Notes under the pieces: model-generated
What the model was told of the DNA's origin: nothing
The model's input: the letters and a program-made list of their open reading frames with translations, nothing else
The model's database searches: none
Assembly (NCBI RefSeq): GCF_017348835.2
Contig: NZ_CP071375.1
DNA: 64,000 bases
Direction: 5' to 3' (one strand)
DNA from: Escherichia coli
Lineage (GTDB): Bacteria > Pseudomonadota > Gammaproteobacteria > Enterobacterales > Enterobacteriaceae
Translations under genes and position numbers: made by a program
Part shown: in pieces, positions 1 through 64,000 of the stretch
Layout of the letters: every line of letters begins with the position of its first letter
How positions within the stretch are numbered: position 1 is the first letter of the stretch

Positions 1-5366
<5,366 letters not shown>

Positions 5367-5368
5367 CA

Positions 5369-5710
5369 ATGCGAATATTTGTCTACGGCAGTTTACGCCA
5401 CAAACAAGGCAACAGTCACTGGATGACCAATGCCCAGTTACTGGGCGATTTCAGTATCGATAACTACCAGTTGTATAGCCTGGGCCACTATCCAGGCGCA
5501 GTTCCGGGGAACGGAACAGTACACGGTGAAGTTTATCGTATTGACAACGCCACGCTGGCCGAACTTGATGCCTTGCGCACCAGGGGCGGTGAATACGCGC
5601 GCCAGTTGATTCAGACGCCGTACGGGAGTGCATGGATGTACGTTTATCAACGACCCGTCGATGGATTAAAGCTAATTGAAAGCGGCGACTGGTTAGACAG
5701 GGATAAGTAA
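5369..5710 (+). CDS. ytfP: Gamma-glutamylcyclotransferase-family protein YtfP
   Basis: 113-aa ORF starting MRIFVYGSLR, directly after tamB as in E. coli. Confidence 0.85.
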   Translation: MRIFVYGSLRHKQGNSHWMTNAQLLGDFSIDNYQLYSLGHYPGAVPGNGTVHGEVYRIDNATLAELDALRTRGGEYARQLIQTPYGSAWMYVYQRPVDGLKLIESGDWLDRDK

Positions 5711-5720
5711 TAATAAAAGC

Positions 5721-5747
5721 ACGCCACCTTCGGGTGGCGTTGTTTTA
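5721..5747 (+). terminator. Rho-independent terminator downstream of ytfP
   Basis: Hairpin acgccacc-ttcg-ggtggcgt followed by a T-rich run (tgtttta). Confidence 0.55.
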
Positions 5748-6089
5748 TGCGATGTATCTCGCGATTTTTTTTTGTAACTTTTCCATCTTTTGCTTTTCTC
5801 TCCGAGCCGCTTTCCATATCTGCAATCGCATAAAAAACTCTGCTGGCGTTCACAAATGTGCAGGGGTAAAACGGGGGCACGCTTTGAACGGTGAGTATGA
5901 GTGAGGTCGGCTAACTTCCAGCAAGTGGCTATGAACAGCAAAATGGTGGTCGGGTTTGCTTGTTCTTACCGTTCAAGCCTTGCAACCGCTGAGAATAATG
6001 ATGGTGGAATAGAGAGTTTATTTATCGCGGGCATAAAAAAACCCTTACTAACCGAAGCCCGGCGTTCAGGGTTATTGCGCTAGAAGAAC

Positions 6090-6620
6090 TTATTTATTCT
6101 TTGCGCGCTCGAAGGAAGCAACGATTTCAGCTTTAGCGGCTTCTGCGTTTTCCCAACCTTCAACTTTCACCCACTTGCCTTTTTCGAGGTCTTTGTAGTG
6201 CTCGAAGAAGTGAGCGATCTGCGCTTTCAGCAGCTCTGGCAGATCGTTAACGTCTTTAATGTGATCGTATTCTTTGCTCAGCTTTGTGTGCGGAACAGCA
6301 ATCAGTTTCGCATCTTCACCGGCTTCGTCGGTCATTTTCAGAACGCCAACCGGACGGCAACGGATCACAGAACCCGGCTGCAGCGGGTACGGAGTCGGGA
6401 CCAGTACGTCAACCGGGTCACCGTCCAGAGACAGGGTGTGGTTGATGTAACCGTAGTTGCACGGATAGAACATCGCGGTGGACATGAAGCGGTCAACGAA
6501 CAGTGCGCCGCTCTCTTTGTCGATTTCGTATTTGATCGGATCTGCGTTAGCCGGGATCTCAATAACAACGTAGATGTCTTCCGGCAGATCTTTACCCGCA
6601 GGGACGTTGAGTAAGCTCAT
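6090..6620 (-). CDS. ppa: Inorganic pyrophosphatase
   Basis: 176-aa ORF ([45 protein letters not shown]...) matching E. coli Ppa. Confidence 0.95.
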
Positions 6621-6929
6621 GTCTGTTTCCTTTAAAAATATGTGGCAAACAAGTGCCGAGTATTATAGCCAACTCGCGCCGAATGTCTTCGCTTGTTTTC
6701 GTCTTCATTTTCCTTTTTCGCCAATTTTAAGACGGTATACAGAGCAGGAAAATCCATAACCGTAGCCGCATTTTTCATAGTGAGATGAAAGCGATTACAA
6801 ACTTGTGATTAACGTTTTATTTACTTCTTTGAAGTGTGATGTAACGCAATCCGTTACATAACGAATTGTCTATAGTTTTTTCGCGAACATCTTTTCACCA
6901 ATAATAATTACCCCGACGAGGACAACCCT

Positions 6930-7886
6930 ATGTGGAAACGCTTACTTGTAGTCTCTGCAGTCTCGGCAGCCATGTCGTCTATGGCGTTGGCCGCTCCATT
7001 AACCGTAGGATTTTCGCAGGTCGGATCGGAATCTGGCTGGCGCGCCGCAGAAACCAATGTGGCGAAAAGTGAGGCCGAAAAACGCGGAATTACGCTGAAA
7101 ATTGCCGATGGTCAGCAAAAGCAGGAAAACCAGATTAAAGCGGTACGTTCCTTCGTCGCGCAAGGGGTGGATGCGATCTTTATCGCTCCGGTGGTTGCGA
7201 CTGGTTGGGAACCGGTATTAAAAGAGGCGAAAGATGCCGAAATCCCGGTCTTCTTGCTCGATCGTTCTATTGATGTGAAAGACAAATCTCTCTATATGAC
7301 CACCGTCACTGCCGACAACATTCTCGAAGGCAAGTTGATTGGTGACTGGCTGGTAAAAGAAGTGAATGGCAAACCATGCAACGTGGTGGAGCTGCAGGGC
7401 ACTGTTGGGGCCAGCGTCGCCATTGACCGTAAGAAAGGCTTTGCCGAAGCCATTAAGAATGCGCCAAATATCAAAATTATCCGCTCGCAGTCAGGTGACT
7501 TCACCCGCAGTAAAGGCAAAGAAGTCATGGAGAGCTTTATCAAAGCGGAAAACAACGGCAAAAACATCTGCATGGTTTACGCCCATAACGACGACATGGT
7601 GATTGGTGCAATTCAGGCAATTAAAGAAGCGGGCCTGAAACCAGGCAAAGATATTCTGACAGGTTCTATCGACGGCGTACCGGATATCTACAAAGCGATG
7701 ATTGATGGCGAAGCGAACGCCAGTGTTGAACTGACGCCGAATATGGCAGGTCCCGCCTTCGACGCGCTGGAGAAATACAAAAAAGACGGCACCATGCCTG
7801 AAAAGCTGACGCTGACCAAATCCACCCTTTATCTGCCTGATACCGCAAAAGAAGAGTTAGAGAAGAAGAAAAATATGGGGTATTGA
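6930..7886 (+). CDS. ytfQ: Periplasmic sugar-binding protein of the ABC transporter YtfQRT-YjfF (galactofuranose)
   Basis: 318-aa ORF with signal peptide (MWKRLLVVSAVSAAMSSMALA); first gene of the ytfQRT-yjfF cluster. Confidence 0.9.
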   Translation: MWKRLLVVSAVSAAMSSMALAAPLTVGFSQVGSESGWRAAETNVAKSEAEKRGITLKIADGQQKQENQIKAVRSFVAQGVDAIFIAPVVATGWEPVLKEAKDAEIPVFLLDRSIDVKDKSLYMTTVTADNILEGKLIGDWLVKEVNGKPCNVVELQGTVGASVAIDRKKGFAEAIKNAPNIKIIRSQSGDFTRSKGKEVMESFIKAENNGKNICMVYAHNDDMVIGAIQAIKEAGLKPGKDILTGSIDGVPDIYKAMIDGEANASVELTPNMAGPAFDALEKYKKDGTMPEKLTLTKSTLYLPDTAKEELEKKKNMGY

Positions 7887-7895
7887 GGGTTGCTA

Positions 7896-7997
7896 TGCCT
7901 GATGCCGATTCGTAGGCCGGATAAGGCGCTCGCGCCGCATCCGGCGGTGGTGCGCTGAAGCCTGATGCGACGCTTACCGCGTCTTATCATGCCTACT
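7896..7997. repeat. REP (repetitive extragenic palindromic) elements between ytfQ and ytfR
   Basis: Two copies of the REP core (gcctgatgcg...cgtaggccggataaggcg...cgccgcatccggc) in the intergenic region. Confidence 0.6.
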
Positions 7998-8025
7998 GGG
8001 AGCACGCTTTACACCGGGGGAAACC

Positions 8026-9528
8026 ATGACGACTAACCAACACCAGGAGATCCTCCGCACCGAAGGATTAAGTAAATTTTTCCCCGGCGTCAAAGCGTTA
8101 GACAACGTTGATTTCAGCCTGCGCCGCGGCGAAATCATGGCGCTGCTCGGTGAAAACGGGGCAGGAAAATCAACGCTAATCAAAGCATTAACTGGTGTAT
8201 ACCACGCCGATCGCGGCACCATCTGGCTGGAAGGCCAGGCTATCTCACCGAAAAATACCGCCCATGCACAACAACTCGGTATCGGCACCGTCTATCAGGA
8301 AGTAAACCTGCTACCCAATATGTCGGTCGCTGATAATCTATTTATAGGCCGCGAACCCAAACGCTTCGGCCTTCTACGCCGCAAAGAGATGGAAAAGCGC
8401 GCCACCGAACTGATGGCATCTTACGGTTTCTCCCTCGACGTGCGCGAACCGCTCAACCGCTTTTCAGTCGCGATGCAGCAAATCGTCGCTATTTGCCGGG
8501 CTATCGATCTCTCTGCCAAAGTGCTGATCCTCGATGAACCCACCGCCAGTCTCGACACCCAGGAAGTGGAGTTACTGTTTGACCTGATGCGTCAGTTGCG
8601 CGATCGCGGCGTCAGCCTGATTTTTGTCACTCACTTTCTCGATCAGGTCTATCAGGTCAGCGATCGGATCACCGTCTTACGCAACGGCAGTTTCGTAGGC
8701 TGTCGGGAAACGTGCGAGCTACCGCAGATCGAACTGGTAAAAATGATGCTGGGGCGCGAGCTGGATACCCACGCGCTACAGCGTGCCGGGCGAACATTGT
8801 TGAGCGACAAACCCGTTGCCGCGTTCAAAAATTACGGCAAAAAAGGAACGATCGCACCGTTTGATCTCGAAGTACGCCCCGGCGAGATCGTCGGTCTGGC
8901 TGGATTGCTGGGATCAGGACGTACCGAAACCGCCGAAGTGATCTTCGGTATCAAACCTGCTGACAGCGGCACGGCGTTGATCAAAGGCAAACCGCAAAAC
9001 CTGCGATCGCCACATCAGGCTTCGGTACTGGGCATTGGCTTCTGCCCGGAAGACAGGAAAACCGATGGCATCATCGCTGCCGCCTCGGTGCGGGAAAATA
9101 TCATCCTCGCTCTCCAGGCCCAGCGCGGCTGGCTACGTCCCATTTCCCGCAAAGAACAGCAAGAGATTGCCGAACGCTTTATCCGCCAGCTTGGCATTCG
9201 CACACCTTCAACTGAACAACCGATTGAATTTCTCTCTGGCGGCAATCAGCAAAAAGTGTTGCTTTCACGTTGGCTACTGACCCGACCGCAATTTCTGATC
9301 CTTGATGAGCCAACTCGCGGCATTGATGTTGGTGCCCACGCCGAGATCATCCGCCTGATTGAAACGCTATGCGCCGATGGTCTGGCGCTGCTGGTGATCT
9401 CCTCCGAACTGGAAGAACTGGTGGGCTATGCCGACCGGGTGATCATCATGCGCGATCGCAAACAGGTGGCGGAGATCCCGCTGGCAGAGCTTTCCGTTCC
9501 GGCGATCATGAACGCCATTGCGGCGTAA
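8026..9528 (+). CDS. ytfR: ABC transporter ATP-binding protein YtfR (two nucleotide-binding domains)
   Basis: 500-aa ORF with two Walker A motifs (GENGAGKST and GLLGSGRTE) and two LSGG signature motifs. Confidence 0.9.
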   Translation: MTTNQHQEILRTEGLSKFFPGVKALDNVDFSLRRGEIMALLGENGAGKSTLIKALTGVYHADRGTIWLEGQAISPKNTAHAQQLGIGTVYQEVNLLPNMSVADNLFIGREPKRFGLLRRKEMEKRATELMASYGFSLDVREPLNRFSVAMQQIVAICRAIDLSAKVLILDEPTASLDTQEVELLFDLMRQLRDRGVSLIFVTHFLDQVYQVSDRITVLRNGSFVGCRETCELPQIELVKMMLGRELDTHALQRAGRTLLSDKPVAAFKNYGKKGTIAPFDLEVRPGEIVGLAGLLGSGRTETAEVIFGIKPADSGTALIKGKPQNLRSPHQASVLGIGFCPEDRKTDGIIAAASVRENIILALQAQRGWLRPISRKEQQEIAERFIRQLGIRTPSTEQPIEFLSGGNQQKVLLSRWLLTRPQFLILDEPTRGIDVGAHAEIIRLIETLCADGLALLVISSELEELVGYADRVIIMRDRKQVAEIPLAELSVPAIMNAIAA

Positions 9529-9541
9529 GGAGAACAGTGTG

Positions 9542-10564
9542 ATGCCTCAATCTCTCCCGGACACTACGCCGCCGAAAAGGCGCTTTCGCTGGCCAACGGG
9601 AATGCCGCAGCTGGCGGCACTGTTGCTGGTGCTGCTGGTCGATAGCCTGGTGGCCCCGCATTTCTGGCAGGTGGTGCTCCAGGATGGGCGTTTATTCGGT
9701 AGCCCCATAGACATTCTTAACCGTGCGGCCCCCGTTGCGCTGTTGGCTATCGGAATGACGCTGGTGATCGCAACAGGTGGGATTGATCTCTCCGTGGGGG
9801 CGGTGATGGCTATCGCCGGAGCCACAACGGCTGCGATGACGGTCGCGGGATTCAGCCTGCCGATTGTTTTGTTAAGCGCCCTGGGCACTGGCATCCTGGC
9901 GGGATTGTGGAACGGCATACTGGTAGCGATCCTCAAAATTCAGCCGTTTGTTGCCACCCTGATCCTGATGGTCGCCGGGCGCGGCGTGGCGCAACTGATC
10001 ACCTCCGGACAGATCGTCACGTTTAACTCGCCGGATCTCTCATGGTTTGGCAGTGGATCGCTGTTGTTCCTGCCAACGCCGGTCATTATCGCGGTGCTGA
10101 CGCTTATCCTGTTCTGGCTGTTGACCCGCAAAACGGCGCTGGGGATGTTTATCGAAGCCGTTGGTATCAACATTCGGGCGGCAAAAAATGCCGGGGTAAA
10201 CACGCGGATCATCGTCATGCTTACCTACGTGTTGAGCGGGCTGTGTGCGGCGATTGCGGGCATTATCGTGGCGGCGGATATTCGCGGTGCCGATGCCAAT
10301 AACGCCGGGTTATGGCTGGAGCTGGACGCCATTCTCGCGGTGGTTATTGGCGGCGGATCGCTGATGGGCGGACGTTTTAACCTACTGCTTTCGGTGGTGG
10401 GGGCGCTGATTATTCAGGGGATGAACACCGGAATTTTGCTTTCGGGCTTTCCGCCAGAGATGAACCAGGTTGTAAAAGCGGTGGTGGTTCTTTGCGTGCT
10501 GATTGTCCAGTCGCAACGCTTTATCAGTCTGATTAAAGGAGTACGTAGCCGTGATAAAACGTAA
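9542..10564 (+). CDS. ytfT: ABC transporter permease YtfT
   Basis: Hydrophobic ORF; ATG at 9542 preferred over the track start 9518 because of the AAGGAGA Shine-Dalgarno at 9527-9533. Confidence 0.8.
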   Translation: MPQSLPDTTPPKRRFRWPTGMPQLAALLLVLLVDSLVAPHFWQVVLQDGRLFGSPIDILNRAAPVALLAIGMTLVIATGGIDLSVGAVMAIAGATTAAMTVAGFSLPIVLLSALGTGILAGLWNGILVAILKIQPFVATLILMVAGRGVAQLITSGQIVTFNSPDLSWFGSGSLLFLPTPVIIAVLTLILFWLLTRKTALGMFIEAVGINIRAAKNAGVNTRIIVMLTYVLSGLCAAIAGIIVAADIRGADANNAGLWLELDAILAVVIGGGSLMGGRFNLLLSVVGALIIQGMNTGILLSGFPPEMNQVVKAVVVLCVLIVQSQRFISLIKGVRSRDKT

Positions 10565-11546
10565 TTTGCCACTGATGATCACCATCGGCGTCTTTGTGTT
10601 GGGTTATCTTTACTGCCTGACCCAGTTTCCCGGTTTTGCTTCCACAAGAGTGATCTGCAATATCCTGACCGATAACGCCTTTCTTGGGATCATTGCCGTT
10701 GGCATGACCTTTGTGATCCTCTCCGGTGGGATCGATCTCTCCGTCGGTTCGGTGATCGCCTTTACTGGCGTGTTTCTGGCAAAAGTGATTGGCGATTTCG
10801 GCCTCTCGCCGCTACTGGCGTTTCCGCTAGTGCTGGTGATGGGCTGTGCCTTCGGCGCATTTATGGGGCTTTTGATCGACGCCCTGAAGATCCCGGCATT
10901 TATCATTACCCTGGCGGGGATGTTCTTTTTGCGCGGTGTCAGCTATCTCGTTTCGGAAGAGTCGATTCCGATAAACCATCCCATTTATGACACGCTCTCA
11001 AGCCTTGCGTGGAAAATCCCTGGCGGCGGTCGCTTAAGTGCGATGGGACTGCTGATGTTGGCGGTGGTGGTTATCGGTATTTTCCTCGCGCATCGTACCC
11101 GTTTTGGTAATCAGGTATACGCCATTGGCGGCAACGCAACGTCGGCGAACCTGATGGGGATTTCCACTCGCAGCACCACTATTCGCATTTATATGCTTTC
11201 CACCGGACTGGCAACGCTGGCGGGGATTGTCTTCTCGATTTATACCCAGGCCGGATATGCGCTGGCGGGCGTAGGTGTGGAACTGGATGCTATCGCCTCA
11301 GTGGTAATTGGCGGTACGCTTCTGAGCGGTGGCGTTGGAACGGTATTAGGGACGCTTTTTGGCGTGGCGATTCAGGGACTGATTCAGACTTACATAAACT
11401 TTGATGGCACGCTGAGCTCATGGTGGACGAAAATCGCCATCGGTATTTTGTTGTTTATTTTTATAGCATTACAGCGTGGATTAACGGTGCTGTGGGAGAA
11501 TCGTCAGAGTTCGCCAGTGACAAGAGTCAACATTGCGCAGCGATAA
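10551..11546 (+). CDS. yjfF: ABC transporter permease YjfF
   Basis: 331-aa hydrophobic ORF with GTG start, overlapping the ytfT stop. Confidence 0.85.
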   Translation: MIKRNLPLMITIGVFVLGYLYCLTQFPGFASTRVICNILTDNAFLGIIAVGMTFVILSGGIDLSVGSVIAFTGVFLAKVIGDFGLSPLLAFPLVLVMGCAFGAFMGLLIDALKIPAFIITLAGMFFLRGVSYLVSEESIPINHPIYDTLSSLAWKIPGGGRLSAMGLLMLAVVVIGIFLAHRTRFGNQVYAIGGNATSANLMGISTRSTTIRIYMLSTGLATLAGIVFSIYTQAGYALAGVGVELDAIASVVIGGTLLSGGVGTVLGTLFGVAIQGLIQTYINFDGTLSSWWTKIAIGILLFIFIALQRGLTVLWENRQSSPVTRVNIAQR

Positions 11547-11578
11547 AAACGCCTCTCCGTGTGGAGAGGCGCAGGAGA

Positions 11579-12577
11579 TTACGCGTCCGGGAACTCACGG
11601 ATAAAGCGTTCGACATCTTCAACCATATGGTCGTTGCCGACAAAGAACGAACGGCGCTGGTGCAGAGTTTCCGGGATGATATCCAGAATACGCTCTTTGC
11701 CATCGCTCGCTTTACCGCCCGCTTGTTCCGCCAGGAATGCCATCGGGTTGCACTCATAAAGCAAACGCAGTTTGCCGTCCGGGTGGCTGGCGGTGCTTGG
11801 GTAGAGATAAATACCGCCTTTCAGCAGGTTACGGTGGAAATCCGCGACCAGTGAACCGATATAACGTGAGGTATACGGGCGGTTGGTGGATTTATCTTCT
11901 TCCTGGCAGAATTTAATGTACTTCTTCACCCCGTTCGGAAACTTAATGTAGTTTCCTTCGTTGATGGAGTAGGTTTTGCCTTTCTCCGGGAAGCGCATCC
12001 GTTCCTGGCACAGGCAGAAAACGCCGAGCGAAGGATCGTAAGTAAAGGCGTGAACACCGCATCCGGTGGTGTAAACCAGCATGGTAGAGGAGCCGTATAC
12101 CACGTAACCTGCCGCAACCTGTTTGTTACCAGGCTGGAGGAAATCTTCTTCCGTTACCGGCGTGCCGACGGGCGTAACGCGGCGGTAGATGGAGAAAATG
12201 GTACCGACAGAGACGTTAACATCGATGTTGGACGAGCCATCCAGTGGGTCCATCAGCACCACGTATTTTGCATGTTCACAGCCTTCAAAGACGACAATCT
12301 CATCTTCTTCTTCAGAGGCAATGCCCGCAACGATATCGCGTGCTTTCAGTGCGGCTTTCAGTTTTTCATTAGCGAACAAGTCGAGTTTTTGCTGAACCTC
12401 GCCCTGCACGTTCTCAGCACCGCTGGCACCCAGGATATCAACCAGTCCTGCTTTGTTGATATCGCGATGGATAATCTTGGCGCCCAGTTTTATTGCCGAC
12501 AGCAAAGCAGTGAGCTCACCGGTAGCATGAGAAAACTCGTGCTGCTTTTCGACAATAAATTCACCTAACGTTTTCAT
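11579..12577 (-). CDS. fbp: Fructose-1,6-bisphosphatase class I
   Basis: Translation from the internal Met ([15 protein letters not shown]...) matches E. coli Fbp at 332 aa; the 393-aa track ORF carries a spurious N-terminal extension. Confidence 0.9.
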
Positions 12578-12752
12578 AAAACTTTCCCTGCAATGTTTAT
12601 GGAGTAAAGCGACCGTAACAATCTTAACAAATAATCGGAATGTTGCGCTCAGGTGAATCGCGCCAGCGAATTGCGGATTATCCTGAAATGCGTTTCTCAC
12701 TTGCCCGACATATGCGTAAAATGAGCGGCAGATTAAAAAAGGATAGTGACGT

Positions 12753-14126
12753 ATGCGCATTCATATTTTAGGAATTTGTGGCACGTTTATGGGCGGTCTG
12801 GCGATGCTGGCGCGCCAGTTAGGCCATGAAGTAACGGGTTCGGACGCCAATGTGTATCCGCCGATGAGCACCTTACTTGAGAAGCAAGGCATTGAACTGA
12901 TTCAGGGTTACGATGCCAGCCAGCTCGATCCGCAGCCGGATCTGGTGATTATTGGCAACGCCATGACCCGTGGAAATCCGTGTGTGGAAGCGGTACTGGA
13001 AAAAAACATCCCTTATATGTCAGGTCCACAGTGGCTGCACGATTTTGTGCTGCGCGACCGCTGGGTGCTGGCCGTTGCCGGTACACATGGCAAAACCACC
13101 ACCGCGGGAATGGCGACCTGGATTCTGGAACAGTGCGGTTACAAACCGGGATTTGTGATCGGCGGTGTGCCGGGGAACTTTGAGGTTTCGGCGCGTCTGG
13201 GCGAAAGCAACTTCTTTGTTATCGAAGCGGATGAGTATGACTGCGCCTTCTTCGACAAACGCTCTAAATTTGTTCATTACTGCCCGCGTACGCTGATCCT
13301 CAACAACCTTGAGTTCGATCACGCCGATATCTTTGACGACCTGAAAGCGATCCAGAAACAGTTCCACCATCTGGTGCGTATCGTTCCGGGGCAGGGCCGT
13401 ATTATCTGGCCAGAAAACGACATCAACCTGAAACAGACCATGGCGATGGGCTGCTGGAGCGAGCAGGAGCTGGTGGGCGAGCAAGGTCACTGGCAGGCGA
13501 AAAAGCTGACCACCGATGCTTCCGAATGGGAAGTCTTGCTGGATGGCGAAAAAGTGGGCGAAGTGAAATGGTCGCTGGTAGGCGAACATAATATGCACAA
13601 TGGCCTGATGGCGATTGCGGCGGCTCGCCATGTTGGTGTAGCGCCGGCAGATGCCGCTAACGCGCTGGGTTCGTTTATTAACGCTCGCCGCCGTCTGGAG
13701 TTGCGTGGTGAAGCGAATGGCGTAACGGTATATGACGATTTTGCCCATCACCCGACGGCGATTCTGGCAACGCTTGCGGCGCTGCGTGGCAAAGTTGGCG
13801 GTACGGCGCGCATTATTGCTGTGCTGGAACCGCGCTCGAATACCATGAAAATGGGGATCTGCAAAGACGATCTGGCACCTTCATTAGGTCGTGCCGATGA
13901 AGTCTTCCTGCTGCAACCAGCGCATATTCCGTGGCAGGTGGCAGAAGTGGCAGAAGCCTGCGTTCAGCCTGCACACTGGAGTGGCGATGTGGATACGCTG
14001 GCAGATATGGTGGTGAAAACCGCTCAGCCTGGCGACCATATTCTGGTGATGAGCAACGGCGGTTTTGGTGGGATCCATCAGAAACTGCTGGATGGTCTGG
14101 CGAAGAAGGCGGAAGCTGCGCAGTAA
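12753..14126 (+). CDS. mpl: UDP-N-acetylmuramate:L-alanyl-gamma-D-glutamyl-meso-diaminopimelate ligase (murein peptide ligase)
   Basis: 457-aa ORF ([20 protein letters not shown]...) with Mur-ligase GTHGKTTT motif; divergent from fbp. Confidence 0.9.
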
Positions 14127-14149
14127 TTCGGCCTCAGCCTGATATAGTG

Positions 14150-14255
14150 TGCGTAGGCCGGATAAGGCGTTCACGCCGCATCCGGCATTTGAGCATAGTG
14201 CCTGATGCGACGCTTGATGCGTCTTATCAGGCCTACAGGTGCACCGCATCCGGCA
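14150..14255. repeat. REP elements downstream of mpl
   Basis: gtaggccggataaggcg...cgccgcatccggc and gcctgatgcgacgc...gtcttatcaggcctac REP cores. Confidence 0.55.
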
Positions 14256-14281
14256 AACCATACTCACATCAACAACGAAAA

Positions 14282-14827
14282 TTACCCTTCATTCTCCGCC
14301 AGTTCGCGCAGATACTGGAAAATCTGGCGTGCGGATTTCGGCGGCTTATTCCCTTCTTTCTCTTTCTTCGCGTTACGGATCAGAGTACGCAGTTGCTGAC
14401 GATCGGCATCGGGCCACAGATTCAATACTTCAGCGATGGCGTCATCACCTTGATCGATCAGACGATCGCGCAGGTTTTCCAGTTTATGGAACAGCACCAC
14501 CTGCTGGTTGTGACGGTTTTTCAGCTTATCCAGCGCCTGACGAATAGGCTCTACGTCGCGCTGGCGCAGCATCTTACCGATGAGCTGCAACTGGCGGCGG
14601 CGACCTTCCATCTTAATACGCTGGGCGAGCTCAATAGCCGCGCGCAGATCCGCATCTAACGGGATCTTATCCAGCGCGTTTTTCCCCAGATCAACAATTT
14701 CCGCGCCAAGGCGTTTTAGCTCCTCGGCATCACGTTTAATTTCACTTTTACTGACCCAGATAATTTCATCGTCTTCGATGTCATCACCGGGAACGTCGTC
14801 GAGCCAGTCTTCGGGCTGCTTAGTCAT
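14282..14827 (-). CDS. yjgA: Ribosome-associated protein YjgA (DUF615)
   Basis: 181-aa ORF ([41 protein letters not shown]...) in the K-12 position. Confidence 0.85.
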
Positions 14828-14920
14828 CTCAGGCTCCTTAAAAAAAGAGGCTAATGTTACCAGTTAAGATGCGCACTGAAAAACGGTTCTCTGTTAGACT
14901 TCAGAGAAACTCTCTACATT

Positions 14921-16273
14921 ATGGCACTTGCAATGAAAGTAATCTCTCAAGTTGAAGCGCAGCGCAAGATTCTGGAAGAAGCAGTTTCCACTGCGCTGGA
15001 GTTGGCCTCAGGCAAATCGGACGGTGCGGAAGTTGCCGTCAGCAAGACCACCGGCATTAGCGTAAGCACGCGTTATGGTGAAGTGGAGAATGTTGAATTC
15101 AATAGCGATGGCGCGCTGGGGATCACTGTTTATCACCAGAACCGCAAAGGTAGCGCATCATCCACCGATTTAAGCCCGCAGGCCATTGCCCGCACCGTAC
15201 AGGCGGCTCTGGATATTGCCCGTTATACCTCGCCAGATCCCTGTGCCGGCGTGGCAGACAAAGAGCTGCTGGCCTTTGAGGCACCGGATCTCGATTTGTT
15301 CCACCCTGCGGAAGTTTCCCCGGATGAAGCCATTGAACTGGCGGCCCGCGCAGAACAGGCAGCATTACAGGCGGACAAACGTATCACCAATACCGAAGGT
15401 GGCAGCTTTAACAGCCACTACGGTGTCAAAGTTTTTGGCAACAGCCACGGCATGTTGCAGGGTTACTGCTCTACGCGTCATTCGCTCTCCAGCTGTGTAA
15501 TTGCCGAAGAAAATGGCGATATGGAGCGTGATTACGCCTACACCATTGGTCGTGCGATGAGCGATCTGCAAACGCCAGAGTGGGTTGGGGCCGACTGTGC
15601 TCGCCGTACTTTATCGCGCCTGTCACCGCGTAAACTCTCCACCATGAAAGCGCCGATCATTTTTGCCAATGAAGTGGCAACCGGGCTTTTTGGGCATCTG
15701 GTGGGGGCGATAGCGGGTGGAGCGGTTTACCGTAAATCTACCTTCCTGCTGGATTCGCTGGGTAAACAAATTCTGCCGGACTGGCTGACCATTGAAGAGC
15801 ATCCGCATCTGCTGAAAGGGCTGGCATCGACGCCATTTGACAGCGAAGGTGTGCGCACCGAGCGTCGCGATATTATTAAAGATGGCATCCTGACTCAGTG
15901 GCTGCTGACCAGCTATTCGGCGCGAAAACTGGGGCTGAAAAGCACCGGACATGCGGGCGGTATTCACAACTGGCGGATTGCCGGACAAGGGCTAAGCTTC
16001 GAACAAATGCTCAAAGAGATGGGCACCGGGCTGGTGGTGACGGAGCTGATGGGCCAGGGCGTGAGTGCAATTACCGGTGATTATTCCCGTGGTGCGGCGG
16101 GCTTCTGGGTAGAAAACGGCGAAATTCAGTATCCGGTTAGCGAAATCACCATCGCAGGTAATTTAAAAGATATGTGGCGCAATATTGTCACCGTCGGTAA
16201 CGATATTGAAACACGCAGTAATATACAGTGTGGTTCTGTGCTGTTGCCGGAGATGAAAATCGCCGGGCAGTAA
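14921..16273 (+). CDS. pmbA: Metalloprotease PmbA (TldE)
   Basis: 450-aa ORF of the size and position of E. coli PmbA. Confidence 0.9.
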
Positions 16274-16324
16274 AAAACTGGCGCGACCTGCCGCGCCAAA
16301 TCTTCATAATAAAAAAGGAAGTGA

Positions 16325-16714
<390 letters not shown>

Positions 16715-16758
16715 TTCCTCATTTCCCTGTTGCCTGCACTCAGGTAACAGGGAACTTA

Positions 16759-17223
16759 TCATCGCAAATGATGCACCACCTGATTGCTGCTGCCGCGCCA
16801 GATCAGGGAAGGGTCTTTTAAATCCTGCACAAATTTGCCGTCGACCAGTACGTTAATCAAATCAACAACCTGCATTTGCGCAGCGTTGAGATCGTCGAGT
16901 TTATAGCCTGTCCACACCCAGATGTCTTTATCCGGACACTCGGCGCGGATGCGTTTTACCAGTTTCAGAATATCCGGCACGTTTTGCGGATGCAGCGGAT
17001 CGCCGCCGGAGAGGGAAATCCCCTGGCGTTTGATACGAGTGTCATTCAGATCGTTAATGATCTGGTCTTCCATTGCTTTGGTAAATGGCTGACCAGAATT
17101 TACCCGCCATGTGCTTTTGTTATAGCAACCGGGGCATTCATGAACACACCCGGAGACAAACAGGGTGCAGCGAGTGCCGGGGCCGTTGACGATGTCGACA
17201 GGATAGTACTGATGATAATTCAT
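16759..17223 (-). CDS. nrdG: Anaerobic ribonucleotide reductase activating protein
   Basis: 154-aa ORF with radical-SAM cysteine motif (CxxxCxxC region: VSGCVHECPGCYNKST). Confidence 0.9.
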   Translation of the reverse strand: MNYHQYYPVDIVNGPGTRCTLFVSGCVHECPGCYNKSTWRVNSGQPFTKAMEDQIINDLNDTRIKRQGISLSGGDPLHPQNVPDILKLVKRIRAECPDKDIWVWTGYKLDDLNAAQMQVVDLINVLVDGKFVQDLKDPSLIWRGSSNQVVHHLR

Positions 17224-17239
17224 TATTTCGCCTGGCTTA

Positions 17240-17362
<123 letters not shown>

Positions 17363-17382
17363 TGCTTAGCGCAGAGTGAAGA

Positions 17383-19521
17383 TTAACCTATCTGCCCATT
17401 CCCCAAATGTTTAACGCGGCGCTTAACTTCTTCCTGCTTACCGGCGTTAAACGGACGTGCATCCGGGCTACCTAAATATCCGCACACGCGGCGAGTTACC
17501 GACACACGGGAGGCGTCATGGTTACCACATTTCGGGCAAGTGAAGCCTTTGCTGGTGCACTCGAACTCACCGGTAAAGCCACACTCGTAGCACTCATCAA
17601 TCGGTGTATTGGTGCCGTAATACGGTACATGCTGATAGCTGTAATCCCAGACATCTTCCAGCGCTTTCAGGTTGTGCTGAATGTTTGGATACTCGCCGTA
17701 GCAAATGAAACCACCGTTCGCCAGCGGCGGGTAAGGCGCTTCAAAGTCGATCTTGTCGTACGGGTTCACCTTCTTCTCCACATCAAGGTGGAAACTGTTG
17801 GTGTAGTAACCTTTATCGGTCACGCCCGGCACCACGCCAAACTCAGCAGTATCGAGACGGCAGAAGCGGTCGCACAGGTTTTCACTCGGCGTGCTGTAGA
17901 GACTGAAACCATAACCCGTTTCTTCTTTCCACTGATCCACTGCCTGACGCAGACGTTCAACAATCGCGATACCTTTCGCGCGGAGCTGCTCGTTGTCGTA
18001 AACATGCTCGCCGCCGAACAGCGCGTTAATGGTTTCGTGGATGCCGATGTAACCCAGCGAAATAGACGCACGACCGTTTTTGAAGATTTCAGAAACATCA
18101 TCGTCAGCATTCAGACGCACGCCACAAGCACCTTCCATATAAAGGATCGGGGCCACGCGCGCTTTCACGCCTTCCAGACGAGCGATACGGGTCATCAGCG
18201 CCTTACGTGCCAGCACCAGACGTTCATCCAGCAGCTTCCAGAAGGTGGCTTCATCGCCTTTTGCTTCCAGAGCAATACGCGGCAGGTTCAGGCTGATCAC
18301 GCCGAGGTTGTTACGACCATCGTGGATCTGCTCGCCGTTTTCATTTTCCCACACGCCGAGGAAGCTGCGGCAGCCCATCGGGGTTTTAAACGAACCGGTG
18401 ACTTTCACTACCTGATCGTAGTTCAGGATATCCGGATACATGCGCTTGCTTGCGCACTCCAGCGCCAGCTGTTTGATGTCGTAGTTCGGATCGCCTTTTT
18501 TATGGTTCAGACCATCGCGAATCGCAAACACCAGTTTCGGGAACACCGCAGTTTTACGGTTTTTACCGAGACCTGCGATACGGTTACGCAGGATAGATTC
18601 CTGAATCAGGCGCGATTCCCAGCTGGTGCCCAGACCAAAACCAAAAGTTACAAACGGCGTTTGACCGTTGGCGGTATGCAGGGTGTTTACTTCGTACTCC
18701 AGCGACTGGAAGGCATCGTAGCACTCTTTAATGGTACGAGAGTTAGCGTAGCCTTCTGCGTCCGGGATGCTCCACTCTTCTGCGGTCTTGCGATGTTTGT
18801 TGTAGCTGGCGGTGACAAACGGTGCCAGCACTTCATCGATACGGTTAATGGTGGTGCCGCCATAAATATGGCTGGCAACCTGAGCAATAATCTGCGCAGT
18901 TACCGCGGTTGCCGTTGAGATCGACTTCGGCGGTTCAATCTCGGCGTTCCCCATTTTAAAGCCCTGGGTCAGCATGCCTTTCAGGTCGATCAACATGCAG
19001 TTGAACATCGGGAAAAACGGTGAGTAATCGAGATCGTGATAGTGAATATCGCCACGCTCATGTGCCTGCACCACGTCACGCGGCAGCAGGTGCTGACGTG
19101 CATAGTGTTTAGCCACGATCCCGGCCAGCAGGTCGCGCTGGGTTGGAATCACCTTGCTGTCTTTGTTGGCGTTTTCGTTGAGTAACGAGGCGTTGGTCTG
19201 CTCGACCAGACCACGGATCTCCTGGTTCAGGCGACCGCGTTTTTCACGTTCAATGTCGCGATCGTGACGGTACTCGATGTAAGCGCGAGCCAGTTGTTTG
19301 TATGGACCCGACATCAGCTGGTTTTCAACTGCGGTCTGGATCTCGTTGATATCCACCTGGTTGCGGCCCTGCATCTGCTCGCTGACAACCGCGGCAACAG
19401 TGGCGCAATAATCGGCATCATCGACTTCCGCTGCTTTAGCTGCACGCAGAATCGCTTCTTTGATGCGCTCTGATTTAAACGGCACTTTGCAGCCGTCTCG
19501 TTTCATCACATGCGGTGTCAT
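17383..19521 (-). CDS. nrdD: Anaerobic ribonucleoside-triphosphate reductase
   Basis: 712-aa ORF ending in the glycyl-radical region (RVCGYLG) and carrying a C-terminal Cys cluster. Confidence 0.95.
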   Translation of the reverse strand: MTPHVMKRDGCKVPFKSERIKEAILRAAKAAEVDDADYCATVAAVVSEQMQGRNQVDINEIQTAVENQLMSGPYKQLARAYIEYRHDRDIEREKRGRLNQEIRGLVEQTNASLLNENANKDSKVIPTQRDLLAGIVAKHYARQHLLPRDVVQAHERGDIHYHDLDYSPFFPMFNCMLIDLKGMLTQGFKMGNAEIEPPKSISTATAVTAQIIAQVASHIYGGTTINRIDEVLAPFVTASYNKHRKTAEEWSIPDAEGYANSRTIKECYDAFQSLEYEVNTLHTANGQTPFVTFGFGLGTSWESRLIQESILRNRIAGLGKNRKTAVFPKLVFAIRDGLNHKKGDPNYDIKQLALECASKRMYPDILNYDQVVKVTGSFKTPMGCRSFLGVWENENGEQIHDGRNNLGVISLNLPRIALEAKGDEATFWKLLDERLVLARKALMTRIARLEGVKARVAPILYMEGACGVRLNADDDVSEIFKNGRASISLGYIGIHETINALFGGEHVYDNEQLRAKGIAIVERLRQAVDQWKEETGYGFSLYSTPSENLCDRFCRLDTAEFGVVPGVTDKGYYTNSFHLDVEKKVNPYDKIDFEAPYPPLANGGFICYGEYPNIQHNLKALEDVWDYSYQHVPYYGTNTPIDECYECGFTGEFECTSKGFTCPKCGNHDASRVSVTRRVCGYLGSPDARPFNAGKQEEVKRRVKHLGNGQIG

Positions 19522-19756
19522 GATCGCTCCATATTTTTAAGAACAGGTTATCCACAGAAATTGGGAAAGGCGTTTTCCGGTTTTTTCGTTTCGTTTTCCG
19601 GTGCTTTCCGCAATCGCCATCCGCTTATCCACAACGCCGCACCTTTTTCGTGGGGAGCTGTAGTAGCAATTATAGTCGATTAATACAACATATTGGGTTG
19701 GGACGCATTTTAAAGTCTATATATAGTGCTTTGCATCAAGGATGTTTTAACTTTTT

Positions 19757-19770
19757 TTGATGTAGCTCAA
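19757..19770. promoter_or_regulatory. FNR-like site (TTGAT-N4-nTCAA) upstream of nrdD
   Basis: ttgatgtagctcaa in the nrdD upstream region; nrdDG is known to be FNR-activated. Assignment by motif only. Confidence 0.35.
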
Positions 19771-19914
19771 AGTAAAAAGCAGAGCGTACGGATGACGGGC
19801 GCTACAGCGTTATGTAAATTTTTTAATGAATTTGCTGGTTGAAAAATCAACAAAAACAACATGCTGACAGACAAAACCCCGGAATGACCGGCATTACCGG
19901 GGCTTAGGGAAGAT

Positions 19915-21570
19915 TTACTTCTGTAACCACCAGACAGCCTCAAAAGGCCGTAAATTCATGGCACAGGGTTGTGGTGAGGCTTCTTCGTAGTTATGCATCA
20001 CAAGCTGCCAGTTGCCGCGCATTTGCCCTGGCTGCCAGGGTTGGATCTCACGGCTAAGGTTGGCAATGACCAGCAAGGTTTGCCCCTTCCATTCACGGCG
20101 ATAGCACCACAATACAGGGCTGTTTGGCAGCAGATCCTGGTAATTGCCCCATGTCAGGATGGCTTCTTGCTTACGCAGTGCGATTAACTTTTGGTAGGTG
20201 TAAAATACCGAGGACTCATCGGCCAGCGCGGCTTCTACGTTGATTTGTTGATAGTTATCGCCCAGGCCAATCCACGGTTCGCCAGCCGTAAACCCGGCAT
20301 TATCGCCGTTGCTCCATTGCATGGGCGTGCGGCTGTTGTCACGGGATTTACTGGCGAGGATTGCCAATAACTCGTCGGCATCACGACCATCGTTGCGCAG
20401 CTCGGCAAACATATTGAGGCTCTCCACGTCGCGATAGTCAGTAATGCGCGTGAAATGCGGGTTGGTCATGCCAATCTCTTCGCCCTGGTAGATATACGGC
20501 GTTCCCTGCATGCCATGCAGCACCATCGCCAGCATTTTTGCCGCAGGCACGCGGTATTCACCTTCATCACCAAAGCGAGAAATAATGCGCGGCTGATCGT
20601 GGTTACACCAGAACAAGGCATTCCATGCCACGTTGTGCATTCCTTGTTGCCAGTGGCGGAACAATGTTTTCAACGCCACAAAGTCAGGTTTAGCCAGCGT
20701 CCATTTTTCACCACCGGGATAATCGACCTTCAGGTGATGAAAATTAAAGGTCATCGACAATTCACTGCCTGTCAGTGCCGCGTATCGCTGGCAATGCTCA
20801 AGGCTGGTGGAGGACATTTCACCTACGGTCATTAACCCGCGTGGCGTAAACACATCGCGGTTCATCTCGTGCAAAAACTCGTGTGCTCGTGGCCCGTCGG
20901 TGTAGAAGCGACGCCCGTCGCCATCCAGGTCATCAGGGAAACGTGGGTCTTTGGAGATCAGATTCACCACATCCAGGCGCAACCCGTCGACCCCACGATC
21001 GGCCCAGAACTCACAGACTTTTTTCAGCTCTGCGCGTACCGCTGGATTCTCCCAGTTGAGATCCGCCTGCTCTGGTGCAAAGAGATGCAAATAGTACTGT
21101 TCGCTTTCCGCATGCCAGCGCCACGCACTACCGCCAAATTTTGAACGCCAGTTGTTCGGTGGCGTTTCTGGTTCGCCATCGCGCCAGATATAAAACTGGC
21201 GGTAAGGGCTTTCTTTGTTCAGCGCCTCGCGAAACCAGGCATGTTGGGTAGAGGTATGGTTAAACACCATATCGAGAATGATACGAATCCCGCGCGATTT
21301 TGCCTGCGTCACCAGTTCGTCAAAATCGTCCAGCGTGCCGTAAGTGGGATCAATCGCCGTATAGTTCGCTACGTCGTAACCGTTATCGACCTGGGGAGAG
21401 ACATAAAAGGGGGTTAGCCAGATGGCATCAACGCCCAGTTTATGCAGATAGCCCAGGCGTTGGATAACGCCACGTAAATCGCCGGTGCCGCTACCCGTGG
21501 TGTCCTGAAAACTCTTTGGATAAATCTGGTAGATAACGCCGTTTTGCCACCAGTGGGGAAGATTAGTCAT
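19915..21570 (-). CDS. treC: Trehalose-6-phosphate hydrolase
   Basis: Internal Met start (MTNLPHWWQNGVIYQIYPKSF...) gives 551 aa, the size of TreC; glycoside hydrolase family 13 motifs. Confidence 0.9.
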   Translation of the reverse strand: MTNLPHWWQNGVIYQIYPKSFQDTTGSGTGDLRGVIQRLGYLHKLGVDAIWLTPFYVSPQVDNGYDVANYTAIDPTYGTLDDFDELVTQAKSRGIRIILDMVFNHTSTQHAWFREALNKESPYRQFYIWRDGEPETPPNNWRSKFGGSAWRWHAESEQYYLHLFAPEQADLNWENPAVRAELKKVCEFWADRGVDGLRLDVVNLISKDPRFPDDLDGDGRRFYTDGPRAHEFLHEMNRDVFTPRGLMTVGEMSSTSLEHCQRYAALTGSELSMTFNFHHLKVDYPGGEKWTLAKPDFVALKTLFRHWQQGMHNVAWNALFWCNHDQPRIISRFGDEGEYRVPAAKMLAMVLHGMQGTPYIYQGEEIGMTNPHFTRITDYRDVESLNMFAELRNDGRDADELLAILASKSRDNSRTPMQWSNGDNAGFTAGEPWIGLGDNYQQINVEAALADESSVFYTYQKLIALRKQEAILTWGNYQDLLPNSPVLWCYRREWKGQTLLVIANLSREIQPWQPGQMRGNWQLVMHNYEEASPQPCAMNLRPFEAVWWLQK

Positions 21571-21619
21571 TACGTTATTCCTGCAAATGCGAGAGGGCGC
21601 AATTGCGCCCCGAAGAAAA

Positions 21620-23041
21620 TTAAACAATGTCCAGCGTGCCCAGGCGGTATTTCCGCTGATAGATAAACGAGGTGAGTACAATCGGGATGATGATGGCGAT
21701 AGCCATTGCCAGCGCAAACACCTGCCAGTAGCTCGGTTGAATCGAGAGAATTCCCGGCAGGCCGCCTACGCCGATACCATTCGCCATAACGCCGTTCAGG
21801 CCGCATAGCAATCCTGCCAGACCAGAACCAATCATCGCGCACAGCATCGGGAAGCGATATTTCAGGTTGATGCCGTACATTGCAGGCTCAGTGACCCCAA
21901 GCCAGGCGGAGATAGCGGCAGGCACGGAGATCTCGCGCTCATTGTGCTTGCGGCTGGAAATGATAATGCCTATTACGGCGGAGCCCTGAGCGATATTCGA
22001 CAGCGCAATCAGCGGCCACACTGGCGTGCCACCCATGCTTTGAATCATCTGCAAATCAATAGCAAGGGTGGTCTGGTGTACGCCGGTGATCACCAGCGGC
22101 GCGTACAGGAAGCCAAACAATGCCGCACCAATCGGAGCAAAGCTGCCGGTCATCAGGTGACGTACCGCAAAGGCAACGCCATCGCCAATCATGCGACCAA
22201 ACGGACCAATCAGCGCATGGGCGAGGAACACCGCGAGGATCAGCGAACAGACGGGTACCACCACCAGATAGAGGTAATCCGGCACGATGCGTTTAAGGCG
22301 AGTTTCAATAACGCCCAGCGCCAGTCCGGCTAACAGTGCCGGGATCACCTGCGCCTGATAGCCTACTTTGGCGATGCTGAACATGCCAAAGTCCCACACT
22401 TCCGGCAGCTGCTGCCCGAGCAGATAAGCGTTCATCAGCTGTGGAGAAACCAGTGTCACGCCAAGCACGATACCAAGGATCGGCGTGCCGCCCATTTTTT
22501 TCACCGCTGACCAGCAAATACCGACCGGCAGGTAGAAGAAGATCGCTTCACCGATCAACCACAGAAAATCGTAGATCGTTTGCAGGGAAGGGTACATTTG
22601 CGCCAGCGTCTGACCGTTGCTCATGGGCAAATCGCCGATCACATTGCGAAAACCGAGGATCAAACCGCCGCTGATCAACGCGGGCAGCAACGGGAAGAAG
22701 ATCTCCGCGAAATGAGAGATCAACTGCTCATGCCATTTCATATTCTGCCGGGCGGCTTTTTTTACCTGCTCTTTATCAACCTGCGCCTGTCCGGTTGACG
22801 CTATTAGTGCTTGATAGTAATCACCCACATTGGTGCCAATCACCACCTGAAATTGCCCGGCATTGGTGAAACAGCCTTTCACCATGGGGAGTTGCTCAAT
22901 TTCTTTCGGTCTGGCATTGGCCGGTTGGTTGAGGACAAAGCGCAGGCGAGTAATACAGTGGCTCACCGTCGCAATATTGCCGCGCCCGCCGACCAGTTCA
23001 ATCAACCGATCGATATCCGTTTGGTTTATTTTGCTCATCAT
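21620..23041 (-). CDS. treB: PTS trehalose-specific EIIBC component
   Basis: 473-aa ORF with PTS EIIB cysteine motif near the N terminus (HCITRLRF) and a polytopic C-terminal domain. Confidence 0.9.
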   Translation of the reverse strand: MMSKINQTDIDRLIELVGGRGNIATVSHCITRLRFVLNQPANARPKEIEQLPMVKGCFTNAGQFQVVIGTNVGDYYQALIASTGQAQVDKEQVKKAARQNMKWHEQLISHFAEIFFPLLPALISGGLILGFRNVIGDLPMSNGQTLAQMYPSLQTIYDFLWLIGEAIFFYLPVGICWSAVKKMGGTPILGIVLGVTLVSPQLMNAYLLGQQLPEVWDFGMFSIAKVGYQAQVIPALLAGLALGVIETRLKRIVPDYLYLVVVPVCSLILAVFLAHALIGPFGRMIGDGVAFAVRHLMTGSFAPIGAALFGFLYAPLVITGVHQTTLAIDLQMIQSMGGTPVWPLIALSNIAQGSAVIGIIISSRKHNEREISVPAAISAWLGVTEPAMYGINLKYRFPMLCAMIGSGLAGLLCGLNGVMANGIGVGGLPGILSIQPSYWQVFALAMAIAIIIPIVLTSFIYQRKYRLGTLDIV

Positions 23042-23159
23042 AAAGCCCCATGGCAGATGACATTTTTGGTTGGCTGCAGAATATATTGCGCGGAAAAATT
23101 TAAAAACGGGAACGTTCCCGAAACGCAGCGAAGATCACAATTTATCGTTCAGGAAACGA

Positions 23160-24107
23160 TCAGGACAGGGTGGCGGGGATGATGATTTGTTGCGGTTCGC
23201 TGCGCCCGGTTACCTGTGCGATCAATTGGCAGGCCGCCTGGCGTCCAGCTTCGGCGTAACCGGGATCTACGGTGACGATCTCCGGATGGAGGAATTTCAT
23301 TAACGGTGTATTACCGACGCTCGCCAGTTGCAAGGTGTCGATGCGTTGCTCTTGCAGGTATTTACTTGCGCCAAGTGCCAGCGTGTCGGTTGCGCACAGT
23401 AACGCAGTAGTTTCAGGCGTAATCACTTTTGCCACGTTCTCATAGCCTTGCTTCATAGCAAGCCCTGGCAGAGCGGCAACGGGATGCAGTTTATGCGCTT
23501 TGCAGAACGCCAGGTAGGCTTCGTGACGTCGCTTACCGGTTGTCACGTCACTATGCGGCACGCCGAGATAACTGATATTACGATGCCCCTGGTCATACAG
23601 CCGTTGCATCAGGATCTTGATTGCCCCTTCGTCGTCATAACAGACCGAAGCAAAGCCTTTTGCGTTACGCGCCAGCAGAACCAGCGATGACTGCCAGTGG
23701 GCTAACATTTCTTCTGTTATGCCAGTAAAACCGAACAGCACTACGCCGTCGATATTACGCCGTTTCAGCACCCCCAAATGTTCGGCAACTAATTGTGGGG
23801 AAAACTGACTTTCCATCATGATTGGGTCGTAACCTTGTTCATAGAACGCTGGCAGCATGGTTTGAACGGCGAGATTTTCTGACAACGAATCCAGACGGGT
23901 AACAATGATGGCGACCACTTTATCGCTTTGCCCACGCATAGCGCGCGCAGAGCGGGAAGGGGAAAATCCATGCTGATTCATCACTGCTTCAACACGCTCG
24001 CGGGTGCGCTGGCTCACGCCGCTTTCGTTATTCAGCACCCGGGAAACTGTAGATTTCCCCACGCCGCTTAAGCGTGCGATGTCTTTGATGGTCAGCCGAT
24101 TTTGCAT
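23160..24107 (-). CDS. treR: Trehalose operon repressor (LacI family)
   Basis: 315-aa ORF with N-terminal helix-turn-helix (MQNRLTIKDIARLSGVGKSTVSRVLN). Confidence 0.9.
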   Translation of the reverse strand: MQNRLTIKDIARLSGVGKSTVSRVLNNESGVSQRTRERVEAVMNQHGFSPSRSARAMRGQSDKVVAIIVTRLDSLSENLAVQTMLPAFYEQGYDPIMMESQFSPQLVAEHLGVLKRRNIDGVVLFGFTGITEEMLAHWQSSLVLLARNAKGFASVCYDDEGAIKILMQRLYDQGHRNISYLGVPHSDVTTGKRRHEAYLAFCKAHKLHPVAALPGLAMKQGYENVAKVITPETTALLCATDTLALGASKYLQEQRIDTLQLASVGNTPLMKFLHPEIVTVDPGYAEAGRQAACQLIAQVTGRSEPQQIIIPATLS

Positions 24108-24149
24108 CCTGTTGTCCTGTAACGTGTTGTTTAATTATTTGAGCCTAAC

Positions 24150-24485
24150 TTTACCCGTGCATTCAGCAATGGGTAAAGTCTGGTTTATCGTTGGTTTAGT
24201 TGCCAGCAGGTATTATATCGCCATAGATGCTACGAATATTATTGGATTCTCCTTATTATTTGCGGCGCTTTTTTCACTTACCGGAGGTTATATGGAACCT
24301 GATCCCACGCCTCTCCCTCGACGGAGATTAAAACTTTTCCGGTAAGCCCGTCTTTTCACGGCGTTACCGGATGCGTAAGGCCGTGACGTTTTAACGTCCC
24401 TGCTCAGCTTTATTACCTTCAGGTAAGGCTTCGCCACGCCTGAAGACATTTCTGTACTGTTTCAGACAGTGCGGAGGGACTCCTT
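24150..24485 (+). promoter_or_regulatory. mgtA leader region (Mg2+-responsive leader containing mgtL)
   Basis: Long untranslated leader upstream of mgtA containing the proline-rich short ORF mgtL; established regulation of mgtA in enterobacteria. Confidence 0.5.
24292..24345 (+). CDS. mgtL: mgtA leader peptide MgtL (17 aa, [17 protein letters not shown])
   Basis: Only the last 17 codons of track ORF 24004..24345 correspond to the known proline-rich leader peptide. Confidence 0.7.
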
Positions 24486-27182
24486 ATGTTTAAAGAAATT
24501 TTTACCCGGCTCATTCGCCATTTACCTTCCCGTCTGGTTCATCGCGATCCATTGCCTGGCGCGCAGCAGACAGTGAATACGGCGGTCCCGCCGTCCTTAA
24601 GTGCGCATTGCCTGAAAATGGCGGTGATGCCCGAAGAAGAATTATGGAAAACGTTCGACACCCATCCGGAAGGGTTAAATCAGGCGGAAGTGGAATCTGC
24701 CCGCGAACAACATGGTGAAAATAAATTACCCGCACAACAACCGTCGCCGTGGTGGGTACATTTATGGGTCTGCTATCGCAACCCATTTAATATTTTACTC
24801 ACCATTCTCGGCGCTATTTCTTACGCCACGGAAGATTTATTTGCCGCGGGCGTTATCGCGCTAATGGTCGCTATTTCTACGTTGCTGAACTTTATTCAGG
24901 AAGCACGTTCCACTAAAGCGGCAGATGCCCTGAAAGCGATGGTCAGCAATACTGCGACGGTGCTGCGCGTAATTAACGACAAAGGCGAAAATGGCTGGCT
25001 GGAGATCCCGATCGACCAGCTGGTGCCCGGCGATATTATAAAACTGGCGGCGGGGGATATGATCCCGGCAGATTTACGTATCTTGCAGGCGCGGGATCTG
25101 TTCGTCGCTCAGGCGTCGTTAACCGGTGAGTCTCTGCCCGTAGAAAAAGCAGCTACCACTCGCCAGCCGGAGCACAGCAATCCGCTGGAGTGCGACACCC
25201 TGTGTTTTATGGGCACCACCGTGGTGAGCGGCACGGCACAAGCAATGGTGATTGCTACAGGTGCCAATACCTGGTTTGGTCAACTGGCGGGGCGTGTTAG
25301 TGAGCAGGAAAGCGAGCCGAATGCCTTTCAGCAAGGGATCAGCCGCGTCAGTATGCTGCTGATTCGCTTTATGCTGGTGATGGCTCCGGTGGTGCTGTTA
25401 ATCAATGGTTACACCAAAGGCGACTGGTGGGAAGCGGCACTGTTTGCGCTTTCGGTCGCGGTAGGCTTAACGCCGGAAATGTTGCCGATGATTGTTACCT
25501 CGACGCTGGCGCGCGGCGCAGTAAAGCTGTCGAAACAGAAAGTGATCGTCAAACATCTGGATGCTATTCAGAACTTTGGCGCAATGGATATTCTGTGCAC
25601 TGATAAAACTGGCACCCTGACACAGGACAAAATTGTGCTGGAGAATCATACCGATATCTCCGGTAAAACCAGCGAACGCGTGCTGCATAGCGCGTGGTTG
25701 AACAGTCATTATCAGACCGGACTTAAAAACCTGCTCGATACAGCGGTGCTCGAAGGTACGGATGAAGAGTCAGCGCGCTCGCTGGCCAGTCGTTGGCAAA
25801 AAATCGATGAGATTCCGTTTGATTTCGAGCGTCGCCGGATGTCGGTGGTAGTGGCAGAAAATACCGAGCACCATCAGCTGGTTTGCAAAGGTGCATTGCA
25901 GGAAATCCTCAATGTGTGTTCGCAGGTGCGTCACAATGGCGAGATTGTGCCGCTCGATGACATCATGCTGCGTAAGATTAAGCGGGTTACTGATACGCTG
26001 AATCGTCAGGGGCTGCGCGTGGTTGCGGTGGCGACGAAATACCTGCCAGCGCGTGAAGGAGATTACCAGCGGGCGGATGAATCCGACCTGATCCTCGAAG
26101 GATATATTGCTTTCCTTGATCCGCCAAAAGAGACAACTGCTCCGGCACTGAAGGCATTAAAAGCGAGTGGAATTACCGTAAAAATCCTTACTGGCGACAG
26201 TGAGTTAGTTGCAGCGAAAGTGTGCCATGAAGTGGGGCTGGACGCGGGAGAGGTGGTCATTGGTAGTGATATTGAAACGCTATCTGACGACGAACTGGCA
26301 AATCTCGCACAGCGCACCACGCTGTTTGCTCGTCTGACGCCGATGCATAAAGAACGCATTGTGACCTTACTGAAGCGCGAAGGGCATGTGGTTGGCTTTA
26401 TGGGCGATGGTATTAATGATGCGCCCGCCTTACGCGCTGCGGATATCGGCATTTCTGTGGACGGCGCGGTAGATATTGCCCGTGAAGCGGCTGATATCAT
26501 CCTGCTGGAAAAAAGCCTGATGGTGCTGGAAGAGGGGGTTATTGAAGGACGTCGCACTTTCGCCAACATGCTGAAATACATCAAAATGACGGCGAGCTCC
26601 AACTTCGGTAATGTGTTCAGCGTGCTGGTGGCGAGTGCTTTCTTGCCCTTCCTGCCGATGTTGCCGTTACACTTGCTTATTCAGAACCTGCTGTATGATG
26701 TGTCACAGGTGGCGATCCCGTTTGATAACGTCGACGACGAGCAAATTCAAAAGCCGCAGCGTTGGAACCCGGCGGATCTGGGGCGCTTTATGATCTTCTT
26801 CGGACCGATCAGCTCGATCTTCGATATTCTGACGTTTTGCCTGATGTGGTGGGTATTCCATGCCAACACGCCGGAAACGCAAACGCTGTTCCAGTCGGGA
26901 TGGTTTGTGGTGGGCTTACTGTCGCAAACGCTGATTGTGCATATGATCCGCACCCGCCGTGTGCCGTTTATTCAGAGCTGTGCATCGTGGCCGTTAATGA
27001 TCATGACCGTGATCGTGATGATTGTCGGGATCGCATTGCCGTTTTCACCGCTGGCCAGTTATCTGCAGCTGCAGGCGCTGCCGTTAAGCTATTTCCCGTG
27101 GCTGGTTGCGATTCTGGCAGGGTATATGACATTAACCCAGTTGGTGAAAGGGTTCTATAGCCGTCGTTACGGCTGGCAATAA
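24486..27182 (+). CDS. mgtA: Mg2+-importing P-type ATPase
   Basis: 898-aa ORF with the P-type ATPase phosphorylation motif (CTDKTGTLT) and GDGINDAPAL motif. Confidence 0.95.
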   Translation: MFKEIFTRLIRHLPSRLVHRDPLPGAQQTVNTAVPPSLSAHCLKMAVMPEEELWKTFDTHPEGLNQAEVESAREQHGENKLPAQQPSPWWVHLWVCYRNPFNILLTILGAISYATEDLFAAGVIALMVAISTLLNFIQEARSTKAADALKAMVSNTATVLRVINDKGENGWLEIPIDQLVPGDIIKLAAGDMIPADLRILQARDLFVAQASLTGESLPVEKAATTRQPEHSNPLECDTLCFMGTTVVSGTAQAMVIATGANTWFGQLAGRVSEQESEPNAFQQGISRVSMLLIRFMLVMAPVVLLINGYTKGDWWEAALFALSVAVGLTPEMLPMIVTSTLARGAVKLSKQKVIVKHLDAIQNFGAMDILCTDKTGTLTQDKIVLENHTDISGKTSERVLHSAWLNSHYQTGLKNLLDTAVLEGTDEESARSLASRWQKIDEIPFDFERRRMSVVVAENTEHHQLVCKGALQEILNVCSQVRHNGEIVPLDDIMLRKIKRVTDTLNRQGLRVVAVATKYLPAREGDYQRADESDLILEGYIAFLDPPKETTAPALKALKASGITVKILTGDSELVAAKVCHEVGLDAGEVVIGSDIETLSDDELANLAQRTTLFARLTPMHKERIVTLLKREGHVVGFMGDGINDAPALRAADIGISVDGAVDIAREAADIILLEKSLMVLEEGVIEGRRTFANMLKYIKMTASSNFGNVFSVLVASAFLPFLPMLPLHLLIQNLLYDVSQVAIPFDNVDDEQIQKPQRWNPADLGRFMIFFGPISSIFDILTFCLMWWVFHANTPETQTLFQSGWFVVGLLSQTLIVHMIRTRRVPFIQSCASWPLMIMTVIVMIVGIALPFSPLASYLQLQALPLSYFPWLVAILAGYMTLTQLVKGFYSRRYGWQ

Positions 27183-27239
27183 AGAATAAACTGGGCACGA
27201 TAGCCCCGATTCAGATTGCAGACAAAGTAAGCTTTGTTC

Positions 27240-27335
27240 ATGCCGGATGCGGCGTAAATGCCTTATCCGGCCAACAAATTCAATAAATTGCAGGAATCAC
27301 GTAGGCCTGATAAGCGTAGCGCATCAGGCGATTTT
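27240..27335. repeat. REP elements between mgtA and ridA
   Basis: gccggatgcggcgtaaatgccttatccggcc and gtaggcctgataagcgtagcgcatcaggc REP cores. Confidence 0.55.
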
Positions 27336-27387
27336 GCGTTTGTCATCAGACTTAATCCGGGCATGATAGCCCGGATTTCCATCAAGA

Positions 27388-27774
27388 TTAGCGACGAACA
27401 GCGATCGCTTCGATCTCAATTTTCACGTCTTTCGGCAGACGGGCAACTTCAACGCAAGAACGTGCCGGGAAGGTGGCATTGTGTTCGGTGAAGAAGGCTT
27501 CGTAGGTAGCATTAACGGTTGCGAAGTCGTTCAGATCTTTCACAAACACGGTGGTTTTAACGATGTCGCCCACTTTCAGGCCTGCGGCTTCGACGATCGC
27601 TTTTACGTTATCCAGCGACTGACGTGCCTGTGCAGCGACGTCTGCCGGTACTTCGCCCGTTTTCGGATTTACCGGGATCTGGCCGGAGGTGATGATCATA
27701 TTGCCCAGATCAACGCCCTGTACGTAAGGACCGATAGCTGCCGGTGCATTTTCCGTCGCGATAGTTTTGCTCAT
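27388..27774 (-). CDS. ridA: Enamine/imine deaminase RidA (YjgF)
   Basis: Internal Met start (MSKTIATENAPAAIGPYVQGVDLG...) gives 128 aa matching RidA; the 152-aa track ORF is over-extended. Confidence 0.9.
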   Translation of the reverse strand: MSKTIATENAPAAIGPYVQGVDLGNMIITSGQIPVNPKTGEVPADVAAQARQSLDNVKAIVEAAGLKVGDIVKTTVFVKDLNDFATVNATYEAFFTEHNATFPARSCVEVARLPKDVKIEIEAIAVRR

Positions 27775-27846
27775 GATTTCTCCTTTATTACAGCGGTAAA
27801 AAGTCTGGCTCATTATAGGGAGCCAGACTTTTATTACCAACCGCAA

Positions 27847-28308
27847 TTAATTGGCCAGCACCACATTATGGGAAAACTCTTTTTCACAGTATTTGCATTT
27901 GAGCGCGATGTCATTGGCGCGTTTTCGCACGGCAAAGCTGGAAGAAACCGGTTCGGCATGGCTGATACAGTTGCTGTTCGGGCAGACCAGCACATTGTCG
28001 ATGCGCTCTGGCAGACTGGGGCGCGATTTACCCACCACTTCATAGTTGTCGATACGGTTAACCGTGGCTTGCGGCGCATACAATGCCAGTTGATCTACCT
28101 GATCTTCACTCAAAAAGGTATTTTCGATTTTGATCAGATCTTTGCGGCCCATCTCGCCAGAAGGCAGGTTCAGACCGATGGTGATGCGCTGATCCGTTTC
28201 GGTCAGCTTGAACAGACTCAACAGCTTAAAACCGATCTGGGCGGGGATATGGTCAATTACCGTGCCGCGTTTAATAGCTTCAACCTGCAATTTATTATCG
28301 TGTGTCAT
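27847..28308 (-). CDS. pyrI: Aspartate carbamoyltransferase regulatory subunit
   Basis: 153-aa ORF ([30 protein letters not shown]...) with C-terminal zinc-binding cysteines. Confidence 0.95.
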
Positions 28309-28320
28309 CTCTATTTCCCC

Positions 28321-40452: not shown

Positions 40453-40895
40453 TATTTCCAGGTTGCCGTATTCAGGTTGAAACCAGCCACGCGGTAGGCT
40501 TTATAGCGTTCGCGCGCCAGTTGTTTCAGAGAATCTTCATAAGGAACGAAGTCTACCACTTCTGTGAAAGCGGTGGCAAAATCTGCAAAGCTTGTTCGCA
40601 GACTAATCAATATATCGCGCGGGCTGCTGCTGCGTTTTTGCGGCCAGGCGATCTCCACCGGCGCACCGCCGCGCGGTCCTTCTCCCGCTAAATTATGCGG
40701 AACAAAGCTTTCTGCCGGACGCGCCCACAGGGCTTCATCCAGCCGGTAAGCCTGCTTTTCATCTTCACAGGCGATGAGCACGCGCTTACCGCTGCGCCAA
40801 CGTTCTGCGGCAATTTCACACACCAGTTGCTCAACGGCGCTTAAGCCATCGACGGTGGTGTCATTGTCCAGAAGGTAGAACGTCGCGTTTTTCAT
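40452..40895 (-). CDS. holC: DNA polymerase III chi subunit
   Basis: 147-aa ORF ([57 protein letters not shown]…) translationally coupled to valS. Confidence 0.9.
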
Positions 40896-40947
40896 ATATG
40901 GGGCTTCTTGTGGTGGATTTAAATACGCATCAGGTATACACCGCAGC

Positions 40948-41340
<393 letters not shown>

Positions 41341-41344
41341 GCAA

Positions 41345-42859
<1,515 letters not shown>

Positions 42860-43122
42860 CTACGCTCCTGAATCTTAAAGACAACGGCGGTGGCTACAGA
42901 TAGAATTGCAAGCTTTCGTAACTCATGTCCGCTGTTGCGATGACTTCGTGTTAATCTTAACGTTATTACGGCATTGGCACGTCAGAACAAAATCTGAGAG
43001 GTGAATCCGTTGAGTATAATTATCTTAGCGACGATTTCGACGACTCAAGAGAATAAATGACGTTTAAGCCATGAAACAAGCTAAAATCCTGCAAAAGACG
43101 AGTTTTTACGGGCGTATTTAAA

Positions 43123-44223
43123 GTGATAATCATAAGATATCTGGTGCGGGAGACGCTCAAAAGCCAGCTGGCGATACTCTTCATCTTGCTTTTGATCTTC
43201 TTCTGTCAAAAGTTAGTGAGGATCCTCGGCGCAGCGGTTGACGGCGATATTCCGGCGAATCTGGTGCTCTCCCTTCTCGGGTTGGGCGTGCCGGAAATGG
43301 CGCAGCTTATCCTGCCATTAAGCCTGTTCCTCGGGCTGCTGATGACGCTGGGCAAACTGTATACCGAAAGTGAAATTACGGTAATGCATGCCTGCGGCCT
43401 GAGCAAAGCGGTTCTGGTGAAAGCGGCAATGATCCTTGCGGTATTCACGGCAATCGTCGCGGCGGTTAACGTGATGTGGGCGGGACCGTGGTCATCGCGT
43501 CATCAGGATGAAGTGTTAGCAGAAGCGAAAGCGAACCCTGGCATGGCGGCGCTGGCGCAAGGGCAATTCCAGCAAGCGACTAATGGCAGCTCGGTGCTGT
43601 TCATCGAAAGCGTTGACGGCAGCGATTTCAAAGATGTGTTCCTCGCACAAATTCGACCAAAAGGTAATGCACGTCCTTCTGTGGTGGTGGCCGATTCCGG
43701 ACATTTAACCCAGCTGCGCGACGGCTCCCAGGTCGTCACTCTCAACCAGGGAACGCGCTTCGAAGGCACTGCACTGTTACGTGATTTCCGCATTACGGAT
43801 TTCCAGGATTATCAGGCGATCATTGGTCACCAGGCGGTGGCGCTCGACCCGAACGATACCGACCAGATGGACATGTGCACATTGTGGAACACTGACACCG
43901 ATCGTGCTCGCGCAGAACTGAACTGGCGTATCACGTTGGTATTCACCGTGTTTATGATGGCACTTATGGTCGTACCGCTGAGCGTGGTTAACCCACGTCA
44001 GGGACGCGTACTGTCGATGCTGCCAGCCATGCTGCTGTATCTACTTTTCTTCCTGATCCAGACCTCCCTGAAATCGAACGGCGGTAAAGGTAAGCTGGAC
44101 CCGACGCTGTGGATGTGGACCGTTAACCTGATTTATCTGGCTTTGGCGATTGTTCTCAACCTTTGGGACACCGTGCCGGTCCGCCGCCTGCGCGCCAGTT
44201 TTTCGCGTAAAGGAGCGGTGTGA
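43123..44223 (+). CDS. lptF: Lipopolysaccharide export ABC permease LptF
   Basis: 366-aa membrane ORF (MIIIRYLVRETLKSQLAILF…) divergent from pepA. Confidence 0.9.
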   Translation: MIIIRYLVRETLKSQLAILFILLLIFFCQKLVRILGAAVDGDIPANLVLSLLGLGVPEMAQLILPLSLFLGLLMTLGKLYTESEITVMHACGLSKAVLVKAAMILAVFTAIVAAVNVMWAGPWSSRHQDEVLAEAKANPGMAALAQGQFQQATNGSSVLFIESVDGSDFKDVFLAQIRPKGNARPSVVVADSGHLTQLRDGSQVVTLNQGTRFEGTALLRDFRITDFQDYQAIIGHQAVALDPNDTDQMDMCTLWNTDTDRARAELNWRITLVFTVFMMALMVVPLSVVNPRQGRVLSMLPAMLLYLLFFLIQTSLKSNGGKGKLDPTLWMWTVNLIYLALAIVLNLWDTVPVRRLRASFSRKGAV

Positions 44224-45305
44224 TGCAACCTTTTGGCGTACTTGACCGCTATATCGGTAAAACTATTTTCACCACCATCATGATGACGCTGTTCATGCTG
44301 GTGTCGCTGTCGGGCATTATCAAATTTGTCGATCAGTTGAAAAAAGCCGGGCAGGGGAGTTACGACGCGTTAGGCGCAGGAATGTATACCTTGCTGAGCG
44401 TGCCGAAAGATGTGCAAATCTTCTTCCCGATGGCGGCTCTGCTTGGGGCGTTGCTTGGTCTTGGGATGCTGGCGCAGCGCAGCGAACTGGTGGTGATGCA
44501 GGCTTCTGGTTTTACCCGTATGCAGGTGGCGCTGTCGGTGATGAAAACCGCCATTCCGCTGGTCTTGCTGACGATGGCGATTGGCGAATGGGTCGCGCCG
44601 CAGGGCGAGCAGATGGCGCGTAACTACCGTGCGCAGGCGATGTACGGCGGCTCGTTGCTCTCTACCCAGCAAGGCTTATGGGCGAAAGATGGCAACAACT
44701 TCGTCTACATTGAGCGGGTTAAAGGTGACGAAGAGTTAGGTGGCATCAGCATTTATGCCTTTAACGAAAATCGTCGTCTGCAATCCGTACGCTATGCCGC
44801 TACTGCGAAGTTTGACCCGGAACATAAAGTCTGGCGTCTGTCGCAGGTTGATGAATCTGATCTGACCAATCCGAAACAGATTACCGGTTCGCAGACGGTG
44901 AGCGGCACCTGGAAAACCAACCTCACGCCTGACAAACTGGGCGTGGTGGCGCTGGATCCGGATGCACTCTCTATCAGCGGTTTGCACAACTATGTGAAGT
45001 ATCTGAAATCGAGCGGTCAGGATGCCGGACGTTATCAGCTCAACATGTGGAGCAAAATCTTCCAGCCGCTATCCGTGGCGGTGATGATGCTGATGGCGCT
45101 GTCGTTCATCTTTGGCCCACTGCGTAGCGTACCGATGGGTGTGCGTGTGGTCACCGGTATCAGCTTCGGTTTTGTCTTCTATGTACTGGACCAGATCTTC
45201 GGCCCGCTGACGTTGGTTTATGGCATCCCGCCGATCATCGGCGCACTGTTGCCAAGCGCCAGCTTCTTCTTAATCAGCCTGTGGCTGTTAATGAGAAAAT
45301 CGTAA
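44223..45305 (+). CDS. lptG: Lipopolysaccharide export ABC permease LptG
   Basis: ATG at 44223 (MQPFGVLDRYIGKTIF…) overlapping the lptF stop. Confidence 0.9.
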   Translation: MQPFGVLDRYIGKTIFTTIMMTLFMLVSLSGIIKFVDQLKKAGQGSYDALGAGMYTLLSVPKDVQIFFPMAALLGALLGLGMLAQRSELVVMQASGFTRMQVALSVMKTAIPLVLLTMAIGEWVAPQGEQMARNYRAQAMYGGSLLSTQQGLWAKDGNNFVYIERVKGDEELGGISIYAFNENRRLQSVRYAATAKFDPEHKVWRLSQVDESDLTNPKQITGSQTVSGTWKTNLTPDKLGVVALDPDALSISGLHNYVKYLKSSGQDAGRYQLNMWSKIFQPLSVAVMMLMALSFIFGPLRSVPMGVRVVTGISFGFVFYVLDQIFGPLTLVYGIPPIIGALLPSASFFLISLWLLMRKS

Positions 45306-45319
45306 CCGAATGAACGAAT

Positions 45320-45345
45320 AAAGGGAGCGAAAGCTCCCTTTATTA
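45320..45345 (+). terminator. Rho-independent terminator after lptG
   Basis: Hairpin aaagggagc-gaa-agctcccttt followed by attattgtt. Confidence 0.5.
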
Positions 45346-45407
45346 TTGTTAGCAAAGTGTGCTTCGTTCATGCCTGAAAAATCATGAAAATCCAATATAT
45401 TGCAGTG

Positions 45408-45447
45408 GTGTAGGCATGATAAGACGCGCCAGCGTCGCATCAGGCAA
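45408..45447. repeat. REP element between lptG and yjgR
   Basis: gtaggcatgataagacgcgccagcgtcgcatcaggc REP core. Confidence 0.5.
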
Positions 45448-45465
45448 AGACAAATCGCGCCTGAC

Positions 45466-46968
45466 TTACCTTCTTCTTCCCCCCAGCAAACTCCCCAACA
45501 TCCCACGTACAATCTGATTCGTCACCTGGCGGGCGGCGCTTTTCGCCATTGTTTGCACCACACCATCTTTCTTCCCGCCGCGTGGTCCGGTAGTGCCAAA
45601 CAAAATATCCTTCAATCCACCAAGAATGCCGTCATCCACCGCCACCTCTTTCCCTTTCACGGCAGGATTATTTTGCTGCTCGGCGCTTGCCTGTACGCCT
45701 TTTTGCAACATCTCATAGGCGGATTCCCGGTCCACGTCATCCTCGTACTTGCCATACACCGGAGAGTGATTAATCAAGCCATTACGCTCATCTTCCGTCA
45801 CCGGTCCCATCCGCGAACAAGGCGCAATCACCATCGCCCGTTCCACCACAGAAGGGCTTCCTTTCGCATCCAGAAAAGAGATCAACGCCTCGCCGGTGCC
45901 CAGTTCCTGAATCGCCTTTTCGGTATCAAATGCCGGATTGACCCGCATGGTTTGCGCCGCAGCTTTTACCGCTTTCTGATCTTTGGGCGTAAAAGTCCGC
46001 AAAGCGTGTTGAACGCGATTACCGAGCTGGCCGAGCACGTTATCCGGAATATCGGACGGATTTTGCGAAACGAACCAGACGCCCACGCCTTTTGAGCGAA
46101 TAAGCCTTATCACCTGCTCAATCTTATCCAGCAGTACCTGCGGTGCATCGTTAAACAGCAGATGTGCCTCGTCGAAGAAAAACACCAGTTTTGGTTTCTC
46201 CAGATCGCCCGCTTCCGGCAATTGTTCATACAACTCCGAGAGCATCCACAACAGGCTGGCGGCATACAGTTTCGGCATCTGATAAAGCTTCTCGGCGCTG
46301 AGGATATTGATAACGCCTTTACCGTTGGCATCGGTGCGCATCCAGTCTTTGATATCCAGCATCGGCTCACCAAAGAAGTGTGCTGCGCCTTGCTGTTCCA
46401 GCGACAACAGCCCGCGCTGGATGGCACCAACCGATGCGCTACTGATATTTCCGTACTGATTCTGGAAAGATTTGGCGTTATCGCCGATGTACTGGGTAAT
46501 CGCCCGCAAATCTTTAAAGTCGAGCAGTAACAGCCCCTGATCGTCAGCAATGCGGAAGATGATATTCAGCACGCCAGACTGCACATCGTTGAGATTCAAC
46601 AGCCGCGCCAGCAACAGCGGCCCCAGATCCGAAACCGTCGCCCGCACCGGATGGCCTTTCTCGCCAAAGATATCCCACACCACCACCGGATTGGCATGCG
46701 GTTGCCAGTCATTGACGCCGATATTTTTAAGCCTTGTGAGCAGTTTTTCCGACGCCGTTCCTGCCTGCGCGATACCGGTCAGATCGCCTTTCACATCAGC
46801 CATAAACACCGGCACGCCGATTTCCGACAATGACTCTGCCAGTTTTTGCAGCGTAACGGTTTTACCCGTCCCCGTTGCGCCAGTAATCAGCCCGTGACGG
46901 TTAGCCATTCCCGGCAGTAAAAACAGTTCTGTGTCCGGCGTGCGGGCAATTAACAGGGGTTCGCTCAT
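45466..46968 (-). CDS. yjgR: P-loop NTPase-like protein YjgR (DUF853)
   Basis: Internal Met start ([41 protein letters not shown]…) gives 500 aa with a Walker A motif. Confidence 0.85.
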
Positions 46969-47097
46969 GAGATTTCCTCCAGTTTCCTGCCTGGAGTATA
47001 GGCAACGGCTGTGCACTCTTCACCGCTAAATTCAGCAGATTGCGAGACGCCTTCCAAAGAGATTTAAGTGCCGGGCGACAGGCACCCGGCAAAGGGA

Positions 47098-48117
47098 TCA
47101 GAAGTCGGCTTTCAGGACCACGCGGTAGCGCGCTTTACCATCGCGTACATGCTGGATGGCGTCGTTAATTTTCGACATCGGGAACAGTTCGGTGGTCGGC
47201 GCAACCTTGCTGCGGGCGGCAAAACGCATCAGCTTACGCAGCTCATAAGGCGTGCCGGTAGCAGAACCAGAGATGCTGCGGTCGCCCGCAATTAACGTAA
47301 AGGCCGGAACAGACAGCGGCGTGAGAACCGCACCGACCGTATGGAAATTACCGCCATAGGTCAGCGCCTCAAAATAAGGCTGCCAGTCGAGGCTGACGTT
47401 CACAGTATTGATAATGAGATCAAACTGCCCCGACAGGGCTTTCAGTGCCTGCGGATCGCGGCTATTCACCACTTTATCGGCACCCATCGCCAGTACTTCC
47501 TGCTCTTTCGCCGGATTAGAACTAAAGGCCGTCACCTCGCATCCCATTGCGTGCAGAAGTTTTATAGCGATATGCCCCAGCCCGCCAATACCAATTACCC
47601 CAACGCGGCTGGTAGCAGTGATATGGTGCATCAACAGTGGTTTAAAGACCGTGATACCGCCGCACAACAGCGGCCCGGTGGACTCGATATCAATATTTTC
47701 TGGCAGTGGAATCACCCATTGCCAGTCCGCACGCAACTTCTCGGCAAAGCCACCGCGATTCATAATCGTCGGCACCGCACCTTGCTCGCAGTTGATCTGA
47801 TTACCGCTAATACAGGCGTCGCAGTGACCACAGCTACGCGCCGTCCAGCCAATCCCGACACGCTGACCGACCTGCAAACCTTTATCCTGCGCGGCGCTCC
47901 CGAGTGCCACCACGCGCCCAATCACCTCATGCCCGGCAACCAGCGGATATTGTGAAAATCCCCATTCGTTATCGATCATCGACAGATCGGAATGACAAAT
48001 CCCGCAGTAATCCACCTGCACTTCAACATCTTGTGGCTTCAGCTCACCGGGATCGTACTCATAAACTTCCAGTTCGCCGCCCGCTTCTTTTGCGGCATAG
48101 CTTTTTATCATCGACAT
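47098..48117 (-). CDS. ahr: NADPH-dependent aldehyde reductase Ahr (YjgB), zinc-type alcohol dehydrogenase
   Basis: Internal Met start ([53 protein letters not shown]…) gives 339 aa with zinc-ADH motifs. Confidence 0.85.
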
Positions 48118-48312
48118 TTTTGGGTCCTTCTCTGGTGTTGTTTGGGAAGTGTAGAGCATGGCAGGGCGGGGTGCCTGGAGTGTGACAAAGGTTACATATC
48201 GCTGAGTGTAATGCTGAAAATTTCAGCACTTAGCGAGGTGGGTGCAAGCTGGCGCTTGCATGGTGGCGTGCGACAGGTATAATCCACAACGTTTTCCGCA
48301 TACCTCTTCAGT

Positions 48313-48397
48313 GCCGAAGTGGCGAAATCGGTAGACGCAGTTGATTCAAAATCAACCGTAGAAATACGTGCCGGTTCGAGTCCGGCCTTCGGCACCA
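48313..48397 (+). tRNA. leuX: tRNA-Leu (anticodon CAA)
   Basis: 85-nt sequence gccgaagtggcgaaatcggtagacgcagttgattcaaaatcaaccgtagaaatacgtgccggttcgagtccggccttcggcacca, with the CAA anticodon in the loop and an encoded CCA end. Confidence 0.95.
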
Positions 48398-48930
48398 AGT
48401 TACTAAATTCCTTACAATACAGTTAGTTAGACGATTAAATCTGTCTCTTTTGCCTGTAAGAAATGCTCTGTTATGTCCCTTGAAAAAGCCGCTGTGGTTG
48501 ATAGTGGTAATTGGGATGTTAACTCATAGCGGCGTGTCGTTCCAAGCGTCAAACACGTACTGACTCAACTTGAAAGCTATGACGTAGCCACCGTCTCTAA
48601 ACAATCCCAAAACTTTTAGTGCAGCGCATTTTAGCCCGATGCCCCCATTCTGTCGCCGTCGCGAGACGCCGCAGGGGATAAACAGGTTTATGGTGGTCAC
48701 GGTACTTGCAGACCATATGCAAGCTCTGCCAGCGGTTCGGCCTCGCTCCCCTTGGGTACATGGTCATCCTGATAAGCCTCACTAACTGACATAACCCTGA
48801 TGAAGTCGCAAGAGGCTCCGCTTGTTGTCTTACCACCAACGGGGCTTTATGGATTCTATTGCTTAATATATGATTGTATCAAACTTAGACTGCATAATTT
48901 AAACGAACATAACAATCAGGCAGGGGAAGA

Positions 48931-49755
48931 ATGATAAAGCCATTTTCTGTGAGGTATGGTCATGTTGACGTTAGAGAGCATGTCCAGCTGAATGATCTTA
49001 ATTCTGATACACGCATAGCATTGTGGAATTGCTTATATCTTTTCCTTTGGACTAACAATCGTCAAACTGCTACAGCAACAAAATGTGCGCAGTCTGTGTG
49101 GATATATTATCTAAATCAACCTGCGGATAATATTCCTCGTTATGAAAGTGGATACAAAAGTGATAAGACGTTGCTGACTGCTATCCGAGATTATATATAT
49201 GGGGAAGCATGGTATTTGGTATATGATTTAATTGAGTTCATCATTGAGAGAACTAATTCATATATTAATCTATCGAAGCATCTCAATTCCATCTTTAAAA
49301 AGCATGGCGTTGGTTATACCATAATAAATGGTTGTATTACTCCTATTTCAAATGATAACGAAATTGAAAGTGTTCAGAACGCAGTTGATAATGGCACTGA
49401 TTCATCGCGTAGCCATTTCGAAAGGGCGTTACAACTAATGACGGATAGAGAGCAGCCAGACTACAGAAACTCGATTAAAGAGTCTATCTCTGCAATTGAA
49501 TCTTTATGCAGGAAAATCACGGGCAATGATAAAGGAACCTTGGGGGCTTGTCTTAAAGCTATAGAGGAAAAAGGATATATACACTCTGCAATGAAAGGCG
49601 CTTTTAGTCAGCTCTATGGTTATACAAGTGATCAGGGTGGAATACGTCATGCGCTAACAGAAGAAGATGTAAATCCTACCTTAGCTGAAGCTAAATTTAT
49701 GTTAGTCACTTGCAGTGCGTTCAGTAATTATCTGTTGTCAAAAATAAGTGATTAA
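48931..49755 (+). CDS. Hypothetical protein, 274 aa, AT-rich, no motif recognised by eye
   Basis: Long uninterrupted ORF with a good Shine-Dalgarno (aggggaag) before the ATG; codon usage and base composition atypical of the flanking core genes; about 530 bp downstream of leuX. Confidence 0.6.
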   Translation: MIKPFSVRYGHVDVREHVQLNDLNSDTRIALWNCLYLFLWTNNRQTATATKCAQSVWIYYLNQPADNIPRYESGYKSDKTLLTAIRDYIYGEAWYLVYDLIEFIIERTNSYINLSKHLNSIFKKHGVGYTIINGCITPISNDNEIESVQNAVDNGTDSSRSHFERALQLMTDREQPDYRNSIKESISAIESLCRKITGNDKGTLGACLKAIEEKGYIHSAMKGAFSQLYGYTSDQGGIRHALTEEDVNPTLAEAKFMLVTCSAFSNYLLSKISD

Positions 49756-49773
49756 TTACAGGTTTATAGTTAC

Positions 49774-49794
49774 GAGTGGGTTAGTTACCCACTC
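49774..49794. terminator. Perfect 8-bp stem hairpin between the two convergent islet ORFs (possible bidirectional terminator)
   Basis: gagtgggt-tagtt-acccactc lies in the 48-bp gap between the two stop codons; flanking U runs are weak. Confidence 0.4.
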
Positions 49795-49803
49795 CCTTTA
49801 AAA

Positions 49804-50376
49804 TTATTCACCAGACTCTAATCTTTTTTCTCTTTTCTCATCTCTCCTTTTTATTGCCAAATCGTGTTGCTCTTGCAGATACGTGCGTTCTTCGTTTCTA
49901 TCGCTTGAAGTATATACGTCTGCTTTTACTTTTTTAGCTCCTTGTGCAATAGGTTTCCAATCCTCTCTTATACCTTTAATTTGTTCTGCAATTTGCGTCA
50001 ATGGGCTTCTCGCTCCTAGATAACTTATTCCTTCAAATGTCGCCATGTCATACACATATTCATTTGTTTCTCTATCGTTTGATTTAGGTTTGCTTGCCCA
50101 GCTTATATTAATATTATAAATTTGATCTTTGATTTGTTCATACTTACAGAGATTGCTGGTAAGTGATTGCCCATTTTTTAACACGCTTACCTTACTAAAC
50201 GGAATCTCACTTTTTTCTCTATGCTCCGCATTTACTAGTGGAGGATCAAACACAACCTCAACATTATAGGCAGGTGCGTTCCCTGTATTAGCAATGTTAA
50301 TATCAAAGTAAAAAGCGGCCCAAGGGTTTGGCTCAAGTGTTACAACTATATGGGGTTGAGCTGATGCGTCAACCAT
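49804..50376 (-). CDS. Hypothetical protein, 190 aa from the first ATG (208 aa if the GTG at 50430 is used), charged and hydrophilic
   Basis: ORF convergent with 48931..49755. The GTG-extended N terminus runs into the IS911 terminal sequence, so the ATG at 50374-50376 is preferred. No motif recognised. Confidence 0.5.
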   Translation of the reverse strand: MVDASAQPHIVVTLEPNPWAAFYFDINIANTGNAPAYNVEVVFDPPLVNAEHREKSEIPFSKVSVLKNGQSLTSNLCKYEQIKDQIYNINISWASKPKSNDRETNEYVYDMATFEGISYLGARSPLTQIAEQIKGIREDWKPIAQGAKKVKADVYTSSDRNEERTYLQEQHDLAIKRRDEKREKRLESGE

Positions 50377-50476
50377 TCTTTTTGTCTCGTCTGCTCTGAA
50401 GTGGTGAAGTGGTTTACTGAATTTGGCCACCTGAACAGAGGTGATATGCTCACCTCAGAACAACACAGGTGCTCCA

Positions 50477-50739
50477 ATGAAAAAAAGAAATTTTAGCGCA
50501 GAGTTTAAACGCGAATCCGCTCAACTGGTTGTTGACCAGACATACACGGTGGCAGATGCCGCCAAAGCTATGGATGTTGGCCTTTCCACAATGACAAGAT
50601 GGGTCAAACAACTGCGTGATGAGCGTCAGGGCAAAACACCAAAAGCCTCTCCGATAACACCAGAACAAATCGAAATACGTAAGCTGAGGAAAAAGCTACA
50701 ACGCATTGAAATGGAGAATGAAATATTAAAAAAGGCTAC
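50477..50739 (+). pseudogene. insN: IS911 orfA (InsN), truncated by the IS30 insertion after about codon 87
   Basis: Translation follows IS911 OrfA up to …EILKKAT, then runs into the IS30 terminal repeat at 50740. Confidence 0.8.
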
Positions 50740-51960
50740 TGTAGATTCAATCTGTCAATGCAACACCCCTTTCAATTATCTCTTTCGGTGTTTTGAACTT
50801 CAGTGTCTTTCTCGGTCTGTTGTTTAGCTGAGCAGCAACCAGATCTAGTTCATGTTGAGTATATTGGGCAAGACATGTCTTTTTAGGAAAGTACTGCCGA
50901 ATTAGCCCATTTGTGTTCTCATTTGTTCCCCGCTGCCAAGGACTCTGAGGATCGCAGAAGTAAACTTTAACGCCGGTGCTGACAGTAAATTCTAGATGTC
51001 TGGCCAGTTCCATTCCTCTGTCCCATGTCAGTGATTTTCTGAGTTCTGACGGTAAACTCAGGAATTTGTCGGTAAGAGCCTGATTTACTGAGACAGAATC
51101 TTTGCCCCTGAGTCTAAGGATGATCGTATAACGTGATTTTCGGTCTACAAGTGTGGCTATATGAGAGTTTTTTGTACCTGAGACTAAATCGCCCTCCCAA
51201 TGCCCCAGAGAGCGTCTGTTATCGATATTTCGGGAACGTTCGTGAATTGGTGTTCCGTTCACTATGTTAATCGTACCTCTTTCGCCTTTGCGGGTATGAC
51301 GCCTGCCATGGCGAAGGCTATGCGACCGTCGCAGATGCTGTATATTCAGGTGGTGTAGCGCTTCACGGCTACGAAAGTACAGCGTTTTATAAATTGTCTC
51401 AGGTGATATTCGCAGCGTTTTTTGACGTGGTTTTGTTCGCCTTAACCATCCTGATATTTGCTCTGGAGACCATTTCATCTCCAGCTTTTCCAGAACAAGC
51501 TTTCGCAATGGTAAATTTTGATCCAGTAAGCACGGTTTTGGCCTTTTCGCCATTCTGTTGGCTCGGTTATTAGCATCAACAGCTTTGTAATAGCGTCTGC
51601 CCCGATTACGCTGAACTTCACGTGAGATCGTCGAAGGACTGCGATTCAGCGCAGTAGCTATCGCACGAATGCTCATTTTGGCTGACAAACCAGCTCGTAT
51701 CTCCTCGCGCTCAGACAGTGTCAGGTGAGCTACAGCCCGCTTATGCTCATGGGGTTTTATGCCGCCAGTATCCCTTAACATAGTGAAGATCGTTCCGGGT
51801 TTTGAACCCAGGATATTCGCTATTTCACTGAAGCCTGTTCCGTTCTTCCATAGTTCAAAAACAGAGGCTTTTTCCTCTGCTGTAAATGTTCGTCTCATTC
51901 AAAAAACCTCCGCAACCCCATGTTTTCACATAACTGTTGCGTTGACCAATTGAATCTACA
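50740..51960 (-). mobile_element. IS30, complete 1221-bp copy inserted into IS911 orfA with a 2-bp target duplication (AC)
   Basis: Terminal inverted repeats tgtagattcaat… at 50740 and …attgaatctaca at 51960; AC at 50738-50739 and 51961-51962; the IS911 sequence resumes at 51963. Confidence 0.9.
50747..51898 (-). CDS. insI: IS30 transposase (InsI), 383 aa
   Basis: [41 protein letters not shown]… matches the IS30 transposase. Confidence 0.9.
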
Positions 51961-52028
51961 ACCGCGCTCTTGATGTCAGACTCCCTGAACAGTTCTCGAT
52001 AATCAGGAAACTCAGAGCGCATTATCCT

Positions 52029-52867
<839 letters not shown>

Positions 52868-52871
52868 CCAC

Positions 52872-53207
52872 AACAGACTACCTGAAGGGAGCCGCGGTCG
52901 CCTAGCAGTTGCAGTAGCAGGAGATCATCCAGCCGCAGTACAGGTCACGATGACTCTGGTTAATGATACCGGCTTTGACCCCGTATTTTCCGGCTCTATC
53001 GCTGAATCATGGCGTCAGCAGCCGTGCACACCATCCTATTGTTGTGACTGGGAGGCTGCCACCATGCTTCGCGCTTTCCCTCTGGCGAAAAAGGGAGAAG
53101 GACGGGCCCGTCTGCCTTCACTTTATGCCAGCTTCGGTAAGCTGGGTGAGACACCGACTCATAAAGATATCATTGATAACAATCGATCCATCAACTGGCC
53201 TGTATAA
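52872..53207 (+). other. Uncharacterised ORF fragment (possibly yjhV-like) between IS911 and fecE
   Basis: The open frame continues out of the IS911 terminus; no start context or function assignable. Confidence 0.3.
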
Positions 53208-53764
53208 CGTGGCTGCCGGTGATTAAGAAAGCTGCACCTACCTAAGTAGTAGCAAACGTACACTTTTTAGAAAAATCGATGGTCAGAAACTGGATTAGCA
53301 ATTCCGTTCCAGGGTTGCTTTTGATTTACGTTGGCGTCTGATCATTGATTTATCCTCAAAAGCCCAACCTCATTGGTAATGAACCAGCTCCGTGAATGTC
53401 CGCTCTGGCACAGAGCGAAATTTTTTGATCTCCCCCCCTGAAATCTAAACTTAGTCATGTCACGTTTTTGGGTTTCTAAAATTTTAACTTCGCGTTTTTC
53501 GTTGCCGTAAGGGTTATACAGAAATGTCCGTTAAGCAGAGTTCAAAATTGATTGCCGTGATCACGACTGGTTTGAAAGCCGCGCCCAAGCCTGTACAGCT
53601 CTGGTTTGCGTTGATTATGAACCTGTCAGCCTAAAGCAAGCGGATGGACGATGAGTATTGGTAATCTTTCAGAGTCCGGAAAAGTTCAGCCCCAGTCTGA
53701 ACAGGCTTGCTGACGCCAGTCCAGTTTCATTCAGTCGTGGTTTGGTTCTTACGGCCTGTGCAAT

Positions 53765-64000: not shown

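Follow-up and report, generated by a model that had tools for sequence, protein, structure and literature searches.

The ytfP-ppa spacer of an Escherichia coli strain very probably holds a decayed remnant of the chpS-chpB toxin-antitoxin cassette

The chpSB locus is a long-known and dispensable chromosomal toxin-antitoxin module. Its distribution among phylogroups, scored as chpBIK, was reportedly found to be uneven by Fiedoruk et al. in 2015. The closest conceptual parallel to the locus described here is the chromosomal ccdO157 toxin-antitoxin system of E. coli, the decay of which is said to have been described by Mine et al. in Genetics in 2009. Both are chromosomal type II systems which occupy a fixed intergenic site and are intact or degraded depending on the strain, and such patterns fit weak or absent selection for maintenance. 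ccdO157 belongs to another toxin-antitoxin family, lies at another locus (folA-apaH) and carries many independent point inactivations, whereas one apparently old deletion haplotype dominates among the chpSB remnants.

In K-12 the pair chpS-chpB (chpBI-chpBK, b4224/b4225) is a member of the MazEF/PemIK group. Pfam assigned K-12 ChpS to MazE_antitoxin (PF04014) and K-12 ChpB to PemK_toxin (PF02452, 1e-25). The original prediction placed the pair between ytfP and ppa in K-12, and the RefSeq annotation of CJ236 places it there, with MG1655 and DH5alpha matching at 100%. The RefSeq annotation leaves 211 bp on the 5' side of the pair and 79 bp on the 3' side, and the same K-12 spacing appears in the table available from PMC5120126. 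The presence/absence polymorphism of chpSB and the alternative occupant esiB are already known from Pastorello et al. (2013, mBio, PMC3735183), where chpBS is reported in 53% of 47 genomes, esiB in 15% and neither in 32%. The same study describes direct repeats with partial inverted symmetry around esiB. The presence or absence of chpBIK is routinely scored by PCR and in GWAS, clinical categories included.

The DNA analyzed was a stretch of 64,000 nucleotides from E. coli contig NZ_CP071375.1, referred to as the window. Its first 25 kb matched the pig isolates PE164 and F2_81 at 100% and ATCC 8739 at 99.9%. The plus strand carries tamB (1587-5366) and ytfP (5369-5710), which encodes a protein of the gamma-glutamylcyclotransferase family. 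The inorganic diphosphatase gene ppa lies on the minus strand at 6090-6620, convergent with ytfP, and is followed by ytfQ on the plus strand (6930-7886). ytfP and ppa were identified from their ORFs and from the RefSeq annotation of matching genomes. As ytfP ends at 5710 and ppa at 6090, the spacer between them spans 5711-6089. This is 379 bp, in agreement with the predicted length of about 380 bp.

No intact ChpS or ChpB was found in the 64-kb window by tblastn, which bears out the prediction that the strain is missing a functional chpSB. ChpS had no match in the spacer, and its matches inside tamB and other genes of the 64-kb window were weak (E values of at least 0.035). The window contained no intact toxin ORF with a PemK/MazF domain (PF02452), just a 125-nt fragment bearing stops and frameshifts. 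The spacer contained no antitoxin ORF of the MazE/AbrB type (PF04014) placed upstream of and overlapping a toxin. Judged on these features the strain would be a natural chpSB null, without the ChpB endoribonuclease and without ChpS. In the locus scheme of Pastorello et al. (PMC3735183), the window belongs to the "neither" class, and such strains are described there as simply lacking both genes. RefSeq genomes carry no annotation for the spacer or for a 60-codon ORF within it. The missing proteins, the missing annotation and the published description would all suit a clean empty site, in which the lineage never had chpSB or lost all of it and the 379 bp are ordinary intergenic DNA with two terminators.

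The structure of the spacer was established by alignment with K-12, as the original prediction had suggested, followed by alignment with further loci, ten intact and three of the remnant type. These alignments defined the indel boundaries, the 5' one within 5874-5882 and the 3' one after 6007. Approximately 290 of the 379 bp derive from the cassette, as leader sequence and a 125-nt fragment of chpB. The prediction that the interval holds no chpSB-like coding sequence was not upheld. The spacer is very probably the decayed remnant of a chpS-chpB toxin-antitoxin cassette of the MazEF family, type II. It occupies the same position as K-12 chpS-chpB, and its leader and a segment corresponding to chpB nt 19-145 are homologous to that locus. 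Compared to K-12 it is missing the antitoxin gene, the operator and promoter, the toxin start codon and the 3' two-thirds of the toxin gene. The remaining toxin piece carries two stops and two frameshifts, and the locus does not qualify as a functional family member.

Alignment to intact alleles placed about 163 nt of the 211-nt ytfP-chpS leader, from its 5' side, at 5711-5873 on the plus strand, ending in GGGGTAAAACG. This segment was 85-94% identical to the leaders of intact alleles in Escherichia and was partly alignable in Lelliottia, Enterobacter, Kluyvera and C. sedlakii. This homology to intact-allele leaders counts against a clean empty site. The ytfP terminator is located at the 5' end of this segment (5721-5746). 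Terminator scanning and folding showed a GC hairpin, ACGCCACCTTCGGGTGGCGT, followed by a T run. The hairpin itself (5721-5740) is conserved across Enterobacteriaceae, and 5721-5746 scored as a terminator on either strand. The leader is followed by 9 nt on the plus strand, GGGGCACGC (5874-5882), which have an unclear origin in the alignments, so the 5' junction is not placeable to a single nucleotide. The 5' deletion removed the operator palindrome, the -10 region, the Shine-Dalgarno site, all of chpS and chpB nt 1-18. A 19-nt palindromic operator, AGTTATACTTTGTATAACT, together with GGAGG was kept in all 11 intact loci, which represent five genera. When the window spacer was aligned with these 11 loci the operator and Shine-Dalgarno site were not found in it. 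A promoter scan of 5600-6200 returned no sigma-70-like site.

The chpB fragment lies at 5883-6007 on the plus strand and was aligned at the nucleotide level to chpB nt 19-145 (codons 7-48). The local alignment score was 78 compared to 18 ± 2.5 for 1,000 dinucleotide shuffles (z = 24), a second point against a clean empty site. In a blastn search of 28 Gb the fragment matched annotated chpB of approximately 3,100 genomes with 72.4% identity (E = 2e-7). Identity to Escherichia chpB was 72-74% over the 125 nt. In a comparison across genera Escherichia chpB was nearest at 71-74%, and chpB of other genera was farther away at 47-60%. The best tblastn match to ChpB in the 64-kb window was at 5906-5989 (E = 0.005) and contained an internal stop. 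The fragment is syntenic with K-12 chpB, both being located between ytfP and ppa. Its lesions are in-frame stops at 5892-5894 (TGA) and 5912-5914 (TAA) and 1-nt deletions at about 5895/5896 and 5957/5958. Differences from K-12 chpB were spread evenly over the three codon positions (12/9/13), whereas intact chpB orthologues of other genera differed mainly at the third position (about 5/4/25). The substitution pattern of the fragment therefore looks neutral. The frame-corrected remnant peptide of 42 amino acids had no Pfam match. Because Pfam returned nothing for either this peptide or the 60-codon ORF, the case for a remnant rests on nucleotide homology and synteny, and the protein-level evidence is weak.

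The 3' junction coincides with a repeat. K-12 chpB has TGGTGG direct repeats at nt 140 and nt 341, and in the window the junction reads GATGGTGG directly followed by AATAG. The deletion removed chpB nt 146 to about 346, exactly between the two repeats, as would be expected of slippage or of a microhomology-mediated deletion. Based on the repeats and the alignments, 6008-6012 on the plus strand is a residue of the chpB 3' end, in which GAA TAA has become G/AATAG (the slash marks the junction). The remainder of the spacer, 6013-6089, corresponds to the chpB-ppa spacer of intact alleles with 96-97% identity and carries the ppa terminator on the minus strand. This terminator, at about 6036-6076, has the stem AACCCT...AGGGTT with a run of seven T residues and a predicted fold of -14.4 kcal/mol. 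The prediction that the spacer contains terminators for both flanking genes was correct, with hairpins at 5721-5740 for ytfP and at about 6036-6076 for ppa.

The cassette would have reached this state by two deletions in either order. One would have removed the operator and promoter, the whole antitoxin gene and the toxin start codon. The other, of the slippage or microhomology type between the TGGTGG repeats, would have removed the 3' two-thirds of the toxin gene. Either deletion alone would disable the toxin, making this a safe route of loss. As the 5' deletion takes the antitoxin and toxin expression together, at no step would the toxin be active with its antitoxin gone. The toxin would also be killed independently by the 3' deletion or by the nonsense mutations. 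After a single origin the remnant would have drifted neutrally, coexisting in E. coli with the intact allele and moving between lineages through homologous recombination in its flanks. Later, esiB would have inserted upstream of it in some B2-type strains.

The states of the locus were counted in 5,426 complete E. coli genomes, with chpSB called intact at a coverage of at least 80%. Intact chpSB was present in 3,098 genomes and the remnant allele in 2,323, while at most 5 genomes had neither. A population in which at most 5 of 5,426 genomes are without both the intact gene and the remnant is difficult to reconcile with a clean empty site. The esiB gene, encoding a secretory-IgA-binding protein, was found in 188 genomes, and by arithmetic nearly all of these must belong to the remnant class. 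By identity to the window, 1,526 remnant alleles were at 99% or above, 105 at 95-99%, 689 at 90-95% and four at 80-90%. The remnant of BL21(DE3) and C41(DE3) was 100% identical to that of the window, and ATCC 8739 is also remnant-bearing. Expressed in the classes of Pastorello et al. (PMC3735183), the 5,426 genomes comprise 57% chpSB, about 39% neither and 3.5% esiB, compared to 53, 32 and 15% in that study. The original prediction regarded the locus as a presence/absence polymorphism for a toxin-antitoxin module. The locus is indeed polymorphic, the intact module being present in 57% of genomes and missing from 43%, but the site without it is decayed rather than cleanly absent and at least three states exist.

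The third state consists of esiB together with the remnant, and rarer states have IS, prophage or bgl-operon insertions. In strain A37 (L005:2334-4368) the 1,473-bp esiB, encoding an SLR/TPR protein, is flanked on either side by a copy of the ytfP terminator hairpin (GCCACCTTCGGGTGGCG and GCCACCTGCGGGTGGCG). Downstream of it come the chpSB leader and the chpB remnant. As esiB lies upstream of leader and remnant, it entered a remnant-type allele. The duplicated hairpin matches the direct repeats around esiB described by Pastorello et al. (PMC3735183). The window is not an esiB allele, as its spacer has a single hairpin copy and no room for esiB.

Other insertions were observed in individual strains. 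E. coli N50 (NZ_CM165889.1, 4493000-4520000; L006/L007) has a rare fourth state with cargo directly beside ppa, at the place where the ytfP-ppa spacer would be expected. This cargo consists of a bgl-type beta-glucoside PTS operon (IIABC, GH1 hydrolase, licT) and a P2-like prophage with integrase, Cox, capsid and tail genes. FDAARGOS_1250 has IS1A between ytfP and ppa, and GF130 (L088:1-681) has an IS4-family element immediately upstream of leader and remnant. Strain HH45 (NZ_CP116411.1; L091:1198-1709) was considered as an intermediate allele. Its 512-bp spacer has remnant-type flanks and junctions around a 100-nt stretch which is 100% identical to K-12 chpB nt 19-119. It also has a GC-rich low-complexity insert, CCCACCCGCGC...GGGGGGGGCCCCCC..., and is annotated in RefSeq as a partial PemK/MazF pseudogene. 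This patchwork locus is probably an artefact of assembly or polishing, or else a one-off mosaic, and was not counted as evidence.

The junction was then compared across Enterobacteriaceae by a scan for YtfP relatives using one genome per species, which returned 80 loci, all of which were analyzed. Many genomes of Citrobacter, Klebsiella, Kluyvera, Enterobacter, Raoultella and Salmonella diarizonae have a truly empty spacer of 93-165 bp. The empty spacers of Citrobacter, Klebsiella, Kluyvera, Enterobacter and Salmonella diarizonae resemble the window in having convergent ytfP and ppa and the ytfP terminator hairpin. At empty sites the hairpin is all that remains of the leader and is the only element shared with the window spacer, except that a few loci also share part of the ppa-proximal spacer. 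The window spacer, with 379 bp, leader and chpB fragment, is unlike these sites, which are 93-165 bp long and have neither element. A clean empty site was therefore rejected as highly improbable, being refuted by the homology of leader and chpB fragment, the population counts and the size of real empty sites.

Intact chpS-chpB was found at the identical position in several genera, starting 213-218 nt past ytfP. The hosts were four Escherichia species-level genomes, Lelliottia, Enterobacter asburiae, one Enterobacteriaceae isolate, two Pseudocitrobacter and Kluyvera genomosp. 1. Outside Escherichia the intact pairs had 63-78% amino acid identity to K-12. Different remnants were seen in two further species. 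Citrobacter sedlakii NBRC 105722 (L030:4343-4686) has a 341-bp spacer with the 5' part of the leader and chpB codons from about 63 to 107, and E. cloacae DSM 26481 (L036:6100-6168) has about 23 ChpS-like codons beside ppa. Their boundaries differ from those of the Escherichia remnant, which marks them on alignment as independent of it. Given empty, intact and independently decayed sites across genera, the cassette with its leader is therefore an old and patchily kept occupant of the ytfP-ppa junction which has decayed independently more than once.

Unrelated cargo was also present at the junction. A TonB-dependent receptor with a YncE-like beta-propeller (about 3.4 kb) was found in Citrobacter, Lelliottia and an Enterobacter MAG. 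In S. arizonae the junction holds a small ORF and an Hcp-domain protein extended at its C-terminus, and C. youngae has an Hcp-domain protein related to that of S. arizonae. Silvania and Pluralibacter have a methyl-accepting chemotaxis-like protein, as judged by eye, and Enterobacter has small membrane ORFs. Across Enterobacteriaceae, cargo appears to enter the ytfP-ppa junction repeatedly.

The age of the remnant was assessed by comparing the alleles of the window, strain 1943, Ecol_448, A37, a cryptic-clade 'E. coli' (L011) and the E. albertii type strain (L013). In the alignment all of these had both junctions, the first 1-nt deletion and both stops in common. Identity to the window was 96% for L011 and 87-88% for E. 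albertii. Junctions and lesions shared between E. coli, the cryptic clade and E. albertii point to a single, old origin of the remnant haplotype. A37 and Ecol_448 lack the second 1-nt deletion, which is therefore later.

Remnants differ from one another by 4-17%, with small indels, and from intact chpB by about 27%. Leader divergence between the allele classes was 6-15% and did not sort by class. The leader of the window had 94% identity to that of Escherichia sp. MOD1 and 88% to that of E69 (L008), both of which are intact alleles. This suggests that recombination reaches into the leader from ytfP while the short remnant between the two deletions is inherited as a block. The fragment has diverged from intact chpB to a much greater extent than the adjoining leader has between classes. 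This gap is unexplained by simple in situ decay of the present-day Escherichia allele. Accounting for it requires either recombination which homogenizes the leader or an ancestral chpB allele of greater divergence.

Under the second option the remnant would derive from a different, more divergent chpSB cassette, and the intact E. coli allele would be a later re-acquisition from a relative. Besides the divergence gap, intact chpB varies little among Escherichia species (95-98% identity), as would follow from a recent spread, and the presence of chpSB at the same site in several genera means that donors exist. Set against this, Escherichia chpB is clearly the nearest relative of the fragment (71-74% compared to 47-60%), the even spread over codon positions fits long neutral decay of an Escherichia-type gene, and the 125 nt available permit only very rough dating. 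A separate, more divergent source is considered unlikely.

The spread of the remnant haplotype was examined by comparing the window to S88 and K-12. Over 1-11,000 and 22500-26500 the window had 0-1 mismatch to S88 per 500 bp, while over 11000-22500 the two differed by approximately 1-1.5%. Divergence from K-12 was 1.5-2% over 1-11,000 and 1-2% throughout. Near-identity to S88 at the locus with divergence beyond it indicates spread by homologous recombination. BL21, ATCC 8739 and K-12 are taken here to be phylogroup A and S88 to be B2. With the remnant in A strains (BL21, ATCC 8739) and a B2 strain (S88) and an intact locus in K-12 (A), the remnant haplotype crosses phylogroups by homologous recombination. 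The original prediction considered the locus a useful strain marker. Its value is limited, as the allele is present in 2,323 of 5,426 genomes, occurs in both A and B2 strains and recombines between lineages. Since it crosses lineages by recombination, the remnant allele is a poor clonal marker. In the same comparison an indel or unalignable patch was observed at about 16296-16347 of the window, upstream of and at the cybC start (50 nt relative to K-12, 11 nt relative to S88). RefSeq annotates cybC with 366 nt in CJ236 and with 387 nt in S88, and its start or length therefore differs from strain to strain.

The 60-codon frame noted in the original prediction is at 5901-6083 on the plus strand. 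It is out of frame with the chpB remnant and crosses the ppa terminator. It had been described as the single frame of the spacer, which is incorrect, as ORFs of 56, 77 and 82 codons are also present there. It had also been described as unlike ChpS and ChpB. This is accurate for the translation, which has no Pfam family, but the underlying DNA at 5883-6007 aligns to chpB in other frames. The ORF is open, at 60-64 codons, in window-type alleles, E. albertii and L011, and is interrupted in the remnant alleles of Ecol_448, A37 and GF130. It was treated as a chance ORF. An Rfam scan of 5300-6700 at a permissive E-value found no family in the spacer. A sub-threshold match to the S15 leader inside ppa was taken as chance.

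Co-option of the leader and remnant or of the 60-codon ORF, as a small RNA, a small protein or a spacer or insulator between the convergent terminators, would explain survival since before the split of E. coli and E. albertii. The identical boundaries persist in three Escherichia species, and window-type alleles, E. albertii and L011 have all kept the ORF open. Between E. coli and E. albertii the remnant differs by 13% (Jukes-Cantor about 0.14, compared to about 0.33 between remnant and intact chpB), which is lower than the 0.35-0.40 at 4-fold sites of tamB and ytfQ between the two species. The 4-fold sites of ytfP and ppa, however, are equally low at 0.13, and the low divergence thus belongs to the whole block, through introgression or local rate, and not specifically to the remnant. 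No promoter-like site, Rfam family or Pfam family was found in the scans, the second major allele family (Ecol_448, A37, GF130) has an interrupted ORF, and remnant alleles vary by small indels and by up to 10-17%. Co-option is accordingly rated very unlikely, and by the features of its sequence the remnant most likely does nothing today. A molecular-clock date for the remnant was rejected as unsafe because it would depend on 125 nt and because the 4-fold sites of ytfP and ppa are unusually similar between the species.

A broader reading is put forward tentatively and is held to be possible but doubtful. The remnant and intact chpSB would form an old trans-species polymorphism of Escherichia, in which a deletion haplotype predating the split has been shuffled by recombination and kept at intermediate frequency (43% compared to 57%). 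It would perhaps be maintained by opposing costs and benefits of ChpB, and the cassette, including its leader of about 211 nt, would be a site-specific unit across Enterobacteriaceae. If true, ChpB would have opposing effects, for example phage defense or stress tolerance against toxicity.

The remnant itself may be the sole new detail. The searchable text of PMC3735183 makes no mention of a remnant, pseudogene or truncated copy. Nothing specific on a chpB remnant or pseudogene came up in a literature search, though other papers could still note one.

What is scored as "chpBIK present/absent" by PCR or in pan-genome studies would be a polymorphism of intact and remnant alleles which recombines between lineages. 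With a recombining haplotype, associations with clinical categories may reflect linked haplotypes rather than ChpB function. The common laboratory and production strains BL21(DE3), C41(DE3) and ATCC 8739 would be natural chpSB nulls. Little would change for biology at large, and the remnant would serve as an example of how a toxin-antitoxin module may be lost without an unopposed toxin being left behind.

Follow-up and report, generated by a model that had tools for sequence, protein, structure and literature searches.

Two similar hairpins flank a REP-bearing spacer between the convergent genes mgtA and ridA in Escherichia coli, which raises the question of whether a terminator was duplicated when REP sequences were inserted or expanded there, as a preliminary description of the locus had proposed, or whether the two hairpins have separate histories. 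The window that we analyzed is a stretch of 64,000 nt from E. coli (assembly GCF_017348835.2, contig NZ_CP071375.1), in which a 205-nt spacer separates mgtA on the plus strand from ridA on the minus strand, with pyrI and pyrB beyond. The RefSeq annotation of identical E. coli loci agrees with the naming of the two genes, and the layout of the spacer in K-12 strain MG1655 is identical to that in the window. The arrangement of hairpin, BIME-1, and hairpin involves an element of known kind, at a locus that K-12 has as well, and is a real but minor local curiosity. Its parts and the genes on either side are the following.

24486..27182, plus strand: mgtA, coding sequence of a Mg2+ P-type ATPase, stop codon TAA at 27180-27182 (list of open reading frames and RefSeq annotation of identical E. 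coli loci).
27187..27211, plus strand: left (mgtA-side) hairpin copy, TAAACTGGGCACGATAGCCCCGATT, a degenerate paralogue of the ridA-side hairpin (repeat search, folding, and outgroup comparison).
27211..27241, plus strand: left outer motif of the BIME-1, TCAGATTGCAGACAAAGTAAGCTTTGTTCAT, common to the BIME-1 copies at rnr-rlmB, fepA-entD, cueO, and others.
27242..27275, plus strand: Y-type REP (palindromic unit), GCCGGATGCGGCGTAAATGCCTTATCCGGCCAAC (inverted repeats, five-locus alignment, and fold).
27276..27300, plus strand: L linker with the IHF-like site ATTCAATAAATTG (five-locus alignment; PMC3333891, PMC2817692).
27301..27329, minus strand: inverted Z-type REP, GTAGGCCTGATAAGCGTAGCGCATCAGGC, a Z1 by the definition of BIME-1 as Y + L + Z1 (PMC3333891).
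27330..27349, plus strand: right outer motif of the BIME-1, GATTTTGCGTTTGTCATCAG, common to other BIME-1 copies.
27353..27377, no strand assigned: right (ridA-side) hairpin copy, TAATCCGGGCATGATAGCCCGGATT, 10 nt past the ridA stop codon (repeat search, folding, and outgroup comparison).
27388..27774, minus strand: ridA, which codes for 128 aa and ends in a minus-strand stop codon (27388-27390).

Judged by alignment, the repeat between the hairpins is one complete, ordinary single-copy BIME-1 (RIB/RIP) of 139 bp, at 27211-27349. We defined its ends by aligning five loci, the window copy and four others, among which conservation begins at 27211 (TCAGATTGC...) and stops at 27349 (...GTCATCAG). 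BIME-1 elements are composed of a Y REP, a long conserved L linker with an IHF site, and a Z1 REP, occur as single copies (PMC3333891, PMC2817692), and have a size of about 140 bp (PMC1187871). The Y and inverted Z REPs of the window are nearly identical to those at the four other loci, with a Y REP tail that reads CCAAC, not CCTAC. The linker AAATTCAATAAATTGCAGG aligns with the linkers of the other copies and is about 11 nt shorter than in all four of them; its ATTCAATAAATTG has one mismatch to the IHF consensus WATCAANNNNTTR, a predicted site at which the linker may bind IHF. The linker has one match in the window, so there is no tandem array. The outer motifs are presumably those named 'A' and 'B'. 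In genomes that lack the BIME-1 haplotype, a portion of the left flank has a match elsewhere, in the rnr-rlmB spacer, right-flank matches elsewhere lie at ybiA-rhlE, at fepA-entD, and in a plasmid-borne cueO region, and a metagenome scan with the right-end motif identified further distinct loci with the same ends.

The element has the features of the BIME-1/RIB/RIP family, namely inverted Y and Z REPs, an IHF-like L linker, a length of about 140 bp including outer motifs, a single copy, an extragenic position between convergent genes, and presence/absence polymorphism among strains; nothing essential sets it apart, and the direct repeat of a hairpin that brackets the window copy is no feature of the family. 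The earlier picture of REP sequences that were inserted or expanded gives way here to one complete single-copy BIME-1 with conserved outer motifs. That the hairpin copies bracket it is correct: the last base of the left copy, 27211, is the first base of the element, and the right copy follows 3 nt after 27349.

Several other repeats in the region proved to be parts of the same structures. A 24-nt inverted repeat (27203-27226 and 27339-27362) that could be taken for MITE-like terminal repeats is explained by the outer motifs together with the palindromic hairpins. The likeness between CAGATTGCAGAC, which follows the left copy, and CAAGATTAGCGAC, at the ridA 3' end after the right copy, would extend the duplication; we consider it a coincidence because CAGATTGCAGAC is a BIME-1 outer motif that is present at other loci. 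Similarly, the ATCAGA upstream of the ridA hairpin in the alternative E. coli haplotype described below was rejected as homology, CATCAG being the conserved BIME-1 end. An Rfam search of the region returned sub-threshold REP-derived matches only, among them naRNA4 on the Y REP (27236-27272, minus strand) with 34.3 bits against a gathering score of 59.5, which reflects REP similarity only. At cueO, one variant (L102, metagenome contig ULMB01007240.1) carries an extra unit of outer motif and Y REP in tandem, a local BIME expansion.

The direct repeat had been described as two 21-mers, at 27193-27213 and 27359-27379, that match at 17 of 21 positions. Both are present as described, and our repeat search extended the match to 25 nt (27187-27211 and 27353-27377) with 21 identities. 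A degenerate 19-mer that describes the hairpins has two sites in the 64 kb, both of them the hairpin copies, where 0.06 are expected, and two occurrences were obtained in none of 100 shuffles; when either copy is compared with the approximately 128,000 25-mers that the window contains, no unrelated one scores above 17-18/25. For a control with natural hairpins we took stem-loops from the window and 80 other loci and aligned them by their centres, which gave 3.2 million pairs. The number of pairs decreased about threefold with each added match, from 191,605 at 12/25 to 1,535 at 17/25, and the pairs scoring above 18/25 were orthologous or REP hairpins; by extrapolation from this distribution, roughly 1e-5 of unrelated stem-loop pairs would reach 21/25 or more. 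The loops of the two copies are asymmetric (ACGATA and ATGATA) and match as a direct rather than an inverted repeat, and the outer TAA...GATT is alike too; the direct orientation of the loop match identifies the pair as a direct duplication of a palindrome. By these measures the two hairpins are truly related, beyond chance, and the earlier suggestion of a duplicated hairpin stands in the sense that the copies are related rather than convergent.

The two copies differ in strength. In the right copy the stem is perfect over 9 bp (AATCCGGGC/GCCCGGATT), of which the perfect ccgggc/gcccgg stem noted previously is a part, with a 6-nt loop and a folding energy of -16 to -17 kcal/mol on either strand. 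The left copy in the window has a 4-bp GGGC/GCCC stem only (-8.2 kcal/mol); in other alleles its stem has 5-6 bp, and its stability over alleles ranges from -6.8 to -11.7 kcal/mol. Both are GC-rich stem-loops placed just past the two convergent stop codons, as are intrinsic terminators and REP-type stabilizers of mRNA 3' ends, and to this extent the term "terminator-like" used for them earlier is loosely justified. Unlike Rho-independent terminators, however, neither stem is followed by a T/U run (the tails are CGATTCAGATT and TTCCATCAAG and, on the minus strand, AAGTCTGATG), and a consensus terminator scan made no call at either hairpin, for which reasons a terminator role is unproven.

To place the two copies in E. 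coli, we surveyed 5,426 complete genomes of the species. The left flank is present in 4981/5426 and the right flank in 4980/5426, and the spacer region is uninterrupted in 4676/5426. In 441/5426 genomes the hairpins and the BIME-1 are replaced by an open reading frame (ORF), which gives a clean polymorphism of two alleles, hairpin-BIME-1-hairpin in 92% of genomes and a 151-aa HTH/membrane ORF in 8%. The left copy is confined to the haplotype that bears the REPs, given the near-equal numbers of genomes with either flank and the fact that none of the outgroup loci listed has a left copy; to this extent the earlier interpretation is partly supported. An empty site, that is, a single hairpin or two tandem hairpins without a BIME-1, was found in none of the 5,426 E. 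coli genomes, 10 further assemblies, and outgroup loci listed.

The ORF encodes 151 aa; according to its translation and Pfam, it begins with an HTH_Tnp_1 domain and is hydrophobic in its C-terminal half (loci L003, 1145-1600, minus strand; L004, 3900-4466; L007; L015; L023; and L093, 1953-2408). Its annotation as a "transposase" might suggest a REP-associated Y1 enzyme, for which the hairpins would be the ends of an element; with HTH_Tnp_1 and a hydrophobic tail it is no Y1/HUH enzyme, and the label is probably mistaken, since the ORF keeps its place in several genera and no IS ends can be seen around it. The same synteny in four other genera is the reason why we take the ORF haplotype as ancestral, so that the hairpin-BIME-1-hairpin haplotype is probably derived, and the state it replaced was probably a spacer with the 151-aa ORF and not a single hairpin lacking REPs. 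In their flanking genes the two E. coli haplotypes hardly differ, indicating that the polymorphism moves by recombination.

The outgroup set comprised 539 kb of loci obtained through MgtA, among the matches listed; E. albertii is the only Escherichia outside E. coli in it, and E. fergusonii, E. marmotae, and Salmonella are not represented. The mgtA-ridA spacer is very variable across these loci. An ORF of about 150 aa on the ridA strand occupies it in E. albertii, Citrobacter sp. FP75, Pseudescherichia vulneris, and Phytobacter, and in two genera (L014 and L019) it measures 37-42 nt and holds one bidirectional terminator. The spacers of Pseudocitrobacter, a Proteobacteria MAG, and an Enterobacter contain REP-type palindromes, each of its own family (L010, 3900-3998; L011, 3900-4105, the Proteobacteria MAG; and L013, 3900-4070); since these REPs belong to separate families, the same spacer has been colonized independently in several genera.

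Within this variable spacer the hairpin next to ridA persists. In E. albertii (L004) and Citrobacter sp. FP75 (L007) it reads AATCCAGG...CCTGGATT, with a compensatory A:T pair where E. coli has G:C, and in this position the ORF haplotype of E. coli carries a variant, AACCCAGG...CCTGGATT. A search of 650 kb for the stem pattern AATCC[AG]G...C[CT]GGATT found it only adjacent to ridA, in E. coli, E. albertii, and Citrobacter, which identifies the right copy as the ancestral ridA 3' hairpin, older than the BIME-1. Position and stem make the right copy an orthologue of the hairpin beside ridA in E. albertii and Citrobacter sp. FP75. No counterpart of the left copy was found in the outgroup loci listed, where the best 25-mer scores 18/25 and lies inside genes. 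The preliminary description had named one outcome that would count against a duplication linked to the REPs, namely that both hairpins pre-date them and have independent origins; in the outgroups, the ridA-side hairpin alone pre-dates the REPs.

The left copy also differs from the right copy in its variability. Among about 16 sequences that we read, the left copy has at least 6 alleles, including CTGGGCACGATAGCCCCGATT, CTGGGCATGGTGGCCCGGATT, and CTGGACATGGTGATCCGGATT, and in about 16 E. coli sequences with the BIME-1 haplotype the right copy is invariant. BLAST identity across all genomes agrees: left-flank matches fall at 80-90% identity in 724 genomes and at 90-95% in 951, and right-flank identity is below 95% in 14 genomes only. 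The left copy is the weaker of the two and hypervariable, and probably a younger, far less constrained duplicate that is decaying. Its two main alleles differ at 4 positions, and one of them equals the right copy at each, as expected if the left copy diverged from a right-like ancestor or was occasionally converted by the right copy. These 4 differences lie within 10 nt (window 27193-27211; same positions in L084, L085, L086, L096, L097, and L099), with 0-3 differences in the surrounding 180 nt; the left copy is a polymorphism hotspot, and one left allele has a compensatory change from a G:C to an A:T pair. Such clustering suggests gene conversion or templated mutation, not simple drift or independent point mutations, and either process could inflate the likeness between the hairpin copies. 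The lineages of E. coli that seem basal in a tree of the right flank (ridA-pyrB) carry a left allele with a GGTG loop, a weak pattern given evident recombination; if these lineages are basal, the match between the loop of the window allele and that of the right copy would be secondary. Trees of the flanking genes rooted on E. albertii left the alleles of the left copy unpolarized, because the flanks are nearly identical and recombination is evident, and the long branch of L093 in the flanking-gene tree is an artefact of its shorter sequence.

To determine whether BIME-1 elements elsewhere are bracketed in the same way, we compared the flanks of nine other BIME-1 loci. None has a flanking direct repeat, the best ungapped flank scores being 4-7 versus 14 at mgtA-ridA. 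The duplication is therefore specific to this locus and is no regular footprint of insertion, and BIME-1 insertion does not normally duplicate its target. As a separate observation, at 8 other loci (rnr, rhlE, cueO, L104, L105, L110, L122, and L172; the flanks include L087, 578-600, L088, ~545-575, and L091/L109), and so at most of those examined, one end of the BIME-1 has on one side an unrelated terminator-like hairpin whose foot is 0-5 nt away. This adjacency may reflect a rule of BIME-1 placement, either targeting of hairpin feet or selection at 3' ends. A literature search on mgtA together with REP and terminator found nothing relevant, and to our knowledge the mobilization of BIME-1 is still not understood.

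How, then, did the second hairpin arise? Five points are established: how the locus is built, that the two copies are homologous, how old the right one is, that the left one is restricted to the BIME-1 haplotype, and that flanking repeats are lacking at the other loci. Because no intermediate allele with single or tandem hairpins but without a BIME-1 was found, we infer the order of events from these points, and we likewise infer their direction and any function in termination, RNA stabilization, or IHF binding. On balance we think it probable that the haplotype is derived, that the right copy is the original, and that the left copy is a local duplicate produced by a one-off event and not by a regular footprint of BIME-1. 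In this account the right copy (27353-27377) would be the original ridA 3' stem-loop, whose position and stem sequence are kept in E. albertii and Citrobacter, most likely a 3'-end or terminator-type RNA structure for ridA that perhaps also blocks read-through from mgtA. The left copy (27187-27211) would have arisen as a local duplicate in a lineage from which the ancestral 151-aa ORF had gone, along with the terminator that it shared, and together with the REP stem-loops of the BIME-1 it may now supply the 3' structure of mgtA. Either the BIME-1 entered the junction of two tandem hairpin copies, or insertion of the element and copying of the palindrome happened together in one irregular event; as BIME-1 ends commonly adjoin hairpins, insertion at the junction of tandem hairpins would be unremarkable. 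The repeat around the REPs, suspicious at first, resolves into a standard BIME-1, its boundaries now drawn correctly, and a local duplicate of the ridA 3' hairpin.

Alternatively, the insertion itself may have generated the repeat: the BIME-1 would have entered a single bidirectional hairpin by breaks staggered across the whole palindrome, such as one nick at each foot of a hairpin that had been extruded, and gap filling would have copied 25 bp, like a very long target-site duplication. A single event would then account for everything, the gaps between repeats and element ends are 0 and 3 nt, the left copy and the BIME-1 are always found together in the 5,426 genomes, and the short single-hairpin spacers of L014 and L019 demonstrate that such a starting state is viable. 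Direct repeats directly outside both ends of a dispersed element do resemble the target-site duplication of a transposon; however, 25 nt is far longer than usual, the repeat spans a whole palindrome, and it is missing at the nine other BIME-1 copies compared. The Y1 (HUH) transposases linked to REPs and BIMEs, of the IS200/IS605 type, do not make larger target duplications (PMC2817692, PMC3333891). No genome, further assembly, or listed outgroup locus preserves the empty site that this scheme starts from, and the outgroups and 8% of E. coli have a spacer with the ORF, not a single hairpin. We consider this origin rather unlikely. A related reading, that the duplication is a rare preserved footprint of BIME-1 entry at the foot of an extruded hairpin (a cruciform or a single-stranded stem-loop) with both sides cleaved and the whole palindrome copied, is doubtful in our judgment. 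If it were true, then hairpin-foot targeting would, together with the hairpins 0-5 nt from BIME-1 ends, be a rule of BIME-1 dispersal. A duplication that is an insertion footprint would offer a small clue to the mechanism of that dispersal; otherwise the locus has no broader consequence.

It is conceivable that each gene has its own GC-rich 3' stem-loop and that common stems such as GGGC/GCCC and CCGGG/CCCGG made the two look alike; similar GC cores do occur beside other BIME-1 copies (ATGCCGGGCataGCCCGGCAT at rhlE and ATGCCCGGagagatCCGGGCAT at cueO), and the stem of the left copy in the window is merely GGGC/GCCC. However, stems of this kind explain neither an agreement of 21/25 that includes the asymmetric loop and the outer TAA...GATT, a level reached by about 1e-5 of unrelated natural pairs, nor the fact that, at each of the four positions where the two main left alleles differ, one of them equals the right copy, and convergence is very improbable. 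Direct and inverted repeats around the REPs give the region a transposon-like look, but that the hairpins are part of the mobile unit, as outer motifs, MITE-like terminal repeats, or a dispersed motif, and travel with the BIME-1 is scarcely credible, for, the outer motifs aside, neither flank is repeated in E. coli genomes (the right one has one place per genome), the extra places of the left flank match the 27211-27241 motif only, and conservation among the other copies stops at 27211 and 27349.

Some of the interrupted spacers mentioned above are insertions of IS621 (IS110 family), an element whose targeting of REP sequences is documented (PMC1525189). In E. coli Res13-Lact-PEA14-20 (L002, 1716-2990), IS621 lies in the Z REP of the mgtA-ridA BIME-1, at GTAG|GCC (equivalent to window 27304/27305), with the junctions cacgtAG|atactgtt and atacaAG|gcctgataag. 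These insertions are later and strain-specific, and they have no bearing on the hairpin duplication. In strain 2009C_3612 (L089, ~505-525), gtagATACTgataagcg replaces gtagGCCTgataagcg, and 5 nt of it look like a scar from the left end of IS621 that remained after deletion or excision.

Follow-up and report, generated by a model that had tools for sequence, protein, structure and literature searches.

We describe the junction between yjgR and ahr in a 64-kb stretch of an Escherichia coli chromosome (hereafter the window) which, with a probability that we put at roughly 90%, represents one of the two states of a presence/absence polymorphism, namely an old allele that lacks idn and is called here the 'empty slot'. 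One allele at this site would consist of a 90-bp spacer that supplies a terminator hairpin to ahr, and the other of the 5.1-kb GntII/idn cassette (idnR, idnT, idnO, idnD and idnK), which provides for the catabolism of L-idonate and 5-ketogluconate; both would be exchanged among E. coli lineages when homologous recombination takes place in the genes on either side. This reading is carried by the exact breakpoints of the window against K-12, by the frequency of the same junction in 5,426 complete E. coli genomes and by the recurrence of both arrangements in a second genus.

The yjgR–ahr interval compared with K-12

The slot is framed by two minus-strand genes whose names follow the RefSeq annotation of strain PE164, in which both are 100% identical to those in the window. 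On its left, yjgR (45466–46968), present in the open reading frame list, encodes a HerA-like P-loop ATPase of 500 amino acids, for which NCBIfam models gave just weak HerA/CedD/VirB4-type matches; on its right, ahr (also yjgB; 47098–48117) encodes an NADPH-dependent aldehyde reductase of 339 amino acids that passes the curated cut-off of NCBIfam model NF047908 (551.6 versus 470 bits, spanning profile positions 1–335 of 335). By tblastn, the two proteins are 98% (YjgR) and 98.8% (Ahr) identical to their K-12 counterparts. Read on the plus strand, the ATG of yjgR is the 'cat' at 46966–46968 and the stop codon of ahr is the 'tca' at 47098–47100, and the sequence and the open reading frame list agree on a gap of exactly 129 bp between the genes (46969–47097). 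A short repeat in the neighbouring lptG–yjgR gap (45410–45446), probably a REP-type element, has many matches per genome (median 8) and is also found on some plasmids.

The annotated gene order in K-12 is yjgR-idnR-idnT-idnO-idnD-idnK-ahr. This is the position that the original prediction, made from the letters of the sequence, had given for the idn cluster; its further claims, that yjgR and ahr are neighbours here with 129 bp between them and that the idn cluster is absent from their junction, are equally borne out by the size of the gap and by the alignment and protein searches described below. Aligned pairwise with K-12, the window departs at two points: position 47007 corresponds to position 10608 of the K-12 locus, and position 47098, at the ahr stop codon, to position 15696. 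Between them, a spacer of 90 bp (47008–47097; no strand assigned) stands where K-12 has 5,087 bp, and it is unrelated to the K-12 cassette. We considered remnants of the idn cassette within the spacer and rejected them, as a sensitive local alignment did no better than shuffled sequence (best score 14; shuffles, mean 13.4 and maximum 16). As judged from these alignments, the difference between the window and K-12 is a replacement by unrelated sequence and not a plain insertion or deletion.

When the five K-12 Idn proteins were searched by tblastn against the whole 64 kb, they returned just remote paralogues at 21–27% identity, comprising a LacI-family gene (23211–24104, 21%), a short-chain dehydrogenase (30216–30908, 27%) and, as the match of IdnD, ahr itself (26%). 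The genes whose presence between yjgR and ahr defines the GntII/idn cluster (idnD, idnO, idnT, idnR and idnK) were thus found neither at the junction nor elsewhere in the window. In K-12 this locus was reportedly described by Bausch and colleagues in 1998 as idnK together with idnDOTR, acting in the catabolism of L-idonate. The window shares with it the slot itself, between yjgR and ahr and near leuX, and the same flanking genes, but it lacks the five genes and has the 90-bp spacer instead. It shows the features of an empty-slot allele, in that the flanking genes are adjacent and the breakpoints fall at the edge of a conserved 39-bp segment and at the ahr stop.

This conserved segment (46969–47007, minus strand; GTTGCCTATACTCCAGGCAGGAAACTGGAGGAAATCTC in yjgR sense) lies directly upstream of the yjgR ATG and is kept in every slot allele, whatever stands upstream of it. 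It is also present in E. albertii, in both Citrobacter genomes, in Enterobacter cloacae and in Pseudocitrobacter, and its conservation spans five genera. A TATACT box lies within it, as does a short CTCCAG/CTGGAG stem, the 3′ arm of which overlaps a GGAGG ribosome-binding site, and the segment could serve as the core promoter of yjgR or as a 5′ untranslated element that controls its translation. From these comparisons, the slot is bounded by the 39-bp segment on the left and by the ahr stop codon on the right.

Frequency of the idn-free junction in E. coli

Population counts were made across 5,426 complete E. coli genomes. Adjacency of yjgR and ahr, scored where at least 80% of a 2.9-kb query was covered, was found in 3,212 of them (59%), and the 90-bp spacer in 3,222, with one copy each; in 3,211 genomes the spacer was at least 80% covered at 95–100% identity. 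The K-12-type yjgR–idnR junction occurs in 2,052 genomes (38%), and those without it all break at one and the same nucleotide (query position 309). Other variants of the junction account for about 3% of genomes. Any DNA of the idn cassette was detected in 2,055 genomes, at a median of one and a maximum of two places per genome, and never on a plasmid. With 2,052 junctions against 2,055 idn-bearing genomes, the idn cluster is practically confined to the yjgR–ahr slot, and the majority of E. coli genomes have the idn-free arrangement.

These counts bear on two ways in which the idn genes might have escaped notice. The first, raised together with the original prediction, is that a misassembly collapsed the region and hid idn genes that are really present at the junction. 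We found no repeats at the breakpoints on which such a collapse could have occurred, the finished PE164 genome contains an identical 2.9 kb, and a collapse artefact is ruled out by the recurrence of the same junction in 3,212 finished genomes; we accord this account practically no credence. The other is that the idn genes were relocated to a different chromosomal or plasmid site of the source genome, of which just the 64 kb of the window were in view. Against this, 2,052 of the 2,055 idn-bearing genomes have idn joined to yjgR at this very site, no plasmid copies were seen, the carriers of the spacer (3,222) and of idn (2,055) together sum to less than 5,426, and the window itself holds no idn orthologue by tblastn. 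Relocation is accordingly a most improbable account, and the idn-free allele of a two-state polymorphism is the reading that we carry forward.

The absence of idn had also been taken to support a non-K-12 background. That the window is not K-12 holds, and the junction marks it cleanly as derived from neither K-12 nor BL21. As a guide to ancestry beyond this the marker is weak, since an allele carried by 3,212 of 5,426 genomes excludes K-12 and tells little else about the background. The sequences closest to the window come from pig and farm isolates, at 99.9–100% identity.

Variable presence of idn has been recorded before. In the parts of the published reports available here, the idn genes are accessory, with a frequency of about 31% among pks-negative genomes as opposed to 83% among pks-positive ones (PMC8545132); ST131 H30 and H22 are described as without idnK (PMC5369007); and genes for L-idonate degradation are over-represented in HUS-associated non-O157 STEC (PMC4216125). 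The three sources describe the same presence/absence polymorphism, with frequencies of 31–83% depending on lineage that are compatible with the 38% obtained here; in these portions they address gene presence only, whereas the junctions, the spacer and its conservation across species are worked out in this study. The presence or absence of idn is thus an already documented and common strain difference, and the finding as such is ordinary.

The slot in other genera and the hairpin downstream of ahr

To place the junction beyond E. coli, we took a single genome for each species and searched it with YjgR and then, by tblastn, with the K-12 proteins; the statements below concern the loci among the matches listed, which include neither Salmonella nor E. 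fergusonii. In E. albertii, ahr and yjgR are adjacent and separated by a spacer almost identical to that of the window, and in Citrobacter werkmanii they are likewise adjacent, with a spacer that has diverged yet is clearly homologous. The cassette fills this slot in Citrobacter sp. FP75, arranged as in K-12 (ahr-idnK-idnD-idnO-idnT-idnR-yjgR), with the same junction: the idnR–yjgR junction sequence is homologous between K-12 and FP75, and the two differ to a similar degree in the cassettes (15–27%) and in the flanks (14–24%). The slot of Enterobacter cloacae, of about 1.8 kb, is occupied by a predicted ATP-dependent glycerone (dihydroxyacetone) kinase of 548 amino acids on the opposite strand (locus coordinates 7217–8863; TIGR02361, 575.8 bits), and the gaps in Pseudocitrobacter faecalis and Enterobacter sp. 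Ag1 are similar to it in size. Since the spacer is common to E. albertii and C. werkmanii, the empty allele is old and not the product of a recent deletion; since each of the two alleles is known from Escherichia as well as Citrobacter, both are old. As to whether the cassette was gained or lost, both directions are compatible with a survey in which both genera hold both alleles and in which Salmonella and E. fergusonii do not figure.

Two further E. coli loci deserve separate mention. Strain N50 (NZ_CM165889.1; locus 3266–3651) has a third allele, with a copy of the spacer that is 81% identical to that of the window, followed by an ahr that has lost about 750 bp internally; its yjgR is just 86% identical to that of K-12, which suggests a cryptic-clade-like import. 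Strain MLI104K2 (NZ_CP116925.1; locus 3440–4040) was considered as a decayed-idn intermediate, with the spacer joined to idnK, and was rejected. In this RefSeq genome, which is designated complete, the yjgR–ahr gap contains runs of G, C and A homopolymers, scraps of idnR and idnT and an annotated hypothetical protein, and the insert of about 900 bp, ridden with homopolymers, looks like an artefact of long-read assembly or polishing.

Within the spacer of the window, a stem-loop (47069–47091, minus strand) begins 6 nt past the ahr stop codon. Its 9-bp stem is formed by the arms tgccgggcg (47069–47077) and cacccggca (47083–47091) around a loop of 5 nt (47078–47082), so that the imperfect hairpin which the original prediction had seen in the 129 bp is real. 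On the plus strand the stem has one C/A mismatch; in the minus-strand (ahr-sense) RNA a G–U pair stands at this place, so that the stem, with seven G–C pairs, is complete in the ahr-sense RNA only. That RNA reads UGA-UCCCUU-UGCCGGGUG-CCUGU-CGCCCGGCA-CUUAAAUCUCUUU, where UGCCGGGUG and CGCCCGGCA are the arms of the stem.

Several properties of this hairpin recall a Rho-independent terminator: a GC-rich stem (9 bp) closed by a 5-nt loop, 6 nt past the stop codon on the sense strand, a tail that contains U residues, and corresponding stems in other alleles and genera. It departs from that model in its U-tract, which is weak and interrupted (CUUAAAUCUCUUU) and passes a lenient scan in which 0.9 sites per 500 bp are expected by chance. 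By itself the hairpin is statistically unremarkable: the consensus terminator scan of the 500-bp region gave one site, on the minus strand, against 0.9 expected, and the fold, taken over 63 nt, was not significantly better than that of shuffled sequences (z about −1.8). Strong stem-loops of differing sequence lie within about 7–12 nt of the ahr stop in seven of eight alleles or genera, among them K-12, Citrobacter FP75, E. albertii, C. werkmanii, Pseudocitrobacter and Enterobacter Ag1, with E. cloacae as the exception. The stem of K-12 lies within the 3′ end of idnK, and in idn+ alleles the terminator would sit between the convergent idnK and ahr. Because the position of the stem is conserved and its G–U pair is specific to one strand, an ahr terminator is the best reading, and from position and fold we regard the hairpin as most likely the transcription terminator of ahr.

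The spacer also weighs on what remains of the alternatives. A recent deletion of idn in the lineage of this strain, from a K-12-like ancestor, draws some plausibility from the cassette itself, which 38% of E. coli genomes and one Citrobacter carry here; this makes an idn+ ancestor conceivable at some depth. Such an event could not, however, have made 90 bp that are missing from the K-12 allele, and the same spacer with the same breakpoints recurs in 3,212–3,222 genomes and in E. albertii, C. werkmanii and N50; we therefore hold a recent deletion to be very unlikely. It is also conceivable, if improbable, that the spacer encodes a functional element of its own, for example a small RNA or a site that regulates yjgR, either in addition to the ahr terminator or in its place. 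Its conservation from E. coli to C. werkmanii, which includes the block CTCGCAATCT...AATTTAGCGGTGAAGAGTGC, is more than a bare terminator needs. Yet no Rfam family matched at E ≤ 1 across 46700–47400, no sigma-70-like promoter was detected across 46800–47300, the fold of the whole spacer was no better than that of shuffled sequences (z = −0.78), and idn+ strains do entirely without the spacer. An old empty-slot allele in which the spacer would furnish the terminator of ahr is the account that we retain.

Diversity and probable recombination around the slot, and expected phenotype

Sequence diversity was compared in 14 E. coli strains, seven of them idn+ and seven idn−, a small sample picked from the spread of hits and not at random. 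Across these 14 strains, pairwise diversity was mostly 2–7% in yjgR and ahr, and averaged about 1.9% in lptG. Within the seven idn+ strains, the cassette differed by 0.0–1.4% per 250-bp interval, with a mean of about 0.7%, and the immediately adjacent yjgR and ahr by 4–5%; among all 2,055 cassettes, 1,973 are at least 99% identical to that of K-12. Towards the junction, divergence between the idn+ and idn− flanks increases over no more than the final 100 bp of ahr (net 4.2%), and yjgR shows no increase at all. Four synonymous sites at the very end of ahr (positions 1002, 1003, 1014 and 1017 of the gene, within its final 19 nt, 47098–47116) fully split the seven idn+ from the seven idn− strains, and no site in yjgR separates the two classes in this sample; the cassette-linked haplotype thus appears to reach just inside ahr. 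We had considered two deeply separated haplotype blocks, which these data do not support, as linkage is very short and yjgR shows no rise. One and the same Ahr protein (WP_001300770.1) is annotated in the idn− strain 142 and in the idn+ strain 2014C-4423, and this sharing, together with the confinement of class-separating sites to the end of ahr, fits flanks that recombine freely.

The leuX–fim region, in which yjgR and ahr lie, is known for integration and homologous recombination and as a major hotspot of phylogenetic incongruence (Touchon et al. 2009, PMC2617782). The junction resembles it in lying 0.2–1.3 kb from leuX and in having flanks whose pairwise divergence among E. coli strains, at 3–7%, exceeds the value of about 1.9% for lptG, and the high diversity of yjgR and ahr fits such a recombination hotspot. 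The slot differs in that it is not a tRNA-linked integrase island: we found no integrase, direct repeats or mobile-element ends flanking the idn cassette. As regards the surroundings, the leuX tRNA-Leu gene lies at 48313–48397, about 200 bp beyond ahr, and a strain-specific island, as annotated in PE164 and its relatives, extends from 48931 onward. It comprises an AbiJ-NTD4 domain gene (48931–49755), IS30 and IS3 fragments and an HNH endonuclease gene, with fec genes further on; K-12 has a different integrase island at the corresponding position on the leuX side. Matches at 99% identity or more to the window over 45400–48300 were found in just 48 of 5,442 matching records.

Taken more broadly, and as a tentative proposal that we consider possible but doubtful, yjgR–ahr could be a long-lived cassette slot that spans genera and holds the spacer, idn or, in Enterobacter and Pseudocitrobacter, a glycerone kinase, with a recent, selected spread of a single E. 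coli idn haplotype by homologous recombination. The recent spread of one cassette haplotype is a hypothesis at which our small sample hints. What is added to the known variability of idn is modest detail of a population-genetic kind, namely the exact junctions, a replacement spacer found across species and a cassette far less diverse than its flanks. On a small scale, the locus may illustrate the exchange of a metabolic cassette through recombination in its flanks near the leuX hotspot.

For the strain itself, the direct view extends over 64 kb, and the population counts suggest that idn is absent from the rest of its genome as well. It would then be without the subsidiary GntII route and would not be expected to grow on L-idonate or to catabolize L-idonate or 5-ketogluconate by way of GntII, and its use of gluconate via GntI, whose genes lie outside the window, should be unaffected.

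Follow-up and report, generated by a model that had tools for sequence, protein, structure and literature searches.

The segment that follows the tRNA gene leuX in the E. coli chromosome studied here (a stretch of 64,000 nucleotides, to which we refer as the window) is best, and in our estimate quite probably, explained as the stump of an island in which ORF-A has been retained as an intact, single-gene candidate defence protein, next to a beheaded ORF-B. On the basis of sequence comparison, positions 48367-50395 represent the leuX-proximal end of an integrase-bearing island of ~15 kb, which is phage-satellite-like as far as its gene content indicates. The two genes are independent items of cargo. 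What looks like a tidy 'two-gene orphan islet' can in this way be the remainder of a larger element. A first-pass annotation of the same DNA had described the pair as uncharacterised, which is right in the experimental sense and wrong with respect to the catalogues, since both proteins already have a name in RefSeq, Pfam and PADLOC; current concepts are left unchanged.

Anatomy of the leuX-proximal segment

The tRNA-Leu(CAA) gene leuX is located at 48313-48397 on the plus strand (ARAGORN; 59 bits with the Rfam tRNA model), and its last 31 nt (48367-48397) constitute the att core of the island. The 533 bp that follow are devoid of a long ORF and comprise a conserved, non-coding island end (48398-48861, no strand, delimited by DNA homology to other islands) and a cargo-specific leader of ORF-A (48862-48930, plus strand), with a Shine-Dalgarno-like GGGGAAG ahead of the ATG. 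ORF-A (48931-49755, plus strand) is intact and encodes 274 aa. The convergent ORF-B on the minus strand is open from 49804 to 50430 (208 aa from a GTG); RefSeq has the start at an ATG at 50376, yielding 190 aa. The gap of 48 bp between the two holds a hairpin with a perfect 8-bp stem and a 5-nt loop (49774-49794, arms GAGTGGGT and ACCCACTC). Beyond ORF-B lies a junction (50396-50404) in which 8 bp of the IS911 tip are found a second time (TGAAGTGG, 50397-50404), as apparent from alignment to the left end of K-12 IS911B, and then the IS911 element itself (IS3 family, 50405-52875, plus strand), which is split by an IS30 at 50740-51960. The extent of both elements follows from the IS911B alignment and the IS30 inverted repeats; IS911 right-end sequence was recovered at 52852-52875 and the RefSeq annotation of strain S88 also supports IS911.

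The tRNA, the spacer, the two convergent AT-rich ORFs, the hairpin and the IS911 end are all found where the first-pass annotation had put them, and the right boundary that it proposed was corroborated by the K-12 IS911B alignment, which begins at window position 50405. The same holds for the notion of foreign cargo at the leuX integration site. The GC content is 0.35-0.39 over 48800-50400, as compared to 0.52-0.57 in the core genes yjgR and ahr.

The intergenic hairpin is likely a terminator, though it lacks a U-tract, which is why it was not called in a terminator scan. Its stem is kept in the related loci of Enterobacter roggenkampii (L007) and a metagenome contig (L006), where loop and flanks have changed, and its minimum free energy is -13.9 kcal/mol. 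In the combined promoter/terminator scan sites were no more frequent than in shuffled sequence, and nothing convincing was located 5' of ORF-A or of the truncated ORF-B.

The parent island and its truncation

DNA homology to the E. roggenkampii locus spans 48226-50395 with an identity of 90% and breaks off at the IS junction, 10 bp short of the IS911 end. In that organism, which has the island intact, leuX is followed by the spacer, ORF-A and ORF-B at full length, and these in turn by a serine recombinase, a DEAD-box helicase and small genes. A complete relative of ~15 kb is present in E. coli E2348/69 (L047), with leuX at one end and, by a tyrosine integrase at the other, 31 bp that repeat the leuX 3' end exactly (L047 5647-5677); its genes include a homologue of a major head protein (phrog_267, E 3e-64), an HNH protein, endonuclease VII, a helicase, a recombinase, full-length ORF-B (WP_000569068.1) and the integrase. 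The order in intact islands is: att, the conserved end of ~460 bp, a variable cargo slot, the serine recombinase, the DEAD-box helicase, small genes, the major-head homologue, HNH and endonuclease VII, the tyrosine integrase and att. As the leuX 3' repeat occurs only once in the window and an integrase is missing from it, the segment is a remnant and not an island. The earlier description as integrase-less was accurate for the window, the orphan status was not: in intact copies the integrase resides at the far end, and it is missing here because of the IS911-associated loss of the other ~13 kb. That event removed everything beyond codon 39 of ORF-B. The IS911::IS30 composite is either the agent or the site of the truncation, and the IS911::IS30-yjhV-fec block to the right of the islet is the same composite as found in KpLE2 of K-12 (IS911B::IS30D by yjhV-fec).

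The position occupied by ORF-A carries a different gene of 182 aa in E2348/69 and a PDC-M04A-like gene together with a 190-aa gene in Kosakonia; other small defence-like genes are found in further hosts, and AbiEii lies nearby. ORF-B is itself variable cargo, as the match fails to reach it in many of the E. coli copies. Affiliation of the parent island with P4-like elements or cfPICIs was considered and found unsupported, as neither a P4 alpha-type primase nor a portal or terminase was encountered.

The spacer had been regarded as anonymous and free of ORFs. The latter is correct; the former is not, because 48398-48861 is a strongly conserved part of a mobile island, being 94-95% identical to the sequences in Kosakonia and E2348/69. 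Between 48450 and 48850 the identity among E. coli, Enterobacter, Kosakonia and the metagenome contig even reaches ~99%, although the genes on its flanks diverge by 10-26%. Islands with different cargo (L009 and L047) remain homologous up to 48861-48872, and from there on homology is confined to the ORF-A-bearing islands of E. roggenkampii and the metagenome contig. Given its 1-nt indels the spacer is not coding, and since no more than 629 of 5426 E. coli genomes have it, it is accessory, which rules out that it represents core E. coli DNA. Several other identities were rejected: an RNA gene (Rfam recovered just the tRNA in this region, and the folding z-scores were +0.6 and +0.8), a phage cos-like site (no phage DNA match) and a region with repeated arm sites (only short repeats at chance level). 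Because the spacer abuts the att core, our guess would be that it serves as an attP arm or as a recombination anchor for cargo exchange.

ORF-B, a truncated cargo gene

ORF-B matches phrog_11802 (E 7e-86) and has 131 relatives in the database, typically of 225-235 aa, several of which are labelled 'lysogenic conversion protein from bacteriophage P2-EC53'; the RefSeq label in S88 is DUF8453. Searches of NCBIfam, PADLOC and Pfam with ORF-B yielded no match. In P2-EC53 and phage R18C the homologue is the sole gene in the Z/fun slot, between the tail-fibre and sheath genes.

All full-length relatives start with a hydrophobic helix (...STFISAFAALLTAVATFFLWRVT...) that is absent from the aligned window copy. 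In tblastn searches with three of them the alignment begins at their residue 39, corresponding to window position 50394, and the DNA homology to the E. roggenkampii and metagenome loci ends at 50395. The missing 38 N-terminal residues, which include the hydrophobic helix (Kyte-Doolittle peak of 1.92 at residues 12-30), were not found by tblastn anywhere in the 64-kb window, including the part beyond IS911. ORF-B is, judging from these alignments, a 5'-truncated copy that comprises codons 39-234 of a gene of ~230 aa (49804-50395, minus strand) and has lost its transmembrane helix, start codon and promoter. The frame of 208 aa described in the first-pass annotation is indeed open, although its first ~12 codons consist of IS911 tip and junction and homology to the family stops at 50394/50395. 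The first-pass annotation had itself counted such a finding, a piece of a longer gene that related strains possess, as a refutation of its reading, and for ORF-B this is the case. The 190-aa product is not marked as a pseudogene by PGAP, which illustrates that a gene fragment can pass annotation pipelines as a normal protein.

A structure model of the full-length protein (pLDDT 89.6) consists of a helix (residues 2-49), a seven-stranded beta-sandwich (54-154) and two C-terminal helices, and the intact gene is predicted to encode a membrane protein with one transmembrane segment and an Ig-like beta-sandwich. The DUF8453 architecture of transmembrane helix, beta-sandwich and C-terminal helices is incomplete in the window copy which, devoid of anchor and promoter, is probably inert. 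Fold searches recovered just generic Ig-like sandwiches or uncharacterised relatives, and sequence-profile searches against solved structures with the families of both ORF-A and ORF-B returned nothing meaningful.

ORF-A, a protein of the AbiJ_NTD4-HEPN type

According to the first-pass annotation neither protein contained a motif that could be recognised by eye. Domains did emerge from profile searches and structure prediction, which identified ORF-A as an AbiJ_NTD4/HEPN protein and led for ORF-B to phrog_11802 and the generic folds mentioned above. ORF-A is recovered by two PADLOC models of the single-gene candidate system PDC-S32, namely PDLC04997 (E 6.4e-104, residues 3-272 on profile positions 8-281 of 285) and PDLC04996 (E 1.5e-86). 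Residues 4-153 (48940-49389) match the Pfam family AbiJ_NTD4 (PF18863; E 3e-26, model positions 2-151 of 152), the same domain was detected in 37 of the 37 relatives tested, and the identical protein in RefSeq is named 'AbiJ-NTD4 domain-containing protein'. The family has over 4400 members (4436 database matches). Since the aligned ones all measure 271-303 aa, ORF-A is full length. Comparison with the orthologues of Enterobacter and the metagenome contig gave a dN/dS of 0.09-0.11.

The C-terminal domain (about residues 155-274, 49393-49752) has the four-helix fold of HEPN domains according to structure prediction, in a model with a mean pLDDT of only 79.8 in which the loop with R239-H240 is least confident. 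Apart from one weak match to DUF4145 (E 0.023), a Pfam search with residues 154-274 and with the 37 relatives returned no family at E<=0.1, and thereby no HEPN or Abi_C (PF14355) model; a precomputed PF14355 label is attached to two database relatives. The canonical Rx4-6H motif is absent, in that R.{4,6}H is not conserved within the C-terminal halves of the 37 relatives. [quoted passage not shown] The paper that defined the superfamily placed the HEPN catalytic motif in the helix-3/helix-4 loop and reported that in AbiV and the AF0298-type HEPNs the classical histidine is missing and one located further upstream takes its place (PMC3710099). In ORF-A, R239-H240, H218 and E184/E190 may replace Rx4-6H as a non-canonical active site.

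Proposed function and distribution

Most likely, to judge from its domains, ORF-A is a single-protein abortive-infection sensor/RNase. Anantharaman et al. 2013 predicted AbiJ-NTD proteins to combine a phage sensor with an RNA-cleaving HEPN domain (PMC3710099). By such a mechanism the AbiJ_NTD4 domain would sense a phage component and hold the C-terminal HEPN domain inactive until infection lifts the inhibition, upon which the freed HEPN domain would cut RNA, translation would stop and the infection would be aborted. Both this mechanism and any anti-phage activity of ORF-A are to be read as predictions. The candidate systems (PDCs) of PADLOC are mostly unvalidated (PMC12988326), a 2026 review has no mechanistic information even for the lactococcal AbiJ (PMC13064643), and our literature searches on PDC-S32, DUF8453 and P2-EC53 returned no papers. 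Phage-defence or abortive-infection cargo, as had been suggested for the pair, is supported as a prediction for one of the two genes, ORF-A (AbiJ_NTD4, HEPN fold and PDC-S32 membership).

Of 5426 complete E. coli genomes, 466 have the identical segment of 2.15 kb at leuX. It runs into an IS3-family end in every case, and beyond that end the sequence differs between strains. The carriers of the identical ORF-A (~9% of the complete genomes) include E. coli C, S88, Nissle 1917, ATCC 25922 and the type strain. These comprise standard phage hosts and probiotic or reference strains. E. coli C has the identical ORF-A gene and is yet a famously permissive phage host, so that protection, if there is any, has to be restricted in range or dependent on conditions. 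A bolder proposal is that ORF-A is an active one-protein Abi system with a non-canonical HEPN site (R-H dyad plus upstream histidine) that went unnoticed in E. coli C, Nissle 1917, ATCC 25922 and the type strain, and that the conserved 400-bp sequence is a functional cis element in a family of satellites, as yet unclassified, that bear a capsid gene and have a slot for defence cargo at leuX. We put this forward tentatively, inclining to doubt it in its full form.

Two other explanations for ORF-A are both, and equally, improbable. ORF-A could serve the island itself, as a HEPN addiction/stabilisation toxin or by interfering with the helper phage. In favour of this, the gene is located in the cargo slot of an island that resembles a satellite and, in Pectobacterium, within a prophage tail cluster, and HEPN domains are frequent toxins of toxin-antitoxin systems (PMC3710099). 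However, no antitoxin gene adjoins ORF-A, the gene persists in a dead stump that cannot be lost by excision, and PADLOC lists the family as a defence candidate. Such service to the island overlaps with the main explanation and does not exclude it. Just as improbably, both genes could be inert relics, with ORF-A still intact only because the truncation was recent and one inherited copy is seen 466 times. The near-identity of the islet in these genomes (one amino-acid variant) leaves little signal of selection within E. coli, the remainder of the island is gone, and E. coli C is broadly permissive to phages. Relic status does not sit well with a between-species dN/dS of ~0.1 and the retention of every invariant residue, nor with the fact that ORF-A is undisrupted in strains as different as the five named above, which have different downstream rearrangements.

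ORF-A and ORF-B are not one unit

The first-pass annotation considered the ORFs a two-gene module and asked whether the pair travels together at other loci. In the species scanned it does not. The neighbourhood of ORF-B was scanned within 6 kb in one genome per species (39 loci), and an ORF-A-family gene was encountered at 1 of the 39, which proved to be a contaminating E. coli contig; the loci of the other species all lacked it (38 of 38). Conversely, ORF-A relatives occur without ORF-B: the one in Klebsiella adjoins an integrase, that in Pectobacterium lies within a P2-like baseplate cluster, and that in Xanthomonas has a DUF4365 gene as its neighbour. The dS values between window and Enterobacter are also far apart (0.235, or 0.24 when rounded, for ORF-A and 1.155, or 1.16, for ORF-B), and this five-fold difference implies a recombination breakpoint between the genes. 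That the two would nevertheless form one functional system, for instance a HEPN effector in the cytosol whose partner or regulator is anchored in the membrane, is very improbable: the same convergent pair with the same conserved hairpin is indeed shared by E. coli, E. roggenkampii and the metagenome contig, but these three loci reflect one ancestral arrangement (81-90% DNA identity throughout) and not independent associations, the ORF-A family is far bigger (4436 matches versus 131), and ORF-A is intact in all 466 genomes though ORF-B lost its anchor.

Comparison with known systems

The closest relatives of ORF-A are the PDC-S32 or AbiJ_NTD4 (PF18863)-HEPN proteins. ORF-A shares its architecture and size with more than 4000 of them and is in no way distinct from this family, for which function is a prediction and Rx4-6H is absent. 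The lactococcal AbiJ and AbiV and the AF0298-type HEPN (PDB 2hsb) are also among the closest known systems. ORF-A has no detectable similarity to the PADLOC models of AbiJ and AbiV or to Pfam Abi_C, and its N-terminal domain is a different one; AbiV acts together with an RNA antitoxin (PMC13064643), and none is evident at ORF-A. ORF-B resembles ORF1 of P2-EC53, a 'putative lysogenic conversion protein' in the Z/fun moron slot, with which it is 70-71% identical over the common part and shares the PHROG and the predicted fold; in contrast to ORF1, the window copy lacks residues 1-38 and is joined to an IS911 end.

At the level of the element, variable hotspots of defence genes in P4/P2 prophages and satellites and in the cargo of PICIs are said to have been described by Rousset et al. 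and Fillol-Salom et al. in 2022. The parent island is alike in being integrated at a tRNA gene and in having a capsid gene and a slot with varied small defence-like genes. It agrees with none of the P4-like gene sets against which it was compared, and differs in carrying a DEAD-box helicase in place of the P4 alpha-type primase and a major-head homologue of its own.

The leuX island and its cargo slot

The complete parent element of the leuX-proximal stump is a leuX island of ~15 kb, represented by loci in E. coli E2348/69 (L047, 5647-20792) and in Enterobacter roggenkampii (L007). The genes of the parent element include those for an integrase, an endonuclease VII, an HNH protein, a major-head-protein homologue, a scaffold-like product, a DEAD-box helicase and a serine recombinase; neither a portal nor a terminase gene was seen among the island genes of these two loci. 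Judged by its gene content, the parent island looks like a phage satellite of unclassified type.

The island slot that holds ORF-A (the AbiJ_NTD4/HEPN-fold gene) is a variable, defence-enriched cargo slot, filled by other small genes in other hosts. In Kosakonia (locus L009, 6628-8052) it contains a PDC-M04A-like gene and a gene of 190 aa, and in E2348/69 a 182-aa hypothetical (L047, 19642-20190). On a metagenome contig (L006, 8-958) AbiEii lies just outside a leuX-like repeat. A relative of ORF-A with 41% identity was found in a P2-like prophage of Pectobacterium brasiliense (L051, 6001-6855), where it is a moron inserted between the baseplate genes gpV and gpW.

The helicase of the islands (L007, 3856-5700; L009, 1658-3673) matches the PADLOC HMM PDLC02858, labelled DpdF, with E=0 and over the full model. 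The model may have been derived from these very helicases, and could be a source of false DpdF calls.

The conserved stretch next to leuX

The non-coding stretch at 48450-48850 of the window is ~99% identical across E. coli, Enterobacter, Kosakonia and the metagenome contig, the flanking genes being far less conserved. It carries 1-nt indels, and yielded no Rfam match, no RNA-structure signal and no match to phage DNA. The conserved end that contains it directly adjoins the att core, a position that makes an attP arm or a recombination anchor a possible role for the stretch. A contig labelled as a Collinsella sp. metagenome-assembled genome (JAIJJM010000048.1) matches the leuX islet of E. coli at 100% identity and almost certainly represents E. 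coli contamination of that assembly.

The junction with IS911

Where the ORF-B remnant meets the insertion sequence, the IS911 tip TGAAGTGG is present in two tandem copies (50397-50412), followed by TTT in the window versus CAC in IS911B of K-12. Positions 50405-53000 comprise the IS30-split IS911, then a yjhV-like fragment and then fec. KpLE2 of K-12 has this very composite, as IS911B::IS30D-yjhV-fecE, so the island stump is linked to KpLE2-type DNA via IS911.

What the first reader, a model, noticed from the sequence alone, without database searches (positions are those of the whole stretch)
48398..48930. ORF-free spacer downstream of leuX with a GC-rich, self-complementary core: possible structured RNA or decayed integration module
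About 530 bp separate leuX from the first islet ORF. The only reading frame (80 codons, minus strand, 48597..48839) has no convincing start context. The central part (about 48640-48850) is visibly more GC-rich than its AT-rich surroundings and contains nested inverted repeats (for example tatggt…accata enclosing cttgc…gcaag). Where an integrase gene normally follows a tRNA, a conserved non-coding block is notable: it could be a regulatory or structured RNA associated with the downstream genes, or a relic of a P4-like element.
Basis: seen in the sequence. Interest (0 to 1): 0.5.

Follow-up and report, generated by a model that had tools for sequence, protein, structure and literature searches.

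The report
Conserved structured RNA-like block beside tRNA
The unannotated 533-bp gap after the leuX tRNA gene is the surviving tRNA-side end of a decayed mobile element, and about 375 nt of it looks like a conserved folded RNA that no database lists and that sits just upstream of anti-phage defence genes in many gut bacteria.

Summary
48398-48930 has no conserved ORF, is unannotated in RefSeq, and has a GC-richer centre. Its self-complementarity alone is not unusual (MFE z = +0.45), and the quoted repeats are interleaved, not nested.

Comparison shows what it is. The stretch from the leuX 3' end to about 48862 belongs to a family found directly downstream of, and co-oriented with, tRNA-Leu(CAA), tRNA-Gly(CCC), tRNA-Thr(CGT) and tRNA-Ala(GGC) genes. 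It occurs in at least 11 genera of Enterobacterales and on plasmids. Full-length copies occur in 620 (leuX type), 211 (glyU type) and 22 (thrW type) of 5426 complete E. coli genomes.

The spacer is 96-98% identical between E. coli and Kosakonia or Kluyvera, while the neighbouring ahr gene is only 78% identical.

Covariation supports several helices. About 92% of cells pair, against 28-40% when partners are slid, and 13 of 25 pairs change on both sides. G-U outnumbers A-C 108 to 22, which points to an RNA on the tRNA strand. A terminator-like 3' hairpin competes with a covarying long-range helix.

No Rfam or Pfam match was found, and there is no integrase remnant. In intact relatives the block is the integrase-distal end of a roughly 14-kb element bounded by tRNA repeats, next to a defence-gene hotspot. 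The element is not P4-like. Transcription is untested.

The parts
48313..48397 (+). leuX, tRNA-Leu(CAA). Its 3' end is the att core to which the element family is joined.
   Evidence: ARAGORN and Rfam tRNA at 59.4 bits. In intact relatives the last 20-30 nt of the tRNA are repeated at the far end of the element.
48398..48487 (+). tRNA-proximal arm, probably the P' arm of the former attP. It is AT-rich and holds the hairpin AUUCCUUACA/UGUAAGAAAU (48407-48416 with 48455-48464). The aligned position carries an IHF-like motif in the paralogues.
   Evidence: It is alignable across tRNA types. The inverted repeat is I2. WATCAANNNNTTR is perfect in L010, L015, L023 and L030 and has one mismatch in eight other loci, but no match at one mismatch or fewer in the window. 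An 11-nt motif, CAGTTACCTAT, is shared between the two att arms of L041. The role at DNA level is inferred, not tested.
48488..48556 (+). 5' structured domain. It comprises the helix GCCGCUG (48488-48494) with UAGCGGC (48527-48533), an inner helix, and the helix GUGU (48534-48537) with ACAC (48553-48556).
   Evidence: On alignment A6, 19 pairs are 93.1% paired, against 27-48% when slid. Six pairs change on both sides, and 0 of 500 shuffles reach the observed score.
48557..48641 (+). Conserved linker (CAACUUGAA...GUCUCUAAA...GCGCAUUUUAGCCCGAUG). Its structure is not resolved.
   Evidence: Conserved columns.
48642..48677 (+). P1, a hairpin of variable length and sequence at a fixed position. In the window it is a long version closed by a GCGA tetraloop.
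   Evidence: All 5 scored pairs change on both sides among homologues (helix 1). The sequences are shown.
48691..48697 (+). Segment A (UGGUGGU). It is the 5' strand of the long-range helix and can also pair with segment B.
   Evidence: A with D is 7 bp and 97.9% paired, with GC to AU changes at two positions in 4 and 12-14 sequences. A with B covaries at column 97 with column 130.
48705..48723 (+). P3 hairpin, CUUGCA/UGCAAG.
   Evidence: 95.5% paired. Three of 6 pairs change on both sides (CUUGC/GCAAG, CCUGC/GCAGG, CCUAC/GUAGG, CCGGU/AUCCGG).
48728..48734 (+). Segment B (GCCAGCG), the alternative partner of segment A.
   Evidence: helix 2: 94.4% paired. Columns 97 and 130 are GC in 13 sequences and AU in 14.
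48739..48765 (+). P4, GGCC with GGUC (48739-42 and 48762-65), plus an inner CCC with GGG.
   Evidence: 98.1% paired. Three of 4 pairs change on both sides (helix 4).
48768..48803 (+). Invariant CCUGAUAAG, then CUGA, 4-7 nt, and CUGAUGA. This purine-rich arrangement resembles a k-turn or k-loop, but the resemblance is recalled from memory and is only a lead.
   Evidence: Invariant columns. CCUGAUAAG served as the search anchor. No structural test was possible.
48775..48817 (+). P5, AGCCUC (48775-80) with GAGGCU (48812-17). Most paralogues have AG(G)UGUG with UACGCU instead.
   Evidence: I23 and my reading. The MAFFT columns are offset, so this helix was not scored formally.
48815..48852 (+). 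Terminator-like hairpin (48815-48845) followed by UUUAUGG. Its 3' half contains segment D (ACCACCA, 48832-48838).
   Evidence: Eleven pairs are 98.3% paired with no change on both sides. The C-to-U change at column 246 keeps both G-U in this hairpin and A-U in helix A:D. The consensus terminator scan did not call it, because it has only 4 T in 8. Forced folds of the two conformers differ by 0-6 kcal/mol in most homologues and by up to about 9 in a few.
48846..48862 (.). Break point of homology. Copies of the leuX type diverge from one another either right after GGGGC (48845) or after CUAUUGC (48862). Beyond it lies variable cargo.
48597..48839 (-). It is a chance open frame.
   Evidence: TTG start, no Pfam hit at E<=1, and not open in most paralogues.
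48931..49755 (+). First cargo gene, an AbiJ-NTD4 protein that matches PADLOC candidate defence system PDC-S32.
   Evidence: Pfam AbiJ_NTD4 at 4e-27, PADLOC PDC-S32 at 6e-104, and the RefSeq annotation.

Best explanation
The stretch 48398 to about 48862 is the tRNA-side, integrase-distal end of a decayed integrative element. The family consists of elements of about 14 kb that insert into the 3' ends of tRNA genes.

The first 90 nt or so are most likely the former att arm. The remaining roughly 375 nt (48488-48852) encode a structured RNA on the same strand as the tRNA. This RNA has several covarying helices. It ends in an intrinsic-terminator-like hairpin whose 3' half can instead pair with an upstream segment, giving two nearly isoenergetic conformers.

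My inferred mechanism is as follows. The block is transcribed as a long trailer of the strong tRNA promoter, or from a weak promoter in the att arm. It then acts in cis as an insulator or conditional terminator. This gate stands between the tRNA promoter and the co-oriented genes behind it, which are first a hotspot of defence or toxin genes and then the element's own Rep-like, tape-measure-like and head-like genes.

Shown here: homology, position, orientation, covariation, strand bias, the competing helices, and membership of the element. Inferred: transcription, the promoter used, and the gating function.
For: Family and position:
- Paralogues at 75-80% identity lie downstream of glyU and thrW, and on plasmids.
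- A motif scan found 21 genome loci in at least 11 genera of Enterobacterales, plus 6 IMG/VR loci.
- In every locus where a complete tRNA gene was found within 500 nt upstream (16 genome loci, 4 E. coli records, one IMG/VR contig and the window), the block lies 335-460 nt downstream of it and is co-oriented.
- Displaced copies keep a fragment of the tRNA 3' end.

Intact elements:
- L040 has a 30-nt perfect repeat of the thrW 3' end. L041 has a repeat of the glyU 3' end that is exact over at least 20 nt.
- In both, a tyrosine integrase sits at the far end and the block sits next to the tRNA.
- The family shares head-like, tape-measure-like and Rep-like genes.

Structure:
- A5 alignment: 25 pairs are 91.8% paired against 28-40% when slid. 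The covariation score is 0.353 against at most 0.105, and 0 of 500 shuffles reach it.
- A6 alignment: 93.1% paired against 27-48%.
- G-U counts 108 cells against 22 for A-C.

Possible switch:
- Segment A pairs with B or with D, and both pairings covary with column 97.
- C246U is tolerated in both conformers.
- The conformer energies differ by 0-6 kcal/mol in most homologues, up to about 9 in a few.

Constraint:
- The spacer is 96-98% identical across genera where ahr is 78% identical.
- It is kept intact in 620 E. coli genomes although the element is dead.

Context:
- Genes behind the block are defence or conflict genes, and the first gene is co-oriented in about 15 of 22 contexts.
- No strong terminator follows leuX before 48815. 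In K-12 a different trailer terminates about 40 nt after CCA (PMC2811032).
Against: - There is no transcript evidence of any kind.
- The thermodynamic stability is ordinary (z = +0.45).
- The 3' hairpin has a weak U-tract and was not called by the terminator scan. It shows no change on both sides.
- The three-way covariation of columns 97, 130 and 242 involves only two states and could partly reflect shared ancestry.
- A plain insulator would not need 375 nt of conserved sequence.
- Cargo probably has its own promoter. A promoter-like site lies between the block and the RAZR homologue in L040. A Klebsiella variicola RAZR homologue, whose genomic context I did not check, works with only 200 bp of native upstream DNA (PMC13017515, methods). 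A role as a leader for cargo expression is therefore doubtful.
- In 7 of 22 contexts the first gene points the other way.
- No positionally conserved sigma-70 promoter was found.
Confidence: 0.4

Rival explanations
1. The block is a stand-alone, trans-acting structured ncRNA of the element. It is either cut out of the tRNA trailer or made from its own promoter. It binds a protein or another RNA, for example as an immunity or regulatory RNA of a satellite-like element or as an RNA aimed at a helper phage. The 3' hairpin would then simply be its terminator.
For: - The architecture is complex and conserved, with a long-range helix and invariant purine-rich loops.
- The block is retained whatever gene follows it, and whatever that gene's orientation.
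- A promoter-like CTTACA-18-TAAAAT site occurs just after the tRNA in several leuX-type copies.
- Conservation far exceeds that of the flanking gene.
Against: - No promoter is conserved across tRNA types.
- No target was found: complementarity to the integrase 5' region is no better than for shuffled sequence.
- The terminator is poor by the standards of a typical sRNA.
- There are no expression data.
Confidence: 0.3
2. The block works only as DNA. It would be an extended attP arm carrying integrase, IHF and excisionase sites, or a packaging or replication site of the element. The apparent helices would then be by-products.
For: - It abuts the att core, and in the circular form it would lie next to the integrase promoter region.
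- An IHF-like motif occurs 11-53 nt after the tRNA end in many copies.
- An 11-nt motif is shared by both att arms of L041.
- Satellites often place cos or pac sites at the integrase-distal end (general knowledge).
Against: - Compensatory changes occur in at least 5 helices spread over 375 nt, with a 5:1 excess of G-U over A-C. Double-stranded protein-binding sites would not produce that bias.
- The block is kept at 96-100% identity in hundreds of genomes that have lost the integrase and the rest of the element.
- It has no similarity to any phage record, so it is not a borrowed cos site.
- Iterons lie elsewhere in the glyU element.
Confidence: 0.12
3. The block is a riboswitch-like or helper-sensing antiterminator. 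It would let the tRNA promoter drive the whole co-oriented element (hotspot, Rep-like, tape-measure-like and head-like genes) when a signal flips the 3' hairpin.
For: - Terminator and anti-terminator helices are mutually exclusive, and both are compatible with the observed substitutions.
- Nearly all genes of the intact elements are co-oriented with the tRNA.
- There is a precedent: phage P4 immunity acts through RNA-RNA pairing that terminates leader transcripts (general knowledge).
Against: - No ligand or trigger is known.
- The terminator is weak.
- The block persists in remnants that have nothing left to induce.
- Cargo has its own promoter in at least one case (PMC13017515).
Confidence: 0.12
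4. The block is a decayed protein-coding gene, an integrase or another gene, or else neutral junk whose repeats arose by chance.
For: - An 80-codon open frame exists in the window.
- The MFE is no better than that of shuffled sequence.
Against: - The frame is not conserved, and 1-2 nt indels separate the homologues.
- No Pfam hit was found at E<=1.
- The block is 96-98% identical across genera against 78% for ahr.
- Covariation is present.
Confidence: 0.02

Closest known systems
tRNA-operon trailer RNAs: RtT RNA (Rfam RF00391, tyrT operon) and 3'ETS-leuZ
   Same: Both are non-coding RNAs encoded directly downstream of, and co-oriented with, a tRNA gene. They are plausibly released from the tRNA primary transcript.
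   Different: There is no sequence or structure match. RtT was found elsewhere in L010 but never on the block. The block is much longer (375-465 nt), it belongs to a mobile element rather than the core genome, and co-transcription is unproven.
Phage P4 immunity leader (CI RNA with seqA/seqC pairing that causes premature termination)
   Same: Both involve a satellite-type element at an E. coli tRNA gene with a non-coding leader. In both, alternative RNA pairings decide whether transcription terminates before the element's replication genes.
   Different: The element here is not P4-like: none of the products was called a primase, Sid, Delta or Psu, and the integrase is at the opposite end. No homology was detected. 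In P4 the leader follows its own promoter, not a tRNA. This comparison rests on recalled knowledge and was not tested.
Large structured ncRNAs of prophages that often neighbour tRNA genes (GOLLD, ROOL)
   Same: All are long, multi-helix ncRNA candidates carried by phage-like elements and adjacent to tRNAs, with unknown function.
   Different: They have different hosts (Firmicutes and others), are larger (580-800 nt) and are unrelated in sequence. cmscan gave no hit.
attL or attP arms of tyrosine-integrase elements (lambda, P4, HP1 types)
   Same: The region starts at the att core in the tRNA 3' end. Several copies have an IHF-like site and a shared arm motif.
   Different: Arms usually span 100-200 bp and are not expected to show strand-biased compensatory changes. 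Here the conserved region runs about 465 nt and shows covariation typical of RNA.
Defence-gene hotspots of P2 phages and P4 satellites
   Same: Both are fixed sites in a small integrative element, bounded by conserved sequence, where unrelated single-gene defence systems replace one another. Here these are PDC-S32, RAZR/PD-T7-4, a type IV restriction enzyme and PAAR or Tlde1 toxins.
   Different: The element family is different, and here the upstream boundary of the hotspot is a structured non-coding block next to the tRNA.

Membership tests
   No integrase-like ORF or Pfam match occurs in any frame of 48398-48930. The open frames are not conserved. In intact relatives the integrase lies about 13 kb away at the other end.
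   L040, L041 and L036 carry Rep-initiator-like (DUF6945), tape-measure-like, major-head-like and GNAT genes. The RefSeq annotation of L040 and L041, PHROGs on ten L040 proteins and Pfam on ten L036 proteins called none of the products a primase, Sid, Delta or Psu.
End of a tyrosine-integrase integrative element (attL side) | The region starts at the tRNA 3' end, and the same tRNA segment is repeated at the other end next to an integrase | tested here: met
   This is met in the relatives. L040 has a 30-nt perfect repeat and L041 has a repeat that is exact over at least 20 nt, and each has an integrase 90-120 nt from attR. It is not met in the window itself, which has no second copy of the leuX 3' end. 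The window copy is therefore a truncated remnant.
End of a tyrosine-integrase integrative element (attL side) | Arm-type integrase sites and an IHF site in the arm | tested here: inconclusive
   The IHF consensus is perfect in 4 loci and has one mismatch in 8 more, but the window has no match at one mismatch or fewer. One shared 11-mer occurs between the arms of L041. Binding was not tested.
Any described RNA family (Rfam 15) | A covariance-model match | tested here: not met
   cmscan at E<=10 on window 47900-49500 found only the tRNA. At E<=1 on L040, L041 and L010 nothing fell on the block.
Structured non-coding RNA (generic) | Base pairs kept through compensatory substitutions, beyond the controls | tested here: met
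   Pairing is 92-93%, against 27-48% when partners are slid. Thirteen and six pairs change on both sides, and 0 of 500 shuffles reach the observed covariation score.
Structured non-coding RNA (generic) | The region is transcribed | not testable with these tools
   No expression data are available. Searching papers for strings from the sequence found nothing.
Intrinsic (Rho-independent) terminator | A GC-rich hairpin followed directly by a U-tract | tested here: inconclusive
   The hairpin 48815-48845 has 11 pairs and is 98% conserved as paired. The tail is UUUAUGG, with 4 T in 8, so the scan did not report it.
Conditional terminator (attenuator or riboswitch type) | Mutually exclusive terminator and anti-terminator helices, both conserved | tested here: met
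   Helix A:D (48691-97 with 48832-38) overlaps the 3' arm of the hairpin. Both are above 97% paired. C246U fits both conformers, and their energies lie within 0-6 kcal/mol in most homologues, up to about 9 in a few.
Conditional terminator (attenuator or riboswitch type) | A sensed signal, and a regulated gene downstream on the same strand | tested here: inconclusive
   The first gene is co-oriented in about 15 of 22 contexts. However, a promoter-like site lies between the block and the cargo in L040. No ligand or trigger is known.
tRNA trailer RNAs (RtT type) | Homology to RtT, or repeats of tRNA-like units | tested here: not met
   There is no RF00391 hit on the block, although the model does find RtT elsewhere in L010.
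Protein-coding gene | A conserved open reading frame with a codon-like substitution pattern | tested here: not met
   

The most novel reading that the evidence does not exclude
The block is a new class of large riboregulator built into the end of a so far undescribed family of integrative elements of about 14 kb that carry a head-protein-like gene. When the element inserts into a tRNA gene, the strong tRNA promoter comes to lie in front of this RNA. The RNA's terminator/anti-terminator switch would then decide whether that promoter stays insulated or drives the defence hotspot and the element's replication and structural genes. It could, for example, flip on helper-phage infection or on a tRNA-related stress signal.
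Probability: 0.12. Interest if true: 0.85.

Novelty: new member of a known kind. Interest (0 to 1): 0.62.

Why it matters
- About one in seven complete E. coli genomes carries this block. They include much-used strains (E. coli C, the type strain ATCC 11775 and Nissle 1917) and O26 and O103 Shiga-toxin lineages. Many other Enterobacterales carry it too, yet it is unannotated and absent from Rfam.
- It marks the upstream boundary of a recurring hotspot for single-gene anti-phage systems, including the experimentally studied RAZR/PD-T7-4. It could therefore serve as a search handle for new defence genes and for a family of small phage-like elements that has no relatives among deposited phage genomes.
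- If the RNA proves to be transcribed from the tRNA promoter and to switch termination, it would show how a mobile element copes with, or exploits, landing behind one of the strongest promoters in the cell.

Tried and rejected
- Rfam scans of the window region and of three paralogous loci found nothing on the block.
- BLAST of the block against 50,697 phage records gave no match, so it is not a known cos or pac site.
- Pfam on all spacer ORFs gave no match, so a decayed integrase is rejected.
- A search for an attR repeat of the leuX 3' end in the window found none. None was found in the short flanks of 18 other loci either.
- I looked for a repeat linking the block to the small serine recombinases that recur downstream. 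Nothing consistent emerged, and the recombinases are only 26-43% identical to one another.
- A hammerhead or other ribozyme reading of CUGAUGA was rejected, because Rfam has those models and gave no hit.
- A T-box-like reading, in which UGGUG pairs with the tRNA 3' CACCA, was rejected. Segment A does not change with the tRNA type, and glyU ends in CUCCA.
- A promoter conserved in position across all types was not found.
- Antisense pairing of the block with the integrase 5' region is no better than for shuffled sequence.
- Thermodynamic stability is no better than for shuffled sequence.
- Literature searches by gene names and by strings from the sequence found no description of the block.
- A paper on 'ancient mobile genomic islands' (PMC6177240) proved unrelated.
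- tblastn of the element's head protein against phage records gave no match. A peptide-pattern search in IMG/VR found only two close relatives.
Full report
**What is in the window.** leuX (tRNA-Leu CAA) lies at 48313-48397 on the + strand. The next credible gene starts at 48931 and encodes an AbiJ-NTD4 protein. RefSeq annotates nothing in the 533 bp between them in genomes that carry the identical sequence, such as E. coli ATCC 11775 and E. coli C. The centre of the gap is GC-richer than its flanks, at 0.53-0.61 against 0.32-0.46. The 80-codon minus-strand frame exists, with a TTG start. It has no Pfam match and is interrupted in most related copies.

As a single sequence the region folds no better than shuffled versions, with z = +0.45 on the + strand and +0.35 on the - strand.

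**Conservation.**
- The 533 bp are present at 95% identity or more in 620 of 5426 complete E. coli genomes.
- A more sensitive search found copies at 70-80% identity at other places: downstream of tRNA-Gly (glyU), downstream of tRNA-Thr (thrW), at the far side of a P4-like element, and on plasmids of many genera.
- A motif built from invariant positions recovered 21 loci from one-genome-per-species collections. The genera were Pantoea, Tatumella, Erwinia, Kluyvera, Kosakonia, Trabulsiella, Cedecea, Klebsiella, Citrobacter, Enterobacter and Pseudenterobacter. It also recovered 6 IMG/VR contigs.
- In every locus where a complete tRNA gene was found within 500 nt upstream (16 genome loci, 4 E. 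coli records, one IMG/VR contig and the window), the block lies 335-460 nt downstream of that gene and on the same strand. The tRNAs are Leu(CAA), Gly(CCC), Thr(CGT) and Ala(GGC).
- The whole interval from the tRNA end to the block can be aligned across tRNA types.
- Copies that lack a tRNA gene, in Tatumella, Erwinia and two Enterobacter plasmids, still carry a fragment of the tRNA 3' end in front. The unit therefore begins at an att core.
- Full-length glyU-type and thrW-type copies occur in 211 and 22 E. coli genomes.
- The leuX-type spacer is 96-98% identical between E. coli and Kosakonia, Trabulsiella, Enterobacter and Kluyvera, whereas the adjacent ahr gene is only 78% identical. This means horizontal spread, strong constraint, or both.
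- The window holds a single copy, at 48608-48865 by nhmmer.

**What it belongs to.** Two E. coli genomes show the intact context.
- In strain LWY24, thrW is followed by the block and then a DUF4145 gene. Next come a DUF6945 protein resembling a replication initiator, a 715-aa protein resembling a tape measure, a major-head-like protein and a GNAT protein. A 401-aa tyrosine integrase sits at the far end. The last 30 nt of thrW are repeated perfectly 118 nt from the integrase start, giving an element of 13.6 kb.
- In strain 504211 the glyU copy has the same layout over 14 kb, with a repeat of the tRNA 3' end that is exact over at least 20 nt.
- Related head-like, tape-measure-like and Rep-like genes occur behind the block in an IMG/VR contig, in Kosakonia, and in another E. 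coli.

The block is therefore the integrase-distal, tRNA-proximal end of a family of small phage-like integrative elements. In the excised circle it would sit beside the att core, facing away from the integrase gene. These elements are not P4-like. Their head-like protein has no tblastn match among 50,697 phage records. In the window only the end and some cargo survive. IS3 and IS30 copies follow, and no second copy of the leuX 3' end exists. When a P4-like element later inserts into the same tRNA, the block is pushed to that element's far side (L004, L034).

**Evidence for an RNA structure.**
- On 27 distinct sequences of the 3' two-thirds (alignment A5), five helices with 25 pairs are 91.8% paired, against 28-40% when the partners are slid by 1-3 columns. 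Thirteen pairs change on both sides. The covariation score is 0.353 against at most 0.105, and none of 500 shuffles reaches it.
- The helices in window coordinates are:
  - a hairpin of variable sequence and length at 48642-48677;
  - CUUGCA/UGCAAG at 48705-48723;
  - GGCC/GGUC at 48739-48765;
  - a long-range helix, UGGUGGU 48691-48697 with ACCACCA 48832-48838, with GC-to-AU exchanges at two positions.
- A further helix, AGCCUC/GAGGCU (48775-80 with 48812-17), is replaced by AG(G)UGUG/UACGCU in most paralogues. I could not score it because the alignment columns are offset.
- The 5' part also covaries. GCCGCUG 48488-94 pairs with UAGCGGC 48527-33, and GUGU 48534-37 pairs with ACAC 48553-56. 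There, 93.1% of cells pair against 27-48% when slid.
- Across all scored helices G-U occurs in 108 cells and A-C in 22. This fits an RNA read from the + strand, the strand of the tRNA.
- No Rfam family matches the block in four different versions.

**A possible switch.**
- The region ends in an 11-pair hairpin (48815-48845) followed by UUUAUGG. The hairpin is 98% conserved as paired but shows no change on both sides, and its U-tract is too weak for the consensus scan.
- Its 3' arm overlaps the ACCACCA strand of the long-range helix, so the two cannot form together.
- The upstream strand UGGUGGU can also pair with GCCAGCG at 48728-34. Column 97 covaries with both partners.
- The C-to-U change seen in four homologues gives A-U in the long-range helix and G-U in the hairpin, so it is tolerated by both.
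- Forcing either conformer costs only 0-6 kcal/mol relative to the other in most homologues and up to about 9 in a few, and each is the minimum in some of them.
- This is the anatomy of a conditional terminator. The covariation involves few states, however, and may partly reflect shared ancestry.

**What follows the block.** Homology between copies stops sharply at 48845-48862, and different genes follow.
- In the window the next gene is the PADLOC candidate defence system PDC-S32.
- In LWY24 it is a homologue of PD-T7-4, now called RAZR, an experimentally studied anti-phage RNase (PMC13017515).
- On an IncX5 plasmid it is a type IV restriction enzyme.
- Elsewhere the genes include PAAR and Tlde1 toxins, DUF3800, a KAP NTPase and RelBE.
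- The first gene is co-oriented with the block in about 15 of 22 distinct contexts, and in several of these it starts 70-90 nt after the hairpin.

The block thus marks the upstream edge of a hotspot for conflict genes.

**Mechanism.** I commit to the following, at about 40% confidence. The block is transcribed with or just behind the tRNA. It then acts in cis as an insulator or gate between the strong tRNA promoter and the co-oriented toxic defence genes and element genes.
- In favour: the fixed position and orientation, the absence of a good terminator between leuX and 48815, the terminal hairpin, the competing helices, and survival of the block in hundreds of genomes in which the rest of the element is gone.
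- Against: there are no expression data, the U-tract is weak, and the cargo appears to have its own promoter. The last point rests on a promoter-like site between the block and the RAZR homologue and on a Klebsiella variicola RAZR homologue, whose genomic context I did not check, that works with 200 bp of native upstream DNA (PMC13017515). In addition, 375 nt of conserved structure is far more than simple termination needs.
- A trans-acting RNA of the element is nearly as likely, at about 30%.
- A DNA-only role as an att arm, packaging site or origin fits the first 90 nt or so but not the strand-biased compensatory changes, and not the block's retention after loss of the integrase (about 12%).
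- A decayed gene or neutral DNA is excluded for practical purposes.

**Comparison with known systems.** By position the block resembles tRNA-trailer RNAs (RtT, 3'ETS-leuZ). By logic it resembles the P4 immunity leader. By size and neighbourhood it resembles GOLLD and ROOL. It is not a member of any of them, because no homology was found and the carrier element differs. For leuX in K-12, a different trailer with a 7-bp terminator ends the transcript about 40 nt after CCA (PMC2811032). The 3' flank of this tRNA is therefore set by whichever element sits there.

**Verdict.** It is a widespread, unannotated, structured non-coding module at the tRNA-side end of an apparently undescribed family of integrative elements, placed directly upstream of a defence-gene hotspot. 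Its function, and even its transcription, remain to be shown.

Noticed in passing
L040 11872-25479 (E. coli LWY24, thrW); L041 300-14310 (E. coli 504211, glyU); L036; L042: A family of integrative elements of 13.6-14 kb, bounded by tRNA 3'-end repeats. They carry a DUF6945 protein resembling a replication initiator, a 630-730 aa protein resembling a tape measure, a major-head-like protein, and a tyrosine integrase at the far end. No gene was called a terminase or a portal in RefSeq or in the proteins I scanned. The head-like protein has no tblastn match among 50,697 phage records. This may be an undescribed kind of phage satellite.
   Followed up: partly
L040 25440-25480 (attL) versus 11860-11901 (attR): With the thrW-type element inserted, the intact tRNA-Thr gene reads ...TATCGGCA-CTC and so lacks an encoded CCA. 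The displaced fragment at attR keeps ...GGCACCA. The tRNA would then depend on CCA addition after transcription.
   Followed up: partly
L007 5543-6190; L033 5729-6280; L013, L016, L018 and L021 (ORF lists): Small serine recombinases of the resolvase/invertase type, 183-221 aa, recur 1-3 kb behind the block in six loci. They occur in either orientation and are only 26-43% identical to each other. No associated repeat was found.
   Followed up: partly
window 48931-49755; L040 24219-24854; L007 4635-5366: The genes just behind the block are single-gene anti-phage systems. The window gene matches PADLOC PDC-S32 at 6e-104. The LWY24 gene matches PD-T7-4 (RAZR) at 6e-102. The plasmid HNH protein matches type IV restriction enzymes.
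   Followed up: yes
L005 2980-3040 plus 4989-5161; L032 1980-2040 plus 3989-4161 (pSC138 and related plasmids): On many resistance plasmids the block is split by an ISSen3 (IS21-family) insertion and is followed by relBE on the opposite strand. The same 177-nt piece is identical in plasmids of Citrobacter, Serratia, Morganella, Providencia, Klebsiella and E. coli.
   Followed up: partly
L033 6789-6870: Four tandem 22-bp repeats (GGTAGGTCACTGTGAGCTAGGG) lie inside the glyU element and look like iterons of a replication origin.
   Followed up: no
L019 (contig labelled Collinsella sp. MAG); L017 (Rappaport israeli): These contigs carry copies of the block identical to the E. coli or plasmid versions. 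L019 also carries leuX. This probably reflects contamination or mis-binning in those assemblies.
   Followed up: no
window 49804-51898: Behind the defence gene lie a 208-aa ORF with no family match (a longer homologue sits next to a serine recombinase in Kosakonia, L016), then an IS3-family fragment interrupted by an intact IS30. This is probably where the rest of the element was lost.
   Followed up: partly
window 48846-48866: A mini-ORF starts at the conserved AUG just after the hairpin (AUG GAU UCU AUU GCU UAA in the window, and MASIV-stop in many copies). GGGG lies 4 nt upstream. In some paralogues it runs in frame into the annotated downstream ORF. Its significance is unknown.
   Followed up: no
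window 48768-48773 and 48796-48801 versus 48915-48920: The two conserved CCUGAU motifs of the block are complementary to AUCAGG, which lies just upstream of the Shine-Dalgarno sequence of the defence gene. With only 6 nt this may well be chance.
   Followed up: no
L010 8253-8535: Two RtT RNA copies (Rfam RF00391) lie downstream of a tRNA-Val/Lys cluster in Pantoea stewartii. They are an unrelated example of RNA encoded in a tRNA operon trailer.
   Followed up: no

Follow-up and report, generated by a model that had tools for sequence, protein, structure and literature searches.

Adjacent deletion or truncation by elements of the IS3 family, in which a new copy is inserted nearby and the copies recombine, leaves the deletion endpoint at an IS terminus. 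For IS911, which belongs to this family, targeted insertion beside its own ends has also been described; in those insertions the ends are inverted and a few bp apart, and are not arranged head-to-tail with zero spacing. Such insertion beside IS911 ends at limiting OrfA was reportedly observed by Loot (2002) and Rousseau (2007/2008). Each IS911 end is made up of a terminal block for cleavage and subterminal blocks for binding, and OrfAB[1-149] leaves the outer region unbound (PMC3299598, PMC2909936); pIRL is named as an IS911 promoter in PMC2909936. A copy of IS911 interrupted by IS30 is known from K-12 (IS911B::IS30D; insO/insI3, KpLE2), where it stands beside fecE. Regarding protein-coding cargo, the 'lysogenic conversion' ORF in the Z/fun region of P2 (P2-EC53 ORF1, phage R18C) belongs to the DUF8453/phrog_11802 family and shows about 79% amino acid identity to an Enterobacter homologue.

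We compared these systems with a 64,000-nucleotide stretch of Escherichia coli DNA (hereafter the window), which contains the leuX-fec region with the gene order yjgR, ahr, tRNA-Leu(CAA), two islet genes, IS911 interrupted by IS30, yjhV, and fecE. At positions 50397-50430, the remnant of a 5'-truncated pseudogene very probably meets a defunct IS911 at its left end. As in the adjacent deletions of the IS3 family, one deletion endpoint coincides with the IS terminus, the gene and the remainder of the island are missing from that side, two alleles are combined in the IS, and a target-site duplication is absent, whereas the extra 9 nt between the remnant and the IS are not predicted by that pathway. 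The window shares juxtaposed IS911 end sequences with the products of targeted insertion beside the element's own ends (Loot, Turlan, Rousseau, Chandler); however, only an 8-nt block is repeated in the window, head-to-tail and with zero spacer, whereas the described products contain full ends with the transposase-binding blocks. Like the DUF8453 gene of P2-EC53 and R18C, that of the window is mobile-element cargo at a variable locus, but the phage and Enterobacter copies are full length, encoding about 230 aa that begin with a transmembrane helix, whereas in the window copy the first ~40 residues are missing. The features are listed in Table 1.

Table 1 Features of the leuX-fec region around the junction. 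Positions are those of the window.
Feature	Position	Strand	Basis or remark
tRNA-Leu(CAA) leuX, island integration site	48313..48397	+	ARAGORN; match to K-12 stops at the 3' end of the tRNA
AbiJ-NTD4 gene, intact, 274 aa, neighbour of the truncated gene	48931..49755	+	RefSeq annotation; PADLOC PDC-S32
190-aa ORF, 3' remnant of a DUF8453/phrog_11802 gene	49804..50376	-	Profile match; alignment with 225-246-aa homologues
Native coding sequence 5' of the annotated ATG, codons A-D-E-T-K-R and one base	50377..50395	-	DNA alignment
Orphan C+TGAAGTGG	50396..50404	+	Extra 8-nt IS911 tip; alignments of other IS911 copies begin at 50405
IS911 left inverted repeat (TGAAGTGGTTTACTGAATTTGGCCACC...), TTT allele	50405..50440	+	0-mismatch pattern match; alignment with K-12 IS911B, pfosA3, and ISEc52
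IS911 left arm, interrupted by IS30; contains orfA (ATG at 50477)	50405..50739	+	blastn against K-12; ORF list
IS30, 1221 bp, transposase 50747-51898, inside IS911 orfA	50740..51960	-	Sequence; K-12 IS30D annotation and alignment
IS911 right arm	51961..52875	+	orfB frameshifted: ORFs 52029-52628 and 52625-52867

On the plus strand, the junction reads gtctgctc-TGAAGTGG-TGAAGTGG-tttactgaatttggccacc, which confirms that the octamer tgaagtgg occurs twice in tandem (50397-50404 and 50405-50412), as claimed in the original prediction. Once the following T is counted, the run with a period of 8 extends over 17 nt (50397-50413). The minus-strand ATG (50376-50374) is separated from the outer octamer by 20 bp and from the inner octamer by 28 bp, the latter value being in agreement with the claim that the IS911 left terminus lies within 30 bp of the preferred ATG. 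The GTG of the extended, 208-aa version was located at 50430-50428, within the 36-bp left repeat of IS911, so that the claim of an extended ORF beginning inside the terminal repeat was also borne out. The probability that a given exact 8-mer abuts an IS tip by chance is approximately 4^-8 = 1.5e-5 per junction.

The inner octamer could be assigned to the IS by comparison with other copies. The left-end blocks TGAAGTGG...ACTGAATTTGGCCACC were found by an exact pattern match at 50405-50431, as expected for the left end of IS911. When a 304-nt query starting at 50397 was searched against 5,426 complete E. coli genomes, 8,361 places in 4,115 genomes were found, and the IS911/ISEc52 copies elsewhere aligned from query position 9, namely 50405, give or take a few chance bases of the flank. 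The form TGAAGTGG-TTT-ACTGAATTTGGCC is also present in other copies (the pfosA3 plasmid copy and ISEc52), whereas K-12 has CAC. Because other copies align from 50405 and the TTT variant occurs elsewhere, the inner octamer, starting at 50405, is the true left end of IS911. The preceding 9 nt, C+TGAAGTGG, are foreign to both the native gene and the canonical IS and form an orphan second copy of the IS tip. We assign the duplicated 8 nt, which form the terminal block, to the cleavage block outside the transposase-binding region (PMC3299598); lying outside that region, the octamer would have no function here, and no biological role of the tandem tip is evident.

The ORF on the other side of the junction was compared with its family. 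Against phrog_11802 (230 positions, PHROGs), the window ORF matched positions 45-228 (E=2.4e-81) and the Enterobacter protein matched positions 1-228. Some copies are labelled 'DUF8453 domain-containing protein' in RefSeq; Pfam-A, which in the version used has no DUF8453 model, gave no match whether the full-length or the truncated protein was searched, and a search of NCBIfam gave nothing meaningful. In the protein search, E. coli copies were 190-220 aa with varying annotated starts, and relatives from Enterobacter, Klebsiella, Citrobacter, Yersinia, Pectobacterium, and Mesorhizobium were mostly 225-246 aa with 45-82% identity. The alignment indicated that the extra ~40 residues of these homologues are N-terminal and hold the conserved segment ISAFAALLTAVATFFLWRVTRLLA, and that the 'start' ATG of the window corresponds to the conserved internal Met of the motif ETKRMVDAS. 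The Kyte-Doolittle mean over 19 residues was 1.9-2.3 at residues ~12-38 of four full-length homologues, with a maximum of 0.78 in the window ORF; the N-terminal hydrophobic segment of the full-length architecture (a helix followed by a domain of ~190 aa) is absent from the latter.

At the DNA level, the in-frame homology runs for 19 nt upstream of the ATG and ends abruptly at 50395. The same endpoint was obtained by blastn with the Enterobacter roggenkampii locus (90% identity over 2.2 kb, into leuX) and with the locus of E. coli NCTC11023. Beyond 50395, intact genes have AACAGCC or AATAGCC, encoding R-L-L of the conserved TRLLA, and the window has C-TGAAGTGG followed by the IS. The breakpoint is 50395/50396 or could be 50396/97, because the closest intact copy is only 90% identical. 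These results show that the ORF is not full length and that approximately 39-44 codons were lost together with the transmembrane helix, the start codon, the ribosome-binding site, and the promoter. The 208-aa form starting from GTG would be a chimera with 12 IS-encoded codons. That the IS event removed the N terminus and the promoter, as had been proposed, is supported by both limits of the homology (profile position 45 of 230 and nucleotide 50395), and the homologues show the opposite of an ORF that is full length from the ATG at 50376.

The native sequence also bears on the origin of the tandem, for which two possibilities had been put forward: a duplicated IS terminus, which is favoured by our results, and a look-alike in the target, which is disfavoured. 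In the latter case, IS911, being drawn to end-like sequences, would have inserted beside a pre-existing TGAAGTGG; insertion of IS911 beside IS911 ends when OrfA is limiting is indeed cited in PMC2909936, PMC3299598, and PMC7986276. The octamer is also more frequent in the window than expected (7 occurrences versus 1.8), but the remaining five copies have no relation to IS ends. Read in frame, it would replace the near-invariant R-L-L, for which the intact homologues carry their own sequence at this position. Nor does the head-to-tail tandem resemble the geometry of the described targeted insertions. Furthermore, targeting needs the subterminal blocks and not the terminal 8 nt, which are unbound by OrfAB[1-149] (PMC3299598, PMC2909936), and in the window only an 8-nt tip is present outside the IS, preceded by native gene sequence and not by an IS911 end that includes the subterminal blocks. 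Since the native sequence differs and the transposase binds subterminal blocks, a look-alike in the target is unlikely.

Subsequently, the signals available for expression of the remnant were considered. The IS911 promoters pIRL and pjunc read into the element and not out of the left repeat. Consensus scans of the minus strand from the ATG to IS30 (50377-50740) detected no sigma-70-like promoter, which speaks against the earlier suggestion that the IS end supplied an outward-reading promoter, and neither a promoter nor a terminator was predicted at 50377-52000. Two promoter-like sites were present inside the ORF, a number not above the shuffle expectation. A relaxed scan gave only one 8/12 pair, TTGAAT-16/17-TAATAT, at 50750-50723 on the minus strand, approximately 350 nt upstream of the ORF. 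This weak pair straddles the right end of IS30 and IS911 DNA and points toward the truncated ORF. A Shine-Dalgarno-like sequence was found neither before the ATG (CTTCAGAGCAGACGAGACAAAAAGA) nor before the GTG. The IS30 transposase gene reads toward the ORF, and any transcription of the ORF would need read-through out of IS30; considering the weak 8/12 pair and the lack of predicted terminators, such read-through may be possible.

A re-started gene, in which the IS end or IS30 drives a soluble, anchor-less DUF8453 protein of 190 aa (ATG 50376) or 208 aa (GTG 50430), was weighed against these data. The lack of a predicted terminator between the IS30 transposase gene and the ORF and the 8/12 pair at the IS30 end would allow it, and several database records give versions of 190 to 220 aa. 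However, the IS911 repeat and the 28-bp gap contain no promoter-like site, neither start is preceded by a Shine-Dalgarno-like sequence, the known promoters of IS911 point into the element, and the transmembrane helix that all full-length homologues conserve is absent. In 465 genomes the ORF is open with at least 99% identity, but the flanking DNA is just as conserved, owing to a recent common origin: the intact AbiJ gene gives the same figures (465 genomes, at least 99% identity), and in a check for decay or selection the remnant was disrupted no more and no less often than this neighbour. Because the haplotype is too young, the conservation of the remnant is neither for nor against a retained function. 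Taken together, a re-started gene is quite unlikely, and a functional protein is most likely not made from the 190-aa ORF or its 208-aa GTG version. A further reading takes the orphan tip as a footprint of IS911 end processing and the anchor-less remnant, read through from IS30, as a modulator of the AbiJ-like candidate; if true, the tip would be in-genome evidence for a side reaction of the copy-out/paste-in pathway that was only inferred in vitro, but we regard this reading as highly doubtful.

Returning to the truncated remnant, its surroundings indicate what has been lost. The neighbouring AbiJ-NTD4 protein matched PADLOC PDC-S32, a candidate single-gene defence, with E=6.4e-104 (residues 3-272 to profile positions 8-281 of 285), and the same 274-aa partner was found in Enterobacter and metagenome contigs. 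In E. roggenkampii, the order is leuX, the AbiJ-NTD4 gene, the intact DUF8453 gene (234 aa), a resolvase, and a DEAD-box helicase; the AbiJ-NTD4 and full-length DUF8453 genes are arranged tail-to-tail at leuX, and the same pair was found in two metagenome contigs. E. coli lacks everything on the 5' side of codon ~39 of the DUF8453 gene, including the resolvase and the rest of the island, and its sequence passes directly into IS911::IS30, which adjoins fec in K-12 too. The att core is the last ~25 nt of leuX (48373-48397), and the alignments of Nissle, TW10722, and a metagenome-assembled contig start at 48373/48374. Where a second island intervenes, as in Nissle, TW10722, and one metagenome-assembled contig, the ~25-nt leuX end recurs just before the islet. 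Based on the arrangement in E. roggenkampii and the metagenome contigs and on the leuX-end repeats, the islet is identified as the tRNA-proximal cargo end of an integrative island at leuX, the remainder of which was deleted up to IS911. The repeated leuX end suggests tandem island integration at leuX, with only the remnant in the window strain.

Several minor observations were made on this island family. Within the extracted loci, the leuX-end repeat is at 3074 in Nissle, at 2226 in TW10722, and at 2466 and 9753-9853 in the metagenome-assembled contig. In E. coli NCTC11023, the DUF8453 homologue is paired with a DUF3800 protein instead of AbiJ-NTD4. A related leuX island (E. coli JE86-ST05, 6001-6190 of the extract, and ~100 other genomes) keeps the resolvase and the resolvase-proximal intergenic region, which is 97% identical to the metagenome DUF8453 locus, and has a different cargo from 50 nt before the would-be DUF8453 ATG; this switch point suggests a cargo-exchange boundary of the island family. 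The 97% matches in ~100 E. coli genomes had been taken as candidates for the missing 5' half of the gene, but they correspond to the resolvase-proximal intergenic region of this island with different cargo. A 'circular permutation' of the gene was likewise dropped, as the matches proved to be the intergenic region once the true ATG was placed.

The IS911 copy itself extends from 50405 to 52875. Both orfA and orfB are present downstream of the left repeat but are broken by IS30 and a frameshift, leaving orfB fragments at 52029-52867; orfB of this IS911 is annotated as 'frameshifted' in Nissle as well. IS30 is flanked by the 2-bp direct repeat AC (50738-39 and 51961-62). The tip of the right repeat (52868-52875) is CCACAACA, which has two substitutions relative to CCACTTCA. 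With IS30 inside it, a frameshift in orfB, and a mutated right tip, the copy is a degenerate, dead element. No 3-4 bp target repeat was found flanking IS911 (TGG on the left, or CTC when the outer tip is included, and GAC on the right), and this is consistent with secondary rearrangement and not with simple insertion.

Comparison with K-12 IS911B::IS30D indicated that it is the same IS911 copy, with IS30 inserted at an identical position and orientation and with 99.4% identity over 50405-51960. The right arm with its mutated tip and the right flank yjhV-fecE are common to K-12 and the window; because the mutated tip is identical in both, the right end was already crippled in the common ancestor of the two haplotypes. 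K-12 differs from the window in its left flank (yjhE), in the canonical CAC allele, in the absence of the tandem tip, and in a 327-bp IS600 fragment that replaces 120 bp of IS911 (window 51961-52080). There were 8 differences from K-12 in the 334-bp left arm of IS911 versus 2 in the 1221 bp of IS30, so that the left arm is of separate ancestry, which is the signature expected from recombination or conversion with another IS911-family copy. The IS911 copy has been rebuilt repeatedly by recombination. Another 24 differences from K-12 are located inside 52130-52355.

The distribution of the junction was then examined among the 5,426 complete E. coli genomes. The exact tandem junction is present in about 460 of them, across phylogroups, including Nissle 1917, ATCC 25922, ATCC 11775, E. 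coli C, and O26/O103/O111 strains. An empty site and E. coli strains carrying the islet without IS911 were sought for comparison, but neither was found: all of the 465-472 genomes with the islet have the truncated form, and 460 have the tandem junction. The carriers without the tandem that were inspected represent secondary events, namely an IS629-linked deletion in TW10722, IS1 in EC21Z-063, and a break at 50272 in two others. In TW10722 (4216-5522 of the extract), an IS629/IS1203-type element joins window position 50364 to 52596; this secondary, IS-mediated deletion took away the tandem junction, IS30, and half of IS911. When a synthetic single-tip junction was used as the query against the 5,426 genomes, the best matches all showed an 8-nt gap and no single-tip version appeared, and the intermediates looked for (a single tip and two nested IS911 copies) were not found. 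A 34-nt query over the tandem gave 511 records, with 518 of 520 places being chromosomal; the whole-query matches sampled were single chromosomal places, and the partial matches sampled start at position 5 or 7.

The tandem was not found on any other IS911 copy in the 5,426 E. coli genomes, and a pattern scan of 100,044 species representatives gave a single contig, which equals this E. coli locus. That contig, JAIJJM010000048.1 (9.9 kb, 'MAG: Collinsella sp.'), is 99.9% identical to window positions 48373-50838, and its Collinsella label is most likely due to a binning error or contamination. A metagenome scan in which 0-20 nt were allowed between the gene and the IS gave four contigs, all with the 9-nt spacing. 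Given that there is only one junction, only the 9-nt spacing, and no single tip, the tandem goes back to one event that was fixed before the haplotype spread. Its restriction to one orthologous junction in ~460 genomes indicates that the tandem is real and not due to chance, but is the product of a single historical event. That a variant IS911 with a left repeat starting at 50397 transposed here together with its duplicated tip is extremely improbable: the outer octamer begins with TG like IS3-family ends and is a perfect copy of the tip, but the tandem is absent elsewhere in all three of these surveys, the transposase-binding blocks are displaced by 8 bp from the register that the outer tip would require, and the flanks (CTC/TGG and GAC) give no 3-bp target duplication for either end.

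In the favoured reading, a truncated remnant joined to a defunct IS911, the truncation would be an IS911-associated deletion. Most likely, and most simply, an IS911-family copy inserted into the DUF8453 gene, and recombination with the fec-proximal IS911::IS30 then removed the 5' part of this gene along with what remained of the island, a route that fits the mosaic left arm. If the crossover was with an intact IS911, only the last 11 bp of the left arm would be available for it; alternatively, gene conversion bounded by the IS30 heterology would be involved. The extra tip probably arose once, at or near the truncation event. In one route, a tip-anchored duplication of 8 bp would be generated by slippage or by re-priming at a transposase nick, with the nicked 3' end CCACTTCA re-annealing 8 nt back through a microhomology of 1 nt (the T at 50413). 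In another, a second IS911 would have inserted between nt 8 and 9 of the resident copy, after which both recombined. The sequence fits the duplication and the nested insertion alike, and we infer from the present arrangement both how the events followed one another and where the extra tip came from.

The feature is consequently regarded as real but ordinary: it is a relic of mobile-element activity in which an IS tip was duplicated a single time. For annotation, the ORF of 190 to 220 aa that ~8% of complete E. coli genomes (Nissle 1917, ATCC 25922, E. coli C, and O26/O103/O111 EHEC among them) list under names such as 'hypothetical', 'DUF8453', or 'lysogenic conversion' protein is a 5'-truncated remnant, and its longer annotated versions contain IS-encoded codons. 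The tandem tip offers a unique 16-nt marker of the leuX-fec haplotype. Functional work on DUF8453, both from the P2 Z/fun region and from the leuX cargo, should use the ~230-aa copies. In the P2-like Z/fun region, the family is located between the tail-fibre and tail-sheath genes (1247-1939 of AJ512682.1 and 3001-3693 of R18C). In the Z/fun region of P2-EC53, the DUF8453 gene stands alone as the sole annotated ORF and is labelled 'putative lysogenic conversion protein'.
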